In this document: positions 1-64,000 of the stretch, in pieces | How the letters are laid out: the number at the start of each line of letters is the position of its first letter | Position numbering within the stretch: the first letter of the stretch is position 1 | Assembly: GCF_057098645.1 (NCBI RefSeq) | Contig: NZ_CM169472.1 | Direction: 5' to 3' (one strand) | DNA: 64,000 nucleotides | Notes under the pieces: generated by a model | What the model was told of the DNA's origin: nothing | Database searches by the model: none | What the model saw: only the letters and a program-made list of their open reading frames with translations | Position numbers and translations under genes: made by a program

Positions 1-11341: not shown

Positions 11342-12073
11342 CTATTTCCGACACGGTGGCGGCGCATAGCCATTGTTATCTGCCGGAAAGGCTTGTCCAG
11401 AGCACGGTGGCAGCGCGTTTTGCGCCTGGCCTTGTAATTCAAAGGCGGCAAAGCCTATTACACCGGTATTACGCACATCGCCTTGCGCCGAATTGGCTGC
11501 GTAGGAATCAGCAACGTTGGCGAACTGAAAAGCCGCTTCGGTATGTTTATCTTTGCGGAATCCTTTAATCGCTAACGAATCTCCGGCATTCACAATATAG
11601 CCGTTGTTATTCAGCGAACCTTGCTTGCCGTTCAGCACATCCAGGCCATCAACCGTAGCAACGATCTCGTAGTTGGTGTTACGACTGTAATTACGGACAT
11701 ATAATTGATAATTCATTCCGACTCTGGCATGGACAATATAGCGTGGTTCATTATTGGATGAATCATAAACACGCGTAATAGGTAGAGAATTAAAATTACC
11801 ATCGCGAATAGCATATTCCAGTTCGTTAATACGAATGCTATAAACGCGGTCGTAGCCGGAAGGAACATTAGTCGAATAACTAATAACGATCATCTCCGCC
11901 GGATCGCGCCAGGCTCGCTCAGCAGATACGCCCTGAACCGTTGAGTGCACATCCCCACCCCAGGCGGTGCCGACATTGCCCGATGCACTGCTATTATACT
12001 GCGCATTACTGGAACAACCGGCCAGCAGCACGATTAATGCCACCAACGCGCTACGTACTTTCCATTTTTTCAT
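11342..12073 (-). CDS. Predicted lipoprotein of unknown function (accessory gene between speB and speA)
   Basis: 243-aa ORF with signal peptide and LLAGCSS lipobox; Asn/Ser/Tyr-rich; no family recognised. Confidence 0.6.
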   Translation of the reverse strand: MKKWKVRSALVALIVLLAGCSSNAQYNSSASGNVGTAWGGDVHSTVQGVSAERAWRDPAEMIVISYSTNVPSGYDRVYSIRINELEYAIRDGNFNSLPITRVYDSSNNEPRYIVHARVGMNYQLYVRNYSRNTNYEIVATVDGLDVLNGKQGSLNNNGYIVNAGDSLAIKGFRKDKHTEAAFQFANVADSYAANSAQGDVRNTGVIGFAAFELQGQAQNALPPCSGQAFPADNNGYAPPPCRK

Positions 12074-12218
12074 AACCGTTCCCTCTGCATTTAATTAATG
12101 CAGCGATTGTAGGGAGATTATTTAATAAGAAAAGCAGCTAAATTATTTTTAAGAATATATAAAAAGAAAGCGGACCGATTTACGTAAATAAATCGACCCG
12201 CCAGCAGAATAATCTTAA

Positions 12219-14195
12219 TTATTCATCTTCAAGATAGGTATAACCGTACAAACCTGCCTCGAACTCTTCAAGGAACTGTTGTTGCAGTTCAGCATCAAGA
12301 TCGGTTTTCTTCACTTGATCACGGAACTGAGTTAACAGCGTTTTCGGATCGAGCTGTACATATTGCAGCATGTCCGCCACGGTATCGCCTTCGTCAGACA
12401 GTTCCACTTCTACACTACCGTCAGGGAAGACGAACACGTCAACCGCTTCGGTATCACCGAACAGGTTGTGCATGTTGCCGAGGATCTCCTGATATGCGCC
12501 GACCATAAAGAAACCGAGCATCGGCGGATTCTCTGGATCGTACTCCGGCATAGGCATTGTCGTGGCAATACCATCACCATCGATATAGTGGTCGATAGCA
12601 CCGTCAGAGTCACAGGTAATATCCAGCAGCACAGCGCGGCGTTCCGGCACTTGATCCAGCCCTTCCAGCGGCAGAACCGGGAACAACTGGTCGATCCCCC
12701 ACGCATCCGGCATCGACTGGAACAGCGAGAAGTTGACGTACATTTTGTCCGCCATACGTTCCTGCAGCTCGTCGATAATCGGACGATGAGCACGGTTTTG
12801 CGGATCCAGCTGCTTTTGCACTTCATGGCACATGCTCAAATAAAGCTGCTCAGCCCATGCACGTTCTTGCAGGCTAAAGGTGCCGGAAGAGTAGCCGATA
12901 TGAATGTCGTGCAGATCCATCTGGCTGTCGTGTAACCATTCACGCAGAGAACGGCGAGTTCCCGGTTCGTGCATCTCCTGCCAGGTTTCCCACATGCTTT
13001 GCAGCGCGCGCGGCGCATCTTCTGCAGGCGCGGTCGGCACCGTGTATTCGTTACGTTCCACGCCGATGATATTAGACACCAGCACGGTGTGATGCGCAGT
13101 CACTGCACGACCCGATTCAGTGATTACCGTCGGATGCGGCAGACTGTTTTCTTCACACGCATCACCAATCGCCCAGATGATGTTGTTGGCATATTCATTG
13201 AGGCCGTAGTTTACCGAACAGTCGGACTGCGAACGAGTACCTTCATAATCCACGCCCAGACCGCCGCCGACGTCGAAGCACTGAATATTGACGCCCAGCT
13301 TGTGCAGTTCCACATAGAAACGCGCCGATTCACGAACGCCTGTGGCGATATCGCGAATATTCGCCATCTGCGAACCGAGGTGGAAGTGCAGTAGTTGCAG
13401 GCTGTCGAGACGCCCGGCTTCACGCAGGGTTTCAACCAGTTGCAGTACCTGAGTCGCAGCCAGGCCGAACTTCGATTTTTCCCCGCCGGAGGACTGCCAT
13501 TTACCCGAGCCCTGCGAAGCCAGACGTGCACGCACGCCCAGACGAGGAACGACATTCAGACGTTCTGCTTCATCCAGCACAATGGCGATTTCTGACATCT
13601 TCTCAATGACCAGATAGACCTTGTGCCCCATCTTCTCGCCAATTAATGCCAGGCGGATATATTCGCGGTCTTTATAACCGTTGCAAACGATGACGCTACG
13701 GGTCATGCCAGCATGTGCCAGCACTGCCATCAACTCGGCTTTGGAACCGGCTTCCAGACCCAGCGGTTCGCCCGAATGAATCAGGGACTCAATCACGCGA
13801 CGGTGCTGGTTAACTTTGATCGGATAAACAAGGAAGTAATCGCCGTTATAGCCGTAGGATTCCCGCGCACGTTTGAACGCGGCGTTAATGGAACGCAAAC
13901 GGTGCTGCAGGATCTGCGGGAAACAGAACAGTGCAGGCAGACGCTGACCCTGTGCTTCACGAGTTTTCACTAACTGCGCGAGATCGACGCGAGCTTCCGG
14001 GACGTCCGGGTCCGGGCACACGCTGATGTGGCCCAGCTCGTTAACGTCATAGTAGTTATTGCCCCACCAGGCAATATTGTAAGTACGCAGCATCTTGCTG
14101 GCTTCCTGGGAGCTCATTGCAACCTCCTGCATGGAGCGTAGTACACCGTGTTCGCCCGCTGACGAAGGCAAACCCATAGACATGTCGTCAGACAT
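12219..14195 (-). CDS. speA: Biosynthetic arginine decarboxylase
   Basis: [25 protein letters not shown]... PLP-dependent decarboxylase, 658 aa from ATG at 14195. Confidence 0.95.
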
Positions 14196-14203
14196 AGCGA
14201 ACC

Positions 14204-14335
14204 TCAAATTATTTTATTAAGTGTAAAACAGTTAACGACTATCGCAGCCTGGAACTGCGATAACAACCCATAAGCACATGGATTTTCCAGCAGTGAATGC
14301 TGACGCTCCAACTGCGCAACCGGTTTCTTTTTCAT
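14204..14335 (-). CDS. yqgB: Small protein YqgB (43 aa)
   Basis: Reverse-strand translation read directly: [43 protein letters not shown]. Confidence 0.7.
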
Positions 14336-14470
14336 AACATTATTAAGCACATAACCGAACGTAAGTGTGACAGTTCGGCGAAACCACGAGAAAACTCTTG
14401 TTTTTACAAGAGCGCCCTTGTTCAGTCCTCAGTAACTGTAACCAGCTCTTGAATCCTGAGAAGCGCCGAG

Positions 14471-14686
14471 ATGGGTATAACATCGGCAGGTATGCAAAGC
14501 AGAGATGCAGAGTGCGGGGAACGAATCTTCACCAGAACGGTGAGACAGGTTAAGCAGCAGACAACGGTTCATTATTTCGTATCACCTCCACGGCCGCCTG
14601 TTAAGACGAACCCACAAGCCAAAACTCTGATTTCAACCCGGCTGGAAGTGGCAACACGAAAGAAACGTCGTGTGCTTTTTATTTAA
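14471..14686 (+). CDS. yqgC: Small hypothetical protein (YqgC position)
   Basis: 71-aa ORF between yqgB and metK, matching K-12 gene order; no functional evidence. Confidence 0.4.
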
Positions 14687-14989
14687 GCCGCGCGCCGCGT
14701 TTTATACCCCACAATGGCAGAAAATTGCAAAAGATAAATACGCAGAATGCCGGCATTGTCAGGAAAAATTTCCAGCCACGTTTTTAACAGAATGAGACAC
14801 GATTCAAAAAAAAGTGGAAATCGGGTGAAGAATTGACCTAAAATAGCCATCCAGATGTTAATCCATCCATACCGATTAACACTCAGACTGCCAGTGTTTT
14901 TAACCTGCAGAGTCGTGGTAGGATCCGCTACCACAGAAAATCCACACAACAGTTTGAGCTAACCAAATTCTCTTTAGGTGATATTAAAT

Positions 14990-16144
14990 ATGGCAAAACA
15001 CCTTTTTACGTCCGAGTCCGTCTCTGAAGGGCATCCTGACAAAATTGCTGACCAAATCTCTGATGCCGTTTTAGACGCGATCCTCGAACAGGATCCGAAA
15101 GCACGCGTTGCTTGCGAAACCTACGTAAAAACCGGCATGGTTTTAGTTGGCGGCGAAATCACCACCAGCGCCTGGGTAGACATCGAAGAGATCACCCGTA
15201 ACACCGTTCGCGAAATTGGCTATGTGCATTCCGACATGGGCTTTGACGCTAACTCCTGTGCGGTTCTGAGCGCTATCGGCAAACAGTCTCCTGACATCAA
15301 CCAGGGCGTTGACCGTGCCGATCCGCTGGAACAGGGCGCGGGTGACCAGGGTCTGATGTTTGGCTACGCAACTAATGAAACCGACGTGCTGATGCCAGCA
15401 CCTATCACCTATGCACACCGTCTGGTACAGCGTCAGGCTGAAGTGCGTAAAAATGGCACTCTGCCGTGGCTGCGCCCGGACGCGAAAAGCCAGGTGACTT
15501 TCCAGTATGACGACGGCAAAATCGTTGGTATTGATGCTGTCGTGCTTTCCACTCAGCACTCTGAAGAGATCGACCAGAAATCGCTGCAAGAAGCGGTAAT
15601 GGAAGAGATCATCAAGCCAATTCTGCCCGCTGAATGGCTGACTTCTGCCACCAAATTCTTCATCAACCCGACCGGTCGTTTCGTTATCGGTGGCCCAATG
15701 GGTGACTGCGGTCTGACTGGTCGTAAAATTATCGTTGATACCTACGGCGGCATGGCACGTCACGGTGGCGGAGCATTCTCTGGTAAAGATCCATCAAAAG
15801 TGGACCGTTCCGCTGCGTACGCAGCACGTTATGTTGCAAAAAACATCGTTGCTGCTGGCCTGGCCGATCGTTGTGAAATTCAGGTTTCCTACGCAATCGG
15901 CGTGGCTGAACCGACTTCCATCATGGTAGAAACTTTCGGTACTGAGAAAGTGCCTTCTGAACAACTGACTCTGCTGGTACGTGAGTTCTTCGACCTGCGC
16001 CCATACGGTCTGATTCAGATGCTGGATCTGCTGCACCCGATCTACAAAGAAACCGCAGCATACGGTCACTTTGGTCGTGAACATTTCCCGTGGGAAAAAA
16101 CCGACAAAGCGCAGCTGCTGCGCGATGCTGCCGGTCTGAAGTAA
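14990..16144 (+). CDS. metK: S-adenosylmethionine synthetase
   Basis: [29 protein letters not shown]..., 384 aa. Confidence 0.97.
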
Positions 16145-16163
16145 TCTTTCTTCACCTGCGTTC

Positions 16164-16195
16164 AAAGGCCAGCCTCGCGCTGGCCTTTTTCTTTT
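16164..16195 (+). terminator. Intrinsic terminator downstream of metK
   Basis: GC hairpin aaaggccagcctcgcgctggcc followed by a T-run. Confidence 0.75.
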
Positions 16196-16580
16196 ACCTC
16201 ACCGCGGTGGATAGGCGTTCACGCCGCATCCGGCAAAAAAACTGCCCGCACAATAACATCATTCTTCCTGATCACGTTTCACCGCAAATTATCATCACAA
16301 CTGAAACCGATTACACCAACCACAACAGACAAAGATTTGTAATATTTTCATATTATTATTCGGTTTTCACAGTTGTTACATTTCTTTTCAGTAAAGTCTT
16401 AATTGCAGATAACAGCGTTTAATCTATGATGATATAACTCAATTATTTTCATGCACTTAAATCATAACTAAGATAAATGTTAGTGTAAGCGATTACACTG
16501 ATGTGATTTGCTTCACATCTTTTTATGTCGTACTCACCTATCTTAATTCACAATAAAAAATAACCATATTGGAGGGCATC

Positions 16581-17975
16581 ATGCCTGACGCTAAAAAACA
16601 GGGGCGGTCAAACAAGGCAATGACGTTTTTCGTCTGCTTCCTTGCCGCTCTGGCGGGATTACTCTTTGGCCTGGATATCGGTGTAATTGCTGGCGCACTG
16701 CCGTTTATTGCAGATGAATTCCAGATTACTTCGCACACGCAAGAATGGGTCGTAAGCTCCATGATGTTCGGTGCGGCAGTCGGTGCGGTGGGCAGCGGCT
16801 GGCTCTCCTTTAAACTCGGACGCAAAAAGAGCCTGATGATCGGCGCAATTTTGTTTGTTGCCGGTTCGCTGTTCTCTGCGGCTGCGCCAAACGTTGAAGT
16901 ACTGATTCTTTCCCGCGTTCTGCTGGGGCTGGCGGTGGGTGTGGCCTCTTATACCGCACCACTGTACCTCTCTGAAATTGCGCCGGAAAAAATTCGCGGC
17001 AGTATGATCTCGATGTATCAGTTGATGATCACTATCGGGATCCTCGGTGCTTATCTTTCTGATACCGCCTTCAGCTACACCGGTGCATGGCGCTGGATGC
17101 TGGGTGTGATTATCATCCCGGCAATTTTGCTGCTGATTGGTGTCTTCTTCCTGCCAGACAGCCCACGTTGGTTTGCCGCCAAACGCCGTTTTGTTGATGC
17201 CGAACGCGTGCTGCTACGCCTGCGTGACACCAGCGCGGAAGCGAAACGCGAACTGGATGAAATCCGTGAAAGTTTGCAGGTTAAACAGAGTGGCTGGGCG
17301 CTGTTTAAAGAGAATAGCAACTTCCGCCGCGCGGTGTTCCTTGGCGTACTGTTACAGGTAATGCAGCAATTCACCGGGATGAACGTCATCATGTATTACG
17401 CGCCGAAAATCTTCGAACTGGCGGGTTATACCAACACTACCGAGCAAATGTGGGGGACAGTGATTGTCGGCCTGACCAACGTACTTGCCACCTTTATCGC
17501 AATCGGCCTTGTTGACCGCTGGGGACGTAAACCAACGCTAACGCTGGGCTTCCTGGTGATGGCTGCTGGTATGGGCGTACTCGGTACAATGATGCATATC
17601 GGTATCCACTCTCCGTCGGCGCAGTATTTCGCCATCGCCATGCTGCTGATGTTTATTGTCGGTTTTGCCATGAGTGCCGGTCCGCTGATTTGGGTACTGT
17701 GCTCCGAAATTCAGCCGCTGAAAGGCCGCGATTTTGGCATCACCTGCTCCACCGCCACCAACTGGATTGCCAACATGATCGTTGGCGCAACGTTCCTGAC
17801 CATGCTCAACACGCTGGGTAACGCCAACACCTTCTGGGTGTACGCGGCTCTGAACGTACTGTTTATCCTGCTGACATTGTGGCTGGTACCGGAAACCAAA
17901 CACGTTTCGCTGGAACATATTGAACGTAATCTGATGAAAGGTCGTAAACTGCGCGAAATCGGCGCTCACGATTAA
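16581..17975 (+). CDS. galP: Galactose:H+ symporter (MFS sugar porter)
   Basis: [43 protein letters not shown]..., 464 aa. Confidence 0.95.
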
Positions 17976-18051
17976 TCTCCTCAGGCTTCCTCCCGTCGCG
18001 GAGGAAGCCGCCTCTTGCAGTCATCTTTTCTTCGCTCTATCCTCTGCCGCT

Positions 18052-18549
18052 ATGAAAACATCCCGTCTCCCTATCGCCATCCAACAGGCCGTTATGCGTC
18101 GCCTGCGGGAAAAACTCGCCCAGGCTAACCTGAAATTGGGGCGTAACTACCCGGAGCCAAAACTCTCTTACACCCAGCGCGGCACCTCCGCCGGAACAGC
18201 CTGGCTGGAAAGCTATGAAATCCGCCTCAATCCCGTTTTGCTGTTGGAAAACAGTGAAGCCTTTATTGAAGAAGTGGTGCCGCACGAACTGGCACATTTG
18301 CTGGTATGGAAACATTTCGGCCGCGTAGCACCACATGGCAAAGAGTGGAAGTGGATGATGGAAAACGTGCTGGGTGTTCCCGCCCGTCGTACGCATCAGT
18401 TCGAACTGCAATCCGTGCGTCGCAACACCTTCCCCTACCGCTGCAAGTGCCAGGAGCATCAGCTTACCGTACGCCGCCATAATCGCGTAGTTCGTGGCGA
18501 AGCCGTCTATCGCTGTGTTCACTGCGGCGAACAACTGGTTGCGAAATAA
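18052..18549 (+). CDS. sprT: SprT-family zinc metalloprotein
   Basis: 165-aa ORF with HELAH motif and C-terminal Cys pairs. Confidence 0.85.
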
Positions 18550-18643
18550 CCACCTGAACTATCAGGAACTTTCCTGATCTGGCTGATTGCATACCAAAAC
18601 AACTTTCGCTACGTTGCTGGCTCGTTTTAACACGGAGTAAGTG

Positions 18644-19351
18644 ATGTACCGTTATTTGTCTATTGCTGCGGTGGTACTGAGCGCAGCATTTTCCGGCCCG
18701 GCGTTGGCCGAAGGTATCAATAGTTTTTCTCAGGCGAAAGCCGCGGCGGTAAAAGTCCACGCTGACGCGCCCGGTACGTTTTATTGCGGATGTAAAATTA
18801 ACTGGCAGGGCAAAAAAGGCGTTGTTGATCTGCAATCGTGCGGCTATCAGGTGCGCAAAAATGAAAACCGCGCCAGCCGCGTAGAGTGGGAACACGTCGT
18901 TCCCGCCTGGCAATTCGGTCACCAGCGCCAGTGCTGGCAGGACGGTGGACGTAAAAACTGCGCTAAAGATCCGGTCTATCGCAAGATGGAAAGCGATATG
19001 CATAACCTGCAGCCGTCAGTCGGCGAGGTGAATGGCGATCGCGGCAACTTTATGTACAGCCAGTGGAATGGCGGCGAAGGCCAGTACGGTCAATGCGTCA
19101 TGAAGGTTGATTTCAAAGAAAAAGCTGCCGAACCACCAGCGCGTGCACGCGGTGCCATTGCGCGCACCTACTTCTATATGCGCGACCAATACAACCTGAC
19201 ACTCTCTCGCCAGCAAACGCAGCTGTTCAACGCATGGAACAAGATGTATCCGGTTACCGACTGGGAGTGCGAGCGCGATGAACGCATCGCGAAGGTGCAG
19301 GGCAATCATAACCCGTATGTGCAACGCGCTTGCCAGGCGCGAAAGAGCTAA
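18644..19351 (+). CDS. endA: Periplasmic endonuclease I
   Basis: [24 protein letters not shown]... signal peptide, 235 aa. Confidence 0.92.
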
Positions 19352-19430
19352 CCTACACTAGCGGGATTCTTTTTGTTAACCCCTACCCCACGCGAACAAC
19401 CGCGTGGGGAGACGACGCGGATTTTTAACT

Positions 19431-20162
19431 ATGCGTATCCCCCGCATTTATCATCCTGAACCACTGACCAGCCATTCTCACATCGCGCTTTGCGAAGATG
19501 CCGCCAACCATATCGGGCGCGTACTGCGCATGGGGCCGGGGCAGGCGTTGCAATTGTTTGACGGTAGCAACCAGGTCTTTGACGCCGAAATTACCAGCGC
19601 CAGCAAAAAAAGCGTGGAAGTGAAGGTGCTGGAAGGCCAGATCGACGATCGCGAATCTCCGCTGCATATTCACCTCGGTCAGGTGATGTCGCGTGGTGAA
19701 AAAATGGAATTTACGATCCAGAAATCGATCGAACTCGGTGTAAGCCTCATTACGCCACTTTTTTCTGAGCGCTGCGGCGTTAAACTGGATAGTGAACGTC
19801 TGAACAAGAAGCTCCAGCAGTGGCAGAAGATTGCAATTGCTGCCTGTGAGCAGTGTGGTCGTAACCGGGTGCCGGAAATCCGTCCAGCGATGGATCTGGA
19901 AGCCTGGTGTGCAGAGCAGGATGAAGGACTGAAACTGAATCTTCACCCGCGCGCCAGTAACAGCATCAATACGTTGCCTTTACCGGTTGAACGCGTCCGC
20001 CTGCTGATTGGCCCGGAAGGCGGTTTATCGGCAGATGAAATTGCCATGACTGCCCGCTATCAATTTACTGATATCCTGTTGGGACCTCGCGTTTTGCGTA
20101 CAGAGACAACTGCGCTCACCGCCATTACCGCGCTACAAGTACGATTTGGCGATTTGGGCTAA
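19431..20162 (+). CDS. rsmE: 16S rRNA (uracil1498-N3)-methyltransferase
   Basis: [16 protein letters not shown]..., 243 aa from ATG at 19431. Confidence 0.9.
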
Positions 20163-20174
20163 CGGAGAAGAATA

Positions 20175-21125
20175 ATGATCAAGCTCGGCATCGTGATGGA
20201 CCCCATCGCAAACATCAACATCAAGAAAGATTCCAGTTTCGCTATGTTGCTGGAAGCACAGCGTCGTGGTTACGAACTTCACTATATGGAGATGGGCGAT
20301 CTGTATCTGAGCAATGGCGAAGCCCGCGCCCATACCCGCACGCTGAACGTGAAGCAGAACTACGAAGAGTGGTTTTCATTCGTCGGTGAACAGGATCTGC
20401 CGCTGGCCGATCTCGATGTGATCCTGATGCGTAAAGACCCGCCGTTTGATACCGAGTTTATCTACGCGACCTATATTCTGGAACGTGCCGAAGAGAAAGG
20501 GACGCTGATCGTTAACAAGCCGCAGAGCCTGCGCGACTGTAACGAGAAACTGTTTACCGCCTGGTTCTCTGACTTAACGCCAGAAACGCTGGTTACGCGC
20601 AATAAAGCGCAGCTAAAAGCGTTCTGGGAGAAACACAGCGACATCATTCTTAAGCCGCTGGACGGTATGGGCGGCGCGTCGATTTTCCGCGTGAAAGAAG
20701 GCGATCCAAACCTCGGTGTGATTGCCGAAACCCTGACTGAGCATGGCACTCGCTACTGCATGGCACAAAATTACCTGCCAGCCATTAAAGATGGCGACAA
20801 ACGCGTGCTGGTGGTGGATGGCGAGCCGGTACCGTACTGCCTGGCGCGTATTCCGCAGGGGGGCGAAACCCGTGGTAATCTGGCTGCCGGTGGTCGCGGT
20901 GAACCTCGTCCGCTGACGGAAAGTGACTGGAAAATCGCCCGTCAGATCGGGCCGACGCTGAAAGAAAAAGGGCTGATTTTTGTTGGTCTGGATATCATCG
21001 GCGACCGTCTGACTGAAATTAACGTCACCAGCCCAACCTGTATTCGTGAGATTGAAGCAGAGTTTCCGGTGTCGATCACCGGAATGTTAATGGATGCCAT
21101 CGAAGCACGTTTACAGCAGCAGTAA
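20175..21125 (+). CDS. gshB: Glutathione synthetase
   Basis: MIKLGIVMDPIANINIKKDSSFAMLLEAQRRGYELHYMEM..., 316 aa, ATP-grasp. Confidence 0.95.
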   Translation: MIKLGIVMDPIANINIKKDSSFAMLLEAQRRGYELHYMEMGDLYLSNGEARAHTRTLNVKQNYEEWFSFVGEQDLPLADLDVILMRKDPPFDTEFIYATYILERAEEKGTLIVNKPQSLRDCNEKLFTAWFSDLTPETLVTRNKAQLKAFWEKHSDIILKPLDGMGGASIFRVKEGDPNLGVIAETLTEHGTRYCMAQNYLPAIKDGDKRVLVVDGEPVPYCLARIPQGGETRGNLAAGGRGEPRPLTESDWKIARQIGPTLKEKGLIFVGLDIIGDRLTEINVTSPTCIREIEAEFPVSITGMLMDAIEARLQQQ

Positions 21126-21233
21126 CCCACCTTAGCGAGAAGGATCTCGTTGAGACTCTGAGTGACAGCGCCCTTCTTTCCACGCATACTGGGCGCTGTT
21201 GCTTTTTTGAACCAGGAAACAGAACCTCTGACA

Positions 21234-21797
21234 ATGAATTTACAGCATCACTTTCTTATTGCCATGCCTGCTCTCCAGGATCCGATTTTCCGTCGTTCCG
21301 TGGTCTACATTTGCGAACATAATACCAATGGTGCAATGGGGATCATCGTCAACAAGCCGCTGGAAAATCTCAAAATTGAAGGGATTCTGGAAAAGCTGAA
21401 GATCACGCCGGAGCCGCGTGATGAATCAATCCGTCTGGATAAACCGGTTATGCTCGGCGGCCCACTGGCTGAAGATCGCGGGTTTATTTTGCATACTCCG
21501 CCCTCTAATTTTGCTTCCAGCATTCGCATTTCAGACAACACAGTGATGACCACTTCCCGCGATGTGCTGGAAACGCTCGGCACCGATAAACAACCGTCTG
21601 ACGTATTGGTGGCTCTGGGTTATGCCTCCTGGGAGAAAGGTCAACTGGAACAAGAAATTCTCGATAACGCGTGGCTAACGGCCCCGGCAGATCTGAATAT
21701 TCTGTTCAAAACGCCGATTGCCGACCGCTGGCGCGAGGCGGCAAAACTGATTGGTGTGGATATTCTCACCATGCCTGGCGTTGCGGGGCACGCCTGA
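21234..21797 (+). CDS. yqgE: UPF0301 protein YqgE
   Basis: [30 protein letters not shown]..., 187 aa from internal ATG. Confidence 0.88.
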
Positions 21798-22213
21798 TGA
21801 GTGGAACCTTACTCGCCTTCGACTTCGGCACCAAAAGCATTGGCGTAGCGGTCGGCCAACGCATTACCGGCACCGCTCGCCCTTTGCCTGCAATTAAAGC
21901 ACAGGACGGTACGCCGGACTGGAACCTCATCGAACGTTTACTGAAAGAGTGGCAGCCGGACGAAATCATCGTCGGTTTGCCGCTGAATATGGACGGTACC
22001 GAGCAACCATTGACTGCCAGAGCGCGTAAATTTGCCAACCGTATTCATGGTCGTTTCGGTGTTGAAGTAAAGCTCCATGACGAACGTCTTAGCACCGTGG
22101 AAGCCCGTTCCGGTCTGTTTGAACAGGGCGGCTATCGGGCGCTCAACAAAGGCAAAGTCGACTCTGCCTCTGCGGTTATTATTCTCGAAAGCTATTTCGA
22201 GCAGGGATATTAA
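21797..22213 (+). CDS. ruvX: Putative pre-16S rRNA nuclease / Holliday-junction resolvase-like (YqgF)
   Basis: [27 protein letters not shown]..., 138 aa; start overlaps the yqgE stop. Confidence 0.9.
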
Positions 22214-22254
22214 GGCGATTTAAACGCCTGCTGGAGTGTAAATAATATCATCGC

Positions 22255-22395
22255 GCCTTACGCCTTATTGCCGGATGCGGCGTGAACGCCTTATCCGGCC
22301 TACATGTGGCAGCGGTTGTAGGTCTGATAAGACGCGCAAGCGTCGCATCAGACGTTTATTGCCTTTGTAGGCCCGATAAGCTTGCACATCGGGCA
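22255..22395. repeat. REP/BIME cluster
   Basis: gccggatgcggcgtgaacgccttatccggcctac and related palindromes. Confidence 0.8.
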
Positions 22396-22403
22396 TGGCA
22401 ACG

Positions 22404-23384
22404 TCACAAACGCCCTTCCCCCACCCGCTGCTGATAACTCTGCTGAAACGTTATCATCCCCACCTGCTGCCCGGTTTGAATAACATGCGGTAACTGGTGG
22501 GTTTTCCCTTCGCGAATCAAATTCCCCACCGCGGGTGTGTTAATCAGCAATTCAAACAGCGCCACGCGTCCTTCCTGTTTATCCACTTCCAGCTTTTGTG
22601 ACAACACTGCCCGTAAACTACCTGCCAGTTGATTACGTACGGGATCTTTTTCCTGCGCCGGAAATGAATCCACCAGCCGCTTAACTGCCTGCGCCGCACC
22701 ACGCGTATGTAATGTTGCCAGCACCAAATGCCCGGTTTCTGCCGCCGTCAGCGCCAGACGGATTGTCTCGCTGTCACGCAGCTCTCCGAGCAAAATCACA
22801 TCAGGATCTTCCCGCAATGCGGCCCGCAATCCCGATGCGAACGTCATACAATTCAAACCGATTTCCCGCTGCTGGATCAAACATCGCTGGCTGGCATAGA
22901 GATATTCAACAGGATCTTCCAGCGTCAGAATATGCGCATCGGCATGTTGATTGAGATAGCCAACCATTGCCGCCAGCGTGGTGGATTTACCACTCCCCGT
23001 CGCCCCCGTCACCAGAATCAGGCCATTCTCGCTCTTGAGTAATTCCGGCAATACCGGTGGTGCGCCAAGCTGTTCGAGCTGCGGGCAGCACGAAGGTAAC
23101 AACCGTAACGCCAGAGAAATACCTTGCCGTTGTGCGAACGCACTGCCGCGCAATCGCTGGTTTTCCGCCAGCGACACGGCAAAATCCAGCTGACCATTCT
23201 TCAGCAATATTGCCCGCTGATCGTCATCCAGCCACTCCCGCAGTAGCTCTTCGACGTCCGGCGCATCAAACGGTGCAGCTTCCATTAGCCCGCGAATGCG
23301 CCATCGTGCGGGCCAGGCGCTGCACAGGTGTAGATCCGAGACGTTATGCTTTACACTAAGGGCCACAATTTCTTCCATATTCAT
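22404..23384 (-). CDS. yggR: PilT-like type IV pilus retraction ATPase homolog
   Basis: MNMEEIVALSVKHNVSDLHL...; Walker A GATGSGKST; 326 aa from ATG at 23384. Confidence 0.88.
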   Translation of the reverse strand: MNMEEIVALSVKHNVSDLHLCSAWPARWRIRGLMEAAPFDAPDVEELLREWLDDDQRAILLKNGQLDFAVSLAENQRLRGSAFAQRQGISLALRLLPSCCPQLEQLGAPPVLPELLKSENGLILVTGATGSGKSTTLAAMVGYLNQHADAHILTLEDPVEYLYASQRCLIQQREIGLNCMTFASGLRAALREDPDVILLGELRDSETIRLALTAAETGHLVLATLHTRGAAQAVKRLVDSFPAQEKDPVRNQLAGSLRAVLSQKLEVDKQEGRVALFELLINTPAVGNLIREGKTHQLPHVIQTGQQVGMITFQQSYQQRVGEGRL

Positions 23385-23401
23385 ACTAAGATCCTCGGAA
23401 A

Positions 23402-24106
23402 ATGAACGATATTGCGCATAACCTGGCACAGGTCCGGGACAAAATCTCAGCGGCTGCAACGCGTTGCGGCCGTTCTCCAGAAGAAATTACGCTGCTTGCA
23501 GTCAGTAAAACAAAACCTGCGAGCGCCATCGCAGAAGCCATTGATGCCGGGCAGCGTCAATTTGGTGAAAACTACGTTCAGGAAGGGGTAGATAAAATTC
23601 GCCACTTTCAGGAACTGGGCGTAACAGGATTAGAATGGCATTTTATTGGCCCGTTGCAGTCTAATAAAAGCCGCCTGGTGGCAGAGCATTTCGACTGGTG
23701 TCATACCATCGACCGTTTGCGCATCGCTACCCGCCTCAACGATCAGCGCCCGGCAGAACTTCCCCCTCTTAACGTGCTGATTCAAATTAATATTAGTGAT
23801 GAAAACAGTAAGTCCGGGATTCAACTGGCAGAACTGGACGAGCTGGCAGCTGCGGTCGCTGAACTACCGCGTTTACGTCTGCGCGGGCTGATGGCAATCC
23901 CTGCGCCTGAGTCAGAATATGTAAGGCAGTTTGAAGTTGCACGCCAAATGGCTGTAGCATTTGCCGGACTGAAAACGCGCTACCCGCATATCGACACGCT
24001 CTCTCTGGGAATGTCGGACGATATGGAAGCCGCCATTGCGGCAGGTAGCACGATGGTTCGTATCGGCACTGCAATTTTTGGTGCGCGTGATTACTCTAAA
24101 AAATAA
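23402..24106 (+). CDS. yggS: PLP homeostasis protein (YggS/PLPBP family)
   Basis: 234-aa ORF; synteny yggS-yggT-yggU. Confidence 0.88.
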   Translation: MNDIAHNLAQVRDKISAAATRCGRSPEEITLLAVSKTKPASAIAEAIDAGQRQFGENYVQEGVDKIRHFQELGVTGLEWHFIGPLQSNKSRLVAEHFDWCHTIDRLRIATRLNDQRPAELPPLNVLIQINISDENSKSGIQLAELDELAAAVAELPRLRLRGLMAIPAPESEYVRQFEVARQMAVAFAGLKTRYPHIDTLSLGMSDDMEAAIAAGSTMVRIGTAIFGARDYSKK

Positions 24107-24123
24107 GGAATTAAAGGAACGCC

Positions 24124-24690
24124 ATGAATACGTTGACTTTCCTGCTTTCAACGGTCATTGAGCTGTATACCATGGTGCTGTTATTACGCATCTGGATGCA
24201 GTGGGCTCATTGTGATTTTTACAACCCCTTCTCACAGTTTGTAGTGAAGGTAACACAGCCAATTATCGGGCCACTGCGCCGCGTTATTCCGGCAATGGGA
24301 CCCATTGACAGCGCCTCGCTGCTGGTTGCCTATATTCTCAGTTTTATCAAAGCCATTGTGCTGTTTAAAGTGGTGACCTTCCTGCCAATCATCTGGATTG
24401 CCGGTTTACTGATTCTGCTGAAAACCATCGGCCTGCTGATTTTCTGGGTCCTGCTGGTGATGGCGATTATGAGCTGGGTAAGCCAGGGTCGTAGCCCGAT
24501 TGAATACGTGCTGATTCAGCTGGCCGATCCGCTGCTGCGCCCGATTCGCCGCCTGCTACCAGCAATGGGTGGGATTGATTTCTCGCCGATGATCCTCGTT
24601 CTGCTGCTGTATGTCATCAATATGGGTGTCGCAGAAGTATTACAGGCAACCGGAAACATGCTGCTGCCGGGGCTGTGGATGGCGTTATGA
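24124..24690 (+). CDS. yggT: YggT-family inner membrane protein
   Basis: 188-aa hydrophobic ORF. Confidence 0.85.
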
Positions 24691-24977
24691 GTGCCGTAAC
24701 AGTTAATGATGACGGTCTGGTTTTACGGCTCTATATTCAGCCGAAAGCCAGCCGTGATTCTATTGTCGGTTTACATGGCGACGAGGTAAAAGTCGCCATT
24801 ACCGCGCCACCGGTTGACGGTCAGGCCAACAGCCATCTGGTGAAGTTTCTCGGTAAGCAATTCCGGGTTGCCAAAAGCCTGGTGGTGATTGAAAAAGGCG
24901 AACTTGGCCGCCACAAACAAATTAAAATCATTAATCCGCAACAAATCCCGCCAGAAATCGCGGCGTTAATTAATTAG
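24687..24977 (+). CDS. yggU: UPF0235 protein YggU
   Basis: [24 protein letters not shown]..., 96 aa. Confidence 0.85.
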
Positions 24978-24984
24978 GTATCCT

Positions 24985-25578
24985 ATGCAAAAAGTTGTCC
25001 TCGCAACCGGCAATGCCGGTAAAGTGCGTGAGCTGGCGTCGCTGCTTAGCGACTTCGGTCTTGATATCGTGGCCCAAACAGACCTCGGCGTAGATTCCGC
25101 TGAAGAAACCGGCCTGACCTTTATCGAAAACGCGATTCTGAAAGCGCGCCATGCGGCAAAAGTGACCGGTTTACCGGCAATTGCCGACGACTCCGGTCTG
25201 GCGGTAGATGTACTTGGCGGTGCGCCGGGGATTTACTCCGCGCGTTATTCCGGTGAAGACGCGACCGATCAAAAGAATCTGCAAAAACTGCTGGAAACAC
25301 TGAAAGACGTACCGGACGACCAACGTCAGGCGCGTTTCCACTGCGTGCTGGTATATCTGCGTCACGCGGAAGATCCGACTCCGCTGGTGTGCCACGGTAG
25401 TTGGCCGGGCATGATTACTCGTGAACCAGCGGGTACTGGCGGCTTTGGTTATGATCCAATCTTCTTCGTACCTTCCGAAGGGAAAACCGCTGCCGAACTG
25501 ACCCGCGAAGAAAAGAGCGCCATTTCCCACCGTGGTCAGGCATTGAAACTGCTGCTGGACGCTTTACGTAATGGTTAA
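24985..25578 (+). CDS. rdgB: dITP/XTP pyrophosphatase
   Basis: [21 protein letters not shown]..., 197 aa, Ham1 family. Confidence 0.92.
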
Positions 25579-26707
25579 ATTACCGCCGCTGAGTCTCTAC
25601 ATTCACATCCCGTGGTGCGTGCAGAAATGCCCGTACTGCGATTTCAACTCTCACGCGTTGAAAGGAGAAGTGCCGCACGACGATTATGTTCAGCATCTGC
25701 TTTGCGATCTGGACAATGATGTGGCTTACGCTCAGGGCCGTGAAGTAAAGACAATCTTTATTGGCGGTGGTACGCCGAGCCTGCTTTCCGGCCCGGCGAT
25801 GCAAACGCTGCTGGACGGCGTGCGTGCGCGTTTGCCGCTGGCAGCGGATGCAGAAATTACTATGGAAGCGAACCCAGGCACGGTAGAAGCGGATCGCTTT
25901 GTCGATTATCAGCGTGCTGGTGTGAACCGCATCTCTATTGGTGTGCAGAGTTTTAGCGAAGAAAAGCTGAAACGACTTGGGCGTATTCATGGCCCGCAAG
26001 AAGCGAATCGAGCGGCAAAGCTGGCGAGCGGGCTGGGGCTGCGTAGCTTTAACCTTGATTTGATGCATGGGCTGCCGGATCAATCACTGGAAGAGGCGCT
26101 TGGCGATCTACGCCAGGCCATTGAACTGAATCCGCCGCATCTTTCCTGGTATCAACTGACCATCGAACCCAATACGCTGTTTGGTTCGCGACCACCGGTG
26201 CTGCCGGACGATGACGCGCTGTGGGATATTTTCGAACAGGGGCATCAGTTATTAACCGCAGCGGGTTATCAGCAATATGAAACTTCCGCTTACGCCAAAC
26301 CCGGTTATCAGTGCCAGCACAATCTCAACTACTGGCGATTTGGTGACTACATCGGTATTGGCTGCGGCGCGCACGGCAAAGTCACCTTCCCGGATGGTCG
26401 CATTCTGCGTACCACCAAAACGCGTCATCCGCGTGGTTTTATGCAAGGAAGGTATCTGGAAAGCCAGCGTGATGTCGAAGCCGCAGATAAGCCGTTTGAG
26501 TTCTTTATGAATCGCTTCCGTCTGCTGGAGGCCGCGCCGCGCATGGAGTTTAGCCAGTATACTGGCCTTTCTGAAGAAGTTATTCGCCCACAGTTAGAAG
26601 AGGCTATCGCTCAGGGTTATCTCACAGAATGTGCGGATTACTGGCAAATAACGGAACATGGGAAGCTGTTTTTAAATTCGCTGCTGGAGCTTTTTCTGGC
26701 GGAGTAA
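25571..26707 (+). CDS. hemW: Radical SAM heme chaperone HemW (YggW)
   Basis: CxxxCxxC radical-SAM motif ([10 protein letters not shown]), 378 aa. Confidence 0.9.
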
Positions 26708-26714
26708 ATTTGTA

Positions 26715-26752
26715 TTGCCGGATGCGGCGTGCGTGTACGCAGCATCCGGCCA
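26715..26752. repeat. REP element
   Basis: ttgccggatgcggcgtgcgtgtacgcagcatccggcca palindrome. Confidence 0.7.
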
Positions 26753-26775
26753 CAACTCATGCGTTATCGCAAAAA

Positions 26776-27783
26776 TTACTTAATCACCCCATTGCGCCGC
26801 AGTTGTTCGGTATCTTTTTTCCAGCGTTCATTAGCCTGGTTGATATCGTCAATTTTCATCAAAATCGCGACTTTTTTACTGTTTATTTCTGAAACTTTCA
26901 TCGTTAAAGGATATTGCCCTTTTTCGAGCGTTATCCAGTCATCCTGCAATTTACGGCTAAGTTTTTGTGATTGCAGAAAAGTCTGTCGCCGTTGTTCGTT
27001 GATATCGAAATCTCGCTTCTGCTGAATCGGCACTTCATAACACTCTTCACTCTGTTTATGACATGCCGCAATCGCCGGTTGATAAACCTCTTTGTCATAT
27101 TTAACCGCGAACGCCTCGCTATCATTCTGTTTATTAAACTCATCACGCTGTTGGTGAATTTTTTTAAAGGCGTCTTCGCGGGTCATTTGCTTACCGTTTG
27201 CATCTTTTCCCCAATATGCATCCGCTGCTTTCTGCGCCGCCACCATTTGCTTATCAAGCGCTTTCACTTCCTTTTCCAGCGCAGGAATCGAGTTCTTCTG
27301 GGTATTCAACGCAGACTCAAGCTGACTAAAGCGATAATTGAAATCTTCGCTATTCACGATCAGATATTTATTATTCGTTTTGATATCGTCGACCACCCGC
27401 CCACGATCGCTGGCTGCCGCCTGAAAAGAGTAAAAGTTCACCGACCAGCCAGACGCGGGCGTTCCTTTACTGGTTAACATCGCCGAGAATTTTACCGGTT
27501 TATCTTTCGTCCAGGTCTGTTCGAGCAGTTCGTAATCTGCCAACTGACCGACCCAGGTATAGAGATCGTCACTGGAAGAGACATCGCCTTCCGCTGACCA
27601 GGTGGCCTGATTACCCTTAGCATCAAGATTTTTTAAGGTGATGGCATCAAGCTTGAGAATGCCGTGATACTGCTTTTTGAATTGAGCTTTTAAGATATTT
27701 TCAGTTGGCGGTTCGCCATCTGCCCAGACATTACCAGTCATCAACACAAGCAGCGCCGTGCCAACAATCCATTGCTTTTTCAC
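26776..27783 (-). CDS. yggM: Secreted protein YggM (DUF1202-like)
   Basis: 335-aa ORF with signal peptide; synteny upstream of ansB. Confidence 0.8.
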   Translation of the reverse strand: MKKQWIVGTALLVLMTGNVWADGEPPTENILKAQFKKQYHGILKLDAITLKNLDAKGNQATWSAEGDVSSSDDLYTWVGQLADYELLEQTWTKDKPVKFSAMLTSKGTPASGWSVNFYSFQAAASDRGRVVDDIKTNNKYLIVNSEDFNYRFSQLESALNTQKNSIPALEKEVKALDKQMVAAQKAADAYWGKDANGKQMTREDAFKKIHQQRDEFNKQNDSEAFAVKYDKEVYQPAIAACHKQSEECYEVPIQQKRDFDINEQRRQTFLQSQKLSRKLQDDWITLEKGQYPLTMKVSEINSKKVAILMKIDDINQANERWKKDTEQLRRNGVIK

Positions 27784-27899
27784 CCGAAAACCCTCGCGCG
27801 GAATAATTTATTCCGGTGATTATCATCAGGGTAATAAAAATTGGCAATGGACGTAAGTCTGAAGTGTAAAAGCCCCGGCACGATACCGGGGCGAGGTGG

Positions 27900-28946
27900 T
27901 TAGTACTGATTGAAGATCTGCTGGATCTGCTGCGGATCTTTGGTTTGCGTCAGAGCCAGTTGCAGCAGAACGCGCGCTTTTTGCGGGTTCAACGTGCCAG
28001 AGGCGACGAAGCCGTATTTCGCATCATCCACTTCGGCATCCTGAGTGGTAGCGCCCGTCGGTACGCGGGAAGAACGCACGACTGCAGTGCCGTTTTTCGC
28101 GGCGGTCGCCAGAGTGTCAAATACGGTTTTATACAGGTTGCCGTTACCCACACCAGCGCTAACGATGCCATCATAGCCCGCATCTACCAGTGCTTTAGCC
28201 GGAAGATCGGATGCGTTAGCGTAGTTATAAACAATGCCGACTTTCGGCAGTTCATTCAGCTTAGAGACATCGAACGGCGTGTCGCTGGTGTGCTTACGTG
28301 CCGGGGTACGTTGGTAGTCAATCTTACCGTTGTGAATGTAACCCAGAGGACCGTAGTTAACAGACTTGAAGGTCGCTACGTCGGTGGTGTTGGTTTTGGT
28401 GACATCCCGCCCATCCAGTACGGTGTCGTTCATCACCACCAGCACGCCACGATTAGCGGAGGCTTTATCAGCTGCAGTCACTACCGCGTTATACAGGTTG
28501 AATGGACCGTCTGCGCTCATGGACGTGGACGGGCGCATTGCGCCGACCATCACCACCGGTTTGTCGCATTTCACCGTCAGGTCGAGGAAGTAAGCGGTTT
28601 CTTCCATCGTGTCGGTACCGTGAGTAATGACGAAACCGTCGGTTTTATCGCAGTCGGTGTTAATTTTTTTCGCCAGTGTCAGCCAGACATCATCGTTCAT
28701 GTTCTGGGAGCCGATATTCACTACCTGCTCGCCTTTAACGTTCGCAATGTCCTTCAGTTGCGGCACCGCATTAACCAGATTTTCTACGCCAACTTTACCC
28801 GCTGTGTAGTTAGATTTGGTTGCGGAGTCACCACCACCGGCAATGGTCCCGCCGGTTGCTAAAATGGTGATATTGGGTAATGCCAATGCTGCACCACTAA
28901 AACCCATAACCAGTGCGGCAAGTGCCGTCTTTTTGAAAAACTCCAT
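27900..28946 (-). CDS. ansB: Periplasmic L-asparaginase II
   Basis: MEFFKKTALAALVMGFSGAALALPNITILATGGTIAGGG..., 348 aa. Confidence 0.95.
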   Translation of the reverse strand: MEFFKKTALAALVMGFSGAALALPNITILATGGTIAGGGDSATKSNYTAGKVGVENLVNAVPQLKDIANVKGEQVVNIGSQNMNDDVWLTLAKKINTDCDKTDGFVITHGTDTMEETAYFLDLTVKCDKPVVMVGAMRPSTSMSADGPFNLYNAVVTAADKASANRGVLVVMNDTVLDGRDVTKTNTTDVATFKSVNYGPLGYIHNGKIDYQRTPARKHTSDTPFDVSKLNELPKVGIVYNYANASDLPAKALVDAGYDGIVSAGVGNGNLYKTVFDTLATAAKNGTAVVRSSRVPTGATTQDAEVDDAKYGFVASGTLNPQKARVLLQLALTQTKDPQQIQQIFNQY

Positions 28947-29121
28947 TTCATTCCTCCAGTTACGTGAACGCTACGCATTATCCCTTAGCTTTGCATGGGA
29001 AATTTGACGTTAAACAATTTACAACGTGAATATATTTTGGAGATCTACAAAGTTAGAGGCAGGTAACAAAACGAAGAATTAAACGGCATAAAAAAGTATT
29101 ATACCGTCTTAAAATAGAGGA

Positions 29122-29841
29122 TTATTTTAAATTCCCGACCAGGGCTTTGCGGCTATCTTCCAGAGTCACAACGCGGCTACAAACATCTTTGCCAAACTGC
29201 TGGAAATCTTTTTCCTGCTTTTTCCACTCGGTTTGGATTGAGGATTGCAGACCGCCCAGACTTCCCAGCACATTCTGTAATGGGTTGCCGCCGCTTTTCA
29301 GCACCGCTTTCGCGCCCATTTCATTAATGCTGTCCTGTAAAATTCCGCCCATTGCCTGATTCACTAATTGCTGGCCTTCAGCGCGAACCTGATCAATGGC
29401 TTTATAGTGGAACGTCAGGCCATCGCTGCGCGTTTCGATAATACGGTTCATCTGCTCTTTCAGCTGCGCATCAAGTTTGGTCAGACGGCTGCGCATTTTG
29501 CTGCTTTCGCCCATCTCCTGAACGATAATTTTATCCAGAGCAATACGGGCTTTCTCGACGCGGCTTTTCGCGCCTTCATCAATCCACGGCAGCGTGCTAC
29601 GTAGTTCAGCCTGATAATCCTTCGCCTGCTCGCGCTGGGCGGCATTCAGGGAATATTGCTTACCGTTATACATCACGTTGCCGTCTGGCGTGATCACCAG
29701 ATTGCCGTTTTCGCCCTTCACCTGCACGGTTTGCGGGCTGACAATCACATCGTCACGCGGCGTGACGCTGCACTGGTAGTCGGCGTGAGCGGTCATTGCC
29801 GTCACTGAAAGTGCTGCCGCCAGCAGCATTTTGCGCATCAT
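29122..29841 (-). CDS. yggN: DUF2884 periplasmic protein YggN
   Basis: 239-aa ORF with signal peptide; synteny. Confidence 0.8.
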   Translation of the reverse strand: MMRKMLLAAALSVTAMTAHADYQCSVTPRDDVIVSPQTVQVKGENGNLVITPDGNVMYNGKQYSLNAAQREQAKDYQAELRSTLPWIDEGAKSRVEKARIALDKIIVQEMGESSKMRSRLTKLDAQLKEQMNRIIETRSDGLTFHYKAIDQVRAEGQQLVNQAMGGILQDSINEMGAKAVLKSGGNPLQNVLGSLGGLQSSIQTEWKKQEKDFQQFGKDVCSRVVTLEDSRKALVGNLK

Positions 29842-29912
29842 AGTCTTCCCTCAAGAACAAATCAGGCCAGCATTTGCTGGCCCCAGATTGATAACAAAGT
29901 ACGCGTTTTCCA

Positions 29913-29995
29913 TGCCGGATGCGGCGTAAACGCCTTATCCCGCCTACTCGATCGTGCATCTTTGTAGGCATGATAAGCGTAGCGCATCAGGCAGT
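29913..29995. repeat. REP/BIME elements
   Basis: tgccggatgcggcgtaaacgccttatcccgcctac and a second palindromic unit. Confidence 0.75.
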
Positions 29996-30024
29996 TTTGC
30001 ATTTGTCATCGCCCGTATGCTTTC

Positions 30025-30351
30025 TTAGTCCCACCAAACGTCGAAAAGTTCGCTGGTGCGTACCTCATCCAGTTTGCGCTCTTCCAGCCACTTACGCACA
30101 ATCGCCTGATGTTCTTCGGTGCATTTGCCGATTTCCTGCATGCAGATCAGACCTTCCCAGGCCAGATAACCGCTGCCGTCAAAGGCCAGTTTGTTCGGTT
30201 CGATAACCTCATTAATAAAATCATCAACGGTTTTATCAATCTGTTCTTCCGATGTACCTTCCGGGAATCGCCATGCCACCGAAAATCCTAATTCCTGGAA
30301 TTCGTCGATGTGCATTTTTTTACGCAGACGACGGCTACGGTTCTTTGCCAT
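30025..30351 (-). CDS. yggL: DUF469 protein YggL
   Basis: [23 protein letters not shown]..., 108 aa; ATG overlaps the trmB stop. Confidence 0.85.
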   Translation of the reverse strand: MAKNRSRRLRKKMHIDEFQELGFSVAWRFPEGTSEEQIDKTVDDFINEVIEPNKLAFDGSGYLAWEGLICMQEIGKCTEEHQAIVRKWLEERKLDEVRTSELFDVWWD

Positions 30352-31070
30352 TATTTCACCCTCTCGAACATTAAGTCCCATACTCCGTGACCAAGACGAT
30401 GACCACGTTGTTCAAATTTCGTCACCGGACGTGATGCCGGACGCGGTACGTAATCATTGCTCTCTGACAGGTTTTTATAACCGTCAATAGAAGACATCAC
30501 TTCAAGCATATGTTCCGCATAAGGTTCCCAGTCGGTCGCCATATGGAATACGCCCCCCAGCTGCAGTTTGCTTTTTACCAGTTCGGCAAACGGCACCTGA
30601 ACGATACGGCGTTTATTATGGCGCGCTTTGTGCCACGGGTCAGGGAAAAAGAGCTGCACCATGCGCAATGAATTGTCAGGAATCATTTTATGCAGCACTT
30701 CAACCGCATCGTGACACATCACGCGCAGGTTGCTTAAGCCCTCTTCATGCGCAGAAGCCAGGCACGCACCAACGCCCGGTGAATGCACTTCAATGCCGAA
30801 GAAGTCCTGCTCGGGGCGATCTTTAGCCATTGCCACCAGCGACGCCCCCATGCCAAAACCAATCTCAAGCGTCACCGGCGCTTCACGGCCAAAAAGCGCG
30901 GGGAAATCCAGCATATCTTCGCTGAACTCAACGCCCATCACCGGCCAGTAGTTTTCCAGCGCATGTTCCTGGCCTTTGGTCAGTCGCCCCTGGCGGCGCA
31001 CAAAACTACGGATACGGCGCAGTGGGCGGCCGTTTTCATCAAATTCCGGTGAAATGACGTCGTTTTTCAT
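30351..31070 (-). CDS. trmB: tRNA (guanine46-N7)-methyltransferase
   Basis: 239-aa SAM-dependent methyltransferase ORF; synteny with mutY. Confidence 0.9.
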
Positions 31071-31230
31071 AAAGATTTAGTCGCTTGTGAAAGTGTTCTG
31101 AAAACGGGCATTATCCAAAGTTAGTTGCCGGATGCAAGCATGATAAGGCCGTGGCTGCGGAAAGTTCCGGTTTACACCCTGCCGTCGCTGTGCTGCAATC
31201 TGGCCCCCAACAACAGTGAATTCGGTGACC

Positions 31231-32283
31231 ATGCAAGCGTCGCAATTTTCAGCCCAGGTTCTGGACTGGTACGATAAATACGGGCGAAAAACTCTGCCCT
31301 GGCAAATTGACAAGACGCCCTACAAAGTATGGCTATCAGAAGTGATGTTGCAACAAACTCAGGTTGCGACCGTTATCCCCTATTTTGAACGCTTTATGGC
31401 GCGCTTCCCGACGGTGACCGATCTCGCCAATGCGCCGCTCGACGAAGTTCTCCACTTGTGGACCGGGCTTGGCTATTACGCCCGCGCGCGCAATCTGCAT
31501 AAAGCGGCACAACAAGTGGCGACCTTACACGGCGGTAAATTCCCGGAAACCTTTGAGGAAGTTGCAGCACTGCCGGGCGTCGGGCGTTCCACCGCAGGCG
31601 CGATTCTCTCGCTTTCTCTGGGTAAGCACTTTCCGATTCTCGACGGTAACGTCAAACGGGTGCTGGCGCGCTGCTATGCTGTAAGCGGCTGGTCTGGGAA
31701 AAAAGAGGTCGAGAATAAATTATGGAGTTTGAGCGAGCAGGTGACGCCCGCGGTCGGCGTGGAACGGTTTAATCAGGCGATGATGGATTTGGGCGCGATG
31801 ATTTGCACGCGTTCGAAGCCGAAATGTTCGCTCTGTCCGCTACAAAACGGATGTATTGCCGCCACCAACAATAGCTGGTCGCTTTATCCGGGCAAAAAAC
31901 CGAAACAGACGCTGCCGGAGCGCACCGGCTACTTTCTCCTGTTACAGCACGAAGATGAAGTATTGCTGGCGCAGCGTCCGCCGAGCGGATTGTGGGGCGG
32001 TTTATACTGTTTCCCGCAGTTTGCCGACGAAGAAAGTTTGCGGCAGTGGCTGGCGCAACGGCAGATTGCTGCCGATAACCTGACGCAGCTGACCGCGTTT
32101 CGGCATACCTTCAGCCATTTCCACTTAGATATTGTGCCTATGTGGCTTCCCGTGTCGTCATTCACCGGCTGCATGGATGAAGGCAATGCGCTCTGGTATA
32201 ACTTAGCGCAACCGCCGTCAGTTGGCCTGGCGGCTCCCGTGGAGCGTTTGTTACAGCAGTTACGCACTGGCGCGCCGGTTTAG
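31231..32283 (+). CDS. mutY: Adenine DNA glycosylase
   Basis: [25 protein letters not shown]...; HhH-GPD and 4Fe-4S cluster Cys motif; 350 aa. Confidence 0.95.
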
Positions 32284-32307
32284 CGCGTGAGTCGATAAAG
32301 AGGATGA

Positions 32308-32586
<279 letters not shown>

Positions 32587-32623
32587 AAACAGTGCCGGAG
32601 CACGCCTCCGGCAGCTTGCTTAA

Positions 32624-33730
<1,107 letters not shown>

Positions 33731-33931
33731 TTCCATTAACCGCCCCTGACGATGCTCAGGGGCAAAAATGTTATCCACATCACAATTTCGTTTTGCAAAT
33801 TGGGAATGTTTGCAATTATTTGCCACAGGTAACAAAAAACCAGTCCGCGAAGTTGATAGAATCCCATCATCTCGCACGGTCAAATGTGCTTTTTCAAACA
33901 CTCATCCGCATCACGATGTGAGGAAATTAAC

Positions 33932-35188
33932 ATGAATCTTAAGCTGCAGCTGAAAATCCTCTCTTTTCTGCAGTTCTGTCTGTGGGGAAGTTGGCTGACG
34001 ACCCTCGGCTCCTATATGTTTGTTACCCTGAAGTTTGACGGTGCTTCTATTGGCGCAGTTTATAGTTCACTGGGTATCGCCGCGGTCTTTATGCCTGCGC
34101 TGCTGGGGATTGTGGCCGACAAATGGTTAAGTGCGAAATGGGTATATGCCATTTGCCACACCATTGGCGCTATCACGCTGTTCATGGCGGCACAGGTCAC
34201 GACGCCGGAAGCGATGTTCCTTGTGATATTGATTAACTCGTTTGCTTATATGCCAACGCTTGGGTTAATCAACACCATCTCTTACTATCGCCTGCAAAAT
34301 GCCGGGATGGATATCGTTACTGACTTCCCGCCAATCCGTATCTGGGGCACCATCGGCTTTATCATGGCAATGTGGGTGGTGAGCCTGTCTGGCTTCGAAT
34401 TAAGCCACATGCAGCTGTATATTGGCGCAGCACTTTCCGCCATTCTGGTTCTGTTTACCCTGACTCTGCCGCATATTCCGGTTGCTAAACAGCAAGCGAA
34501 TCAGAGCTGGACAACCCTGCTGGGCCTCGATGCATTCGCGCTGTTTAAAAACAAGCGTATGGCAATCTTCTTCATCTTCTCAATGCTGCTGGGCGCGGAA
34601 CTGCAGATTACCAACATGTTCGGTAATACCTTCCTGCACAGCTTCGACAAAGATCCGATGTTTGCCAGCAGCTTTATTGTGCAGCATGCGTCAATCATCA
34701 TGTCGATTTCGCAGATCTCTGAAACCCTGTTCATTCTGACCATCCCGTTCTTCTTAAGCCGCTACGGTATTAAGAACGTAATGATGATCAGTATTGTGGC
34801 GTGGATCCTGCGTTTTGCGCTGTTTGCTTACGGCGACCCGACTCCGTTCGGTACTGTACTGCTGGTACTGTCGATGATCGTTTACGGTTGCGCATTCGAC
34901 TTCTTCAACATCTCTGGTTCGGTGTTTGTCGAAAAAGAAGTTAGCCCGGCAATTCGCGCCAGTGCACAAGGGATGTTCCTGATGATGACTAACGGCTTCG
35001 GCTGTATCCTCGGCGGCATCGTGAGCGGTAAAGTTGTTGAGATGTACACCCAAAACGGCATTACCGACTGGCAGACCGTATGGTTGATTTTCGCTGGTTA
35101 CTCCGTGGTTCTGGCCTTCGCGTTCATGGCGATGTTCAAATATAAACACGTTCGTGTCCCGACAGGTACACAGACGGTTAGCCACTAA
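33932..35188 (+). CDS. nupG: Nucleoside:H+ symporter
   Basis: MNLKLQLKILSFLQFCLWGSWLTTLGSYMF..., 418 aa. Confidence 0.93.
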   Translation: MNLKLQLKILSFLQFCLWGSWLTTLGSYMFVTLKFDGASIGAVYSSLGIAAVFMPALLGIVADKWLSAKWVYAICHTIGAITLFMAAQVTTPEAMFLVILINSFAYMPTLGLINTISYYRLQNAGMDIVTDFPPIRIWGTIGFIMAMWVVSLSGFELSHMQLYIGAALSAILVLFTLTLPHIPVAKQQANQSWTTLLGLDAFALFKNKRMAIFFIFSMLLGAELQITNMFGNTFLHSFDKDPMFASSFIVQHASIIMSISQISETLFILTIPFFLSRYGIKNVMMISIVAWILRFALFAYGDPTPFGTVLLVLSMIVYGCAFDFFNISGSVFVEKEVSPAIRASAQGMFLMMTNGFGCILGGIVSGKVVEMYTQNGITDWQTVWLIFAGYSVVLAFAFMAMFKYKHVRVPTGTQTVSH

Positions 35189-35200
35189 TTACGCAAAGAA

Positions 35201-35231
35201 AAACGGGTCGCCAGAAGGCGACCCGTTTTTT
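35201..35231 (+). terminator. Intrinsic terminator downstream of nupG
   Basis: aaacgggtcgccagaaggcgacccgtttttttt hairpin plus T-run. Confidence 0.85.
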
Positions 35232-35237
35232 TTATTC

Positions 35238-49382: not shown

Positions 49383-49796
49383 TTATACAGGCCAGTTGAT
49401 GGATCGATTGTTATTAATGATATCTTCATGAGTCGGTGTCTCACCCAGCTTACCGAAGCTGGCATAAAGTGAAGGCAGACGGGCCCGTCCTTCTCCCTTT
49501 TTCGCCAGAGGGAAAGCGCGAAGCATGGCGGCAGCCTCCCAGTCACAACAATAGGATGGTGTGCACGGCTGCTGACGCCATGATTCAGCGATAGAGCCTG
49601 AAAATACGGGGTCAAAGCCGGTATCATTAACCAGAGTCATCGTGACCTGTACTGCGGCTGGATGATCTCCTGCTACTGCAACTGCTAGGCGACCGCGGCT
49701 CCCTTCAGGTAGTCTATTGTGGTCAACTAAAACTGGCCTCCGCGTTAGAGTTTTTCCAGTATCGGTTTTCTGATTCGTTTGGTGGTAACCCACCAT
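49383..49796 (-). pseudogene. 3' remnant of a gene truncated by the IS629-like insertion (possibly NAD(P)-binding reductase-like)
   Basis: Minus-strand ORF whose N-terminal portion runs into the IS left end at 49797; only about 138 C-terminal codons lie outside the IS. Confidence 0.4.
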
Positions 49797-49850
49797 TGAA
49801 CCGCCCCGGGAATCCTGGAGACTAAACTTCCTGAGAAAGAGGTAAACAGG

Positions 49851-50177
49851 ATGACTAAAAATACTCGTTTTTCCCCTGAAGTCCGTCAACGGGCAGTCCG
49901 TATGGTTCTGGAAAGTCAGGGCGAATATGACTCACAATGGGCGACAATTTGTTCCATTGCTCCAAAGATTGGCTGTACGCCGGAGACTCTGCGTGTCTGG
50001 GTTCGCCAGCATGAGCGGGATACCGGGGGCGGTGATGGAGGGCTCACCACCGCTGAACGTCAGCGTCTGAAAGAGCTGGAGCGTGAAAATCGTGAACTGC
50101 GCCGCAGTAACGATATCCTTCGCCAGGCTTCCGCTTATTTTGCGAAGGCGGAGTTCGACCGCCTCTGGAAAAAATGA
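49851..50177 (+). CDS. IS3-family transposase OrfA
   Basis: 108 aa, [35 protein letters not shown]... Confidence 0.85.
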
Positions 50178-51064
50178 TGCCACTGCTGGATAAGCTGCGT
50201 GAGCAGTACGGGGTCGGACCGCTATGCAGCGAACTGCATATTGCCCCGTCAACGTATTACCACTGTCAGCAACAGCGACATCATCCGGATAAACGCAGTG
50301 CCCGTGCGCAGCGCGATGACTGGCTGAAGAAAGAGATACAGCGCGTATACGATGAAAATCACAAGGTATACGGTGTGCGTAAAGTCTGGCGTCAGTTGTT
50401 ACGGGAAGGTATCAGAGTGGCCAGATGCACTGTGGCACGTCTCATGGCGGTTATGGGACTTGCCGGTGTTCTCCGGGGTAAAAAGGTCCGTACGACCATC
50501 AGCCGGAAAGCCGTTGCCGCAGGCGACCGCGTAAACCGTCAGTTCGTGGCAGAACGACCTGACCAGCTGTGGGTGGCTGATTTTACTTACGTCAGCACAT
50601 GGCAGGGCTTCGTCTATGTGGCGTTCATCATTGATGTGTTTGCCGGATACATTGTGGGGTGGCGGGTCTCATCGTCCATGGAGACGACATTCGTGCTGGA
50701 TGCACTGGAGCAGGCGTTATGGGCCCGTCGACCGTCCGGCACGGTCCATCACAGTGATAAAGGTTCTCAGTATGTATCGCTGGCCTACACACAGCGGCTT
50801 AAGGAAGCCGGATTACTGGCATCAACAGGAAGTACAGGCGACTCGTATGACAACGCGATGGCGGAGAGCATCAATGGTCTTTACAAAGCGGAGGTAATAC
50901 ACCGTAAGAGCTGGAAAAACCGTGCAGAAGTGGAACTGGCCACACTCACGTGGGTGGACTGGTATAACAATCGACGATTGCTGGAAAGGCTGGGCCATAC
51001 TCCTCCGGCAGAAGCAGAAAAAGCTTATTATGCTTCCATCGGAAACGATGATCTGGCAGCCTGA
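50174..51064 (+). CDS. IS3-family transposase OrfB
   Basis: 296 aa, DDE domain. Confidence 0.85.
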
Positions 51065-51106
51065 GTTCACAGATAAAACACTCTCCAGGAAACCCGGGGC
51101 GGTTCA

Positions 51107-52391
51107 TTTTTTCCTGACGCTTGCCGAGTCCGGAGAACGAAAAACCGCAGTGGACAAATTATTAATGAAGCCCCTGTACCAGCAGGAGATGCAGTTATAT
51201 TCCAGATACAAAAGTGAACTGGCTGTCTGGAAAAACAAGGAAGAGCTTTTAAAGGCTCAGAAAAAAGCATTGTTGTCAAAACTGAATAAAGAACTCCGCA
51301 AAGGCGCGGATGAGTCAGAAACCCTCAGACAACTGGAAGTACTTCAGAAAAACAGTGCGGAAGAACCTGTGAGGTATAAATTCATTTTTAATGATGCCAC
51401 GACTGCGGCAATTAAGAATCAGCTTTGTGGTAAATGGCGTTCAGTGGGTATTATGTCAGATGAAGCCGGTATTATATTTGATGGATATACCCTGTCTGAG
51501 TTGCCTTTTATTAACAAAATGTGGGATGGCTCTGTATTGTCTGTGGACAGAAAGAATGAACCCGAACAGATGATTGAAAATGCCAGAATGACGTTATCCC
51601 TCATGGTGCAACCAGGTCTTTTTGACCGATATATGGAGCGAAAAGGTTCTGTTGCCAGGGACAGTGGTTTTCTTGCCCGTTGTCTTATCAGTAAACCTGC
51701 AACCACGCAGGGGAAACGCTTTATTAACGGAGCTGTGATTCCGGGAGGATCATTAACGGCATTTCATGAACGATTAATGGAACTGGCCAGAGGCAGTATT
51801 GAAAAATCCAGTGAGGATGAACGGTATTGTCTGCATTTTTCGCCTGAAGCGCAAAAAATATTTATTGAGCACTATAATGTTCTGGAGCAGGATTTATCCC
51901 CTTCCGGACCCTTAAGCCCGTTTCGGGGACATGTTTCAAAAAAAACAGAAAACATTGCAAGAATTGCAGCGTTATTTCAGTATTTCAGCTATGGTGAAGG
52001 GAAAATCTCTGCCGATATCATGACGTCTGCTGTCGTAATAAGTTCGTGGTACACAGATGAATATAAAAAATTATTTGCGTTACCTGATGAATCTGAACTG
52101 CAGCAGAAGGACGCCGAGGAGCTGTTCGACTGGCTCATTGAGGAGTGCCGCGGAGAATGCCCGCCCCGTGTCAGGAAAAATTATATTCTCCAGTGTGGCC
52201 CGGGCTGGTTCAGAAACAGGAAAAAACTGAACGCATTGCTGAACATTCTTGAATCTCAGTTCAGGCTTTCTGTCGTGCCGGAAGGAAAAACCATGTATGT
52301 TCTGCTTCCCCAGATAGCCAGTTTAAAGTTGTCTGATGTCTCTGGTATTTTTACCTCGGGTTATCACTACAATAAGCTGAGAGCGAAGTAA
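51107..52391 (+). pseudogene. DUF3987/YfjI-like protein (P4-like island gene), 5'-truncated by the IS insertion
   Basis: The long ORF 50922-52391 begins inside the IS and has no start of its own downstream of the IS end; roughly 428 codons resemble the YfjI/DUF3987 family as I recall it. Confidence 0.5.
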
Positions 52392-52450
52392 CCGGTGAGC
52401 AGTTTTTCTCCATTATGCTTCAGACTTAGATGATTGATTATTATGGGGAT

Positions 52451-52490
52451 TTCATCACCGATATTCAGATGTATGAATATCGGTGATGAA
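52451..52490. promoter_or_regulatory. Perfect 17-bp inverted repeat with 6-bp spacer (operator- or terminator-like)
   Basis: ttcatcaccgatattca-gatgta-tgaatatcggtgatgaa, read directly from the sequence, between the DUF3987 remnant and the convergent hypothetical gene. Confidence 0.5.
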
Positions 52491-52712
52491 CTAAAGCTCA
52501 GGAGCTGCGTGGTGGTGATGAATCAACAGGCATATAACTGATACCCGCCGGTCAGAAGTTCCAGCCTGCGACTTTCCTGTCTGCGTGCCCGCAGTCCGGC
52601 GTTCAGGTGCAGCGTGTGACAGAACGCACGGAGAGCGAAACGGCAGGCAGACAGGCCGTTCAGTCAGCCCTGGCACCCTGCCCGGATACCAGCTTCCCTG
52701 AAACAACTGGCA

Positions 52713-53321
52713 TCAGGTGCGCTTATCGTCAACCGTTGTGCGGTATGCCAGGAGCACGTACTGATCCATCAGATCCGTCAGTGCTGCGCTCTGCTTCTGA
52801 CGGTTGATGATCCATTCCTCCAGCTCTTTTTCTGATTTCCGTTTCAGATTCTCCGTCCAGTCGTCAAGGCAGTTTCCGGTCATTAAATCAAGCCAGCAAA
52901 GCCAGACCAGTTTGAGGCGCAACTCCGTGCCACCAAACTGACGGAAGAGGCTGATCAGTTTATTTGCCAGCGAACGCTGCCTCAGACGTTCACATTCAGA
53001 CAGGAGAATGCCTTCCAGCATCGGATGATGAACCAGCAGATGTTCACTGGTGCATAAATTCACTATCAGATCATCATCCAGGGGCGGCGTGGTCCGTTTG
53101 TCCGGACCATAAATCAGCCGGTGCAGACTCTGGGGTACGATGGCAATCTCCGGTTTTTCACCATTGAATGACACCCACCCGGGCGTCAGATTATGGAAGT
53201 AGTAGATATTCGGATGACACACGCCCCAGGATACGGCGTGCCGGGTGAAGCCGGTCAGCCATTTCTGGTAGCTTTCGTGGAGCAGCTCGTAACGGGTCTG
53301 ATACTGTGGTTTCATTTTCAT
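52713..53321 (-). CDS. Hypothetical protein (P4-like island), downstream of the alpA-like gene
   Basis: ORF 52713-53462; probable start at MKMKPQYQTRYELL (ATG 53321, preceded by a GAGGA Shine-Dalgarno); no family recognised. Confidence 0.5.
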   Translation of the reverse strand: MKMKPQYQTRYELLHESYQKWLTGFTRHAVSWGVCHPNIYYFHNLTPGWVSFNGEKPEIAIVPQSLHRLIYGPDKRTTPPLDDDLIVNLCTSEHLLVHHPMLEGILLSECERLRQRSLANKLISLFRQFGGTELRLKLVWLCWLDLMTGNCLDDWTENLKRKSEKELEEWIINRQKQSAALTDLMDQYVLLAYRTTVDDKRT

Positions 53322-53401
53322 ATTCCTCACGGGGGATAACAGGCAGCAGAACGCCGCCGGCAGGCCGGAGACTGCGTCTGCTGCAGATGAACGGTTAAGA
53401 A

Positions 53402-53608
53402 TTACGGACGGGACTGTGCAATACGCGCCTGCAGCCAGGCTTCCACTTCGCTTTTCAGCCATCGGGAGCTGCGGCCCATTTTGATGGGCGCAGGAAAGTC
53501 ACCATCCTTGATGAGTTTGTAAAACCACTTATCGGTCAGGCCGGTCAGTTGAGTGATAAATGCCATGTCGACCATCTGGTCATCCATCAGTGAAACTGGG
53601 GTGATCAT
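53402..53608 (-). CDS. AlpA-family phage/island transcriptional regulator (excisionase-like HTH)
   Basis: ...MAFITQLTGLTDKWFYKLIKDGDFPAPIKMGRSSRWLKSEVEAWL... matches the AlpA/Phage_AlpA pattern; exact start ambiguous among several in-frame ATGs. Confidence 0.7.
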   Translation of the reverse strand: MITPVSLMDDQMVDMAFITQLTGLTDKWFYKLIKDGDFPAPIKMGRSSRWLKSEVEAWLQARIAQSRP

Positions 53609-54255
53609 GAGAATGTTCCTCCGGATGTTGTTAAACCAGCCGGTGTGGTCATGAAAACAACGCACCACCTTCACCGGCATAACAACCGGGGAGAAACGTA
53701 AAAAATAATCGGGAATGTGACCGCCAGGAGATAAACGGGGAGGTTACGGTGGCTGAGCCGTACCGGTATGCCGGGTGGTTGTTACGAAACGATGCTTCCG
53801 CACGCGCGCGCGATAAAGAAGGGATGATTTTCGTGAGGAAGAGGGGAAAACTGGCGTTCTGATAATTGCAGAGTTATTTACGGGGCGGTTACGATGGGGC
53901 AGACCGTGTCCGGTGGGCAGGCGACAGGTATCACCGATGGGATAAGACTGTCTGATTGGTATTATAAATATATAAGAGAGAGCAAACACATGAGATCAAA
54001 TACATGAGTTCATATATGTGAAATAAACACGGTGAGTGTGATCAGTGGGCATGTGCAAAATGGCATCTGAATCGATCGCAGTTTGGCATTCGAATCGATC
54101 ATGATTTGGCATCCATCTCCGATCACAGTTTGGCATCACAATCGATCACGATTTGGCATGCTTCCGATCATTGATTGGCATCCTGCCAGTCACTCCGGGA
54201 ATTAACTCTTTTCACCACAGTCTCCATTGCCGTGTTTAAACCAGTGGAGACGTCA

Positions 54256-55821
54256 ATGTCCAGAAAGAGAAAATCCAGGAGCACTATGGAAACCTGTTTT
54301 AAGATCCTTCAGCTCAAGTTCGACAAGAAGCTGACTAACCGTTGTATCGGACTGACGTTACACATCAGCGCCTCAACCGTTTTTGAGGTTCTTGCCCGCT
54401 TCAAAGCCTCTTCTCTGTCATGGCCATTACCTGCTGATATATCCCATGACACGCTGGAGAAACTCATTTTTCCGCCCAAAGACACCTTTGCATCAGAGCT
54501 TGTAATGCCTGACATGTTGTACTTCGATACGGAAATGAGAAAACCAGGTGTGACGCGGCAACTGTTGTGGATGGAATACAAGGCACAGGCGGGTAACAAA
54601 GCGATGGGATACTCGCACTTCTGCCGTTGCTACCGGGAGTGGAAAAAAACGCGACGTCTCTCCATGCGCCAGGAGCATCGTGCCGGCGAAAAGCTTTTTA
54701 TCGACTTCTGTGGTCCTACGGTTCCTGTTATTAATCCGGACACCGGTGAGATACGCCGCGTGGCAATCTTCGTGGCCGTAATGGGGGCGTCCAACTATAC
54801 CTACGTTGAAGCGTGCGAAGGTCAGGACATGATGTCATGGTTAAATGCCCACAGCCGTTGCCTGACCTTCCTGGGCGGCGTACCGAAGCTGCTCATCCCC
54901 GATAACCTCAGAAGCGCAGTGAAAAAGGCCGATCGATATGAGCCTGTCATCAACGACAGTTATCAGGCACTGGCTGAGCACTATGGCACGGTTATCATCC
55001 CGGCCCGACCACGCAAACCTAAAGATAAACCAAAAGCAGAAAACGGCGTCCTCATCGTTGAACGATGGCTTCTTGCCCGCATCCGTAATGAAACCTTCCA
55101 CACGCTCAGGGCGCTGAATGCGCGCCTTAGGGAGTTACTGACAGACATGAATAACCGGCCAATGAAGGGGTACGGCAATCAAACCCGTGCAGAACGCTTC
55201 CGCATACTGGATGCGCCAGCACTCTCTCCGCTGCCTCTGGCACCTTATGAATACACGGAATACAAAGCTGTGAAGGTTGGCCCTGACTACCACGTTGAAT
55301 ATGCCCGTCACTGGTACTCCGTTCCACACGAACTGGTCGGTCAGCGTCTGTCACTGAAGGCGGGGCAGTCGGTGGTACAGCTCTGGCACAAGGGGCAGTG
55401 TGTGGCGCAACATCCGCGCAGCACACATGAATATAAACACACAACCAATCCGCTTCACATGCCAGAGCGCCACCGGCAGCACGGGACATGGACACCGGAA
55501 CGCCTGATCGAGCAGGGAAAACGTACGGGCCCGTCCACAGGCCGGGTGGTTGAATCCATGCTGAAGGCAAAACCCCATCCGGAACTGGCTTATCGTGCAG
55601 TTCTGGGGCTGCTGGCACTTCAGAAAAAATACGGCCCGGAACGGCTGGAAAAGGCCTGTTACGTTGCCCTGCACTATAACGCCCCTGACAGACGCTTTAT
55701 CGACAATCTGCTGCGTCACCATCGGGAGAACCTGGAGCTTCCATTATCCCGCCAGGGCGAACAACATCCGGCATATGCTTCAGAGCATGAAAACCTGCGT
55801 GGTCCGGGCTACTACCACTGA
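54256..55821 (+). CDS. istA: IS21-family transposase IstA
   Basis: 521 aa from MSRKRKSRSTMETCFKILQLKFDKKL...; HTH plus DDE domain. Confidence 0.8.
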   Translation: MSRKRKSRSTMETCFKILQLKFDKKLTNRCIGLTLHISASTVFEVLARFKASSLSWPLPADISHDTLEKLIFPPKDTFASELVMPDMLYFDTEMRKPGVTRQLLWMEYKAQAGNKAMGYSHFCRCYREWKKTRRLSMRQEHRAGEKLFIDFCGPTVPVINPDTGEIRRVAIFVAVMGASNYTYVEACEGQDMMSWLNAHSRCLTFLGGVPKLLIPDNLRSAVKKADRYEPVINDSYQALAEHYGTVIIPARPRKPKDKPKAENGVLIVERWLLARIRNETFHTLRALNARLRELLTDMNNRPMKGYGNQTRAERFRILDAPALSPLPLAPYEYTEYKAVKVGPDYHVEYARHWYSVPHELVGQRLSLKAGQSVVQLWHKGQCVAQHPRSTHEYKHTTNPLHMPERHRQHGTWTPERLIEQGKRTGPSTGRVVESMLKAKPHPELAYRAVLGLLALQKKYGPERLEKACYVALHYNAPDRRFIDNLLRHHRENLELPLSRQGEQHPAYASEHENLRGPGYYH

Positions 55822-55837
55822 CAGAAGGAACAACAGT

Positions 55838-56593
55838 ATGAGTGATAACCTGTTAAACAAACTGACCCAACTGAAACTCCCGGCGATGGCCGGGAGCCTG
55901 ATACGGCAGCGGGAAACGCCTCAGACCTACGACGAACTGTCGTTCGAGGAAAGGCTGACGCTGCTGGTTGATGACGAGCTTCTGAGCAGGGAAAACAGCC
56001 GTGTGGCACGGTTGAGAAAAAATGCCGGCCTGAAATACCAGGCAACACCGGAAGGGCTGCGCTATCCGGCCTCAAGAGGTCTGCGGGCTGAACAGATGAG
56101 AGAACTGCTGAACGGCCACTACATAACCCACAGGAAAAACCTGCTGATAACCGGTCCGACAGGATGTGGCAAGAGCTGGATAGCCAATGCGCTGGGCGAA
56201 CAGGCATGTCGACAGAAACACAGCGTCCGGTACTGTAGAACCGGGCGATTACTGGAACAACTGGCTCAGGGACGTGTTGATGGCAGCTGGCTGAAATATC
56301 TGAAACAGTTGCAAAAAATACAGGTTCTAATCCTGGACGATCTGGGGCTGGAACAGTTAAGTAACGCCCAGTGTAATGACCTTCTGGAGCTCATAGAGGA
56401 TCGTTACGGACAAAGCAGCACGATAGTGGTAAGCCAGTTCCCGGTAGATAAATGGCATGGTCTGATGGAGAACCCAACAACAGCAGATGCCATCCTGGAC
56501 AGACTGGTACATAACTCACACCGAGTGGTCCTTCAGGGAGAGTCACTGAGGAAAAATCCCCCGGTAGTGGAAAGCAGCGAAAAAACGCGTTAA
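55838..56593 (+). CDS. istB: IS21-family helper ATPase IstB
   Basis: MSDNLLNKLTQLKLPAMAG...; Walker A GPTGCGKS; AAA+ IstB-like. Confidence 0.85.
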   Translation: MSDNLLNKLTQLKLPAMAGSLIRQRETPQTYDELSFEERLTLLVDDELLSRENSRVARLRKNAGLKYQATPEGLRYPASRGLRAEQMRELLNGHYITHRKNLLITGPTGCGKSWIANALGEQACRQKHSVRYCRTGRLLEQLAQGRVDGSWLKYLKQLQKIQVLILDDLGLEQLSNAQCNDLLELIEDRYGQSSTIVVSQFPVDKWHGLMENPTTADAILDRLVHNSHRVVLQGESLRKNPPVVESSEKTR

Positions 56594-57568
56594 AAAGCGG
56601 TAGAAAAAGTTAAGTTCCCGGTTGATCGAATGGATGCGAATCGCTGATCGGACTTCGATGCCAATCCGTGATCGAATAGAGCGGAATACGCAGGCATGAT
56701 GAGAACGCAGTAGCAACAGACTGCGCTATCCCTGATAGCTGGCGTATAACCTGCGTATATAAAACGTACCAGCAACGCACGTGAACAGAGTGCATTAAGC
56801 ATCCGTCGTTGACACCGACCTGGTGAGTGACAGTCTGAGAGACCGGTTAAGTGGTGGTACGGGAGTAATGAGTTTGGGGAGGGTACCAGAATGTCAGTCT
56901 GGTACGGTATGCTGACAGTATCACGTTAATTGCAGCATAAAGTGATGAGAGGCTAATGGAAGTTAAAACCAGAGCAGTTCCGTCGTTGTTCATCCCGGGA
57001 GACACTGGAAAAAGTGATTTCCCACACGCGTTATAAGCTTACTCTAGCGGAGATGGAAGCCTTCAACTCTGCGGTCGATCACCGACTGGCAGAACTGACA
57101 ATGAACAAGCTTTACGATCGTGTTCCCGCTTCAGTCTGGAAATATGTCATCTGAGCGTTCGGTAATCACAACTGCATCGCGCCAGGTGTTATCCGCTTTG
57201 TGATTCTTATTGGCTCTTCTCAGGTTATTAAAAGCTGAATATGTTCCTGTTGTCGGGAACCAGGATAATACCGGGAACGTTAAGCGGTATAGCGACAACA
57301 AAGAATTCGAAATCAAAAGGGAATGGTGCCGGAGGCGTGGGCGGTAATGGGCTGATTTTCAGGTATTACCGGCTTACAGCGTGTGGTTGATATTGAGGGG
57401 CTGTGAGTTTCACGTATTTGTCAGAAACCCAGACGAGTTTTCCTGTATGAGACGAAATAAGGCAGCGGCAATACATGGAAAAATTTAATATGCTATGAAG
57501 GAGAACCTGTCGGTTACGCTTAATATAACCGGTACACTGTCAGCTCAGGGGATACATGAACCGTTATC

Positions 57569-57772
57569 TCACCAGCTACACAGTATATACACACTGACGC
57601 TGACAGTAGTCAGCAGGACCACAATAATCAGTGCCAGCAGTATGGTAACGATACGGTCTGTATTCCGGTAATAGCCGAAGGGGTCGACAGAACCACAATA
57701 CGGGCAACACACAGTATTATGAGTAATCGCGTTTCCACAGTCCCAGCACTTCTTTTTGCGTATCACCATCAC
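57569..57772 (-). CDS. Small zinc-ribbon membrane protein (hypothetical)
   Basis: 67 aa; CWDCG...CPYCG zinc ribbon followed by one hydrophobic helix (IVTILLALIIVVLLTTVSVSVYIL). Confidence 0.4.
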   Translation of the reverse strand: MMVIRKKKCWDCGNAITHNTVCCPYCGSVDPFGYYRNTDRIVTILLALIIVVLLTTVSVSVYILCSW

Positions 57773-57973
57773 TCCCTCCTCACAGCCTTACCCGTAACCG
57801 GTTTTTTACATTAAAAAAACAACGCTGAAAATTCAACCGTCAGTCCGGAGACGACCGTTCGGGTTATCTCAGAGTGCCTGAGATATTGCCTGGTTGGAGA
57901 TCACTTCAGGGACTCTGCGCATTTTTTACGGCGTGGTTAATCCGTATGAACGAAACCATACGGAGATTTAACC

Positions 57974-58543
57974 ATGACCTACAAATACAACCCCTTCTGG
58001 CAGCAACGTATTCGTGAGACGGTGCGGCACGCACTGGATGTTCATCCCCGCCTGACGGCATTGCGGGTTGATCTGCGTCTCCCGGATGTACCGGCAGCAA
58101 CGGACGCGGCTGTGATATCCCGCTTCATCAATGCCCTGAAAGCCCGAATCGACGCTTACCAGAAACGTAAGCATCGGGAAGGTAAACGCGTGCATTCCTC
58201 GACCCTGCATTACGCCTGGGCCCGGGAGTTCGGGGAGCTTAAAGGCAAAAAACACTATCACCTGCTGCTGCTGGTCAACCGGGATACCTGGTGTCGTGCC
58301 GGCGATTACCGCGCTCCGGGGTCACTGGCCGGAATGATTAAACAGGCCTGGTGCAGTGCCCTGGGGGTGGATGCCGGATGTTATGCCACGCTGGTGCATT
58401 TTCCGGTCAGGCCGGCGGTGTGGCTGGAACGCGATGATGAAACCGGCTTTCAGCAGGTACTGGAACGTGCTGGCTATCTGGCGAAGGAGCATACCAAAGC
58501 TCGCGGCACCGGTGAGCGCAACTTTGGCTGTAGCCGGAGTTGA
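57974..58543 (+). CDS. YagK/YfjJ (inovirus Gp2-like) family protein
   Basis: 189 aa; N-terminal MTYKYNPFWQQRIRETVRHALDVHPRLTALRVDLRLP resembles the YagK/YfjJ family found in CP4-type islands (from memory); Shine-Dalgarno present. Confidence 0.5.
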   Translation: MTYKYNPFWQQRIRETVRHALDVHPRLTALRVDLRLPDVPAATDAAVISRFINALKARIDAYQKRKHREGKRVHSSTLHYAWAREFGELKGKKHYHLLLLVNRDTWCRAGDYRAPGSLAGMIKQAWCSALGVDAGCYATLVHFPVRPAVWLERDDETGFQQVLERAGYLAKEHTKARGTGERNFGCSRS

Positions 58544-58795
58544 ACACGACAGACGCGCCAATACCCGGCAAACCAAAAGTATGGGTTGTTGTCTGGTGGC
58601 AACGATGTATCCACTCGCCCACTGACTGTTTTTTACGTCAGTGTTCCATTGTGTGACAACCACAATGCTGTAACAGCAACCAGCCTGCTTTACCCAAACT
58701 CCAGTCCAGATTTTAACTGAACCGCCATTCACACCTGACCACGCTGCCCGTACCGGGACGGCTGTTGCCTGCGTGTCGTCTGGCGGCTGAGGAAT

Positions 58796-59203
58796 ATGAC
58801 TATGTACGCAAAATCCTTTCTCGCACTTGATGGCAACGGGCGTCTGACGGGTGCCCGTACCGCACAGACTGCACCTTACGATCGCTACACTTGCCACCTT
58901 TGCGGCAGTGCACTCAGATACCACCCGCAATACGACACTGAGCGTCCCTGGTTTGAACACACTGACGACGGGCTGACAGCGCACGGTCAGCAGTGTCCTT
59001 ATGTCAGACCGGAACGCAGGGAGATACGCTTGATTAAGCGTCTGCAGCAATTCGTACCGGATGCCTTACCCGTGGTGCGTAAAGCCAGCTGGCACTGCAG
59101 ACAATGTCACCACGATTATTATGGGGAGCAGTACTGCACAAACTGCCAGACCGGAGGATTCAGTATTCCCCGGACAACTCGGGAGGAAATATGCGAATTC
59201 TGA
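58796..59203 (+). CDS. Cys-rich putative zinc-binding protein, paralog A
   Basis: 135 aa; CHLCG...PWFEH and WHCRQCHHDYYGEQYCTNCQTGG motifs; GAGGA Shine-Dalgarno. Confidence 0.55.
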   Translation: MTMYAKSFLALDGNGRLTGARTAQTAPYDRYTCHLCGSALRYHPQYDTERPWFEHTDDGLTAHGQQCPYVRPERREIRLIKRLQQFVPDALPVVRKASWHCRQCHHDYYGEQYCTNCQTGGFSIPRTTREEICEF

Positions 59204-59625
59204 ACTGTTATATGGCGAATGACAGCAAGGGGCATTTTGTTACGGCGAAAGAAGCAGCGAAGCACAACCGCCGGGACGTTTTGTGCTGTGTGTCCTGTGG
59301 ATGCCCGTTAACACTTCAGCGGGGCAATGACGGACAACAACCGTGGTTTGAACATGACCAGATGACTGTCGCTGAGAAAATCCTGCTGCGATGCACCTGG
59401 CTTGACCCGGCAGAGAAAGAGGCCCGTCGTTTGCATCTGCAGGGTATGACAGTTCTGGATTATACGGTGAAGGTGAGAAAGTGGTTTTGTGTGATGTGTG
59501 ACGAAGATTATGAAGGAGAAAAGTGCTGCCCGCGTTGTGGTACCGGGGTATACAGCAGGGCGTGGGGGCGGCAGGATGTGCCGTCGGAAGATGCCAGGGC
59601 TGATAATCCGTTACAGAGGTTGTAA
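59191..59625 (+). CDS. Cys-rich putative zinc-binding protein, paralog B (translationally coupled to A)
   Basis: 144 aa from ATG 59191 (GGGAGG Shine-Dalgarno); shares CxxCG...PWFEH and W.C..C.(D/H)DY.GE..C..C.TG motifs with paralog A; 13-nt overlap with A. Confidence 0.55.
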   Translation: MRILNCYMANDSKGHFVTAKEAAKHNRRDVLCCVSCGCPLTLQRGNDGQQPWFEHDQMTVAEKILLRCTWLDPAEKEARRLHLQGMTVLDYTVKVRKWFCVMCDEDYEGEKCCPRCGTGVYSRAWGRQDVPSEDARADNPLQRL

Positions 59626-61012
59626 TGGTTGCCTCTGGCGCAGTTTGCGGTGATGCCGTTCCCGGGAATGGATTGCCAGTGCGGGGACTGTGGAGCTTAA
59701 TTCCGGTGTTGGTGGCCTTTCCGTTGATTTTGAGCCAACAGCCCTCCTGTGACTGACAGGCTGCCTCGTCATTCCATACGTATCTTCAGGTGAACAGATG
59801 CATGTCTGAGCGTACTCACGCAGCCGGCCCGGCAACCGCGGTGGTACTACGCTGGCTGCGAGAAAATACAGAAAGCACCAGAATACGCTCTCCTGTTGCT
59901 GATCAATCAGGATCTCATGCACCTACCGGGATCTAGGGCTAGAACTGATGAAACCGATTCGCACCTGGCTGAGTTAATGCTACAGGCCAGGGCATCACTA
60001 CCCCCTGACGAGCACTGTACTGTGGTATGCAGTTACAGGGGGCGTGTGCAGCCACACCTGAAAGCAGTGAGTCGTTCACGGCATTCAAAAACACGTGCCT
60101 TTCGTTCGCCGTTCCTGTGATGGCCGGCATCATTTGCTAAGCCGTTACCGACGTTATTCCCTCCGGGACACGCCTCTGGTTGAGGCTTTGCCCGGAGCAA
60201 TCGAATGAAAATAAGTTAAGTCACCGAAAGGGAGGATGTAGTCAACCGGGGGAACAGTAATAAGCCGTCGTGCTTTTATCGTACAAGTGTGTTGCGTTTT
60301 GCACCGAAAATACGATAGAGGTCGTTTATGGATTCCGCAGGGAGTGCTGATTATTATTCACTGGCAGCAGACAGCGATGTGTGTGCAGGCATTCAGGGGG
60401 ATGTTGTCAGCAGAAGGGTGCGTATAGCAGATTGTTGTTATACATGGCGTATGAAGTATTACCAGTCATGCGGAGTAGTGTGGTGAGGGGCTGTATGAGA
60501 AATCGCCACCTTCTTGTCAGAGAGGGAACGCTACCATGAAAGTCAAAAGCGATAACGCAGACCGGTACGATCGGTAGGTAAAACTGTAGCGGTGTGCTGC
60601 CGCCGAGGTCAGAATAATCTGCGCGTTTTTACGCCAGCGCCACCGACGAACAGCAGGAGATTGAGGGGAATTTGGCGGCGATAAAGACGTAGAAGAGAAA
60701 AACGGGCAATTTGCCGCATGCCCACAGAATCAGTGAGATCGTTAGCGACAGCAAAATGATCGGCAGCCAGCGGCGGCCTGCAATATCGGGATGAAGGAGA
60801 TCCTACGATATCGATGCTGCACCTGATATGTACGATCAGTAAATAGAGTACGAAACAGCAAACACGACGATAATAACGCTGGCAGCGGTGCCTGTCAGGC
60901 AAACGCCCACACGCAATAAAATAAATCAACCATCGCAGGGCCGTGATCATCCGCATACACCGCTGATGACGCGTCTAAAAACGCGTCAATATGACTTCCC
61001 CGGAACATTACC

Positions 61013-62254
61013 TCATTTCAGGGTATGGAGAATTTTTAACATCGAGTTATCTATGGTCTGTTTGACTTTTTCGTAATAGATCGGTTCAGATAATGACGAA
61101 TCCCAGGTATGAATATCGTTCTTATTAAAAGGAATGCATTTCATGGCTACTGCCTTTAACTGTTTCCCTTTTTGCTCATACTCATTGATATCATTAATGG
61201 TAAATTTCAAACTCTCTTTTCTTGCTTCTGTTATTTCAGTTGGGCATACCAGCTTTATATCTCCTAAGGTAAATGTACTGACCCCGGTGATGAAAAATCT
61301 CTCGGGGATTTCTGTATAGTGCCGAGTATTCCAGATTAAGCCATTAAACATACTATGAGAATGAGTTTTATTTTCGATATAATACTGATGCGTTCTCCAG
61401 TCACTAATGCCTGAGAGACTCATTACCATATTAATGATCATATTTGGGATAGGGCGATACCACATACTGAATACAGTAATTACAACTGGTATGCATATTA
61501 AAACAACTATGAATCCAGTGAATTTATCACCATTTCTGCGCTCATTAAGATGTATGGCACCAGGCAGAATGCCAATAGTAACAATAGCTGCTGTTAAGGC
61601 AAGGAGCATTAGCATTTCAACCAAATCACTTGTCTCCTCACTAAAATCAAGTTGGGTAAGCAGAAATAACATAGGTAATATTTGAACGATCCCGGGAGTC
61701 ATAAATTGCAAGGGTAAAAAACATAACAATCCTGGTTTTCTTGGTAATTTCTCATAGTTATCAGATTTATGCCAACTAAATCTCTTTGTTTTAAATAGAT
61801 TAAAATAGGATACAAAATAACTAAAAGCAAGCATCAATACAAAACCGGTGATACTTATGGAATAACCATTCCATCCATAAAGATAGTAAATATAGTAGCC
61901 AACAATTATACTACAGCATATAAACAAGCTATTTAGATAACAAACAGTGGAAATTCGATGTGGTATGCTTGGATAATTTTTGAAATTATCTTCATGTAAT
62001 GTGTAAATGAGGATTAGAATAAAAGAGGAAATGAAAATTACTAAGCTAAACCCAGAAAACGATACTATTATAAAAACAAAAATGATACCTATGGCTGAAC
62101 TGAGGCTTACAGTATCAAAGAAAATATCTAATCTATCTATGTTTGACAGATAGAACCATATAACAGCCATTGTGCATCCAGTAATAAATGTAGATGAGGT
62201 TATTACTGAAATAATGAATTTTTTATTCAACAGCTTTATGACAGATTTATTCAT
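61013..62254 (-). CDS. AT-rich polytopic membrane protein with C-terminal soluble domain (unknown function)
   Basis: 413 aa; multiple predicted transmembrane helices in the N-terminal roughly 270 aa, hydrophilic C-terminus; codon usage and base composition visibly AT-rich compared with flanking DNA. Confidence 0.6.
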   Translation of the reverse strand: MNKSVIKLLNKKFIISVITSSTFITGCTMAVIWFYLSNIDRLDIFFDTVSLSSAIGIIFVFIIVSFSGFSLVIFISSFILILIYTLHEDNFKNYPSIPHRISTVCYLNSLFICCSIIVGYYIYYLYGWNGYSISITGFVLMLAFSYFVSYFNLFKTKRFSWHKSDNYEKLPRKPGLLCFLPLQFMTPGIVQILPMLFLLTQLDFSEETSDLVEMLMLLALTAAIVTIGILPGAIHLNERRNGDKFTGFIVVLICIPVVITVFSMWYRPIPNMIINMVMSLSGISDWRTHQYYIENKTHSHSMFNGLIWNTRHYTEIPERFFITGVSTFTLGDIKLVCPTEITEARKESLKFTINDINEYEQKGKQLKAVAMKCIPFNKNDIHTWDSSLSEPIYYEKVKQTIDNSMLKILHTLK

Positions 62255-62884
62255 AATCCGAATTCCATACCTGATAAAATTCGTATTGTAGTGAGGACCG
62301 ATTTTTTGAGCAACTTATAACCATCGCTTAAAGCTACTTGCTACCATACATGCCGTTATCCCGAACCATAAAGCGCTTGGCAGTAACACCAACATCACAG
62401 ACAGATACTGCGGTTGCGCCAAATAAAAGAATGGCGGATAAGGTCGGCGGATTGCAACGTGATGCTGTGCTGTAGGATGACTTCTGCGGTCTCGTCCAGC
62501 GCCAGCCACTCCTGGCGGATTTTGTGTGGGGGCATGGTGTGTTCCTTTTTGTGTTGTTGGTTGCGTATAGTGCTTGTTGATGATGAAAACCGGTGTGAGA
62601 TATTTTTGCCAAAACAACTAACACTGATCAGTGTAGGTAACGAGCTTTTCAGACATAATATGGTGATGATTTACACTGGAAAAACAGGACGTAACACTGA
62701 ATAGCTCTGGAGACGATTTGCTTGAAGTGGCGTGCTATTTGTTGAAAGAAGAATTTCTGATGATACCTTATTTTAAAGGAGGCTAAAGGGAGAGGAGAGA
62801 GCCCTGTTGAAATCAACAGGACTTAATAGCTCCTCTCCGAAGGGCAAGGAGATCACCCGTGCGCCTGGTTAGGTGAAGAAGTAC

Positions 62885-64000
62885 TCAGCGTGGTTGCAGA
62901 CAGTTATCTTCTTTCCAGCCGTACAGCCACTCCATGCCGCGATAAAACTCTGCCTGCGATTTCCCTTTCCACAGCAGGTTACGAACCTGGCGTTCTACTC
63001 CCGCGGCGTGATAAACCCGTCCCATCTCACGGGTCGACCAGACAATACGCGCGGTGCGCGGAATACGTACCGACTCATACAGCGCAAAGGCTTGCGCCGC
63101 ATCACCCTCACACTGCGCCAGCGCCTTACCCAGCGTTACCGCGTCTTCCAGCGCCATACAGGCACCTTGCGCCATATATTGCGCCACTGGATGGGCTGCA
63201 TCGCCCACCAGCGTAATGCGGTTAGTGCCCCATTTCGCGACTGGTTCACGGTCGGCAGTTGACCAGCGTCGCCATGAAGTCGGTTTATCCAGCATCTGGC
63301 GCGGACGCGGGTGAATCCCCTCAAAGTAAGAGAGCACTTCCTCTTTACTGCCATCCTTCACGCCCCACTCTTCCTGCTGGCGGCTGTGGAATGTCACCAC
63401 CAGGTTATACTGCGTGCCGCCGCGCAAAGGGTAATGCACCAGGTGACAGTGCGGCCCCGCCCACAGTACCGGTGCGTTAATGCGCAAATCTTCCGGCATA
63501 TCGGCACAATCGATAACCGCACGGTAGACAACATGTCCGGTGACACGCGGCGCATCGCCCAATAAGCTCTGGCGCACCACTGACTTCACGCCGTCACAGC
63601 CAATCAGAATATCGCCGGTCCAGCTATTGCCGCGATCGTCAAACACGGTGACATCGTCTTCCGTCTCGCGAATATCCACGACGTTGGTGGAGGTGTGATA
63701 TTCCACGTCCGGATGCGTCAGTACCGCTTCCCACACCGAGGCGTGAATATCAACCCGGTGGATCACCGCGTAAGGACCGCCGAAATGGTCACGAAAGGCC
63801 TGCCCGGTTTCAATGCGCACCACTTCTTCGGCGTTCACCGCATCCATCATGGTAATGTGATCGGTAAACACCGCGCGCTGGCGGGCAACTTCGCCGACGC
63901 CGAGGCTGTCCAGCGCCGAAAACGCATTTGGCCCCAACTGGATGCCCGCGCCAATCTCACCGATCTCATGCGCCTTTTCCAGCAGCACCACTTTGATCCC
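62885..64000 (-). CDS. FAD-dependent aromatic-ring monooxygenase (salicylate/3-hydroxybenzoate hydroxylase-like), N-terminus beyond window end
   Basis: ORF runs to the window edge; ...VLLEKAHEIGEIGAGIQLGPNAFSALDSLGV... and C-terminal GDAAHPVAQYMAQGACMALEDA motifs typical of group A flavin monooxygenases. Confidence 0.7.
   Translation of the reverse strand, partial: GIKVVLLEKAHEIGEIGAGIQLGPNAFSALDSLGVGEVARQRAVFTDHITMMDAVNAEEVVRIETGQAFRDHFGGPYAVIHRVDIHASVWEAVLTHPDVEYHTSTNVVDIRETEDDVTVFDDRGNSWTGDILIGCDGVKSVVRQSLLGDAPRVTGHVVYRAVIDCADMPEDLRINAPVLWAGPHCHLVHYPLRGGTQYNLVVTFHSRQQEEWGVKDGSKEEVLSYFEGIHPRPRQMLDKPTSWRRWSTADREPVAKWGTNRITLVGDAAHPVAQYMAQGACMALEDAVTLGKALAQCEGDAAQAFALYESVRIPRTARIVWSTREMGRVYHAAGVERQVRNLLWKGKSQAEFYRGMEWLYGWKEDNCLQPR

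Follow-up and report, generated by a model that had tools for sequence, protein, structure and literature searches.

The locus described here centres on an insertion sequence of the IS3 family, IS629, which occupies positions 49797-51106 on the plus strand of the window, by which we mean the whole 64,000-nucleotide stretch of DNA that was analysed. The element (copy 2) is complete, 1310 bp long, and has the ends TGAACCGCCCCGGG...CCCGGGGCGGTTCA. On reading the sequence, TGAACCGCCCCGGG was present at both termini when read inward; the terminal inverted repeats are imperfect, with a TG start and a CA end, as in IS629. Both reading frames of the element are intact: orfA (49851-50177, plus strand, 108 aa; PF01527 HTH_Tnp_1, E=6e-13) and orfB (50174-51064, plus strand, 296 aa, with a DDE integrase core; PF00665 rve, E=5e-28), which overlap at positions 50174-50177. 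Near-identical copies carry the RefSeq label "IS3-like element IS629 family transposase", and in copies matching this one a programmed frameshift is annotated along with an AL1L pseudoknot. Copy 2 is a complete IS629 and, from its sequence, an intact and probably active IS3-family element.

Copy 2 was compared with another IS629 (copy 1; 4509-5818, minus strand). The two are 97 % identical and form the one long inverted repeat (1310 nt) found in the window by the repeat search. Copy 1 looks like an ordinary simple insertion, with a clean 3-bp GTG target-site duplication on its two sides. At copy 2 no target-site duplication was found, as its left flank ends in CAT (...CCACCAT) and its right flank begins with TTT (TTTTTTCC...), and the 3-bp duplication of a simple insertion is thus missing. 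This concerns the history of the site and not the identity of the element.

The right flank of copy 2 is a truncated gene of the yfjI family (DUF3987; 51107-52391, plus strand). It is contained in a 489-aa open reading frame (50922-52391) which opens inside IS629, in a frame that differs from that of orfB. The DUF3987 part starts only at 51107/51108 and has no start codon of its own. The remnant belongs to the family (PF13148, E=2.2e-83, profile positions 38-363 of 364), and 426 of 427 amino acids are identical to residues 68-494 of the full-length YfjI-family protein WP_001297234.1 (494 aa). Lost from the gene are its first 200 nt (66 codons and two bases), the start codon and the upstream region, corresponding to 67 amino acids or 13.6 % of the protein, so that there is no complete coding sequence with its own start and the frame is open only from within IS629. 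Related islands have an intact yfjI, which reads ...GGGCCGGTCTCTCTTTTTTTCCTGACG across the breakpoint. The breakpoint lies inside the T7 run of the gene, of which six of the seven T's are retained in the window. Judging from this junction, the truncation of yfjI is caused by IS629. The T7 homopolymer (window 51107-51112; L002 4003-4009) is also a site of variation of another kind: many frameshift alleles differing in the length of the T-run are public (P0293, P0294, P0297), and contigs in 133 index blocks stop exactly within it.

The left flank is composite. A 168-aa minus-strand open reading frame (49383-49889) opens inside IS629 and consists of three pieces, namely 93 nt of IS629 read in antisense, 82 bp of the end of an IS911B element (49715-49796) and, as its last 330 nt, a gene-derived part (49383-49712). 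The gene-derived part, on the minus strand, is the pseudogene remnant yjhV, comprising the C-terminal 109 codons and the stop codon of a 248-aa NADP oxidoreductase of the F420_oxidored family. The 82 bp, also on the minus strand, come from an old IS911B copy cut by IS629, and represent its outer end, next to the C-terminus of the transposase. When positions 49383-49797 were compared with IS911B-1 and yjhV (b4286) of E. coli K-12, 410 of 415 nt were identical. The annotation of K-12 MG1655 gives fecE, then the pseudogene yjhV (b4286, 330 nt) and then IS911B-1, which ends 2 nt from yjhV; the remnant in the window is yjhV, with the same sequence, the same position downstream of fecE and the same adjoining IS911B end. 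E. coli O145 RM9872 is identical to the window up to 49796/49797 except for one mismatch at 49716; at the exact position where IS629 begins in the window it runs on, as do other genomes, into a frameshifted transposase of the IS3 family. The 971-bp flank from fecE to IS911B was found with at least 80 % coverage in 2,672 of 5,426 complete genomes, and it was present end to end in all 30 of the matches listed.

As the same yjhV/IS911B junction occurs in K-12 and other E. coli at loci free of IS629, the truncation of yjhV is assigned to IS911B: by this comparison yjhV was cut long before, in an ancestor of the fec locus, by IS911B and not by IS629, and what IS629 cuts on the left side is IS911B. 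The IS911B locus is a recurrent IS629 target. O145 strains (RM9872, L004 7313-10540) carry two more IS629 copies just past IS911B and a restriction-endonuclease fragment; the nearer of these copies is oriented like copy 2 and is 100 % identical to it over the first 88 bp.

The extent of the loss from yjhV was estimated with an exhaustive HMMER search, in which the 109-aa remnant was 78 % identical to residues 141-248 of a 248-aa homologue (P0037). The PF03807 NADP-oxidoreductase Rossmann domain of this homologue covers residues 2-93. The remnant keeps residues 140-248, and 139 of 248 residues (56 %) are gone, including the entire cofactor-binding domain. No Pfam match was obtained for the remnant, and the N-terminal Rossmann NAD(P)-binding domain is missing from it. 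By these comparisons the yjhV remnant, being without its cofactor domain, is dead and non-functional.

A first-pass annotation of the locus had proposed that IS629 truncates the genes on both flanks, leaving two probable pseudogenes. Measured against full-length homologues, genes on both flanks are indeed truncated (yfjI without 67 of 494 amino acids and the left gene without 139 of 248), and both are pseudogenes. In the full-length homologues the start lies further out, by 200 nt for yfjI and by 139 codons for the parent of yjhV, and the native proteins do not begin downstream of the IS boundaries. The annotation was also right that the DUF3987-like frame is startless and is read only out of the IS, as the frame starts at 50922, inside the element, and 67 of 494 amino acids are missing. 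Its assignment of both truncations to IS629 holds for yfjI and fails for yjhV, which was cut by IS911B. The left gene's 5' part was not replaced by IS629, as had been claimed, since the remnant ends at 49712, 82 bp of IS911B intervene, and the junction is as in K-12.

The wider surroundings place the locus in an island. A tRNA-Phe gene (GAA; 38585-38660) is followed in the window by a 420-aa phage-type integrase (38858-40120) and then by fecIRABCDE. By its gene order this is a pheV-type integrative island with ferric citrate uptake, with a layout as in NZ_CP062871.1. The right-hand 12.9 kb of the window has a 99.9 % match in several genomes, and these carry the left flank at 99.9 % as well. 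NZ_CP062871.1 (strain Res13-Lact-PEA14-20; L008) contains both flanks in one island adjoining a phage-type integrase. The order there is Ag43(-), GTPase(-), yfjI(+), hypothetical(-), AlpA-like(-) and, further on, the 3-hydroxybenzoate/gentisate genes, followed by IS elements, cdiI, IS911B(+), yjhV(+), fecEDCBARI(-), IS1 and the integrase(-).

Local BLAST alignment of the window to NZ_CP062871.1 (coordinates of L008) gave three blocks. Window 39252-49797 matched 42001->31456 in reverse orientation (99.92 %), while 51104-54053 matched 7631-10580 (99.93 %) and 56693-64000 matched 10575-17882 (99.89 %), both in forward orientation. The window corresponds to the island of NZ_CP062871.1 with a 23.8-kb segment, from nt 201 of yfjI to the IS911B breakpoint, turned round and with IS629 at the visible junction. 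Strains A1, ML775 and SW070919 have, by coordinates, the same reference geometry as NZ_CP062871.1, and in at least four complete genomes a single pheV island contains both flanks, inverted relative to each other and separated by 22.5-24 kb. The idea that the IS simply marks a cut into the island was not upheld: copy 2 lacks a target-site duplication, and related islands have its two flanks apart from each other and in inverted orientation, which makes the site a rearrangement breakpoint.

Other features were seen along the window. The gap between the second and third blocks is an IS21-family element of 2,639 bp (54054-56692), with istA-like (54175-55821) and istB-like (55595-56593) reading frames and a duplication of about 6 bp (GGCATG), located between AlpA-like and Hha-like genes; it is missing from NZ_CP062871.1 and from a sister draft contig (L009). 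Between 52713 and 53680 the longest open reading frames are of 249 and 92 aa, compared to RefSeq genes in relatives for a 200-aa hypothetical protein and a 68-aa AlpA-family HTH protein, and the mechanically assigned starts probably lie too far upstream. At 9976-10201 there is a direct repeat in tandem, made up of two 113-nt units with 93 % identity.

We consider it likely that copy 2 sits at a rearrangement junction that originated from an IS629-mediated inversion in a fec-carrying pheV island. An inversion would be the simplest origin because the two flanks are found 22.5-24 kb apart and inverted in one pheV island of at least four genomes. The process would begin with an ordinary IS629 insertion into IS911B, for which the expected duplication is CAT, and a second IS629 would insert in the inverted orientation into the T-run of yfjI, with TTT as the expected duplication. 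An exchange between the two 1.3-kb IS629 copies, or an equivalent intramolecular transposition event, would then invert the segment between them and would leave each IS629 with mismatched flanks, a pattern as seen at copy 2. IS elements are known to cause both deletions and inversions in EHEC, and IS629 to be a major source of gene inactivation and genomic deletions there (PMC9943667). Copy 1 was considered as the partner of copy 2 in such an inversion and was rejected on account of its clean GTG duplication.

If the inversion took place as proposed, another IS629 copy in inverted orientation should be present outside the window, some 22-27 kb to the right of 51107, with its IRL abutting the 5' end of yfjI and its IRR abutting the body of IS911B. 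The reciprocal flanks would be ...CTCTCTTTT next to the IRL and CATTATATTCGTGCGG next to the IRR, and the missing 5' end of yfjI may have been relocated rather than lost. Neither the rest of IS911B nor the yfjI 5'/GTPase region was found elsewhere in the 64-kb window. A pattern scan of genome contigs gave 0 matches to the reciprocal junction; as the junction of the window itself, scanned for as a control, likewise had 0 matches, the source genome is absent from that collection and this negative result is uninformative. Exact look-ups found no record of the predicted reciprocal chimeric products of 83 and 32 aa, and a homology search with the predicted reciprocal chimera brought up only fragments at contig edges and alleles with poly-T frameshifts. 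A look-up with 68 aa matched many contigs, which were rejected as IS junctions, being contig breaks in the T-run. No pre-inversion intermediate was found among the 5,426 complete E. coli genomes.

The failure to find the reciprocal junction, in the contig scan as well as in the chimeric-product look-ups, would also be expected if the DNA had been deleted. After a single IS629 insertion, the DNA on one or both sides would have been removed, either by IEE- or transposase-dependent deletion adjacent to the IS or by recombination of two direct IS629 copies in an ancestral island with the yfjI module downstream of fec in the same orientation, and the 5' end of yfjI and the body of IS911B would be truly lost. 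The missing target-site duplication at copy 2 agrees with such an event, and IEE-dependent deletions beside IS629, ranging from a few nt to over 40 kb, are documented (PMC9943667). An IS629 is seen in O145 strains, in the same orientation, 1.34 kb further to the right of IS911B and 100 % identical over its first 88 bp. However, a deletion needs an ancestral gene order that was seen in none of the genomes inspected, and deletion alone cannot yield the order of the window, because in the islands which match both flanks at 99.9 % the yfjI module is turned round with respect to fec. A deletion origin is on balance unlikely compared to the inversion.

The two junctions of copy 2 were then sought in other genomes. 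Of 5,426 complete E. coli genomes, none had the left or the right IS629 junction; two apparent matches to the left junction were rejected, as IS629 there sits 163 bp deeper in IS911B. Draft assemblies contain each of them. The right junction is present in GCA_048063055.1, for which the exact 453-aa product reading from IS629 (ATG at 51030) into yfjI is on record; the contig, which ends 77 bp inside IS629, matches the window with 100 % identity along 3024 bp and does not have the IS21-family insertion. No full-coverage match to this chimera was obtained in a clustered protein database, a miss which is probably due to masking by clustering at 90 % identity, as the exact look-up elsewhere found the product. 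The left junction was found through an exact 162-aa spanning product on three contigs, e.g. that of GCA_048062455.1, which begins 77 bp inside IS629 and runs via yjhV and fec to the integrase. From these matches both halves of the junction are real in natural isolates, although draft contigs cannot show one IS copy linking the two.

Since such contigs end 77 bp inside IS629, short reads cannot phase the two arrangements, and an assembly artefact or a mixed population could be envisaged. In that case IS911B and yfjI would each carry a simple IS629 insertion with its own duplication, and the exits of the 1.3-kb repeat would have been joined wrongly by the assembler or through a flipping subpopulation. 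Against this, the window is contiguous over 64 kb through two IS629 copies and the IS21-family element, which implies a long-read or finished assembly, and the same two truncations would result under either arrangement. We regard this explanation as quite improbable. Slightly less credible still is a more far-reaching view, in which the segment of about 24 kb of the pheV island, including the gentisate/3-hydroxybenzoate genes, would be made by the two inverted IS629 copies into a cassette that can flip, with both orientations occurring in the population, or in which the 453-aa read-out frame would give a DUF3987 protein with a replaced N-terminus that is nevertheless active. Least credible of all is the original proposal, in which a single IS629 insertion took the place of the left gene's 5' part and of the right gene's start, for although frames on both flanks read out of IS629, 82 bp of IS911B separate yjhV from it, the yjhV/IS911B junction exists in K-12 and at IS629-free loci, and the flanks are contiguous in no reference. 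More generally, simple insertion was rejected on the basis of the absent target-site duplication and the position of the flanks in NZ_CP062871.1, 23.8 kb apart and inverted.

Regardless of how the junction arose, the yfjI remnant, having neither its own promoter nor its own start, is by its structure non-functional. If it is expressed at all, this can only be by read-through from IS629, with the in-frame ATG codons at 51030 and 51048, or alternatively a restart at 51165, as possible starts. In the case of stx2::IS629, genes downstream of the insertion have been seen to be transcribed through the IS (PMC7430833). In the promoter scan, no promoter-like site in the neighbourhood of the junction rose above chance. 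Both yjhV and the yfjI remnant should be annotated as pseudogenes, the left truncation should be credited to IS911B, and the 168-aa and 489-aa reading frames should be treated as read-through artefacts. The IS629 junction, seen in 0 of 5,426 complete genomes and in a few drafts, is a lineage-specific structural marker which could serve strain typing. The case is one of a pheV genomic island decaying and being rearranged through ordinary IS activity, and provides one further example of IS629 reshaping E. coli islands without raising a new biological question.

Compared to known systems, the left flank shares its yjhV remnant and IS911B end with the fecE - yjhV - IS911B arrangement of KpLE2 in K-12. 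There IS911B continues and is interrupted by IS30D and IS600, whereas in the window it is instead cut by IS629 after 82 bp. The right flank resembles the WP_001297234.1 module of CP4-57-like islands (Ag43 - GTPase - YfjI - hypothetical - AlpA-like), with the same downstream neighbours, whereas residues 1-67 of YfjI and the upstream GTPase and Ag43 neighbours are absent. Copy 2 differs from known IS629 in having no 3-bp duplication and in its junctions, with the IS911B end and with nt 201 of yfjI, which none of the 5,426 complete E. coli genomes contained. It shares with the IS629 of EHEC and Shigella (also annotated as IS1203) the length of 1310 bp, the TG...CA ends and the overlapping orfA and orfB, and with the IS629 rearrangement polymorphisms of these bacteria both the inactivation of a gene and a junction that joins unrelated sequences.

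Follow-up and report, generated by a model that had tools for sequence, protein, structure and literature searches.

The locus was analysed within a window of 64,000 nucleotides, by which we mean the whole stretch of DNA under study. A perfect palindrome occupies the space between a remnant of yfjI on the plus strand and, on the minus strand, a hypothetical gene (hyp1) situated downstream of alpA. Part of this space, together with the end of yfjI, forms a segment that varies between islands and is referred to below as the cassette. The features from yfjI to alpA are as follows.

51104-52391, plus strand: remnant of yfjI (DUF3987 helicase family), truncated at its 5' end, identified by homology to intact yfjI
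52330-52539, plus strand: variable cassette, comprising the last ~20-25 codons of yfjI and the 3' flank including the palindrome, delimited by alignment; its left breakpoint is approximate (~52310-52340)
52451-52467: left arm of the palindrome, TTCATCACCGATATTCA, from reading of the sequence and a repeat finder
52468-52473: spacer or loop of the palindrome, GATGTA (6 nt), from reading of the sequence, the repeat finder and folding
52474-52490: right arm of the palindrome, TGAATATCGGTGATGAA, from reading of the sequence and the repeat finder
52518-52539, minus strand: remnant of a hyp2 gene of CFT073 type, covering its 3' end (...LYAC*), with its TGA stop codon at 52523-52525 on the minus strand
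52540-52712, minus strand: G+C-rich 3' flank of hyp1, common to islands without yfjI and the palindrome
52713-53315, minus strand: hypothetical gene downstream of alpA, hyp1 allele, 200 aa
53402-53608, minus strand: AlpA-family helix-turn-helix (HTH) gene (PF05930)

Genes and mobile elements around the palindrome

Assignment of the remnant to YfjI/DUF3987 was based on a Pfam match of the intact homologue (3.6e-95) and on the PHROG annotation 'DNA helicase'. Homology to intact yfjI begins at 51104, at about codon 66, where it adjoins an IS3-family element; the first ~66 codons and the promoter have been lost at this insertion. The yfjI stop codon lies at 52389-52391 and the palindrome begins 59 nt further on. 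On the other side, 222 nt separate the palindrome from the stop codon of hyp1, the 200-aa product of which was not assigned to any family in Pfam, NCBIfam or PHROG, and the AlpA-family gene is ~900 bp from the palindrome.

Beyond alpA, an IS21-family element (54054-56692, with istA/istB-like ORFs at 54175-55821 and 55595-56593) splits the region upstream of alpA from the part of the island that carries hha and YagK/YfjJ. Island homology resumes at 56693, and a YagK/YfjJ C-terminal-domain protein (RefSeq 'inovirus Gp2 family') is encoded at 57974-58543 on the plus strand. On the yfjI side, a tRNA-Phe gene at 38585 precedes a P4-type integrase (38858-40120), after which comes a complete iron-dicitrate operon resembling fecIRABCDE (41280-48825). 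The whole is a composite island, in which a fec-carrying island at the phe tRNA site is joined by IS elements to the remnant of an AlpA/YfjI island. Matches to the ALIL pseudoknot, a frameshift element of the IS3 family, at 5367-5483 (minus strand) and 50132-50248 (plus strand) mark two copies of one IS3-family element, inverted and ~45 kb apart, that bracket the tRNA-Phe gene, the integrase and the fec operon. The segment between these inverted copies is possibly composite or invertible, and it is the right-hand copy that truncates yfjI at 51104. An Rfam match to the sRNA ES036 (CssrF) was present at 6791-6833 on the minus strand (53.5 bits, against a gathering score of 37.6).

The two arms of the palindrome, each of 17 nt, were 100 % complementary according to the repeat finder. 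Among perfect inverted repeats with a loop of up to 20 nt in the window it was the longest, followed by repeats of 14 nt and 11 nt, both at terminator-like sites, and the longest inverted repeat to arise in 60 first-order Markov simulations of the window measured 12 nt. RNA of the palindrome was predicted to fold at -27.6 kcal/mol on the plus strand and -25.4 kcal/mol on the minus strand (z = -7.7 and -6.5, respectively), with none of 200 shuffles folding as well; as single-stranded DNA, the value was -17.1 kcal/mol. The G+C content of the stem was 35 %. A first-pass annotation had described a perfect 17-bp inverted repeat with a 6-nt spacer, longer than expected by chance, between the DUF3987 remnant (plus strand) and the hypothetical gene downstream of alpA (minus strand), and had proposed RNA folding as a check. 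The repeat, its rarity and its context were all confirmed by our analysis, and folding returned a strong hairpin on both strands. A literature search for the palindrome sequence found no paper that contains it. We conclude that the palindrome is real, non-random and not previously described, and that it is of an ordinary kind, namely a hairpin present in single copy between two converging genes.

Distribution and mosaicism of the island

A 421-nt query around the palindrome matched 1,179 of 5,426 complete E. coli genomes, with an identity of 99 % or more in 1,172 cases. All matches were chromosomal and all carried the annotation pair 'YfjI family protein' and 'hypothetical protein'. The palindrome-bearing island was present in about 1,178 of the 5,426 genomes, about a fifth. 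BLAST searches with a 60-nt core, which is its own reverse complement and is therefore counted twice per copy, placed one copy in each island and none elsewhere, with some genomes containing two or three islands. Phage records yielded no match to the palindrome, nor did genuine plasmids, the three 'plasmid' matches being records of 1.4-4.9 Mb, i.e. chromosomes. A scan of viral contigs with GATATTCA-N6-TGAATATC gave 108 matches, of which the true 40-mer was found in one contig (L095) and the others were due to chance. Rfam, run on the whole window at gathering thresholds, reported no RNA family at the palindrome; a known RNA family was also sought by a permissive scan of 52200-54200 and rejected, the output being noise (snoRNA models, E = 0.4-4.4). 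The first-pass annotation had advised a search for the palindrome elsewhere and had named membership of a known repeat family as grounds for abandoning its reading. Given a single copy per island, always between yfjI and hyp, the negative searches of Rfam and of phage and plasmid records, and one copy among viral contigs, the palindrome is not a member of a repeat family, and a dispersed extragenic repeat (REP/BIME, ERIC or MITE) or the end of a mobile element is ruled out.

Intact islands carrying the palindrome encode AlpA, Hha, YagK/YfjJ, YfjI, a GTPase and Ag43. They begin with Ag43 and the GTPase gene, both directed leftwards, and continue with 1.2 kb of AT-rich DNA, yfjI directed rightwards, the palindrome, and then hyp and alpA directed leftwards; further on, hha, YagK/YfjJ (again annotated 'inovirus Gp2 family') and zinc-ribbon genes are directed rightwards. 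From this order it follows that yfjI converges on an alpA-hyp operon and that the palindrome lies in the convergent spacer. In strain 510016 (NZ_CP025851), which has an intact island, the palindrome is at about 2,462,340-2,462,380. The ~1.2-kb AT-rich, ORF-free region between the divergent GTPase and yfjI genes (9440-10607 in the intact island L001) has the appearance of a sizeable regulatory or silenced stretch; in the window it has been lost to the IS.

At least ~809 genomes, of types CFT073, TUM1880 and E9 and including ATCC 25922 and ST131, carried a sister cassette. YfjI in these sister islands is 88-90 % identical up to about residue 470, after which the last ~25 codons and the 3' flank are replaced. 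In the same position as the palindrome (type 1) they harbour a G+C-rich hairpin that is unrelated to it in sequence (type 2; CCGTCACCC / GGGTGACGG), ~45 nt past the yfjI stop and ~39 nt past the stop of hyp2, an allele ~35 % identical to hyp1. Protein identity between type-1 and type-2 islands was 94-97 % for AlpA, 84-91 % for YagK/YfjJ and 88-90 % for YfjI. Each hairpin type was observed beside either hyp allele, the type-1 palindrome with hyp1 in the window and with hyp2 in the metagenome contig L171, and the type-2 hairpin with hyp2 in CFT073 and with hyp1 in TUM1880. Hairpin type was inherited with the last ~25 codons of yfjI, and not with alpA or the hyp allele, a linkage that physical proximity alone would explain.

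Contig L171 displayed the complete arrangement, in which the yfjI stop is followed by 59 nt, the palindrome, a further 33 nt and the hyp2 stop, within a convergent spacer of 134 nt. This is the ancestral arrangement, and the palindrome originally lay 32-33 nt past the hyp2 stop. In the window, the remaining piece of hyp2 is fused at the junction 52539/52540 to sequence from just past the end of hyp1, the resident allele; this relic and the L171 arrangement together identify the 222 nt between palindrome and hyp1 as secondary mosaicism. Near-coincident illegitimate junctions were found in the spacers of several islands (~52540 in the window, ~52544 in L002 and ~52603 in TUM1880), alongside a 22-nt deletion variant in L165. 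The 190-200-aa protein encoded downstream of alpA has two alleles (52713-53315, minus strand, in the window; 5269-5841, minus strand, in L022) that have been shuffled independently of the neighbouring genes. Two small ORFs in the spacer were considered and rejected. One of 32 aa, from an ATG at 52444 to a TGA at 52542, is frame-shifted by a 1-nt insertion in the STEC1575 allele, and the other, of 71 aa on the minus strand (52491-52706), spans a mosaic junction not present in either L171 or CFT073.

Pair changes and rival explanations

Folding on both strands was predicted for each of the seven haplotypes of the two types, with energies of -16.5 to -26.3 kcal/mol for the plus strand and -13.7 to -25.5 kcal/mol for the minus strand. 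Each type displayed a single compensatory change, from C-G to T-A in STEC1575 (type 1) and from C-G to A-T in strain E9 (type 2). Three one-sided C to T changes retained a U·G pair in the yfjI-sense RNA only, a strand bias of 3/3 (p ~0.125). Across the five type-1 haplotypes, one pair was changed on both sides, a level of covariation reached by 199 of 500 shuffles, and a metagenome variant carried an A·A mismatch at this 'compensated' pair. Polymorphism was assessed in 70 natural copies, comprising 65 metagenome loci anchored on the upstream flank and 5 further copies. Two singleton variants in this sample each break a pair, and SNP density in the arms was not clearly below that of the flanks, the lack of a depletion signal being attributable to copies that are almost all identical. 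The CFT073-type hairpin was matched in folding by 9 of 48 segments of its local background. Statistical support for a structural role from the pair changes is weak. We also considered, and rejected, a conserved hairpin after every yfjI: at 16 loci from other Enterobacterales, with yfjI homologues of ~50 % identity, the repeats were weak, AT-rich and unexceptional against the local background. The gene downstream of these homologues is co-directional with yfjI. Absence of a remarkable hairpin at co-directional loci fits a role in convergent transcription, and would fit a lineage-specific accident equally well.

The main and serious rival to a hairpin acting at the transcript level is a neutral one, whereby replication template switching (quasi-palindrome correction) made and maintains the perfect repeat in a recombination-prone spacer, and the repeat, under no selection for function, is carried along by an island that is almost clonal. 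One template-switching event is able to yield both a perfect hairpin and pairs that look 'compensatory' (PMC8794818), and the palindrome resembles the products of such switching in having a perfect stem and a 'compensatory' change explicable by one such event. The perfection of the repeat is itself of little weight, since the region is at least 99 % identical in >99 % of the ~1,178 genomes. Polymorphism was not depleted in the arms, and the covariation test was not significant. The surrounding region is a patchwork of illegitimate junctions, and a further copy of the outer 9-mer of the arms, GGTGATGAA, lies at the relic hyp2 stop, 23 nt downstream, as local copying would have it. This 9-mer is present at 52451-52459 (minus strand), 52482-52490 (plus strand) and 52514-52522 (plus strand), giving three copies in 72 bp at intervals of 31-32 bp out of seven in the whole window, and is absent from the CFT073-type cassette; its copies may be a trace of how the palindrome originated, or may be iteron-like. 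However, template switching is a route of origin rather than a function, and it leaves unexplained why the sister cassette has a second, unrelated hairpin in the same position, also with a compensatory change; moreover, all haplotypes seen still fold on both strands. We regard a wholly neutral palindrome as a minority possibility, somewhat doubtful but deserving of weight.

Explanations that invoke recognition of the DNA by an island protein fared worse against the sister islands. The first-pass annotation had suggested a binding site for a dimeric regulator and had pointed to the AlpA-like protein. An operator for such a regulator (AlpA, the hyp protein or another HTH protein) would control the convergent genes, and the perfect dyad symmetry of the palindrome and the AlpA-family gene in its vicinity accord with this idea. 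Our results lend it no support, because AlpA is almost unchanged beside hairpins of unrelated sequence, both hairpin types co-occur with both hyp alleles, and the type of hairpin tracks the yfjI tail. Nor did the window, or the 12-24 kb searched of intact islands, contain a second site or half-site (up to 3 mismatches); half-sites of 17 bp far exceed what an HTH dimer needs, and the palindrome is sited at gene 3' ends and not at a promoter, with no promoter-like site nearby in our scan. An operator is accordingly improbable.

Still more improbable, in our judgement, is a cis-acting DNA hairpin for replication or recombination of the island, be it a tyrosine-recombinase core site or an origin or nick site on which the YfjI helicase and the Rep-like YagK/YfjJ protein would act. 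Several features speak for such a site. The gene immediately upstream of the palindrome encodes a DUF3987 helicase, a domain for which 5'-3' helicase activity in the replication modules of mobile genetic elements has been demonstrated by experiment (PMC11724360). The island YagK/YfjJ protein is similar to Rep ORF2/G2P, at a level below threshold (26.2 bits against a Pfam cut-off of 27.8), the 17-6-17 geometry corresponds to the inverted arms and 6-8 bp spacer of dif/lox-type core sites, and the three GGTGATGAA copies are regularly spaced. To our knowledge, and as judged by eye, the arms do not resemble the dif/XerCD consensus. Conservation of YfjI and YagK/YfjJ extends across islands whose hairpins share neither sequence nor loop motif: the loops GATGTA and CCGCTTCTGCATGA are unrelated, so that no nick motif co-varies with YagK/YfjJ as an HUH-type origin would demand. 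A single copy per island provides no partner for a core site, distant yfjI loci lack a conserved hairpin, and phage records and genuine plasmids contained no related sequence, the viral collection contributing the one exact copy mentioned above. Conservation of AlpA, YagK/YfjJ and YfjI beside unrelated hairpins, together with the absence of any other half-site, makes it unlikely that these proteins share an operator, origin or nick site recognized by its sequence. There are hints that the YagK/YfjJ protein and the DUF3987 helicase constitute a degenerate replication module in these islands. A more elaborate proposal, that the palindrome and the third GGTGATGAA copy 32 bp away form a vestigial cis-acting replication or processing site, with a hairpin recognized by the helicase or by YagK/YfjJ and allele-specific sites swapped along with the helicase C-terminal tail, strikes us as very far from probable; were it true, a very common E. 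coli island family would contain an unrecognized autonomous replication module.

A hairpin at the boundary of convergent genes

The first-pass annotation had alternatively proposed a bidirectional terminator, and had suggested terminator prediction as a check. In its favour are the convergent spacer, the hairpin encoded on both transcripts and the presence of another hairpin at the same place in sister islands. What did not hold is a terminator of the canonical kind: the palindrome has the stable stem-loop of an intrinsic terminator but lacks the U-tract on both strands, its stem being followed by CUAAAGCUC on the plus strand and AUCCCCAUAAUAAUC on the minus strand, its G+C content is low, and a consensus terminator scan did not report it. 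Hairpin-dependent bidirectional terminators lie between the 3' ends of convergent genes and encode a hairpin in the transcripts of both directions, and the palindrome shares both of these sequence-level features. A C-rich, G-poor stretch resembling a Rho-utilization site downstream was considered and rejected, as the composition profile contained no clear C>G bubble. The window also holds a textbook bidirectional intrinsic terminator at 35199-35230 (AAAAACGGGTCGCC-AGAA-GGCGACCCGTTTTT, with A5/T5 flanks), between convergent ORFs at 33884-35188 (plus strand) and 35238-37457 (minus strand). The two elements have in common a palindromic stem-loop between convergent genes; in contrast to the intrinsic terminator, the palindrome has no A-tract and T-tract flanks and no G+C-rich stem, and is not called by the scan.

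We consider it about an even chance (a probability of roughly 0.5) that the palindrome is a U-tract-less hairpin which, where the two convergent genes meet, pauses polymerase, terminates transcription or protects 3' ends. A role at the level of structure is favoured over an operator or origin for AlpA, YfjI or YagK/YfjJ because an unrelated hairpin occupies the same place beside proteins that are 84-97 % identical. On this structural reading, the palindrome would be a single-copy hairpin of the yfjI 3' flank in a widespread E. coli integrative island, where transcription of yfjI (plus strand) would meet transcription of alpA-hyp (minus strand) within a short spacer. As the palindrome is perfect, RNA arriving from either side would fold the identical 17-bp stem. 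The stem might then pause RNA polymerase and fix the point at which converging polymerases meet, as a 'collision-type' bidirectional terminator; alternatively, it might block 3'-to-5' exonucleases, such that 3' ends are defined and stabilized. In both versions, antisense read-through into the opposite gene would be limited. That the palindrome is transcribed, and that it pauses, terminates or stabilizes, we infer from its sequence and setting. In the window itself the element may be vestigial on the plus side, where the 5' end and promoter of yfjI have been lost to IS.

If the hairpin works as proposed, it would add one more U-tract-less boundary between convergent genes, in a horizontally acquired island that roughly one in five complete E. 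coli genomes carries, and would indicate that such elements are swapped as one cassette that includes the 3' end of the gene next to them. Its significance beyond annotation is small and it opens no new question; nonetheless, hairpin-dependent or collision-type termination could be examined cleanly in this natural setting, since the palindrome has a perfect 17-bp stem, lacks a U-tract and has a naturally occurring alternative in the second hairpin allele.

Two further known systems invite comparison. REP hairpins serve as 3'UTR terminators or attenuators and as mRNA stabilizers, including at convergent gene pairs (bioRxiv 10.64898/2026.03.23.713779). The palindrome is like REP/BIME elements in being an extragenic hairpin at gene 3' ends, between convergent genes and without a U-tract, and the same effects on read-through and mRNA decay are proposed for it. 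Unlike them, it is non-repetitive, with one copy per island and none outside the locus, and its sequence is unrelated. A second parallel is with the bidirectional terminators between convergent E. coli genes of Ju et al. 2019, which, as described in Wang et al. (bioRxiv 10.1101/2022.10.23.513370), are a prevalent, Rho-independent class distinct from intrinsic terminators. On the account given in that preprint, their RNA hairpin pauses polymerase, and head-on and trailing collisions release the transcripts. The palindrome differs from the terminators so described in lying within a horizontally acquired island, in its unusually long and perfect stem (17 bp) and in that one of its genes in the window has no promoter. 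What it shares with them, as far as sequence alone can tell, is the convergent spacer and an RNA hairpin on both strands without a U-tract.

Follow-up and report, generated by a model that had tools for sequence, protein, structure and literature searches.

Genes and features of the alpA-X200 locus

The window analyzed here, a stretch of 64,000 nt from contig NZ_CM169472.1, carries on its minus strand a short alpA-like gene (53402-53608, with its ATG at 53608 and its stop codon at 53402-53404), a non-coding spacer that contains a two-tier hairpin (53334-53386, minus strand), and a gene for a 200-aa protein, here called X200 (52713-53315). Together with a conserved leader or promoter-proximal segment on the 5′ side of alpA (53609-53720, minus strand), they make up a self-contained cassette of ~1.03 kb (~52690-53720, minus strand) that lies at the hub of an integrated island.

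The 207-nt alpA-like gene encodes a 68-aa winged-helix protein of the AlpA/Vis/TorI type, a putative recombination directionality factor (RDF) or regulator. The initial annotation placed it in the AlpA family of HTH proteins, and this is borne out by matches above the Pfam cut-offs to both PF05930 Phage_AlpA (35.6 bits, 8.6e-9; cut-off 21) and HTH_17 (29.7 bits; cut-off 27), and by PGAP, which annotates the same 207-nt gene in DNA identical to the window. PHROG families described as “excisionase and transcriptional regulator” also match the protein, and its top PDB sequence matches are 8c3t (AlpA family) and the TorI excisionase (1z4h). It is 64-91% identical across ~35 related loci, and its median pairwise dN/dS of 0.134 indicates purifying selection; it is only 23% identical to the AlpA protein of E. 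coli K-12.

The frame that ends at 52713 follows alpA on the same strand, as the initial annotation stated; the overlap between the two genes that it also described does not hold. All 39 aligned homologs begin at the MK... that matches the ATG at 53315, and PGAP agrees (WP_000804452.1, called in DNA 100% identical to the window). This start leaves an 86-nt non-coding spacer between the alpA stop codon and X200, which evolves as a structured hairpin and not as a protein. An alternative ATG at 53321 would give a protein of 202 aa, and among the candidate frames only the mechanical 249-aa ORF (ATG 53462), which starts within alpA, overlaps that gene. No second copy or paralog of X200 is present in the window.

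The left end of the island is a tRNA-Phe gene (38585-38660, plus strand; ARAGORN), and next to it lies a gene for a P4-type tyrosine integrase (38858-40120, plus strand) with the Pfam domains Arm-DNA-bind_3, Phage_int_M, and Phage_integrase; this layout is identical in strain RM12761. Convergent with X200 is a 5′-truncated yfjI (DUF3987) gene (51107-52391, plus strand), whose Pfam DUF3987 match (1.4e-83) begins at profile position 38. The intact yfjI gene of E. coli RM9872 encodes 494 aa, and the homology in the window begins at its nt 198 and abuts a 1,310 bp IS3-family element (49797-51106, plus strand), so the DUF3987 gene was correctly described as being cut by an insertion sequence. The element contains transposase ORFs at 49851-50177 and 50174-51064, joins yfjI to the fec region, and is 100% identical to annotated IS3-family copies in RM9872 and RM12761; the name IS629, given in the initial annotation, is consistent with its length and family. 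An IS21-family element (istA/istB; 54049-56692, plus strand; ORFs 54175-55821 and 55595-56593) is a simple insertion ~440 bp upstream of alpA, outside the conserved leader. The corresponding site is empty in RM12761, where the flanks are contiguous with a ~6-bp overlap, and in RM9872 it is occupied by a different IS3-family element.

In the divergent arm, a gene of the YfjJ/YagK or “inovirus Gp2 family” type (HUH-like; 57974-58543, plus strand) matches Pfam YagK_YfjJ_C (4.6e-46) and falls just under the cut-off for REP_ORF2-G2P (9.7e-6). The full SRL-PAI/CP4-57 backbone, as seen in relatives, comprises alpA, a YfjJ/Gp2-like gene, Hha, and a Zn-ribbon pair, with an opposite arm made up of GTPase, DUF932, antirestriction, RadC, and CbtA/CbeA genes. 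The Gp2-like and Hha side is present in the window, and the island carries fecIRABCDE; the GTPase/Ag43 arm that relatives have 3′ of X200 is missing and is replaced by an IS, the IS-cut yfjI meeting the fec region there. The alpA-X200 cassette itself is intact.

The gene pair is syntenic in ~30 species. Of 31 loci in other species, 29 have a co-oriented alpA as the immediate 5′ neighbor of X200, at a distance of 62-103 nt; in one of the two exceptions a Zn-ribbon gene lies between alpA and X200, and the other stops at the end of its contig. Klebsiella and Yersinia loci show this arrangement as well. The same flanks, a distantly homologous ~305-aa protein with the GTPase arm on one side and the Gp2/Zn-ribbon arm on the other, enclose the cassette in opposite orientations in the E. 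coli type of island and in the islands of other Enterobacterales, and in relatives a YfjJ-like HUH-type gene lies either immediately before alpA or immediately after X200. In both island types conservation of the cassette extends from ~110 nt 5′ of alpA to ~23 nt past the X200 stop codon. Beyond the pair, the neighbors vary and include BREX, Dnd, LlaJI-type restriction, fec/gentisate, and other genes. Because X200 stays while the neighboring cargo changes, it belongs to the island backbone; the pair was rightly assigned to the island core, and the suggestion that X200 might instead be a cargo function is unlikely.

In an alignment of the 260 nt upstream of alpA from 25 loci, only the final ~110 nt are conserved, in both island orientations. 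This segment contains a TTTTTTACG box ~100 nt upstream of alpA, conserved in both island types, and a CCGG...CCGGAGG inverted repeat that covers the alpA Shine-Dalgarno sequence. A simple scan upstream of alpA found no σ70 consensus, and in the window a leader hairpin that covers the Shine-Dalgarno sequence does not reach significance by itself (z = -1.15), with too little variation among the loci to judge it by comparison.

The X200 protein family and the structured spacer

X200 is a real gene under selection, and it represents an unnamed protein family restricted to the Enterobacterales. The initial annotation left room for a frame with no conserved homologs or one disrupted in related islands; instead, X200 is a conserved partner of alpA, with a median pairwise dN/dS of 0.098 (32 sequences, dS ~0.9). 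Its start, length, and two invariant motifs, G-[IV]-L-[LI]-S-E-C-x-R-L and L-L-C-W-x-[DE]-L, are kept in relatives of 22-29% identity, and positions that are invariant down to 22% identity include Q17, P61, G102, S106, E107, R110, L139, C140, W141, and Y186. The protein is predicted to be cytoplasmic and soluble (pI 6.7), with no hydrophobic segment.

Searches of Pfam, NCBIfam, PHROGs, PADLOC, and PDB sequences with the single protein and with all 30 family members or a profile gave no family match (the PADLOC-DB defense models yielded 0 families at E ≤ 1), no recognizable DNA-binding, NTPase, or nuclease motif is seen in X200, and a literature search for WP_000804452 found no papers. An AlphaFold2 model made with distant members in the alignment is confident (pLDDT 87.2, pTM 0.86) and predicts a long N-terminal helix, a β-hairpin, and a C-terminal six-helix bundle. 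This model has no structural neighbor in a search that excluded AFDB models. Low-Z structural matches to the six-helix bundles of CARD/DED/PYD domains are a weak lead only.

Homologs of 56-100% identity occur in Escherichia, Salmonella, Klebsiella, Yersinia, Hafnia, Serratia, Pantoea, Cronobacter, and other genera. A profile search of 1.84 billion cluster representatives returned 125 clusters, all of them members of the family and mostly fragments, alongside a few full-length relatives that share 22-47% identity. In a further profile search, which covered 5.8 billion proteins, there were 412 matches; none of the best 120 of these carries a Pfam domain, and all of their named sources are Enterobacterales. 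Three metagenome-assembled contigs labeled Bacillota, Clostridiales, and Collinsella look like binning errors, and apparent fusions of X200 to a phosphotriesterase or to an IS1 transposase were rejected as deletion or IS artefacts. X200 is present in 3,416 of 5,426 complete E. coli genomes (63%), with a median of two copies and a maximum of six, and 6,021 of the 6,024 copies lie on chromosomes. No genuine phage carries it, and genuine plasmids are essentially free of it; a tblastn search of 50,697 phage records produced a sole match (34%), to “Salmonella phage S.Kent 1-2-1”, which was rejected as a phage carrier since the record is an unverified, low-coverage, host-like contig of 3.6 kb.

The hairpin between the two genes has 17 bp in the family consensus. 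In the window its folding energy is -24.8 kcal/mol (z = -3.0), and it ends ~20 nt before the X200 start codon (20-30 nt in relatives). The stems are mis-registered in the MAFFT alignment of the spacers; the structure was specified by hand, and a covariance model (R1) was built from eight relatives, which matches the window spacer (26.2 bits, E 6e-5) and ~32 other loci. The alignment used to assess pairing was fitted to the covariance model and contains some spurious rows with low scores; in it, pairing holds for 86.9% of cells (34-49% in slid controls) and 13 of the 17 pairs show compensatory changes, with 0 of 500 shuffles as good. The G-U pairs of the hairpin are frequent on the sense strand, which favors an RNA element or at least a strand-specific one. 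Its matches to Rfam are at chance level only, far under the gathering scores. No promoter-like sequence was seen in the stretch between the hairpin and the X200 start, so X200 is most simply read through the hairpin from alpA.

Comparison with known islands

Judged by its tRNA-Phe site, fec operon, and Hha, YfjJ/Gp2-like, and Zn-ribbon genes, the element in the window is an SRL-PAI/CP4-57-type island. Such islands are vehicles for virulence genes (Ag43, ferric citrate uptake), for multidrug resistance (SRL), and for many anti-phage systems (BREX, Dnd, restriction), and roughly two in three complete E. coli genomes contain them, often more than once. In the Shigella flexneri SRL PAI (Luck et al. 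2001; PMC6980539), orf39 is listed as YfjJ/Gp2-like, orf40 as Hha, orf41 as Vis/AlpA, and orf42 as a protein of “no similarity”; these are followed by unknowns, the YeeP/YfjP-type GTPase gene orf46, and orf47 (Ag43). An undisrupted E. coli island (locus L046) has exactly the gene order of orf39-orf47. By synteny the alpA-like gene in the window is the counterpart of orf41, whose product has been classed with the Rox and Vis recombination directionality factors (PMC2603039), and X200 is the counterpart of orf42, the two being equated by gene order only. The SRL PAI and the E. coli islands compared with it also share the fec operon, an IS66 element, and a phytase-like esterase. The window island differs from the SRL PAI in its integration site (tRNA-Phe rather than serX) and in having lost the arm beside X200, where the convergent yfjI remnant now lies.

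CP4-57 of E. coli K-12 has the order intA-yfjH-alpA-yfjI-yfjJ ... yfjP-yfjQ ... yfjX-yfjY-yfjZ-ypjF. Its architecture and most of its backbone families recur in the window-type islands, among them a P4-type integrase, an AlpA-family gene that is followed by a gene of the yfjJ type, and the GTPase/DUF932/antirestriction/RadC/toxin arm, but CP4-57 is without X200. The initial annotation asked what usually occupies the slot after alpA in intact islands, and the answer depends on the island: it is X200 in the SRL type and in other Enterobacterales, and yfjI followed by yfjJ in CP4-57. We infer that X200 takes the position, flanked by alpA and yfjJ, that belongs to YfjI (DUF3987) in CP4-57; yfjI was not found within 8 kb of the alpA-X200 pair in the loci from other species. 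YfjH of CP4-57 was tried as a relative of X200 and rejected (E 0.61), as was SEN1998 of ROD21, which is an RDF. Functional work on islands of this type has been done almost entirely on CP4-57, that is, on an island that does not have X200.

The 68-aa protein is of the same winged-helix kind as the RDF subgroup that contains Rox, P4 Vis, and TorI. Rox, Vis, and TorI have been demonstrated to stimulate excision, an activity that is putative in Orf41-type proteins, and the descriptions consulted of these three include no X200-like partner. The initial annotation called the island P4-like. The integrase architecture and the Vis/AlpA-type protein are in keeping with this, but X200 has no genuine phage homolog and the island as a whole matches SRL-PAI/CP4-57. 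The left operon of satellite phage P4 (vis ... alpha) shares with the window island a Vis-like first gene, a P4-type integrase, and a nearby DUF3987 gene; no P4 morphogenetic or replication genes are seen around the cassette, where yfjI shows DUF3987 only, and the window-type islands, unlike P4, carry the Ag43, fec, and defense cargo typical of pathogenicity islands. Pseudomonas tmRNA islands, which are transduced by a jumbo phage (PMC12595487), share with the enterobacterial islands a tyrosine integrase (IntY), AlpA, an inovirus Gp2-like protein, RadC, HTH proteins, defense cargo, and many unannotated ORFs (PMC12595487). They belong to a different host clade, whereas X200 homologs were found only in the Enterobacterales.

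Possible roles of X200

The reading that we favor, tentatively and from sequence comparison, is that X200 is an accessory to the life cycle or the regulation of the island and is co-transcribed with AlpA. X200 would be made from the second gene of the alpA transcript, reached through the hairpin, and would serve the life cycle of the island, whether by assisting the AlpA-type factor or by carrying out a subsequent step that AlpA switches on. What it controls could be excision, the HUH initiator of the YfjJ type, or either of the divergent arms, and the hairpin may set the amount of X200 relative to AlpA through attenuation or RNA processing. A place in the backbone does not by itself imply control of excision, because the backbone also includes toxin-antitoxin and anti-restriction genes. 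In addition, at one locus (L043) a 91%-identical AlpA is paired with a 36%-identical X200; the two proteins therefore do not evolve in close step, and a specific complex between them is made less likely. A distant paralogous subfamily of X200 lies after Zn-ribbon and UCP030791 genes and not after alpA.

A bolder form of the same idea is that X200 is a new fold and family, and supplies the life-cycle factor so far missing from the tRNA-integrated islands that are most abundant in E. coli and its relatives (the SRL PAI, Ag43/fec, and BREX/Dnd carriers). It might, for example, couple AlpA-triggered excision to replication or transfer initiated by the YfjJ-type HUH protein, with its dose set by a new cis RNA hairpin that is read through by an AlpA-type protein or by RNA polymerase. 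We regard this as unlikely. The alpA-X200 cassette deserves attention, yet nothing found here makes X200 extraordinary; should it prove to be just another accessory protein, the gain would lie in better annotation, with one candidate for a new Pfam family and one for an Rfam motif, and would be no surprise. In either case X200, being conserved, under selection, structurally an orphan, and directly behind the excision regulator, is an obvious candidate for a knockout, and the conserved hairpin offers a concrete cis element.

X200 could instead be an establishment, anti-defense, or host-modulating factor whose targets would be the host or incoming or competing elements, and which AlpA-linked control would reserve for induction or recent acquisition of the island; this seems rather unlikely. 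In the E. coli type of island alpA and X200 head an arm that runs in the same direction and contains leading-region-like genes (KlcA-type antirestriction, RadC, DUF932, CbtA/CbeA), but elsewhere in the Enterobacterales the cassette is directed away from the anti-restriction arm. X200 is an orphan that diverges fast compared with AlpA (44-65% against 64-91% identity across related loci), as is typical of proteins engaged in conflict, and the L043 locus suggests that multiple X200 alleles pair with one AlpA. Its dN/dS, however, is uniformly low (0.10) and gives no hint of diversifying selection, and neither PADLOC nor PHROGs contain a match to it.

By analogy with P. aeruginosa AlpA, which enables RNA polymerase to pass intrinsic terminators that lie shortly before its target genes (PMC7969949, PMC9371919), the hairpin might itself be the functional center: a terminator or attenuator subject to override by an antiterminator of the AlpA family, with X200 and the genes beyond it expressed only when AlpA is active. 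This would be compatible with a life-cycle role for X200, but we think it unlikely. The hairpin is conserved with compensatory changes and sense-strand G-U pairs, and in most of the relatives outside E. coli a terminator-like TTTTCT follows the inner stem; in the window, on the other hand, the hairpin has no U-run and the terminator scan makes no call there, and it is missing or degenerate in loci of Yersinia ruckeri, Photorhabdus, Providencia, and Morganella that keep both genes. Covariation, moreover, would look alike for a terminator, for an element of RNA stability or processing, and for a single-strand DNA site. The PDB sequence matches of the AlpA-type protein are of the excisionase type and include no entry for a complex with RNA polymerase, as would be expected of a P. 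aeruginosa AlpA.

It is decidedly less probable that AlpA and X200 form a toxin-antitoxin-like or abortive-infection pair, in which the HTH protein would restrain a growth-inhibiting X200 and the pair would serve island stabilization or phage defense. A small HTH gene followed by a gene for an unknown protein is a common layout of such systems, the islands are rich in defense cargo, and there are several X200 copies per genome. The two genes, however, are separated by a structured spacer of 62-103 nt rather than overlapping or being tightly coupled, X200 matches no toxin or defense family in Pfam, NCBIfam, or PADLOC, and the island already has its own CbtA/CbeA module. The HTH protein is of the excisionase/RDF type (TorI, 8c3t), and its weak matches to the defense-associated HTH models MADS1 and PDC-M06B lie far under the cut-offs (17.8 against 80 bits).

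That the 200-aa ORF is a functionless chance or decaying frame can be dismissed with near certainty: its annotation is “hypothetical protein” only and some copies are damaged (RM12761 has a truncated copy, and the Serratia locus L030 a nonsense codon), but the frame is refuted as such by its conservation, with a dN/dS of 0.10 over 32 sequences, a start, length, and motifs that persist in distant relatives, a confident AlphaFold2 fold, and a copy spanning at least 80% of the gene in 3,346 complete E. coli genomes.

Orientation and pairing of the alpA–X200 cassette

The cassette formed by alpA, the spacer hairpin and X200 (the 200-aa protein gene directly downstream of alpA) has opposite orientations in E. 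coli type islands and in those of other Enterobacterales when read against a common pair of flanking arms, GTPase/hyp30x on one side and Gp2/Zn-ribbon on the other (compare bp 9023–9926 of L046, an undisrupted E. coli island, with bp 7699–8600 of the related locus L002). At locus L043 (bp 3576–4440) AlpA is 91% identical to the window protein but its partner X200 is just 36% identical, and this mismatch between the paired sequences suggests an exchange of alleles in or close to the spacer. The spacer itself carries a conserved two-tier hairpin of 17 bp (window bp 53,334–53,386, minus strand) that displays compensatory changes across about 30 loci and has no Rfam entry; it could be a new cis-regulatory RNA motif.

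X200 paralogs and neighboring reading frames

A distant X200 paralog subfamily (∼30% identity) is present at bp 7001–7588 of L007–L009 and bp 11,040–11,624 of L018, where its members are preceded by two DUF7828 Zn-ribbon genes and one UCP030791 (YfjJ-like) gene; in L018, from Salmonella diarizonae, both subfamilies lie within a single island. Between X200/alpA and the GTPase gene lies a conserved minus strand gene for a ∼305-aa protein (L046 bp 6905–7822; L002 bp 6284–7198), with 20% identity between the forms in E. coli and Klebsiella (E = 2e-6). It matches no Pfam family, has a ribbon-helix-helix-like appearance at its C-terminus and matches the MatP N-terminal domain faintly. No convincing ORF was found in the ∼1.2 kb downstream of X200 in the undisrupted E. 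coli island (L046 bp 7823–9022). A short ORF antisense to the X200 3′-end (window bp 52,607–52,807, plus strand; L046 bp 8920–9117), labeled hypothetical protein by PGAP in relatives, is probably spurious.

Insertion sequences and island cargo

A single point ∼440 bp upstream of alpA differs among three strains: it holds an IS21-family element in the window (bp 54,049–56,692) and an IS3-family element in RM9872 (L001 bp 21,648–22,909), and is empty in RM12761 (L006 bp ∼20,461–20,466). This point between the divergent arms may be a hotspot for IS insertion. A mechanical ORF of 489 aa (window bp 50,922–52,391, plus strand) runs from the right end of the window's own IS3-family element into truncated yfjI, and could yield a chimeric product or IS-driven read-through toward the X200 3′-end.

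In other species anti-phage systems often make up the cargo immediately past the cassette (L002 bp 9772–16,600; L003 bp 8794–16,594; L011 bp 12,973–14,597), the types being BREX (BrxA/B/C with GmrSD), DndBCDE with a DndB-like/DUF87 set, and LlaJI-type restriction. Outside the cassette region, the window's tRNA-Phe island (bp 38,585–49,552 and 59,600–64,000) includes fecIRABCDE and, past the Gp2/Zn-ribbon genes, a 3-hydroxybenzoate/gentisate cluster; O145:H28 strains have the same layout. Its int-proximal region contains IS1 and a phosphoethanolamine-transferase fragment.

What the first reader, a model, noticed from the sequence alone, without database searches (positions are those of the whole stretch)
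56700..62300. Uncharacterised cargo cluster in a P4-like tRNA-Phe island: candidate novel (possibly anti-phage) module
Downstream of the IS21-family element the island carries a compact set of genes with no housekeeping function I can recognise: a 67-aa zinc-ribbon membrane peptide, a YagK/YfjJ-like protein, two overlapping paralogous Cys-rich proteins, a roughly 1.4-kb stretch without convincing ORFs, and an AT-rich 413-aa polytopic membrane protein. P4-like integrative elements are known to carry variable defence cargo next to AlpA/DUF3987-type genes, so this is where an undescribed system is most likely to sit. The functional link between these genes is inference only.
Basis: partly seen in the sequence, partly recalled or inferred. 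Interest (0 to 1): 0.65.

Follow-up and report, generated by a model that had tools for sequence, protein, structure and literature searches.

The report
Island backbone plus one orphan membrane gene
The supposed "cargo cluster" is two unrelated things lying side by side in an E. coli tRNA-Phe island: a conserved maintenance module found in most E. coli genomes, and a stray piece of a conjugative element that carries one uncharacterised membrane-protein gene, which is the only real candidate for a new defence or exclusion function.

Summary

**Backbone, window 56693-59797.** This stretch holds a truncated Hha-like ORF, a 66-aa zinc-ribbon/TM peptide, a YagK/YfjJ HUH Rep-like protein and two DUF7828+Zn_ribbon_11 paralogs. 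It is the conserved backbone of CP4-57-like integrative islands, not cargo. At least 80% of it is present in 3195 of 5426 complete E. coli genomes, at a median of 2 places per genome. It is under purifying selection, and the same order occurs in Edwardsiella.

**Cargo slot, from about 59798.** It contains:
- a frameshifted gene remnant;
- a 2.4-kb fragment of an ICE (60425-62831) carrying the intact, AT-rich 413-aa membrane gene;
- the gentisate operon.

**No co-occurrence.** The membrane gene is in only 91 genomes. The whole block is in 62 near-identical genomes. Each part also occurs without the others.

**The membrane protein.** It has no match in PADLOC, NCBIfam, Pfam, PHROGs or the PDB. 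It belongs to an uncharacterised family found on mobile elements: ICEs, islands and 1270 plasmid records, mostly IncFIB in the examples read. About half of the contexts I examined lie beside type I R-M, McrBC or Mrr genes. It is a weak candidate for a single-gene exclusion or defence determinant.

Overall the finding is ordinary island mosaicism with one modest lead.

The parts
54054..56692 (+). IS21-family insertion sequence (IstA, IstB). It is the boundary of the finding, not part of it. It is inserted in the AlpA-Hha intergenic region of the backbone.
   Evidence: NCBIfam IS21 transposase E 1e-84 and IstB E 2e-76. It is absent from otherwise identical islands. The 6-bp duplication GGCATG lies at 54048-54053 and 56693-56698.
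57005..57154 (+). Hha/YmoA-like ORF of 49 aa, truncated at the N-terminus (backbone).
   Evidence: It matches positions 24-71 of the 72-position Hha model (E 3e-22, score 78.7, below the cut-off of 90). Upstream in-frame codons still read Hha-like but lack a start codon. The Edwardsiella copy of the module has a full 70-aa Hha.
57569..57769 (-). 66-aa zinc-ribbon plus C-terminal transmembrane peptide (backbone), divergent from the Rep-like gene.
   Evidence: Pfam Zn_ribbon_3 E 1e-3. It is annotated in the same position in all related islands read. The Edwardsiella ortholog is 54% identical and keeps the Cys pairs and the hydrophobic tail.
57974..58543 (+). YagK/YfjJ ('inovirus Gp2 family') HUH Rep-like protein of 189 aa (backbone).
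   Evidence: Pfam YagK_YfjJ_C E 5e-46 and REP_ORF2-G2P E 3e-5. It is 36% identical to K-12 YfjJ (E 2e-36). The HUH (HYH/HAH) and YxxK motifs are kept in relatives at 21-22% identity. omega is 0.28-0.33.
58802..59203 (+). Zinc-ribbon protein 1 of 133 aa, DUF7828 + Zn_ribbon_11 (backbone).
   Evidence: Pfam E 6e-31 and 3e-9. omega is 0.15-0.23.
59191..59625 (+). Zinc-ribbon protein 2 of 144 aa, a paralog of the first, with a 13-nt overlap suggesting translational coupling (backbone).
   Evidence: Pfam E 5e-30 and 2e-18. It is 33% identical to ZnR1. omega is 0.07.
59626..59797 (.). Conserved non-coding tail of the backbone. The homology break that opens the cargo slot lies at its end.
   Evidence: The first 172 nt after ZnR2 match in about 2000 genomes, after which similarity stops. 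In other islands IS66 or ISL3 elements or other cargo follow.
59781..60039 (+). Frameshifted, truncated remnant of a roughly 170-aa island gene (pseudogene).
   Evidence: tblastn matches in two different frames to the AH19B041 172-aa protein and to a related fragment (E 3e-13 and 2e-5). That protein is only weakly YagK/YfjJ-like (E 0.003) and has no Pfam hit.
60425..62831 (.). ICE-derived segment that travels as a unit: the membrane gene plus flanking remnants. GC is 40%.
   Evidence: The left edge comes from AST198. The right edge is where O157:H7 gentisate loci start to match. The remnants are described and the GC values.
60886..61011 (.). Small dispersed repeat of about 110-125 bp just 3' of the membrane gene, containing a perfect 9-bp hairpin.
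   Evidence: Copies at 75-81% identity occur in 827 E. coli genomes, up to 12 per genome.
61013..62254 (-). 413-aa polytopic membrane protein of an uncharacterised family: about 7-8 TM helices plus a conserved beta-rich C-terminal domain with two invariant Cys.
   Evidence: Homologs of 413 aa at 37-91% identity cover the full length. The AlphaFold model has pLDDT 76.5. omega is 0.34 overall and 0.07 in the C-terminal domain. There is no Pfam, NCBIfam, PADLOC or PHROG hit.
62321..62428 (-). Remnant of the last 36 codons of a DtrJ-like ICE gene.
   Evidence: tblastn 53% identity, E 2e-8, to the DtrJ-like gene that directly precedes the membrane-protein homolog in an Enterobacter ICE.
62425..62535 (-). 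First 37 codons of an ICE gene. RefSeq annotates it as a 46-aa hypothetical protein.
   Evidence: 78% identity to the N-terminus of a 296-aa protein in the KW21 ICE.
62697..62747 (+). First 17 codons of an HNH endonuclease gene (remnant).
   Evidence: 82% identity to the N-terminus of the KW21 HNH endonuclease, E 8e-4.
62885..63991 (-). 3-hydroxybenzoate 6-monooxygenase, the first gene of the gentisate (mhb) operon. This is separate metabolic cargo.
   Evidence: RefSeq annotation of identical loci. The gene matches in roughly 650 genomes, of which only 85 have the membrane gene next to it.

Best explanation
The interval is a junction inside a decayed pheV genomic island. It is not a functional unit.

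**Left part (56693-59797): island backbone.** This is the conserved maintenance and regulation module of a very common family of Enterobacterial tRNA-associated integrative islands, the family of K-12 CP4-57. It consists of an Hha-type H-NS co-regulator (truncated here), a small zinc-ribbon membrane peptide, an HUH-type rolling-circle Rep/relaxase-like protein (YagK/YfjJ), and two translationally coupled zinc-ribbon paralogs.

I infer that after AlpA-controlled excision the Rep-like protein nicks the circular island to start rolling-circle replication or transfer. I also infer that the zinc-ribbon proteins are its nucleic-acid-binding accessory or specificity factors.

In this particular island the system is probably inactive. 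YfjI has lost its 5' end to an IS3 insertion, an IS21 element splits the regulatory region, and Hha lacks its N-terminus.

**Right part (from about 59798): cargo slot.** It holds a dead gene remnant, a 2.4-kb fragment torn from an ICEclc/PFGI-1-type conjugative element, and the gentisate operon.

The ICE fragment carries one intact gene for a polytopic inner-membrane protein. My inferred topology is N-terminus inside, with a conserved Cys-pair domain probably in the periplasm. The protein acts alone. My best guess for its role is an envelope-level block to incoming foreign DNA, that is, entry exclusion or superinfection exclusion (about 0.2-0.25).

**Shown:** gene families, conservation, distribution, mosaic boundaries and selection. 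**Inferred:** nicking and replication, the accessory role of the zinc ribbons, the topology, and the exclusion function.
For: **Distribution.**
- The backbone block is in 3195 of 5426 genomes at >=80% coverage, median 2 places and up to 6 places per genome.
- The membrane gene is in 91 genomes.
- The whole interval is in 62 genomes, the listed ones at 99.9% identity.
- The membrane gene plus gentisate gene is in 85 of roughly 650 genomes that match the gentisate gene.

**Conserved order.** The order AlpA / Hha / 66 aa / Gp2 / ZnR / ZnR followed by different cargo is seen in E. coli and Edwardsiella. The Gp2-like + ZnR adjacency is kept in a Salmonella island whose Gp2-like protein is only 22% identical.

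**Gene families.**
- HUH and YxxK motifs are invariant. Pfam finds YagK_YfjJ_C and REP_ORF2-G2P.
- Purifying selection acts on the Gp2, ZnR1 and ZnR2 genes (omega 0.07-0.33).
- A published class of Pseudomonas islands also has integrase, AlpA and inovirus Gp2-like proteins as likely core functions, with defence systems in most elements (PMC12595487).

**Decay.** IS21 has a target duplication. YfjI is truncated. Hha is truncated. A frameshifted remnant lies in the gap.

**ICE origin of the membrane gene.** DtrJ-like, 296-aa-protein and HNH remnants flank it. These match the Enterobacter ICE, where a 44%-identical homolog follows the DtrJ-like gene, and the KW21 ICE.

**The membrane gene acts alone.** No neighbour is conserved across about 15 contexts.

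**The membrane gene is functional.** omega is 0.34 overall and 0.07 in the C-terminal domain.
Against: - No experiment shows that YagK/YfjJ proteins nick DNA or that these islands replicate.
- The zinc-ribbon model is of low confidence (pLDDT 65) and has no fold match. No domain fusions were found that would hint at a function.
- The Edwardsiella module is a close relative (Gp2 89% identical), so it is not independent evidence of deep conservation.
- The exclusion or defence role of the membrane protein rests only on neighbourhood. R-M, McrBC or Mrr genes lie within 10 kb in about 7 of 15 contexts, with no formal background control.
- It has no homolog in 50,697 phage records and no PADLOC hit.
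- Its plasmid relatives sit beside RepFIB and an integrase rather than beside defence genes.
Confidence: 0.75

Rival explanations
1. The 67-aa peptide, YagK/YfjJ protein, two zinc-ribbon proteins and the membrane protein together form one undescribed multi-gene anti-phage system carried as island cargo.
For: - The genes are compact and lie in an island type whose cargo slot often holds defence systems: AbpAB and RnlAB after yfjJ in K-12 and a type I R-M after ZnR in Salmonella.
- None of the genes has a known function.
Against: - The genes do not co-occur: 3195 genomes have the block, 91 have the membrane gene, and 62 have both together.
- The membrane gene is found without the block, and the block is followed by unrelated cargo elsewhere.
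- A 1.4-kb decayed spacer with a pseudogene and an ICE junction separates the two parts.
- They are on opposite strands.
- There are no PADLOC hits.
Confidence: 0.03
2. The 413-aa membrane protein alone is a new single-gene defence or exclusion determinant. It is an inner-membrane protein whose periplasmic C-terminal domain blocks phage DNA injection or conjugative entry, or which triggers membrane-level abortive infection.
For: - It is always a lone gene, yet it is repeatedly inserted beside type I R-M, McrBC or Mrr genes: Serratia, Brenneria, Dickeya and the P0130 locus.
- In Photorhabdus it lies between SIR2-like/DUF87 genes and RT+AAA_15 genes.
- In the P0167 locus it lies directly after a P4-type integrase.
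- It is found inside an ICE and on 1270 plasmid records, 966 of them conjugative (hhalign E 4e-41).
- It is AT-rich. The membrane part evolves fast (omega 0.60) while the C-terminal domain is constrained (omega 0.07).
- The two invariant Cys residues and the positive-inside pattern fit a periplasmic domain.
Against: - The evidence is neighbourhood only, from about 15 contexts and with no control set.
- Several contexts are plainly metabolic.
- There are no phage-borne homologs and no similarity to any PADLOC model, including for 10 distant members.
- The topology is inferred, not measured.
Confidence: 0.22
3. The backbone (AlpA, YfjI, Gp2-like protein, zinc ribbons) belongs to a phage-satellite-like or phage-transduced element. 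On this reading the Rep-like and zinc-ribbon proteins serve helper-dependent replication or interference, so the module affects phages indirectly.
For: - The integrase + AlpA + DUF3987 primase-like + Rep-like gene set resembles satellite and IME replication modules.
- Pseudomonas islands with integrase, AlpA and Gp2-like core genes are moved by a jumbo phage (PMC12595487).
- The Gp2-like protein matches a PHROG family (E 1e-38).
Against: - The near-identical annotated island shows no capsid-redirecting or packaging genes (psu, sid, delta, terS-like).
- The zinc-ribbon proteins have no PHROG hit.
- In this window the element is disrupted by IS3 and IS21.
Confidence: 0.12
4. The membrane protein is an envelope-modifying enzyme, for example a Wzy-like polymerase or another glycan or lipid transferase, brought in as metabolic or surface cargo rather than as a defence gene.
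For: - It is AT-rich, polytopic, about 400 aa and lies in variable regions, as many O-antigen genes do.
- One distant family member gives a weak hit to an oligosaccharide repeat unit polymerase (TIGR04370, E 0.0018, score 17 against a cut-off of 40).
- Invariant D285, H289 and K378 in the C-terminal domain could be catalytic.
Against: - Only 1 of 10 distant members gives that hit, and it is far below the cut-off.
- No glycosyltransferase or polysaccharide genes lie next to it in any context read.
Confidence: 0.08

Closest known systems
Cryptic prophage/island CP4-57 of E. coli K-12 (intA-yfjH-alpA-yfjI-yfjJ backbone followed by AbpAB and RnlAB cargo)
   Same: - A tRNA/tmRNA-associated P4-type integrase, AlpA, YfjI (DUF3987) and a YagK/YfjJ protein. 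K-12 YfjJ is 36% identical (E 2e-36).
- Variable cargo starts just after the backbone.
   Different: - Gene order and orientation differ: here AlpA is divergent from YfjI.
- The window's backbone has in addition the Hha-like ORF, the 66-aa peptide and the two zinc-ribbon genes. None of these is annotated in the K-12 region read.
- The cargo here is an ICE fragment plus the gentisate operon, not AbpAB/RnlAB.
P4-like phage satellites with defence hotspots (Rousset et al. 2022, PMC9122126, listed)
   Same: A P4-family integrase at a tRNA gene, an AlpA-type regulator, a primase-like DUF3987 gene, and a variable region that can hold defence genes.
   Different: The island inventory shows no psu, delta, sid or other capsid-related genes, so it is not a P4-like satellite in the SatelliteFinder sense described in PMC10121019. 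The hotspot studied for P4 is a different locus from this one (own knowledge).
HUH rolling-circle replication initiators and relaxases (inovirus gpII-type, Pfam REP_ORF2-G2P)
   Same: The HUH motif (HYH) and a YxxK tyrosine motif are conserved. Pfam gives a REP_ORF2-G2P match at E 3e-5.
   Different: At 189 aa it is much smaller than f1 gpII (own knowledge). No origin or nick site was identified; the inverted-repeat scan was uninformative. Activity is untested.
tmRNA-associated genomic islands of Pseudomonas moved by a jumbo phage (PMC12595487)
   Same: Integrase, AlpA and an inovirus Gp2-like protein are proposed as core functions. Cargo is variable and most elements carry recognisable defence systems.
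   Different: A different genus and integration site. The zinc-ribbon pair and Hha are not mentioned in the passages read, and no sequence comparison was made.
Entry-exclusion and superinfection-exclusion inner-membrane proteins of plasmids, ICEs and prophages (e.g. F TraS, SXT Eex, P22 SieA; own knowledge, not tested)
   Same: This is a 'works like' comparison only. It applies to a lone, AT-rich, fast-evolving polytopic membrane protein encoded on conjugative elements and islands.
   Different: No sequence or fold similarity was found to anything characterised. At 413 aa with a large conserved C-terminal domain it is much larger than TraS or Eex (own knowledge). No phenotype is known.

Membership tests
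P4-like phage satellite | P4-family tyrosine integrase next to a tRNA gene | tested here: met
   tRNA-Phe is at 38585-38660. The integrase ORF at 38858-40120 matches NF007246 at E 5e-74, score 249 against a curated cut-off of 434, a domain-level match.
P4-like phage satellite | AlpA-type regulator and alpha-like primase/helicase (DUF3987) | tested here: met
   The AlpA-like ORF at 53402-53680 matches excisionase/regulator PHROGs (E 9e-10). RefSeq annotates it as an HTH or AlpA family regulator and annotates the neighbouring gene as a YfjI family protein. YfjI is 5'-truncated in the window.
P4-like phage satellite | Capsid-size and helper-exploitation genes (psu, delta, sid) | tested here: not met
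   The full annotated inventory of the near-identical RM13516 island holds only the integrase, the fec operon, IS elements, the backbone genes, the membrane gene and the mhb operon. This was judged from annotation, not from dedicated HMMs.
CP4-57-type integrative island backbone | Integrase + AlpA + YfjI + YagK/YfjJ-family gene, with cargo downstream | tested here: met
   YfjJ versus the window protein is 36% identical, E 2e-36. Gene order and orientation differ.
HUH endonuclease superfamily (RCR Rep/relaxase) | HUH metal-binding motif and catalytic Tyr motif | tested here: met
   HYH (HAH in distant relatives) and YxxK are kept across relatives at 21-89% identity, with H96, Y168 and K171 invariant. 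Pfam REP_ORF2-G2P E 3e-5.
HUH endonuclease superfamily (RCR Rep/relaxase) | Site-specific ssDNA nicking and joining at an origin | not testable with these tools
   No origin was identified. Inverted repeats near the gene are short and unremarkable.
Known anti-phage defence systems (PADLOC-DB 2.0) | Significant match of at least one component to a defence-system model | tested here: not met
   No hits for the five proteins of the finding or for 10 distant relatives of the membrane protein. Only the AlpA-like HTH gives weak hits (mad1 and PDC-M06B, E 4e-4).
Functional gene module (operon-like system) | Co-occurrence of the components across unrelated genomes | tested here: not met
   3195 genomes have the block, 91 have the membrane gene and 62 have both. 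The parts also occur separately. Co-occurrence is met only for the sub-module Gp2-like + ZnR.
Hha/YmoA nucleoid-associated regulators | Full-length protein of about 70 aa, including the N-terminal H-NS-binding helices | tested here: not met
   The 49-aa ORF covers model positions 24-71 only, with score 78.7 below the cut-off of 90. No start codon is available for the upstream Hha-like codons.
DUF7828 + Zn_ribbon_11 proteins (Pfam PF25165, PF11682) | Both domains in a protein of about 130-145 aa | tested here: met
   Among the 120 best-listed relatives, the full-length ones share this architecture and none has an informative fusion.
Entry-exclusion or superinfection-exclusion membrane proteins | Inner-membrane protein encoded on a mobile element | tested here: met
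   AlphaFold predicts membrane helices and the hydropathy profile agrees. The gene is found on an ICE, on plasmids and on islands.
Entry-exclusion or superinfection-exclusion membrane proteins | Blocks entry of phage or conjugative DNA | not testable with these tools
   This needs plating and mating assays.

The most novel reading that the evidence does not exclude
The 413-aa protein founds an undescribed family of single-gene envelope-level exclusion or defence determinants. The family has no Pfam, NCBIfam, PADLOC or PHROG model. It comprises 228 clusters at 50% identity. It is carried by ICEs, tRNA islands, hsd/mrr/mcrBC defence islands and more than a thousand plasmids (IncFIB in the examples read). 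On this reading its conserved periplasmic Cys-pair domain blocks incoming phage or conjugative DNA.
Probability: 0.2. Interest if true: 0.55.

Novelty: new member of a known kind. Interest (0 to 1): 0.25.

Why it matters
**As a cluster it does not matter much.** It is a typical mosaic junction in an E. coli pheV island, found with near-identical sequence in O145:H28, O103 and other strains.

**Two points are useful.**

1. The Hha / 66-aa / YagK-YfjJ / double zinc-ribbon block marks where the conserved backbone of a very common island family ends and its cargo slot begins. That gives a practical anchor for mining cargo, including defence systems, in thousands of Enterobacterial genomes.

   The HUH Rep-like protein plus zinc-ribbon pair is an untested candidate replication or mobilisation module for islands usually treated as inert 'cryptic prophages'.

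2. The membrane protein belongs to a sizeable family restricted to mobile elements, with no annotation anywhere, and with a distant member on more than a thousand (mostly E. coli) plasmid records. A simple expression test would show whether it excludes phages or plasmids.

Tried and rejected
**Searches of the five proteins that gave nothing useful**
- PADLOC, NCBIfam and PHROGs: only generic zinc-ribbon and Gp2 family hits.
- Rfam over 52000-64000: one chance-level miRNA hit.
- Sequence search of the Gp2-like protein and the zinc-ribbon profile against the PDB: nothing below E 0.27.
- Papers mentioning DUF7828, Zn_ribbon_11 or the RefSeq protein accessions: none.

**Structure searches**
- Foldseek against AFDB50: only uncharacterised relatives, plus two entries labelled DUF5671 and DUF2157.

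**Sequence-signal scans**
- Promoter and terminator scan: counts at shuffle level.
- Inverted-repeat scan for a Rep nick site: nothing convincing.
- NCBIfam scan of ten small ORFs, nine in the 1.4-kb gap plus the 46-aa ORF at 62395-62535: no hits.

**Wider survey of the membrane gene**
- The genome-contig scan returned only 6 loci, too few for a statistical test of defence-island enrichment.

**Ideas considered and rejected**
- A lipoprotein signal (ITGC near residue 27) in the membrane protein: rejected because the Cys is not conserved.
- A functional link between the membrane gene and the gentisate operon: rejected because of the GC contrast (33% against 59%), the ICE remnants between them, and the 85 of roughly 650 co-occurrence.
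- Deep conservation of the module in Edwardsiella: downgraded because its Gp2 and ZnR1 are 86-89% identical, which points to recent transfer.

Full report
**Where the window lies.** The window is E. coli DNA. The interval 56700-62300 matches 62 complete E. coli genomes over its full length; the 25 listed are all at 99.9% identity, and most are O145:H28 or O103. The closest genomes place it at pheV: yqgA, then tRNA-Phe, then a P4-type integrase.

The island reads as follows:
- integrase and the fecIRABCDE operon;
- an IS3 element;
- YfjI, which has lost its 5' end to the IS3;
- a gene of about 200 aa (the longest ORF is 249 aa) and an AlpA-like gene;
- an IS21-family element at 54054-56692, with the target duplication GGCATG;
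- the interval of the finding;
- the gentisate (mhb) operon.

- The YagK/YfjJ assignment holds (Pfam E 5e-46).
- The two Cys-rich proteins are true paralogs (33% identity, E 1e-15) with the architecture DUF7828 + Zn_ribbon_11.
- The 66/67-aa ORF has a zinc ribbon and a hydrophobic tail.
- The 413-aa ORF has 33% GC and is predicted to be a polytopic membrane protein.

**Do the genes belong together?** No. I searched the parts separately against 5426 complete E. coli genomes.
- The 66-aa + Gp2 + ZnR1 + ZnR2 stretch is present at >=80% coverage in 3195 genomes. The median is 2 places per genome and the maximum is 6.
- The membrane gene is in 91 genomes.
- The 1.4-kb spacer is complete in 63 genomes. 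Its first 172 nt follow ZnR2 in about 2000 genomes. Its last 588 nt travel with the membrane gene.

In strain AST198 the membrane gene and the gentisate operon sit next to a truncated CbtA gene, with no zinc-ribbon block. In AH19B041 a 95%-identical copy sits in another island without the gentisate operon. The gentisate monooxygenase gene matches in roughly 650 genomes, and only 85 of them have the membrane gene beside it.

**The left part is backbone, not cargo.** In every related island I read, the order is:
- Ag43, a GTPase and YfjI;
- a 200-aa gene and AlpA;
- Hha, the 66-aa gene, Gp2, ZnR1 and ZnR2;
- then IS elements or unrelated cargo.

The cargo seen was fec, a phytase-like esterase, or a T6SS.

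An Edwardsiella tarda copy has the same order and a full-length Hha. It is a close relative (Gp2 89% and ZnR1 86% identical), although its second zinc-ribbon gene is only 35% identical. A Salmonella island whose Gp2-like protein is only 22% identical still has a DUF7828/Zn_ribbon_11 gene right after it, followed by a type I R-M system with an AAA_13 protein. The Gp2-like + zinc-ribbon pairing is therefore the conserved unit.

The Gp2-like protein keeps the HUH motif and a YxxK tyrosine motif in all relatives aligned. The three genes are under purifying selection (omega 0.07-0.33).

K-12 CP4-57 has the related order intA-yfjH-alpA-yfjI-yfjJ, followed directly by the AbpAB and RnlAB defence genes. 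A recent paper on Pseudomonas islands likewise treats integrase, AlpA and an inovirus Gp2-like protein as likely core functions, with variable cargo that often includes defence systems (PMC12595487).

I therefore read 56693-59797 as the island's replication, mobilisation and regulation module. Its proposed mechanism, HUH nicking of the excised circle with the zinc-ribbon proteins as accessory factors, is inference.

**The 'empty' 1.4 kb.**
- 59626-59797 is the conserved tail of the backbone.
- 59781-60039 holds, in two different frames, pieces of a roughly 170-aa protein known intact from another island (E 3e-13 and 2e-5). It is a frameshifted pseudogene.
- None of the nine small ORFs tested in the gap matches NCBIfam.
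- Directly after the stop codon of the membrane gene lies a dispersed repeat of about 110-125 bp, present in 827 genomes.

**The right part is a fragment of a conjugative element.** Between the membrane gene and the gentisate operon I found three remnants:
- the last 36 codons of a DtrJ-like gene;
- the first 37 codons of a 296-aa ICE gene, which RefSeq annotates as a 46-aa hypothetical protein;
- the first 17 codons of an HNH endonuclease gene.

In an Enterobacter ICE, a 44%-identical homolog of the membrane protein sits directly after an intact DtrJ-like gene, inside the T4SS cluster. The other two remnants match an ICE in strain KW21. The segment 60425-62831 (40% GC, against 52% and 59% for its neighbours) is therefore a torn piece of an ICEclc/PFGI-1-type element.

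**The membrane protein.**

*Family and gene start.*
- Homologs of the same length (413 aa, 37-91% identity) occur in E. coli, Salmonella, Serratia, Enterobacter, Leclercia, Brenneria and Dickeya, with a 29%-identical one in Photorhabdus.
- They support the start at 62254 rather than the shorter RefSeq start, because the N-terminus is conserved.
- A profile search finds 228 clusters at 50% identity. The full-length members are about 375-455 aa.

*No annotation or fold match.*
- There is no Pfam, NCBIfam, PADLOC or PHROG match.
- The AlphaFold model (pLDDT 76.5) shows about 8 membrane helices and a beta-rich C-terminal domain.
- It has no meaningful match in the PDB and matches only uncharacterised proteins in AFDB.

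*Selection and topology.*
- The gene is under selection: omega is 0.34 overall, 0.07 in the C-terminal domain and 0.60 in the membrane part.
- Loop charges fit an N-in topology with the C-terminal domain outside, and two Cys residues are invariant. This topology is inferred.

*Genomic contexts.*
- No neighbour is conserved across contexts.
- About 7 of 15 distinct contexts lie within 10 kb of type I R-M, McrBC or Mrr genes.
- One lies between SIR2-like/DUF87 genes and RT/AAA_15 genes, and one lies directly after an integrase.
- Others are metabolic.
- A distant but certain family member (hhalign E 4e-41) is on 1270 plasmid records, 966 of them conjugative. In the two IncFIB plasmids read it lies next to a tyrosine recombinase and a 62-aa ORF, with RepFIB annotated just beyond in one of them.
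- None is found in 50,697 phage records.

*Reading.* This pattern suggests, but does not show, a single-gene exclusion or defence role. I put that at about 0.2.

**Comparison with known systems.**
- The island is not a P4-like satellite, because it has no capsid-related genes.
- It is a CP4-57-type island.
- The Gp2-like protein passes the motif tests for the HUH superfamily, but its activity is untested.
- Nothing in the interval matches a described defence system.

**Verdict.** The finding is an ordinary island mosaic. It leaves one modest lead, the membrane-protein family, and one useful by-product, a marker for the boundary between backbone and cargo in a very common island family.

Noticed in passing
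window 62171-62254 (5' end of the membrane gene): RefSeq annotates most copies as 385 aa, starting at 62170. Homologs down to 37% identity conserve the extra 28 N-terminal residues, with K12, S20, S21 and T25 nearly invariant, so the 413-aa start at 62254 is the likely true start.
   Followed up: partly
window 60886-61011: A dispersed repeat of about 110-125 bp occurs at 75-81% identity in 827 E. coli genomes, up to 12 copies per genome, some of them on plasmids. It contains a perfect 9-bp hairpin (GACGCGTCT...AGACGCGTC). I did not identify the repeat family.
   Followed up: partly
window 49797-51106 and 51104-52391: An IS3-family element has removed about 197 bp from the 5' end of YfjI (DUF3987). 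The long ORF 50922-52391 is therefore an IS-YfjI read-through, not a real gene.
   Followed up: partly
window 57005-57154 and L039 4209-4421: The island's Hha paralog is N-terminally truncated in the E. coli copies (49 aa, model positions 24-71) but full length (70 aa) in the Edwardsiella copy. The upstream E. coli codons still read Hha-like but have no start codon.
   Followed up: yes
L039 6381-6794 compared with window 59191-59625: Between the E. coli and Edwardsiella copies of the module, Gp2 and ZnR1 are 86-89% identical but the second zinc-ribbon gene is only 35% identical. The ZnR2 slot appears to be exchanged between paralog types, possibly as a specificity determinant.
   Followed up: partly
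L036 5941-7110 and L037 6941-8110 (plasmids): A 389-aa distant member of the membrane-protein family matches 1270 plasmid records, 1089 of them Escherichia. In the two IncFIB plasmids read it lies next to a tyrosine recombinase and a 62-aa ORF, with RepFIB annotated just beyond in one of them (L036). It is annotated only as hypothetical.
   Followed up: partly
L029, P0057, P0084: E. coli-identical sequences are deposited under other names: a 'Collinsella sp.' MAG contig with the membrane gene at 99% identity, a 'Veillonella sp.' MAG protein, and a 'Pseudomonas aeruginosa' partial zinc-ribbon protein. These are probably binning or contamination errors.
   Followed up: no
L032 10001-11241 (Mixta sp.): The Mixta copy of the membrane gene (66% identical) is split into two ORFs, so it is probably a pseudogene.
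   Followed up: no
window 38858-48825: The fecIRABCDE ferric-citrate operon lies between the integrase and the backbone here, but downstream of the zinc-ribbon genes in other islands. A fec-like ABC transporter cluster also neighbours the Photorhabdus homolog of the membrane gene. This suggests IS-mediated rearrangement between pheV- and pheU-type islands.
   Followed up: no
L042 (K-12 CP4-57) 7852-11654: In K-12 the genes directly after yfjJ are abpB and abpA (the AbpAB anti-phage system), followed by rnlAB. This is an example of defence cargo at the slot equivalent to window position ~59798 (PMC10732053 listed).
   Followed up: yes

Follow-up and report, generated by a model that had tools for sequence, protein, structure and literature searches.

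A coupled-layout pair of putative zinc ribbon genes next to an HUH nickase-like gene in the backbone of Enterobacterales islands

The small gpV protein of Ff phage binds single-stranded DNA and regulates gpII. The locus described here resembles the inovirus gene II/X/V module in that small-protein genes lie downstream of a Gp2-type HUH nickase-like gene and share its strand. This analogy is positional only: the two small proteins, which we designate ZnrA and ZnrB (ZnR proteins), have neither sequence nor fold similarity to the OB-fold gpV, and the island carrying them is devoid of phage structural genes. Ogr of P2 and Delta of P4, the latter a tandem duplication of an Ogr-like unit, are also small four-Cys zinc proteins of P2/P4-type elements, whereas no sequence similarity to them was detectable, their Cys spacing differs, and the ZnR proteins contain an extra CCHC domain. 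In transposases of the IS91 family, a Cys-rich N-terminal zinc module is combined with an HUH nuclease, and one ZnR homolog is fused to an HUH-like domain; however, the ZnR module is normally a separate polypeptide, and homology to Zn_Tnp_IS91 was not detected. CoiA has been described as an endonuclease of the PD-(D/E)XK type that acts on single-stranded DNA and has a small zinc finger at its N-terminus (bioRxiv 10.1101/2024.02.06.579203). The ZnR proteins recall this finger in the order of CxxC, aromatic-F-x-H and Cys within a small beta-rich N-terminal domain, but they possess a four-Cys zinc ribbon instead of the PD-(D/E)XK domain and C-terminal region of CoiA, and their genes, which reside on islands, show linkage to an HUH-type gene and not to competence genes.

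Judged by profile matches, the znrA and znrB products are full-length members of the catalogued DUF7828 + Zn_ribbon_11 family, which has neither an assigned function nor a solved structure, and the gene pair itself holds no unexpected biology. What our analysis contributes is a set of conserved ligands, evidence that the A/B pair and its overlap are old and conserved, the link to an HUH-type gene wherever upstream flank could be read, and a fusion of the two kinds of protein.

Two paralogous genes and their predicted metal sites

The window, that is, the whole stretch of 64,000 nucleotides that was analyzed, contains both genes on the same strand (Table 1). The longest open reading frame of znrA (58796-59203) encodes 135 aa; however, translation most likely begins at the second ATG (58802) and not at the one at 58796, because the putative GAGGA site is spaced 8 nt from the former and only 2 nt from the latter, orthologs open with MYAKSF, and RefSeq uses the same start. 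Residue numbers of ZnrA are counted from the upstream ATG (58796) throughout (C33, C36, H55, C67, and so on). The sequence-only reading of this DNA had placed the znrB start 13 nt before the znrA stop, behind a strong GGGAGG Shine-Dalgarno sequence; both statements agree with the open reading frame coordinates, with an overlap at 59191-59203 and the GGGAGG element 4 nt 5' of ATG 59191. A znrB start inside znrA, together with its own Shine-Dalgarno sequence within znrA, corresponds to the layout of a putative translationally coupled pair. The products are 100% identical to the RefSeq proteins WP_000271016.1 (ZnrA) and WP_001221627.1 (ZnrB) encoded in the corresponding region of locus L001. Around the module, scans for promoters, terminators, Rfam families, and repeats revealed neither signals above background nor an obvious origin of the hairpin or iteron type.

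Table 1. Features of the znr module and of its surroundings, in window positions
Feature	Position	Strand	Remarks
AlpA-family helix-turn-helix gene	53402..53608	-	68 aa; tblastn 72% identity to Klebsiella AlpA; HTH regulator in RefSeq
Small Hha/YmoA-family gene	57014..57154	+	Same backbone segment; open reading frame and RefSeq annotation of the identical region
YagK/YfjJ ('inovirus Gp2 family') gene	57974..58543	+	189 aa; directly upstream of the znr genes; Pfam YagK_YfjJ_C, E = 5e-46
znrA ribosome-binding site GAGGA	58789..58793	+	Putative; read from the sequence; 8 nt before ATG 58802
znrA	58802..59203	+	133 aa; A-type paralog; DUF7828 + Zn_ribbon_11
ZnrA Cys2-His-Cys site codons (C33, C36, H55, C67)	58892..58996	+	Predicted; PWFEH included
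ZnrA four-Cys zinc ribbon codons (C101, C104, C114, C117)	59096..59146	+	Predicted
znrB Shine-Dalgarno GGGAGG	59181..59186	+	Putative; within the znrA 3' end
znrB	59191..59625	+	144 aa; B-type paralog; DUF7828 + Zn_ribbon_11
ZnrB Cys2-His-Cys site codons (C33, C36, H55, C68)	59287..59394	+	Predicted
ZnrB four-Cys zinc ribbon codons (C100, C103, C113, C116)	59488..59538	+	Predicted

The proposal that the two genes are paralogs was borne out by pairwise BLASTP of ZnrA against ZnrB (33% identity over 120 residues, E = 1e-15), a score that rules out chance similarity. Both shared motifs that had been pointed out from the letters, CxxC...PWFEH and a second W-x-C-x2-C...C-x2-C, were located in both proteins, as C33-x2-C36...PWFEH55...C67 and W99-H-C101-x2-C104...C114-x2-C117 in ZnrA and as C33-x2-C36...PWFEH55...C68 and W98-F-C100-x2-C103...C113-x2-C116 in ZnrB. 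Pfam DUF7828 (PF25165) covers residues 4-89 of ZnrA (E = 6.1e-31) and residues 4-88 of ZnrB (E = 3.1e-30), and Zn_ribbon_11 (PF11682, formerly DUF3279) matches the C-terminal part of both (E = 3.4e-9 and 1.2e-18, respectively). This architecture recurred in all 37 homologs of our alignment, which consists of full-length family members with 22-81% identity to ZnrB. RefSeq names the family 'putative zinc ribbon protein' or 'zinc-ribbon domain-containing protein', databases mislabel it as 'RNA polymerase subunit', and one UniProt homolog bears the label 'Competence protein'. Scans of ZnrA and ZnrB against NCBIfam and PHROGs produced nothing significant, PADLOC matched neither protein nor the Gp2-like protein, and our literature search on the DUF7828/Zn_ribbon_11 family returned nothing relevant.

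Eight residues (ZnrB numbering: C33, C36, F53, H55, C100, C103, C113, and C116) were invariant across the 37 homologs, and C68, W98, and G109 were conserved in at least 90% of them, so the Cys/His motifs form the conserved core of the family, and the result that would have refuted the sequence-only reading, a lack of motif conservation in homologs, did not arise. The earlier suggestion of tandem zinc ribbons held for the C-terminal half, where the four Cys belong to Zn_ribbon_11, but not for the N-terminal half, where the predicted site is a Cys2-His-Cys arrangement within the ~85-residue DUF7828 domain and is not equivalent to the C-terminal one. ZnrA and ZnrB are thus predicted to contain a CCHC site and a CCCC ribbon, not two equal ribbons, with metal binding by both being an expectation from the modeled and aligned ligand residues. 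The AlphaFold model of ZnrB, built from the 37-sequence alignment, is confident (pLDDT, 87.6) and displays two small, beta-rich, predicted zinc modules joined by a helix (73-86): an N-domain (residues 1-70) holding C33, C36, H55, and C68, and a three-stranded ribbon with the four Cys (96-124), after which comes a disordered tail. Foldseek searches with this model found nothing below E = 0.8 in the PDB, and all 50 matches listed in AFDB50 were family members from Enterobacterales. Sequence and profile searches of the PDB, run with profiles of the full-length proteins and of the N-domain, yielded generic zinc knuckles alone (BIR domains, Rpb12/RpoP, and L37ae/L43), none of them a significant match. 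The isoelectric points of ZnrA (8.1) and ZnrB (7.5), as well as the family medians (~7), are near neutral, a charge atypical of strong DNA binders.

An old pair, widespread in Escherichia coli and recorded from other Enterobacterales

The A-then-B order recurs in islands of other genera, as the sequence-only reading had proposed to check: it was present in Salmonella, Klebsiella, Serratia, Trabulsiella, and metagenomic elements. The genes overlap by 13 nt in Salmonella diarizonae (L005; identity to ZnrA 76%, to ZnrB 51%) and on a Klebsiella IncF plasmid (L020; 63% and 50%), by 10 nt in Serratia oryzae (L006; 55% and 45%), and by 1 nt in one metagenomic element (L017; 48% and 34%). They are separated by a 60-nt gap in Trabulsiella (L007; 63% and 48%) and by a 51-nt gap in the metagenomic element L024, which has the A-then-B pair, as does L025. 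Across genera, A-type orthologs share 48-76% identity and B-type orthologs 34-51%, compared with ~30% between A and B in one genome. Since A resembles A and B resembles B across genera more than A resembles B within a genome, the duplication is old, with both copies retained, a pattern that fits a division of labor or a hetero-complex. The pair is not indispensable everywhere, since znrB is interrupted in L005, L007, and L009, and the distant islands L010, L011, and L014 have a single copy, as distant from A as from B. The interrupted znrB genes and these single-copy islands together indicate that a strict A/B heterodimer is not universal.

An exhaustive profile search of 1.84 billion representative proteins retrieved only 270 matches at E ≤ 1e-3, many of which are fragments. 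The named sources inspected among family members were all Enterobacterales, apart from a few odd labels (a Veillonella MAG, Pseudomonas aeruginosa, and a Collinsella MAG) that probably reflect contamination, the proteins being 94-99% identical to those of E. coli. Searching genome contigs with a profile from a shallower alignment recovered only 6 loci. Within E. coli, the 830-bp pair matched 3,790 of the 5,426 complete genomes (~70%), at a median of two and a maximum of seven places per genome, and a copy spanning at least 80% of the pair was found in 2,979 complete genomes, mostly annotated as two intact genes. These numbers, with several copies in many genomes, place the pair among the commonest uncharacterized gene sets of E. 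coli. No relatives were found at the CP4-44 site of K-12 (yoeG/yoeH position). In phages, tblastn against 50,697 records gave no family match, and only 3 loci were present among 2.9 million viral contigs (IMG/VR).

Among four E. coli alleles with 3-10% DNA divergence, dN/dS was 0.15-0.26 for znrA and, except in comparisons spanning an alternative C-terminal tail, 0.04-0.25 for znrB. Values in this range (0.04-0.26) indicate that znrA and znrB are genuine genes maintained by purifying selection. The opposite assumption, that znrA and znrB are decaying or spurious open reading frames without function, could draw on the many fragmentary database entries, on the interruption of znrB in some elements, and on the missing genes at the CP4-44 site of K-12, but it is effectively refuted by the dN/dS values, by eight invariant residues across 22-81% identity, by the ~2,980 complete E. 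coli genomes with a copy of at least 80%, mostly as two intact genes, and by the gene order kept across genera.

An HUH-type gene, alpA and the island backbone

The window is E. coli DNA, with the module 99.8% identical to that of O145 strains, and the island in which the module lies, which is associated with tRNA-Phe, contains fec and gentisate operons as well. In every examined locus with upstream flank, a YagK/YfjJ-like open reading frame was situated just upstream of the znr genes on the same strand. These loci represent ~14 lineages that are independent of one another, with ZnR identities as low as 22%. They derive from E. coli, Salmonella, Trabulsiella, Serratia, a Klebsiella plasmid, metagenomes, and three IMG/VR contigs; in several of them, the upstream frame had no Pfam label and was recognized as YagK-like by a custom profile (E ~ 1e-24). 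The alpA gene usually lies beside or between gp2 and znr, and it was present in all metagenomic and plasmid loci. Three gene orders were observed: gp2-alpA-znr, alpA-gp2-znr, and, in E. coli, alpA(inverted)-hha-gp2-znrA-znrB. In the window, alpA is cut off from the module by IS21 DNA and by its inverted orientation.

RxD, HYH, and YLxK were invariant in seven diverse YagK/YfjJ proteins, and the Gp2-like protein of the window matched Pfam REP_ORF2-G2P (E = 2.8e-5), with the best match to a Rep protein in the PDB at only E = 0.56. By its motifs, the YagK/YfjJ protein carries the set of HUH rolling-circle initiators and nickases, and such an activity is predicted for it. We know of no YagK/YfjJ protein for which an enzymatic activity has been demonstrated, and the papers found to mention 'inovirus Gp2' list the gene as unknown.

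In one natural fusion, P0166 (454 aa), a ZnR protein and a Gp2-like domain are joined in a single polypeptide (hhalign probability 96.9%, E = 1.8e-10). This protein comes from one short metagenomic contig, and its Gp2-like domain has FLH in place of HYH. An AFDB match of 466 aa from Serratia oryzae comes close to P0166 in length. On the Klebsiella plasmid (L020) and in Salmonella (L005), a separate second Gp2-like gene, with the HUH histidines lost, directly follows znrB; in the window, neither this second gene nor a DUF2913 gene, as in Klebsiella, was found downstream of znrB.

Beyond the module, the shared island backbone comprises genes for a GTPase, an antirestriction protein (ArdB/KlcA), DUF932, RadC, CbtA/CbeA-type proteins, and an integrase, while variable cargo (for example, ars, fec, Kiwa [KwaA], type I restriction-modification, and SMEK/CTD10/DUF2326) starts right after the znr genes. 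The znr genes are part of the conserved backbone of a widespread class of Enterobacterales integrative islands, comprising islands inserted at tRNA genes with a P4-type integrase as well as islands that resemble CP4-44 and CP4-57. Such islands carry virulence, iron-uptake, and defense cargo.

Candidate roles of ZnrA and ZnrB

We favor, with a probability of roughly 40%, a reading in which ZnrA and ZnrB bind zinc without being enzymes and act as accessory subunits of the AlpA/HUH-nickase module of the island. In each, a DUF7828 domain with a Cys2-His-Cys metal site would occupy the N-terminal part and a four-Cys zinc ribbon the C-terminal part, with a helix connecting the two; both proteins would be made together from one transcript by coupled translation. 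They would act jointly, probably as a hetero-oligomer, and might, as DNA-binding (possibly single-strand-binding) subunits that depend on zinc or as adaptors, direct the Gp2-like nickase to its target or regulate it while the island is excised, replicated, or mobilized. Metal binding, complex formation, nucleic acid binding, and the link to nicking or replication are all steps that we infer. The conserved linkage, the P0166 fusion, and the faint similarity to CoiA-type domains point to this role, whereas the near-neutral charge and the lack of a recognizable DNA-binding fold weaken it, and linkage within the backbone of a mobile element can reflect shared inheritance instead of joint function.

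The loose resemblance of PWFEH to a CoiA motif, offered speculatively in the sequence-only reading, found weak support in Pfam CoiA_N (PF25164), which matched nine of the 37 members over CxxC...FxH at E ≤ 0.1 and none at E ≤ 0.001 (best, 1.3e-3; ZnrB, 0.52; P0166, 0.1), and the related DUF7830 gave sub-threshold matches in eight of the 37 (best E = 3.2e-3). A distant kinship of the DUF7828 N-domain to CoiA_N is plausible on these sub-threshold matches. The resemblance did not extend to the nuclease: the PD-(D/E)XK domain (PF06054) was absent from the Pfam scans of ZnrA, ZnrB, and the 37 members, which places the two proteins outside the CoiA family. It is accordingly very improbable that they are truncated CoiA relatives that process incoming or recombining single-stranded DNA, even though the CxxC...(W/H)F(E/A)H...C pattern resembles the N-terminal zinc finger of CoiA and one UniProt entry carries a competence label; all CoiA_N matches fall below significance, the 133-144 aa are wholly covered by DUF7828 and Zn_ribbon_11, and the genes reside on islands of Enterobacterales not known for CoiA-dependent transformation. 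A role as small zinc-finger transcription factors like Ogr or Delta, contacting RNA polymerase and activating genes of the island or of a helper phage, is less remote and still unlikely. The small size and Cys-rich composition of the proteins, and the P4-type integrase and AlpA of their islands, would suit such a role, the duplicated unit of Delta echoes the duplicated znr genes, and the N-domain profile weakly matches the Rpb12/RpoP zinc ribbon (E 0.06-0.2), in keeping with the 'RNA polymerase subunit' mislabels. However, these Rpb12-type matches are insignificant and reflect a generic zinc knuckle, Pfam Ogr_Delta was absent at E ≤ 10 from ZnrA, ZnrB, and P0166 and at E ≤ 0.1 from the 37 members, and the family is missing from PHROGs and the phage records and nearly so from the viral contigs.

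We give a similarly small chance to an anti-defense, defense, or addiction role, which ZnrA and ZnrB would fill as protein-binding modules, for example as inhibitors of a host or phage factor or as a toxin-antitoxin-like pair, in which case their adjacency to the nickase-like gene would be backbone linkage only. An overlapping two-gene operon of small proteins, with a near-neutral charge that suits protein-protein contacts, would be in line with such a role, as would its position at the junction of the backbone and a variable cargo that often includes defense genes (KwaA, type I restriction-modification, and SMEK/CTD10/DUF2326), in a backbone that also holds ArdB/KlcA antirestriction, RadC, and CbtA/CbeA-type genes. 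Yet the znr genes are a component of the conserved backbone and not of the variable cargo, PADLOC did not match them, distant islands commonly have a single copy, and the Gp2-like fusion in P0166 points to a nickase-like partner. The two proteins are also paralogs, an unusual relationship between a toxin and its antitoxin.

If the accessory-subunit reading is extended, a zinc-dependent hetero-complex of ZnrA and ZnrB might bind a site in the island or coat single-stranded DNA and recruit or control the YagK/YfjJ nickase, so that, together with AlpA, these proteins would constitute an unrecognized apparatus for rolling-circle replication or mobilization. This extension is a long shot; if true, the apparatus could explain how the very common Enterobacterales islands of the CP4-44/CP4-57 type are amplified and move without genes for conjugation or packaging. 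The Gp2-like/AlpA association and the fusion provide a testable hypothesis for three 'unknown' backbone genes and for the replication and movement of the islands, one that would be of greater interest, if confirmed, than the catalogued gene pair itself.

Backbone/cargo border at the 3' end of znrB

Homology among the E. coli islands compared often ends at about window position 59576, within the final ~15 codons of znrB, which places the junction between backbone and cargo within the predicted disordered tail of the protein. The C-terminus exists with two alternative tails (...RAWGRQDVPSEDARADNPLQRL vs ...REGGLQEGNWKDRN), past which differing IS elements or cargo are found among these islands. 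In the window, the ~1.4 kb 3' of znrB (59626-61012) contained neither an annotated gene nor a convincing open reading frame (ORF), and is followed by a gene for a 413-aa multi-pass membrane protein, located in DNA of 33-37% GC, as opposed to ~52-59% in the module. At the cobU-proximal end of the CP4-44 island of E. coli K-12 (L019, 2066020-2078748), the znr and gp2-like genes were absent: the neighbors of cobU are gp2-znrA-znrB in other strains (L023), whereas this position in K-12 holds IS5 along with two pseudogenes, yoeG and yoeH.

Features of the module and related loci
Feature	Location	Strand	Remarks
AlpA-family gene of the module	window 53402-53608	-	
IstB-like ORF of the IS21-type insertion	window 55595-56593	+	
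67-aa ORF	window 57569-57772	-	CxxC...CxxC, then hydrophobic C-terminal helix
znrB 3' end	window ~59560-59625	+	site where island homology often ends
Multi-pass membrane protein gene, 413 aa	window 61013-62254	-	RefSeq: hypothetical
Second Gp2-like gene, Klebsiella plasmid	L020 9493-10059		directly after znrB
Second Gp2-like gene, Salmonella	L005 ~6284-6976		after znrB
Gp2-like domain fused to ZnR protein (P0166)	L003 2797-4161		

Gp2-like proteins

The motifs RxD, HYH, and YLxK are invariant in the YagK/YfjJ proteins of the "inovirus Gp2 family," encoded in the window (57974-58543, +), on the metagenomic contig L003, in the distant single-copy islands (L010, L011, and L014), and at locus L016. 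Together, the three motifs form the signature that is classic for HUH rolling-circle Rep proteins. Our literature search found no study of YagK/YfjJ function in these islands. The HUH histidines are gone from the second Gp2-like copy, being replaced by CKM in Klebsiella and FLH in the fusion protein P0166. On the Klebsiella plasmid, a DUF2913 gene comes next after this second copy; neither a second Gp2-like gene nor a DUF2913 gene was present 3' of znrB in the window.

Domain shuffling and the A-type tail

Recombinant forms were found among the family homologs (P0041, P0033-P0053, and P0071), and shuffling of domains between the A and B paralogs seems frequent. P0041 joins a B-type N-domain to an A-type C-domain, a group of homologs has the B-type C-domain preceded by a different N-domain (MNGIKTGLG...), and P0071 (238 aa) carries an extra N-domain ahead of a full B-type protein. 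A short Cys-containing extension (..EEICEF, ..EVTECVC, or ..EVTACAC) is conserved at the C-terminus of the A-type proteins (window 59192-59200, L005, L016, and L020) and is missing from B-type proteins.

Insertions and a third Cys-rich gene

The IS21-type insertion splits the AlpA-family gene from hha-gp2-znrAB in the window, and IS3 or IS66 occupies comparable places in other E. coli copies of the module. The 67-aa ORF, positioned between the Hha-like and gp2-like genes and kept in other E. coli islands, is a third small putative zinc-ribbon gene in the same module as znrA and znrB; its counterpart in one genome (WP_001347328.1, L022) is named "zinc-ribbon domain-containing protein."

Follow-up and report, generated by a model that had tools for sequence, protein, structure and literature searches.

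The closest described counterparts of the locus analysed here are the Escherichia coli genomic islands of the CP4-57/CP4-6 type that carry a YagK/YfjJ module, and we take the upstream module of our locus to be akin to that of the K-12 prophages CP4-57 and CP4-6. Other known systems bear on its individual parts. Of the protein family designated PF27752, or "UCP030791 family putative phage-derived protein," the protein database contains 306 members, all tagged PF27752, most of them 165-190 aa long and nearly all from Escherichia; an intact member was not recognised by Pfam, NCBIfam or PHROGs searches, and a literature search found no paper under the name UCP030791. The intact module, as seen at 96-5700 of contig L019 and also in L020-L022, consists of DUF7828, DUF7828/Zn_ribbon_11 and PF27752 genes, followed by genes for a 200-aa protein, a 733-aa SF1-helicase/ankyrin protein and an Rpn (Transposase_31) nuclease. 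Among insertion sequences (ISs), a complete IS66-family copy in a plasmid locus (L012) comprises tnpA, tnpB, tnpC and about 360 bp, then a right end of the type described below; it is bounded by the left repeat (IRL) GTAATGTTCCGGGGACCTCAT and the right repeat (IRR) GTAATATTCCGGCGAACTCAT, with an 8-bp target duplication, GGAAGAAG. Finally, Klebsiella plasmids carry genes annotated as "aromatic amino acid transport family protein" or "tyrosine permease," next to genes for an aminotransferase, an alpha-glucosidase and an MFS transporter.

We analysed a window of E. coli DNA (the whole stretch of 64,000 nucleotides) whose only tRNA gene, tRNA-Phe at 38585-38660, has a genomic island downstream of it. 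Upstream of the interval of interest, all on the plus strand, are a YfjI-family gene, an Hha-like gene, a YagK/YfjJ gene (YagK_YfjJ_C, PF11726; "inovirus Gp2 family") and two DUF7828/Zn_ribbon_11 genes, a set similar to that of the CP4-57/CP4-6-type islands, from which the window differs in carrying a 3-hydroxybenzoate/gentisate catabolic cluster downstream. This cluster is on the minus strand, together with a small ORF and an AT-rich gene for a 413-aa membrane protein. The second zinc-ribbon gene (plus strand) ends at 59625 and the AT-rich gene (minus strand) at 61013, leaving between them a gap, 59626-61012. The two flanking genes converge on the gap, and therefore the promoter of neither lies inside it. 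The AT-rich protein had no Pfam, NCBIfam or PHROGs match; its homologs in Serratia, Enterobacter, Leclercia and Salmonella measure 413-414 aa, and for this reason the start that PGAP assigns to the gene in E. coli, giving 385 aa, is probably 28 codons too short. Elsewhere in the window, a strong hairpin at 62789-62838, about 47 bp beyond the stop of the 3-hydroxybenzoate 6-monooxygenase gene, could act as a transcription terminator; its match to the Rfam family mir-5470 is a chance one (E 0.42, 23 bits versus a gathering score of 98). Two overlapping ORFs at 54175-56593, which judging from their translations we presume to be an IS21-type istA/istB pair, occupy a site where related genomes (L001) have an IS3-family element instead.

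Our reading of the gap, which we hold to be very probably correct, is that it is made of remnants patched together in a variable part of the island and has no function. It resolves into the following features, listed with the AT-rich gene that borders it and with the evidence for each.

59626-59784, plus strand: spacer after the second DUF7828/zinc-ribbon gene (megablast; colinearity with L019, L002 and L009)
59781-60140, plus strand: PF27752/UCP030791 family pseudogene, codons 55-173 (homology to intact members)
60141-60187, plus strand: 3' flank of the UCP030791 remnant (aligned to L015 by blastn as far as 60187)
60188-60424, strand not applicable: orphan DNA, confined to genomes carrying a window-type gap
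60425-60502, strand not applicable: short segment of a right-hand block (blastn query 246-336; L016)
60503-60901, minus strand: fragment of a Trp_Tyr_perm aromatic amino acid permease gene, codons 62-197 of 386 (DNA alignment and tblastn)
60609-60956, minus strand: probable chance chimeric ORF of 115 aa (113 aa in PGAP, WP_001326345.1; ORF list and frame analysis)
60904-61011, plus strand: solitary right end (IRR plus about 100 bp inside it) of an IS66-family insertion sequence (similarity to the complete copy in L012)
61013-62254, minus strand: AT-rich gene, 413 aa, about 30-38% GC

The first-pass annotation, made from the window alone, had described about 1.4 kb without a convincing ORF, and the ORF content agrees: the longest ORF on either strand is the 115-aa one, and when the gap was shuffled 500 times, the longest ORF averaged 102 aa (sd 27). 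As 27% of the shuffles reach 115 aa, the ORF content is at chance level. The gap is also the longest run without an ORF of at least 150 aa in the 64-kb window; the second and third longest such runs are 56594-57973 (1380 bp) and 40121-41279 (1159 bp). We found the gap at full length in 63 complete E. coli genomes, O145:H28, O103:H2 and ML35 among them, at 99.4-100% identity. Because all full carriers are at least 99.4% identical, conservation of the gap is uninformative on selection, either way. About three quarters of it could be identified by homology, the remaining ~315 bp being 60188-60502. In the RefSeq records inspected, the three gap remnants (permease, IS66 and UCP030791) are nowhere marked as pseudogenes or IS fragments.

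The same annotation had noticed hydrophobic minus-strand stretches around 60600-60960 and likened them to a degraded membrane-protein gene, a suspicion that the homology bears out. Positions 60508-60888 share 84-87% DNA identity with the Klebsiella plasmid permease genes, and over the same positions the remnant is 86% identical in DNA to the gene for the 386-aa protein WP_041165489.1 on Klebsiella variicola plasmid pKP187, with a tblastn match over codons 62-197 (E 2e-31). WP_041165489.1 itself matches PF03222 at E 4.6e-81, and TIGR00837 at E 4e-82, yet in the latter case with 276.6 bits versus a curated cutoff of 350 bits. Judging from these alignments, the hydrophobic stretches are an internal piece of a Trp_Tyr_perm (PF03222) permease gene. 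The piece carries five indels (-1, -5, -1, -3 and +1) and a nonsense codon, TGG to TAG, at about 60803-60805; both ends of the gene are gone, leaving its middle third, and there is no complete ORF of about 385-415 aa encoding all membrane helices. The aminotransferase, alpha-glucosidase and MFS transporter genes that neighbour the permease gene in Klebsiella are absent, and comparing them with the gap gave no trace.

Beyond the permease remnant, and beyond anything in the first-pass annotation, the gap ends in the scar of an insertion sequence. Its last ~108-125 bp have 75-81% identity to a repeat found in 827 genomes, where it usually adjoins IS66-family transposase genes, and ~108 bp align to the right end of the L012 copy, an IS66-family element with ends GTAATGTTCCGGGG... 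The minus strand of 60991-61011 reads GTAATGTTCCGGGGAAGTCAT, a terminal inverted repeat starting with GTAA; these terminal 21 nt show no mismatch to the consensus pattern of both L012 ends, where no such match is expected by chance. At its outer end (...GGAACATTAC) the scar comes within 1 bp of the AT-rich gene's stop codon; that gene has the full family length of 413 aa and is therefore not truncated by the scar. Unlike the L012 copy, with its two ends and 8-bp duplication, the window has one end without tnp genes: we found no second IS66 end, and thus no left repeat, in the 64 kb, and no tnpA-, tnpB- or tnpC-type ORF in the gap among the ORFs of both strands. On its inner side the scar abuts permease DNA at about 60901-60904, and this junction is therefore an internal deletion joint and not an insertion site.

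Whole IS66 elements interrupt the gap in relatives. In L003 one sits at 60131-60139, flanked by a 9-nt alignment overlap that is consistent with the 8-bp target duplication of the family, and in L004 and L018 one lies at 60335, with different DNA beyond. Such insertions would point to a dispensable region. The type of IS66 element at L005 (3600-4109), L008 (3660-4127) and L012 (3751-4109) has an unusual tail of ~360-510 bp after tnpC, made of one or two tandem units of ~150 bp and a minus-strand ORF of ~107-115 aa; in L008 the tail is inverted against the 3' end of tnpC. The tail ORF of the L012 copy had no Pfam match.

The 115-aa ORF at 60609-60956 spans both of these remnants. PGAP annotates it as a "hypothetical protein," WP_001326345.1, in at least two related genomes, RM9154-C1 and that of the related locus L016 (positions 2484-2825 of L006 and 3685-4026 of L016), and its product has hydrophobic stretches, as would be expected if a real small membrane protein of 113-115 aa had newly formed from IS and permease debris. 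We consider this very unlikely. The ORF is as long as those that shuffled sequence gives; it starts inside the IS66 remnant and then crosses the permease remnant, in frame for part of the way and, between the -5 and the second -1 indels, out of frame; it had no Pfam match; and the sole minus-strand promoter-like site of the gap (60898-60870) lies downstream of its start codon. Moreover, most RefSeq records among the matches listed have nothing annotated in the gap, this ORF being the exception. WP_001326345.1 is thus probably a mis-annotation of a chance ORF.

The left part of the gap begins with common DNA. Positions 59626-59797 (query 1-172) were found by megablast at ~94% identity in ~2000 E. 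coli genomes, always directly 3' of the second zinc-ribbon gene and with variable DNA beyond. What follows in the window is a plus-strand remnant, likewise beyond the first-pass annotation, of a PF27752/UCP030791 gene. Starting from a weak similarity (68%) of 60005-60145 to another island type, a relaxed search led to E. coli 23CRST013, in which an intact UCP030791 gene of 169 aa (L015:4637-5146, WP_077896017.1) lies over DNA homologous to the gap, with 78.6% identity to 59839-60187. In tblastn, codons 51-87, 88-136 and 137-168 of WP_077896017.1 align in alternating frames to 59781-60134, and the intact protein matches the window in two frames at E 2e-17 and 1e-13; a family profile built from 108 members matches two reading frames of the remnant as well (per-sequence E 6e-17 and 2.6e-10). 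After repair of the frame, the translation of the remnant is 56% identical to the family member P0006 (E 6e-49). The gene for P0006 is found directly after two DUF7828/Zn_ribbon_11 genes in four independent contigs, L019-L022, and the remnant sits in the same position after its zinc-ribbon pair; the window therefore keeps the ancestral gene order. The Rpn nuclease and the 200-aa and 733-aa proteins that follow at the intact loci are absent from the gap, where comparison with these L015/L019 neighbour genes gave no trace.

Alignment with the intact L019 DNA shows how the gene was damaged. The window lacks 254 bp, in which the intact locus has the remainder of the spacer, a GTG start and codons 1-54; this deletion falls between short repeats, CATT..GTATC, with its junction at 59780-59784 (microhomology GTATC). 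In the remaining codons one base has been inserted near 59891 (+1 frameshift) and one lost near 60040 (-1 frameshift), and the gene still ends in its original stop codon, at 60138-60140. With the start and codons 1-54 deleted, the reading frame shifted twice and no intact ORF of about 165-190 aa, 59781-60140 is by its alignments a pseudogene and not a functional member of the PF27752/UCP030791 family. The 3' flank that follows partly contains an imperfect hairpin, with arms at 60161-60176 and 60182-60197. In the common module of ~2000 genomes (L009, 4171-4500; L013, 4642-5157) the PF27752 gene has also decayed, by a different route: it has a stop at codon 2 (GTG TAA), and the C-terminal block alone is left. 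Comparison of the loci suggests that the gene may have been lost repeatedly and independently.

Two other assignments for this part of the gap were rejected. The ATG at 59625, overlapping the zinc-ribbon stop as TAATG, was considered as the UCP030791 start, with the conserved 172 bp as the N-terminus, and a profile alignment seemed to agree; the DNA alignment with L019 showed that those bases are spacer and that 254 bp are deleted. A remnant of acetolactate synthase, considered in view of ilvN-like pseudogenes nearby in other genomes, had no Pfam support and was superseded by the UCP030791 result.

Between the UCP030791 and permease remnants lies the DNA that homology did not identify. Outside the gap carriers, 60188-60502 gave only one weak DNA match besides the part shared with the L016 type, 60425-60502. 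It had no Pfam match, a phage collection likewise returned none, and a search of 5.8 billion proteins with the concatenated six-frame fragments of 60141-60520 yielded nothing at E up to 1. From 60425 rightward, the window shares 98.9% with genomes that have a truncated cbtA toxin gene to the left, together with the DUF5983, DUF957 and DUF4942 genes of another island end. The shared block comprises the permease remnant, the IS66 scar, the AT-rich gene and the 3-hydroxybenzoate cluster, so that at junction 60425 one right-hand block is joined to two unrelated left contexts, orphan DNA in the window and truncated cbtA in L016. A "CbtA toxin" label on one match is incidental, since only 7 bp of that match overlap the truncated gene.

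A long non-coding stretch could also hold a small RNA or sequences that regulate the neighbouring genes in cis, as the first-pass annotation had offered as an alternative, and a ~150-bp block, 60005-60160, is shared at 68% identity with another island type. This block is the 3' end of the UCP030791 coding sequence; considered as a structured RNA or as a small ORF of 37 aa, it was rejected, with no fold signal. DNA-pattern scans for the conserved block in species-representative genomes gave no match, and then a single chance one (Paenibacillus). Fold energies gave no signal relative to shuffles, with z of -0.42 and -0.53 for 59995-60165 and of +0.72 and +0.53 for 60188-60507. The Rfam scan that had been proposed as a check came back blank: up to E 1, Rfam 15 matched nothing in the gap, and over 56500-64000 the single match was the chance miRNA model at 62789-62838. 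A consensus scan found one promoter-like and three terminator-like sites in the gap versus 2.4 and 1.6 expected from shuffles, so that neither kind of site is in excess over the shuffle level. With both neighbours transcribed toward the gap from promoters elsewhere, and with IS66 elements interrupting the region in relatives, we regard a small RNA or regulatory region as most improbable. Of the initial reading as "gene remnants or non-coding element," the remnants thus stand, homology searches having found those of the permease (tblastn) and UCP030791 (blastn and tblastn) genes, and the small RNA or regulatory alternative is left without support from gene orientation, Rfam, folding or site counts.

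That the orphan 315 bp (60188-60502) or the chimeric 113-115 aa ORF might be expressed with an acquired function seems to us exceedingly unlikely; if true, gene debris would here have given rise to a small RNA or a small membrane protein. We give next to no credence to expression of the UCP030791 remnant itself through a non-standard start and programmed frameshifting. In its favour, the +1 and -1 shifts together return the reading to the original frame, and the original stop codon survives; against it, the start codon, the upstream spacer and codons 1-54 are deleted, stop codons stand in the original frame between the two shifts, and the truncated form is absent among the 306 homologs, most of them of 165-190 aa.

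We therefore return to the patchwork of remnants. The segments of the gap differ in their distribution, the first 172 bp occurring in ~2000 genomes, the whole gap in 63, and the DNA from 60425 onward also with another left context; because of these differences we regard the gap as a mosaic. The homologies, the deletion, the frameshifts and the positions of the junctions are read directly from the alignments. As to the order of events, we infer that recombination between the short direct repeats would have deleted 254 bp, with the start and codons 1-54 of the UCP030791 gene, and that the two frameshifts would have broken the rest of the gene later. Illegitimate recombination, IS insertion and IS-associated deletion may in succession have brought the pieces together. 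From its sequence, the gap would now have no role other than to keep two convergent genes apart.

The gap carries little biological weight: decayed genes, IS scars and mosaic junctions are what one expects to find in the variable parts of E. coli genomic islands. The practical value of the finding is in annotation, with remnants that stand unmarked and a probable chance ORF, WP_001326345.1, called a protein in at least two records. In addition, the mosaic boundaries at 59780-59784, ~60188, 60425, ~60503 and ~60902 could serve to mark how the island and its 3-hydroxybenzoate/gentisate cluster were assembled.

Follow-up and report, generated by a model that had tools for sequence, protein, structure and literature searches.

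What the 413-aa open reading frame (ORF) at 61013-62254 encodes, how it came to lie where it does and what its product might do were the questions raised by the 64,000-nucleotide stretch of DNA analysed here (the window). A preliminary description, made from the sequence alone, had pictured a strongly AT-rich gene of foreign origin for a polytopic membrane protein, and had offered a membrane effector of a defence system, a Wzy-like polymerase and an acyltransferase as candidate roles. It also held that sequence alone does not decide among these roles, which was correct and remains largely so even after database work. The features on which our analysis draws are collected in Table 1; residue numbers refer to the 413-aa protein throughout.

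Table 1. Coordinates of the gene, its parts and its surroundings in the window.
Feature	Position	Strand	Details	Basis
Protein-coding gene, 413 aa	61013..62254	-	Stop codon 61013-61015; ATG start	ORF listing
Predicted membrane domain, residues ~14-265	61460..62215	-	7-8 TM helices	Hydropathy and AlphaFold2
Motif W33-x-Y-L-x-x-[IL]-x-R41-L-D43-[IV]-F	62120-62158		Just past TM1	
C-terminal module, residues 266-413	61016..61459	-		Domain model, identity, dN/dS, loop charges
Cys337 codon	61244..61246	-	Motif L-x-C-P; invariant in 139/139 full-length relatives	
Cys373 codon	61136..61138	-	Second invariant cysteine	
tRNA-Phe	38585-38660			
Mobile unit, 1.38 kb	60942..62321	-	Gene with 71 bp of 3' flank and 67 bp of 5' flank	blastn
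Promoter-like site, TTGCTC, 17 nt, TACAAT	62285..62313	-	~30 nt upstream of the ATG	Read by eye
Perfect 8-bp hairpin, TGACGCGT ttttag ACGCGTCA	60967..60988	-	25 nt past the stop codon, within the cassette	

A horizontally transferred one-gene cassette

The GC content of the ORF was 0.329 (32.9%) versus 0.517 (51.7%) for the window (z = -4.35), the minimum among all 1242-bp windows, and it was equally low at each codon position (0.34/0.33/0.32). Its GC3 of 0.32 was likewise a minimum: all other ORFs in the window with 300 aa or more ranged from 0.42 to 0.71. The AT-richness first remarked upon is therefore real. The claim that the flanks are AT-rich as well was only half right, since on the 3' side GC is back at ~0.49 directly past the stop codon; on the 5' side it holds for ~150 bp, which are taken in by an AT-rich zone spanning ~61001-62400.

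Considering that stop codons should occur at a frequency of ~0.075 per codon in DNA of such composition (our own arithmetic), the chance of a 413-codon open frame is ~1e-14. An annotated CDS of O145:H28 RM12761 matched the ORF with 99.9% identity. Start choice in RefSeq varies between 385 aa and 413 aa, with the product labelled "hypothetical", and WP_001336100.1 begins at Met29 of the longer form. Homologues were mostly 411-422 aa long (n = 53) and residues 2-28 are kept among them; the 413-aa form is thus better supported than the RefSeq start. Comparison with copies 95% and 73% identical gave dN/dS values of 0.33 and 0.15 for the whole gene, and of 0.08 and 0.07 for the region encoding the C-terminal domain. 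Judged by its sequence, then, the ORF is a genuine gene under purifying selection.

The island setting that had been proposed was confirmed by the tRNA-Phe gene in the window and by the annotation of the matching stretch of RM12761, where a tyrosine integrase is followed by the fec operon. A second copy of the gene (95% identical), found in AH19B041, resides in an unrelated island, where homology is limited to the gene and ~70 bp on each side; blastn identity of 94.9% was confined to the mobile unit of Table 1 and fell abruptly beyond both of its ends. The 73%-identical copy lies inside an integrative and conjugative element (ICE) of E. coli 2012C-4502, beside RelE/ParE. Among complete E. coli genomes the gene was present in 94 of 5,426, and a GC deficit of 8-29 points relative to the flanks was seen for the homologous gene in all six host genomes that were checked. 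These results show that the gene is a horizontally transferred, self-contained one-gene cassette, and they bear out the suspected foreign origin. Two small neighbouring ORFs, one of 46 aa upstream (62396-62536) and one of 115 aa downstream (60609-60956), fall outside the cassette common to AH19B041. A search for terminal repeats of the cassette returned merely short, imperfect ones, consistent with chance.

A promoter-like site and a 3' hairpin both fall inside the cassette and could serve as its own candidate promoter and 3' element. The -35 hexamer of the former matches the consensus at 3/6 positions, which is under the threshold of the consensus scan, so that the site was not listed there; the stretch was 100% conserved in the AH19B041 copy. 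The hairpin, which AH19B041 retains with one arm mismatch, was missing from the terminator-scan listing and, since it has no T-tract, is not a canonical intrinsic terminator.

An uncharacterised family and its predicted architecture

The family comprises ~237 clusters at 50% identity. All sampled members were from Gammaproteobacteria and nearly all were named "hypothetical"; relatives with a recorded source came from Enterobacterales, Pseudomonas and Halomonadaceae and kept the same architecture. No usable match to the protein came from the profiles of Pfam, NCBIfam, PADLOC and PHROGs, the only hits, far short of threshold, being YtzH (E 0.23) and a CoA-activase domain (E 0.09; NCBIfam, E 0.093), and no Pfam family matched any of 65 diverse relatives at E <= 0.001. 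Neither PDB sequences nor PDB folds included a relative. With the near-family profile, PDB sequences gave weak matches to LT-B and to the cholera toxin B subunit (E 0.02-0.7), which fell in a membrane segment; they were attributed to chance, because a broader profile lost them. A fold search of AFDB50 recovered essentially uncharacterised family members alone. The best structural matches were the helical bundles RnfA/E, NqrD/E and MtrC/D/E. The broad-profile homology search added no named relatives, and the literature search found WP_001336100 and WP_001072358 mentioned in no paper. By these searches, the protein belongs to no known family and the family is so far uncharacterised.

A branch 25% identical to the chromosomal protein occurred on 1,270 PLSDB plasmid records, mostly E. 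coli IncF, of which 966 were conjugative. On IncF plasmids this homologue adjoins the RepFIB replicon and lies outside the tra region, and the index of the assembly collection lists the exact plasmid protein (WP_001072358.1, the IncFIB homologue) in 32,872 blocks. The gene was absent from the F plasmid in the stretch examined around RepFIB.

The AlphaFold2 model of the full-length protein (pLDDT 78.5, pTM 0.70) and hydropathy agreed with the earlier picture of many hydrophobic segments followed by a hydrophilic C-terminal domain, the soluble part measuring ~130-150 aa. The product is accordingly modelled as a multi-pass inner-membrane protein whose 7-8 TM helices precede a conserved alpha/beta domain at the C-terminus; in the predicted topology the number of crossings is ambiguous across residues 52-91. 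Pairwise identity was 0.19-0.49 over most of the membrane part versus 0.63-0.69 in the C-terminal module, which by regional identity and dN/dS is the most conserved portion of the protein. Across sets of 139 and 65 relatives, the conserved residues were chiefly C, W, P, G and L, and a constellation of His, Asp, Ser or Glu was not among them; in the membrane domain they included S77, P194 and P231-G232, besides the R-x-D motif, which falls in the first predicted periplasmic loop. Residues 24-27 of the E. coli protein read I-T-G-C, reminiscent of a lipobox, which has the consensus [LVI][ASTVI][GAS]C and closes a signal peptide. A lipoprotein reading was rejected since this cysteine is not conserved; many relatives (e.g., Serratia and Enterobacter) have Leu or Phe instead of Cys27.

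The C-terminal module begins with a hydrophobic linker helix (268-280), continues with a small beta-barrel core and two helices (285-385) and ends in a poorly predicted tail; the mixed alpha/beta domain (~285-385) was modelled with a pLDDT of 86.2. Cys337 and Cys373 were the sole residues with 100% invariance across the 139 aligned relatives, and the domain contained exactly two cysteines in 123/139 relatives and four in another 12 (135/139 together). Because of these invariant cysteines and the charge pattern of the last three loops (K+R per loop, 4.3/0.7/2.1), the domain can fairly safely be placed in the periplasm, where a Cys337-Cys373 disulfide would hold it. By regional identity the periplasmic face is the conserved one, and the functional surface is, with similar safety, taken to be periplasmic and to comprise the R-L-D motif past TM1, the linker helix and the beta-barrel core. 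Since the cytoplasmic loops of the predicted topology are short and unconserved, the protein most probably has no cytoplasmic signalling or enzymatic output.

Genomic contexts and the readings they suggest

Several relatives lie near restriction or other defence genes. The Serratia gene is directly beside hsdMSR and mcrBC, that of Trabulsiella is directly beside mrr and hsdRSM, and that of Siccibacter, the sole locus near a prophage tail gene, adjoins the PADLOC candidate PDC-M15B (E 5e-92); the Samsonia gene has an HNH restriction enzyme at 1.5 kb, the Xenorhabdus gene hsdR/S at 3 kb and the Enterobacter gene symE, an HNH nuclease and mrr at 5-8 kb. Altogether, R-M, Mrr, McrBC, HNH or PDC genes occurred within 10 kb in ~7 of 16 independent contexts, three of them directly adjacent, an enrichment that we call modest because it is set against a rough, uncomputed guess of about a quarter for any island gene, and in a small sample. 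The tally is anecdotal as well, since a neighbourhood search with the near-family alignment returned only 6 loci. A conserved partner gene was sought across the family loci and none was found. Since there was neither a PADLOC match nor such a partner, the suggested role as membrane effector of a defence system is not upheld, and the protein is not the effector of a multi-gene one.

The contexts fit best, if weakly, a stand-alone factor of defence or exclusion, a reading supported by independent, divergent members that sit among defence genes or on mobile elements. The protein would act alone at the envelope, carried by mobile elements, and its periplasmic module would bind an incoming foreign component, such as a part of a phage injection apparatus or tail tip or of a similar translocating machine; alternatively, it may bind a host inner-membrane component that invaders exploit. 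The proline-kinked helical bundle might be a mere anchor for the block, or it might open the membrane and cause its depolarisation (abortive infection). T4 Imm, P22 SieA and HK97 gp15 are comparable in being stand-alone inner-membrane proteins borne on mobile DNA and devoid of an enzymatic domain, and they act at the periplasmic face, as is proposed for the 413-aa protein. However, they share no sequence or fold similarity with it, and the 413-aa protein is 3-5 times larger and adds a folded, predicted disulfide-bonded periplasmic domain. Kiwa KwaA, RexB and the TM effectors of CBASS and retrons are likewise multi-pass proteins of defence islands and may share an output in the form of membrane perturbation, but they work with partner genes, whereas the 413-aa gene has no conserved neighbour.

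Several results count against an envelope factor of this kind. PADLOC-DB v2.0.0, candidate PDC families included, gave no family at E <= 1 for the protein and four divergent relatives (the plasmid form among them), and the RefSeq identifiers of the chromosomal and plasmid forms were both absent from the DefensePredictor supplements. Unlike classical superinfection-exclusion genes, the family is missing from phages: tblastn against 50,697 phage genomes and a comparison with PHROGs found no match, and with them no moron location, so that membership among phage superinfection-exclusion proteins was rejected. Several members lie among other kinds of genes, those of Pseudomonas and Enterobacter cloacae among ordinary metabolic ones and 4-5 in contexts associated with type VI secretion (T6SS). 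Finally, a strongly conserved sensing domain is atypical of proteins engaged in an arms race with phages. Taken with its mechanism, defence or exclusion at the envelope is put forward tentatively, as the best inference and not as a probable assignment.

The T6SS contexts lend themselves to a different, unlikely reading, in which the protein confers immunity to envelope-acting toxins (T6SS effectors, colicins or CDI toxins) and its periplasmic domain would neutralise or block such a toxin on the inner membrane's outer face. The Citrobacter gene is inserted in a T6SS core cluster, with tssE on one side and a TssA/VasL-like gene on the other; the Rahnella gene lies 1.6 kb from vgrG-Tli3-Tli3-Tle3-PAAR and the AH19B041 copy 3.8 kb from tssB; vgrG-DcrB-Rhs is near a Xenorhabdus member, and an Rhs gene is near one chromosomally integrated copy of the plasmid-type gene. 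Moreover, immunity to toxins that act in the periplasm usually takes the form of a membrane anchor bearing a periplasmic domain with a disulfide bond. However, immunity genes normally adjoin their cognate toxin and the family has no consistently paired toxin gene. T6SS genes are absent from most contexts. At ~400 aa and 7-8 helices the protein is also far larger than known immunity proteins, which usually diversify with their toxins, whereas the dN/dS of its C-terminal domain is 0.07-0.08.

An envelope-modifying enzyme of a new kind, or a factor resembling those of lysogenic conversion, would act on O-antigen, enterobacterial common antigen (ECA), lipid or peptidoglycan. Oac, OafA/OafB, GtrC and Wzy are, like the 413-aa gene product, AT-rich polytopic proteins, sometimes encoded directly beside integrases, and serotype-converting elements show a similar arrangement of integrase and polytopic gene. 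In Klebsiella the AT-rich gene is the first past a tRNA-type integrase, in the order tRNA-Leu, integrase, gene; it is also the first past an integrase of this type in Kushneria, where a tRNA gene was not detected. An N-terminal membrane part followed by a C-terminal periplasmic domain resembles OafA/OafB, and the conserved R-x-D motif lies in a predicted periplasmic loop. The searches argue otherwise: the protein and its 65 relatives had no Pfam match to Acyl_transf_3, Wzy_C, EpsG or GT-C at E <= 0.001, NCBIfam offered merely the sub-threshold match given above, and, in contrast to the known enzymes, there was no SGNH or AT3 domain, no fold match and no set of conserved catalytic residues. O-antigen, capsule, gtr (gtrAB included) or polysaccharide genes occurred at none of ~16 independent loci, and the phage genomes searched lack the family. 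GT-C glycosyltransferases (GtrC, ArnT, PglB type) would be recognised by a GT-C fold with a catalytic acidic residue in the first periplasmic loop. As for the two specific proposals made at the outset, they are unsupported because neither the libraries nor the folds gave a match. A Wzy or O-antigen ligase-like polymerase (Wzy_C, EpsG) was rejected on its profile and on its 10-14 TM helices with a large periplasmic loop carrying conserved Arg/His, which the protein lacks, and an acyltransferase-3 (PF01757, with its conserved His/Arg motifs; Oac, OafA/B) on the missing Pfam match and on a C-terminal domain with no SGNH-like fold match. A new type of envelope modification, conceived by analogy with these systems, is improbable.

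A role related to conjugation, such as entry exclusion or another inner-membrane barrier on the recipient or donor side, is highly improbable. The Xenorhabdus homologue does lie immediately downstream of a TraG_N gene (traG) in an ICE remnant, as traS and eex follow traG in F-like and SXT-like systems; the 73%-identical copy is within the transfer region of its ICE, and conjugative plasmids carry the distant branch. TraS and Eex are inner-membrane proteins too, but at ~150 aa they are much shorter than the ~400 aa seen here and show no similarity. Linkage to traG or mating-pair genes, obligate for TraS/Eex, was found in 2 of ~16 contexts but not in the window; in the two ICEs the copies are inserted at different places, as would be expected of cargo, and most members, the window copy included, have no linked type IV secretion genes. 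The location by RepFIB rather than in tra, and the absence from the F plasmid stretch, point the same way. Finally, that the ORF is spurious or a decaying, functionless remnant of island DNA, to which the "hypothetical" label, the disagreement over the start codon and the frequent silencing of AT-rich island DNA by H-NS might lend some colour, is in effect already disproved by what is seen of selection and conservation, i.e., the negligible chance probability of the frame, dN/dS far below 1, full-length relatives of the same architecture across several orders and a confident AlphaFold fold.

What an envelope barrier would mean

It is possible, if doubtful, that the 413-aa protein is the chromosomal member of an unrecognised family of single-protein envelope immunity factors with a new periplasmic fold, of which the unannotated gene beside RepFIB on over a thousand sequenced IncF plasmids is a divergent branch. 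If so, a barrier against phages or other invaders, working at the inner membrane from its periplasmic side, would be hidden on the plasmids that dominate resistance and virulence in E. coli. Although none of the libraries searched contained a profile or structure related to the family, purifying selection on it is strong, its one-gene cassette moves between islands, ICEs and plasmids, and it recurs beside restriction systems and integrases. Should the protein prove inert or merely structural, it would be an ordinary island ORFan; should it act in defence or exclusion, it would represent a single-protein system that faces the periplasm and has a new mechanism, and the clinically dominant plasmids would gain a trait not known for them before. 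With a function assigned, tens of thousands of genes could be annotated.

Gene, cassette and island

The gene is real, under selection, laterally mobile and monocistronic, and its product is a polytopic membrane protein whose family has no known relative. The ORF listing agrees with the preliminary description in giving a 413-aa frame at 61013..62254; this lies on the minus strand and has an ATG start. Its AT-richness was also borne out: the GC content is 0.329, whereas the window as a whole has 0.517, and is the minimum of all 1242-bp windows (z = -4.35). The flanks had likewise been called AT-rich; however, the AT-rich zone takes in ~150 bp ahead of the ATG and stops at the stop codon, so that this part of the claim stands for the 5' side only. 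The low GC is equal across all three codon positions, and a GC3 of 0.32 is the minimum among window ORFs of at least 300 aa (0.42-0.71). Random codons of this composition would include ~7.5% stops and, by our own arithmetic, a 413-codon open frame would arise by chance with a probability of ~1e-14. Compared with the 94.9%-identical copy in E. coli AH19B041 and the 73%-identical copy in E. coli 2012C-4502, dN/dS was 0.33 and 0.15, respectively; the C-terminal 148 codons were the most constrained part (0.08 and 0.07), while the membrane part gave 0.60 and 0.21. RefSeq starts the protein at Met29 (385 aa; WP_001336100.1) in O145:H28 RM12761 and in LAU-OXA, and annotates 413 aa in AH19B041 and 2012C-4502. 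Considering that residues 2-28 are conserved across genera and that homologues are mostly 411-422 aa long, the 413-aa start is better supported than the 385-aa call. Of 5,426 complete E. coli genomes, 94 carry the gene, and in 87 of these the identity is at least 99%.

In AH19B041 the gene sits in a different island that resembles the window over the gene and short flanks alone, with identity collapsing abruptly beyond; the mobile unit is therefore a one-gene cassette moved between islands (see the table for coordinates). No convincing terminal repeats of this 1.38-kb cassette were found. The promoter-like site and the hairpin within it are weak evidence, because the consensus scan lists neither. 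The 46-aa ORF upstream lies outside the cassette common to AH19B041 and can therefore be dismissed as a partner. The 115-aa ORF on the other side looks spurious, and appears by its equivalent position to correspond to WP_001326345.1 of LAU-OXA.

Coordinates of features in the window and, where an L number is given, in homologous loci of other genomes
Feature	Position	Strand	Remark
ALIL pseudoknot frameshift element	5367-5483	-	Rfam RF01497, ~120 bits
ES036 (CssrF) sRNA	6791-6833	-	Rfam match, 53.5 bits (gathering score 37.6)
tRNA-Phe	38585-38660		Followed by the integrase-to-gentisate stretch
ALIL pseudoknot frameshift element	50132-50248	+	Rfam RF01497, ~120 bits
IS21-family element	54175-56693		In island; istA ~54256-55821, istB end 56593
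YagK/YfjJ ("inovirus Gp2 family") gene	57974-58543		Followed by zinc-ribbon genes to 59625
First zinc-ribbon gene	58796-59203		From ORF list
Second zinc-ribbon gene	59104-59625		From ORF list; RefSeq starts it later, overlap only ~13 bp
Zinc-ribbon genes to membrane protein gene	59626-61012		~1.4 kb, no annotated gene in RM12761
115-aa Arg/Cys/Leu-rich ORF	60609-60956	-	Position equivalent to LAU-OXA "hypothetical protein"
Mobile unit	60942-62321		Gene, 71 bp on 3' side, 67 bp on 5' side; comparison with AH19B041
Perfect 8-bp hairpin	60967-60988		Inside cassette; read by eye
Segment with the two alternative starts	62170-62254		Short RefSeq call would truncate first membrane helix
Promoter-like TTGCTC-17-TACAAT	62285-62313		Inside cassette; read by eye
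46-aa ORF (WP_001134749.1, "hypothetical")	62396-62536	-	Between gene and gentisate operon; normal GC
Two terminator-like hairpins	62500-62546	+	Overlap 46-aa ORF
mhb (3-hydroxybenzoate/gentisate) operon	62832-64000		Distinct allele
Collinsella-labelled copy	L034 6263-7498		9-kb "MAG: Collinsella sp." contig, 99% identical to E. coli gene
YagK/YfjJ-like gene	L041 4987-5553		Near AH19B041 copy
Klebsiella locus	L015 8373-11233		Family member is first gene past tRNA-Leu(CAA)-linked integrase
Kushneria locus	L045 8674-11287		Family member is first gene past integrase of the same type as Klebsiella's
Kushneria 14-nt imperfect direct repeat	L045 9978-9991 and 11365-11378		ATTAAACATGGCGC / ATCAAACATGGCGC; brackets gene alone
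Plasmid-form block	L022 8127-9110; L023 5941-7110; L025-L029 10001-11170		Fixed order: RepFIB repB, tyrosine recombinase, 62-aa ORF, WP_001072358.1, PapB-like regulator

The window belongs to an O145:H28-type E. coli chromosome, its first 25 kb (tkt, speA, galP and neighbours) being 100% identical to RM12761 over 95% of their length. After tRNA-Phe, the RM12761 annotation of the corresponding stretch gives an integrase, fecIRABCDE, small regulators, YagK/YfjJ, two zinc-ribbon proteins, the membrane protein gene and the 3-hydroxybenzoate/gentisate operon; the YagK/YfjJ and zinc-ribbon genes (57974-59625) are the conserved set of small genes typical of CP4-57/P4-like islands. Positions 40000-64000 align to RM12761/RM13516 in four pieces covering 80%, and similarity to RM12761 resumes only at 56693, beyond the IS21-family element; therefore the window strain carries extra IS copies relative to these genomes. 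The two ALIL elements identify two insertion sequences of the IS3 family; one belongs to the island, and the other interrupts the tkt-speA-galP region, which is core in all other respects. In LAU-OXA the gene keeps the gentisate operon on its right, and the left flank differs from 60425 of the window. A 1.7-kb query comprising the end of this operon and the intergenic spacer was matched over at least 80% of its length in only 89 genomes, which are in essence the carriers of the membrane protein gene. Several hundred other genomes (~540, including O157:H7) have the operon without the gene, mostly as a 90-96% identical copy at another locus, with similarity beginning ~50 bp past the monooxygenase gene.

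Relatives on chromosomes and plasmids

A word-indexed search returned 53 relatives, named "hypothetical" or "uncharacterised", whose recorded sources were all Enterobacterales. When 1.84 billion representatives were searched exhaustively with a profile, 237 clusters were obtained at E <= 0.001. Full-length members of these clusters are mostly 370-440 aa and alignable end to end; those sampled come from Trabulsiella, Xenorhabdus, Serratia, Pantoea, Klebsiella, Rahnella, Pseudomonas and Kushneria. Foldseek against AFDB50 gave 101 matches (E <= 0.001), of which those listed were nearly all "uncharacterized protein" from the same groups. No match at a useful threshold was obtained in Pfam for the protein and 65 diverse relatives, in NCBIfam or PHROGs for the protein, in PADLOC for five family members or among PDB sequences for the family, and tblastn found nothing in 50,697 phage records. 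A weak resemblance to cholera toxin B, seen in the PDB with a narrow profile, was rejected as it was gone with a broad one. The family is AT-rich and foreign in every host examined, the GC of the homologous gene lying 8-29 points under its flanks in all six host genomes checked. The Collinsella-labelled contig most likely stems from E. coli and ended up in an actinobacterial MAG by mis-binning.

In PLSDB, 1,270 records (1,089 from Escherichia; 966 conjugative) hold a full-length relative of ~25% identity (E ~1e-19 to 1e-20, 92% coverage); one further match, at 99% identity, is a 4.9-Mb record that is evidently a chromosome. This plasmid form of IncFIB plasmids, WP_001072358.1 (389 aa, "hypothetical"), retains the second cysteine and both the R-L-D-I-F and L-x-C-P motifs. 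In the assembly collection, 32,872 indexed blocks contain exactly this sequence. On the F plasmid, no plasmid-form gene is present in the examined surroundings of the RepFIB replicon.

Among the independent contexts examined there was no conserved neighbour gene. Restriction genes adjoin the family member in Serratia fonticola and S. liquefaciens (divergent from hsdM, ~260-320 bp away, in an hsdMSR-mcrBC block), and in Trabulsiella (mrr at 100 bp, then hsdR-S-S-M, with tRNA-Leu(CAA) at the far end). In Samsonia the order is SulP, unknown gene, HNH restriction enzyme, FosA, family member. The Klebsiella gene lies in a small element that includes AlpA, RelE/MqsA and, at a distance of 8.5 kb, HNH nucleases, and the Kushneria gene is inserted among flagellar genes, where the 14-nt repeat may be chance. 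In Siccibacter the gene adjoins a protein matching PADLOC candidate PDC-M15B (E 5e-92), with a prophage tail gene nearby. ICE settings are found in Xenorhabdus (directly after TraG_N of an ICE remnant; hsdR/S 3 kb and vgrG-DcrB-Rhs ~5 kb off) and 2012C-4502 (an MPF-G ICE, between a RAQPRD operon and RelE/ParE). T6SS genes occur near the members of Rahnella (vgrG-Tli3-Tli3-Tle3-PAAR at 1.6 kb), Citrobacter werkmanii (within the core cluster) and AH19B041 (cluster 3.8 kb off; the island of this copy also holds remnants of IS3 and Rpn). Other neighbours are glyoxalase and MFS transporter genes in Enterobacter hormaechei (symE, HNH nuclease and mrr 5-8 kb off), hydrolase and transporter genes in E. 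cloacae, an IclR regulator and a type I secretion system for a 38%-identical E. coli form, and oprD and an amidohydrolase gene in Pseudomonas fluorescens. The island has a beta-class carbonic anhydrase core gene beside it in Serratia (L002/L005) as well as Klebsiella, and in the latter genus and Samsonia (L039) a SulP transporter gene; the restriction genes at these sites differ (hsd and mcrBC in Serratia, HNH nucleases in the other two). Islands beside the same type of core gene in these three genera look like a shared variable hotspot.

Topology and the C-terminal domain

The full-length AlphaFold2 model (pLDDT 78.5, pTM 0.70) has helices over residues ~14-280 followed by a beta-rich domain. 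Modelled alone with 70 diverse sequences, the C-terminal 148 residues (pLDDT 86.2) fold as a linker helix and a small five- to six-stranded barrel, with two helices and a further pair of short strands. Across 139 full-length relatives, Cys337 and Cys373 are the sole fully invariant residues, followed by P231 (99%), W308 (98%), L335 and P338 (97%), then G282, Y35, R41, D43, S77 and G331; a 65-sequence alignment gave the same pattern. The domain contains exactly two cysteines in 123 of these relatives and four in 12 more. The invariance of two cysteines, the even numbers of cysteines and the lack of other metal ligands suggest that a structural disulfide holds the domain, which would thus be periplasmic. 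Family mean K+R values (N-tail 3.1; loops 1.0 [net negative], 2.1, 4.3, 0.7 [net negative] and 2.1) read the last three loops as in, out, in, again predicting the domain outside. Residues 52-91 leave the sole ambiguity, as they may span the membrane either once or twice; the domain is periplasmic in both favoured solutions.

Mean pairwise identity is highest in the linker helix (0.69), barrel core (0.63) and domain end (0.64), is 0.57 in TM1 and the following motif W-x-Y-L-x-x-[IL]-x-R-L-D-[IV]-F, and is lowest in the long cytoplasmic loop (0.19) and TM4-5 (0.29); conservation thus centres on the face predicted to be periplasmic. It can reasonably be inferred that the protein has no cytoplasmic domain able to signal or catalyse, and that the periplasmic disulfide-stabilised domain together with the loop-1 motif is the functional face.

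Possible functions

Membership in the Wzy, acyltransferase-3, lipoprotein, TraS/Eex, phage Sie or any PADLOC family was rejected, a defining feature of each having been looked for and not found; the protein is probably no GT-C member either. As a tentative best fit, the protein may be a factor carried by mobile elements, which would act by itself in the envelope, excluding or defending. This fits best because restriction systems, the post-integrase slot, ICEs, conjugative plasmids and TA modules are combined with single-gene autonomy; restriction systems are directly adjacent in three divergent lineages, and the slot after a tRNA-type integrase is occupied in two. In behaviour the protein is close to the membrane exclusion proteins that mobile elements encode as single genes, although placing it in this kind is our inference; it has no common sequence or fold with them, differs in size and has a folded periplasmic domain. 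The exclusion or defence role is weakened by the lack of a PADLOC match and by the absence of the WP identifiers of the chromosomal and plasmid forms from the DefensePredictor supplements. The family's absence from phages, the metabolic settings of several members and the unusual conservation of a putative sensing domain also count against it, and in an uncontrolled tally defence genes lie within 10 kb in only ~7 of 16 contexts.

Four to five T6SS-linked contexts would suit protection against envelope-acting interbacterial toxins, although the lack of any paired toxin and the protein's size make this unlikely. A new envelope-modifying enzyme of lysogenic-conversion type, ranking next and improbable, gains from the pattern of an AT-rich, polytopic gene beside an integrase and from the R-x-D motif in the loop, but there is no profile or fold match, no catalytic residue set and no polysaccharide context. 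A conjugation-related barrier is very unlikely, and the selection data effectively exclude a functionless ORF, for which we hold the chance to be negligible; the rest of the probability falls to functions outside these readings.

As an island ORFan, the gene is ordinary. With no relatives in curated libraries, an apparently new periplasmic fold and cassette-like mobility, it is a worthwhile and cheap experimental target, and the very common IncFIB plasmid branch is the foremost reason for experimental interest in the family.

Follow-up and report, generated by a model that had tools for sequence, protein, structure and literature searches.

The catabolism of 3-hydroxybenzoate through gentisate has been understood for decades from work on Klebsiella and Salmonella. 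In Klebsiella "pneumoniae" M5a1, this route is assigned to the mhbR-mhbTDHIM cluster (Jones & Cooper 1990; Liu et al. 2005; Lin et al. 2010, as cited in PMC3572157 and PMC5472690), of which the products MhbM, MhbD, MhbH and MhbI are 397, 345, 232 and 214 amino acids long, respectively (PMC3572157). As related in PMC3572157 from Robson et al. 1996, Klebsiella DNA enabled E. coli K-12 to grow on 3-hydroxybenzoate. In Klebsiella MhbM, residue Arg169 is essential, according to the citation of Liu et al. 2005 in PMC5472690. Strain M5a1, the source of the characterised cluster, is a close relative of K. michiganensis (PMC5723360), and the orthologue of K. michiganensis DSM 25444 served as the stand-in for M5a1 in our comparison of MhbM. 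On the structural side, the same enzyme family is represented by 3-hydroxybenzoate 6-hydroxylase (3HB6H) of Rhodococcus jostii RHA1 (PDB 4bjy, 4bk1; Montersino et al.), in which the His213-Tyr217 pair takes part in substrate binding and activation and in catalysis (PMC5472690). In this enzyme a phospholipid is bound in a tunnel at the dimer interface, and the residues in contact with the lipid are not always kept among orthologues (PMC5472690). For E. coli itself, a crystal structure (PDB 2d40) and assays of the gentisate 1,2-dioxygenase of strain O157:H7 have been published (Adams et al. 2006, as cited in PMC4585797), and a study of the bovine rumen lists GtdA with the O157 proteins that it identified (PMC9135228). 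In the portions of the literature that our searches covered, this dioxygenase was the only E. coli component with biochemistry to turn up (PMC4585797), and we found there no enzyme assay or growth test on E. coli MhbM.

The DNA analysed here, referred to as the window, is a stretch of 64,000 nucleotides from contig NZ_CM169472.1 of RefSeq assembly GCF_057098645.1. At its far edge, an open reading frame on the minus strand enters at position 64000 and continues to a TGA stop at 62885-62887, with 371 sense codons and no internal stop. The translation of this frame is the same as residues 27-397 of the 397-residue RefSeq protein WP_000170152.1 with zero mismatches. The frame is confirmed as real and its coordinates as exact, and the strength of its matches is far beyond chance. 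Only the first 26 codons (MTKVTRAVIVGGGIGGAATALSLARL) lie outside the window. Plus-strand frames within 62885-64000, for example 62873-63262, are shadow frames. We are highly confident that 62885-64000 is the 3-hydroxybenzoate 6-hydroxylase gene mhbM, the last gene of an mhbT-mhbD(gtdA)-mhbH-mhbI(maiA)-mhbM operon that is carried as cargo of a pheV island. As mhbM is encoded on the minus strand, what the window contains is its 3' 93%, and thus the 3' end of the last gene of the operon. The gene and the elements within it on which this reading draws are the following:

62885-64000, minus strand: mhbM, the 3-hydroxybenzoate 6-hydroxylase gene by our highly probable assignment; codons 27-397 and the stop, with the 5' 78 nt beyond the window edge.
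63581-63598, minus strand: CDGVKS, codons 161-166, the "DG" FAD/NAD(P)H motif of group A flavoprotein monooxygenases as defined in the legend of Fig. 5 of PMC5472690.
63572-63574, minus strand: the codon of Arg169; in a gap-free 397-residue alignment, the E. coli protein and its K. michiganensis orthologue share Arg at this position.
63431-63445, minus strand: HLVHY, codons 212-216, whose first and last residues, His212 and Tyr216, correspond in the alignment to the pair His213/Tyr217 of R. jostii 3HB6H.
63188-63208, minus strand: VGDAAHP, codons 291-297, the "GD" FAD-binding motif (PMC5472690).

The operon context can be read from genomes that are nearly identical at this place. The last 7.3 kb of the window (56693-64000) are 99.9% identical to E. 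coli O145 RM9872 and 99.4% identical to E. coli O145:H28 RM13516, and in both of these genomes the genes next to mhbM on its strand are, in this order, maiA, a gene of the FAH family, gtdA and mhbT, beyond which lie a divergent LysR gene and then remnants of insertion sequences (IS). The product of maiA (mhbI) matched TIGR01262 at 309 bits (cutoff 171), and that of gtdA matched TIGR02272 at 603 bits (cutoff 442) as well as the E. coli O157:H7 gentisate 1,2-dioxygenase structure 2d40 (E = 2.9e-236). The FAH-family gene, mhbH, encodes a hydrolase of 233 amino acids and of the fumarylpyruvate-hydrolase type, and mhbT encodes an aromatic-acid:H+ symporter that bears the RefSeq name MhbT. The MhbT, FAH and LysR proteins scored under the cutoffs of their nearest NCBIfam equivalogs, and their names come from synteny and RefSeq annotation. 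Judged by this arrangement, the adjoining genes in the near-identical genomes are an mhbR-mhbTDHIM cluster of the Klebsiella type: the gene order, the orientation and the divergent LysR regulator are identical, and the proteins of the E. coli cluster are equal in length to those listed for Klebsiella in PMC3572157 or a few residues off. The same gene order was also found in Klebsiella, Citrobacter, Salmonella enterica subsp. diarizonae, Serratia, Raoultella, Kluyvera, Trabulsiella and others, with MhbM protein identities of 88-94% in those genera. What differs from the Klebsiella cluster is the setting, which here is an E. coli host and a pheV island bounded by IS rather than a stable chromosomal site. 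An earlier note on this DNA, which gave exactly the coordinates 62885-64000 and left out the strand, had suspected an aromatic catabolic cluster past the window edge and had named a ring-cleavage dioxygenase, a transporter and a regulator as the genes to look for. All three are present as gtdA, mhbT and the LysR gene in the genomes of 99.4-99.9% identity, from which we infer that the operon continues past 64000 in the source genome as well.

Considering that the island is mosaic and rich in IS, that the 5' end of the gene lies outside the window, and that one related copy (locus L028, described below) has a 1388-bp deletion within the operon, the locus might be thought a dead remnant, in which mhbM is truncated or disrupted, or the operon is broken by IS, and no catabolic function is left in this strain. 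However, the 371 visible codons are intact and encode the same residues as the full-length RefSeq protein, and the annotation of the nearest relatives shows six intact genes. In addition, among 5426 complete E. coli genomes, the six-gene module was present in 614, and at least 80% of it was covered in 611 of these. We consider decay of this kind very improbable.

In terms of enzyme identity, the fragment matched the NCBIfam equivalog NF006021, "3-hydroxybenzoate 6-monooxygenase" (EC 1.14.13.24), at 716.2 bits (E = 1e-215, model positions 28-397 of 398), and thus cleared the curated cutoff of 459 bits despite the 26 missing residues. The next NCBIfam family reached 222 bits against its own cutoff of 524, and all others were far under their own cutoffs. 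The fragment also matched the Pfam family FAD_binding_3 (PF01494) at E = 3e-18. The first reading of the gene, as a flavoprotein resembling salicylate or 3-hydroxybenzoate hydroxylases, was right and can now be stated more exactly as the 3-hydroxybenzoate 6-hydroxylase equivalog. The closest solved structure is R. jostii 3HB6H (4bjy), which was matched at E = 2.5e-78 over residues 5-393 (389 residues). The identity to this enzyme is only 39%, but the residues and motifs Tyr105, His213, Tyr217, Gln301, GxGxxG, DG and GD of the Rhodococcus enzyme are shared. Of these, Tyr105 and Gln301, which align with Tyr103 and Gln300 of MhbM, have roles assigned through the variant structures 4bk2 and 4bk3. 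All three FAD fingerprints are present; the GxGxxG dinucleotide-binding motif, GGGIGG at residues 11-16, falls in the 26 codons past the window edge and was read from the identical RefSeq protein of locus L001 (O145 RM9872) only. Toward Klebsiella the likeness is much closer: the K. michiganensis DSM 25444 orthologue is 90.7% identical to E. coli MhbM without a gap over 397 amino acids, which is also the length of M5a1 MhbM, and Arg169 and the His-Tyr pair are kept.

That the gene encodes a salicylate hydroxylase, either a decarboxylating salicylate 1-monooxygenase that yields catechol or a salicylate 5-hydroxylase that feeds gentisate, is extremely improbable, for although the enzymes belong to one superfamily, the salicylate hydroxylase structures 6bz5 and 5evy were matched at E = 1e-31 to 1e-33, and 4bjy was deposited under the name "probable salicylate monooxygenase", the match to TIGR03219 (salicylate_mono; E = 1.5e-35) stays at 122.7 bits against a cutoff of 446.35 while the 3HB6H equivalog gives 716 against 459, the His-Tyr pair specific to 3HB6H is conserved in MhbM, the synteny is with the gentisate pathway and not the catechol pathway, and the orthologue from the Klebsiella lineage, the source of the characterised mhb genes, is 91% identical.

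Based on the match to the 3HB6H equivalog, the solved enzyme, the Klebsiella orthologue and the operon context, we infer that 3-hydroxybenzoate is converted to gentisate. Given the 91% identity to the Klebsiella-lineage orthologue and the genes of the operon, E. coli MhbM would carry out this conversion with NADH and O2. The substrate and the chemistry of the whole pathway are proposed here by analogy with the equivalog models, the Klebsiella and Rhodococcus enzymes and the O157:H7 dioxygenase structure. In this scheme, MhbT would import 3-hydroxybenzoate (chemistry summarised in PMC3572157), and MhbM, as an NADH- and FAD-dependent group A flavoprotein monooxygenase, would hydroxylate it with O2 at C6, para to the hydroxyl, to give gentisate (2,5-dihydroxybenzoate). 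The gentisate 1,2-dioxygenase (GtdA/MhbD) would then cleave the ring to maleylpyruvate, the glutathione-dependent isomerase (MaiA/MhbI) would convert this to fumarylpyruvate, and the FAH-family hydrolase (MhbH) would split fumarylpyruvate into fumarate and pyruvate. The operon mhbT-mhbD(gtdA)-mhbH-mhbI(maiA)-mhbM would be transcribed toward lower window coordinates, under the control of MhbR, the divergent LysR-type regulator, and the module of about 6.1 kb would be cargo on a genomic island integrated at pheV. The site of integration is the only tRNA gene in the window:

38585-38660, plus strand: tRNA-Phe (GAA), pheV, the integration site of the island, assigned by the flanking yqgA/speC genes and by alignment.

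The assignment of this tRNA gene as pheV follows from the flanking yqgA and speC genes and from the 99.9% identity of window positions 27001-49552 to the yggM...speC-yqgA-pheV-integrase-fecIRABCDE locus of E. coli O145:H28 RM13516. The gene mhbM lies about 24 kb into the island, on the downstream side of both pheV and a P4-type integrase, and this DNA is absent from K-12; the attR end of the island lies past the window edge. Accordingly, the earlier note was correct in placing the locus in the pheV neighbourhood and in regarding the hydroxylase gene as foreign to that neighbourhood in K-12, where the whole cluster is absent. It had also named a core position in E. coli as a finding that would speak against its view; the cluster was found in 611-614 of the 5426 genomes, and the module is accessory, not core, in E. 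coli.

Compared with the pheV island of RM13516, the window has two extra segments (49553-53140 and 54054-56692), in which there are, among other things, an IS3-family element at 49797-51106 and a match to the YfjI-family-protein region of RM9872. By alignment, the island in the window is a further mosaic variant without a full-length counterpart among the complete genomes of the collection, of which the best covered 80% of positions 39001-64000.

The module is found in several genomic settings. Among the 624 places at which it was located in the 5426 complete genomes, 26 were on plasmids, and the junction typical of the island (window 61900-62900) was found in 87 genomes, always on the chromosome. 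In the two non-island chromosomal carriers that were inspected, the cluster was located between dusC and yohJ. The cluster is thus not specific to the pheV island. In RM13516, as in the window, it lies in the pheV island, and in some O145:H28 strains (RM9872 and RM13514) it lies inside a region tabulated as OI-122 at pheV/pheU (PMC9144400, Table 3), about 10 kb from nleE, nleB and espL2 (L001 15286-30479 in RM9872) and with the same left-hand neighbours. The two placements, pheV on the one hand and an OI-122-type island at pheV/pheU on the other hand, imply that modules have been exchanged between islands at the two tRNA-Phe sites.

A plasmid copy was also seen: the 224-kb plasmid pOkiPb01715_1 (L004 1844-13020), from E. 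coli of bovine faeces, has the whole mhb module bracketed by IS1414 and IS91/IS3 remnants, about 5 kb from the heat-stable enterotoxin gene sta1. In PLSDB, 13 Escherichia plasmid records matched the gene, the best of them being a record of 4.9 Mb.

The boundaries of the module become visible when the island copy is compared with the copy at the dusC-yohJ site, and they leave a short stretch downstream of mhbM inside the module:

62832-62884, no strand: 53 nt 3' of the mhbM stop, still within the module of about 6.1 kb common to the dusC-yohJ copy, as shown by alignment.

In K-12 MG1655, dusC directly adjoins yohJ and the cluster is missing from this site, and in O157:H7 EC4115 and GPEC657 the module lies exactly between these two genes with no mobile elements nearby. 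Relative to K-12, the O157 insertion measures 6185 bp and stands in place of 123 bp. Of this insertion, 6119 bp are present in the island copy as well, and the right ends of the shared module and of the insertion are no more than 3 bp apart; in window coordinates, the homology with the O157:H7 copy stops at 62832. The module alignment (L001 15233-21349 with L003 7001-13118) has 96.8% identity, so that the O157:H7 dusC-yohJ copy comprises the same six genes at this DNA identity over 6119 bp, and its MhbM protein is 99% identical. The difference between the two copies is in their surroundings. Whereas the O157:H7 copy sits between the core genes dusC and yohJ without mobile elements, the window copy is about 24 kb inside the pheV island, beside a low-GC orphan gene and insertion sequences. 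No direct or inverted terminal repeats bound the 6.1-kb module in the O157 copy. We also considered whether the module is a self-mobile element, and we saw no evidence of this, as the repeat search around the O157 copy gave short chance matches only.

At the nucleotide level, mhbM of the window shares 95-96% identity with the other E. coli copies that were compared, 92% with that of strain E69 and 90% with that of E. albertii, and its identity to the genes of other genera (Klebsiella, Citrobacter, Trabulsiella) is about 82-85%. From these identities by lineage, we consider that the island copy is a module of the Escherichia lineage that has moved within the genus. A recent import from Klebsiella or Citrobacter was rejected on the same values. 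It is also conceivable, though we hold it doubtful, that the Escherichia-type module, with 95-97% DNA identity between its copies compared with about 84% to other genera, acts as a portable cassette across the four settings in which it was seen, the dusC-yohJ site, pheV islands, OI-122-like islands at pheU and large plasmids, and that it serves as a niche-fitness factor for plant phenolics. In this case, ruminant- and plant-associated E. coli (O157, O145, ETEC) would use breakdown products of plant phenolics, such as 3-hydroxybenzoate and gentisate, in the gut or rumen, and the module would travel together with virulence cargo (nleB, nleE and espL2; sta1).

The gene, the operon and the pathway are already annotated, and the pathway is experimentally established in close relatives. 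What our analysis adds is descriptive and only mildly new. The pheV island, which is known for cargo of iron uptake (fec), adhesin and effector genes, also carries a complete aromatic-acid catabolic module in the near-identical genomes, and this module is absent from the main text of a 2024 paper on the evolution of GI-pheV (PMC11537424). The other addition is that the module occurs in several mobile contexts beside virulence genes. Its relocation among a core chromosomal site, the pheV/pheU islands and plasmids could bear on the life of STEC and ETEC on plant phenolics in cattle.

Several observations concern the DNA that adjoins mhbM in the island. Between the IS-rich part and a low-GC frame, three small genes lie on the plus strand at 57974-59625, and in RefSeq these are an inovirus Gp2 family protein and two zinc-ribbon proteins. 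The low-GC frame, at 61013-62254 on the minus strand, adjoins mhbM; it has 413 codons, corresponds to a 385-amino-acid "hypothetical protein" in RefSeq, has 32.9% GC compared with 51.7% for the whole window, and has a hydrophobic, multi-pass look. A part of it is inside the junction probe 61900-62900 that is common to 87 of the 5426 genomes. PADLOC gave no match for the Gp2-like frame, the two zinc-ribbon frames or the 413-amino-acid frame. Between this frame and mhbM lies an intergenic stretch of about 315 nt (62431-62746); in unrelated E. coli genomes (H101-H105), sequence about 90% identical to it flanks an HNH endonuclease gene. The stretch is overlapped by a RefSeq frame of about 46-47 amino acids on the minus strand (62394-62534), and neither this frame nor the low-GC frame had a Pfam match. 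An Rfam scan of 59500-64000, which includes 62431-62746, returned nothing at E <= 0.1. A terminator and promoter scan of 62200-64000 gave no convincing intrinsic terminator after mhbM, with counts no higher than in shuffled sequence. Finally, a contig labelled as a metagenome-assembled genome of Collinsella (L028 1074-9065; JAIJJM010000061.1, "MAG: Collinsella sp.") is 99.7% identical to window positions 60425-64000 and to the E. coli island, and is almost certainly misbinned E. coli DNA. Owing to its deletion, mhbH is gone entirely, maiA lacks its 3' part and gtdA its 3' end, and the contig represents a decayed copy of the operon.
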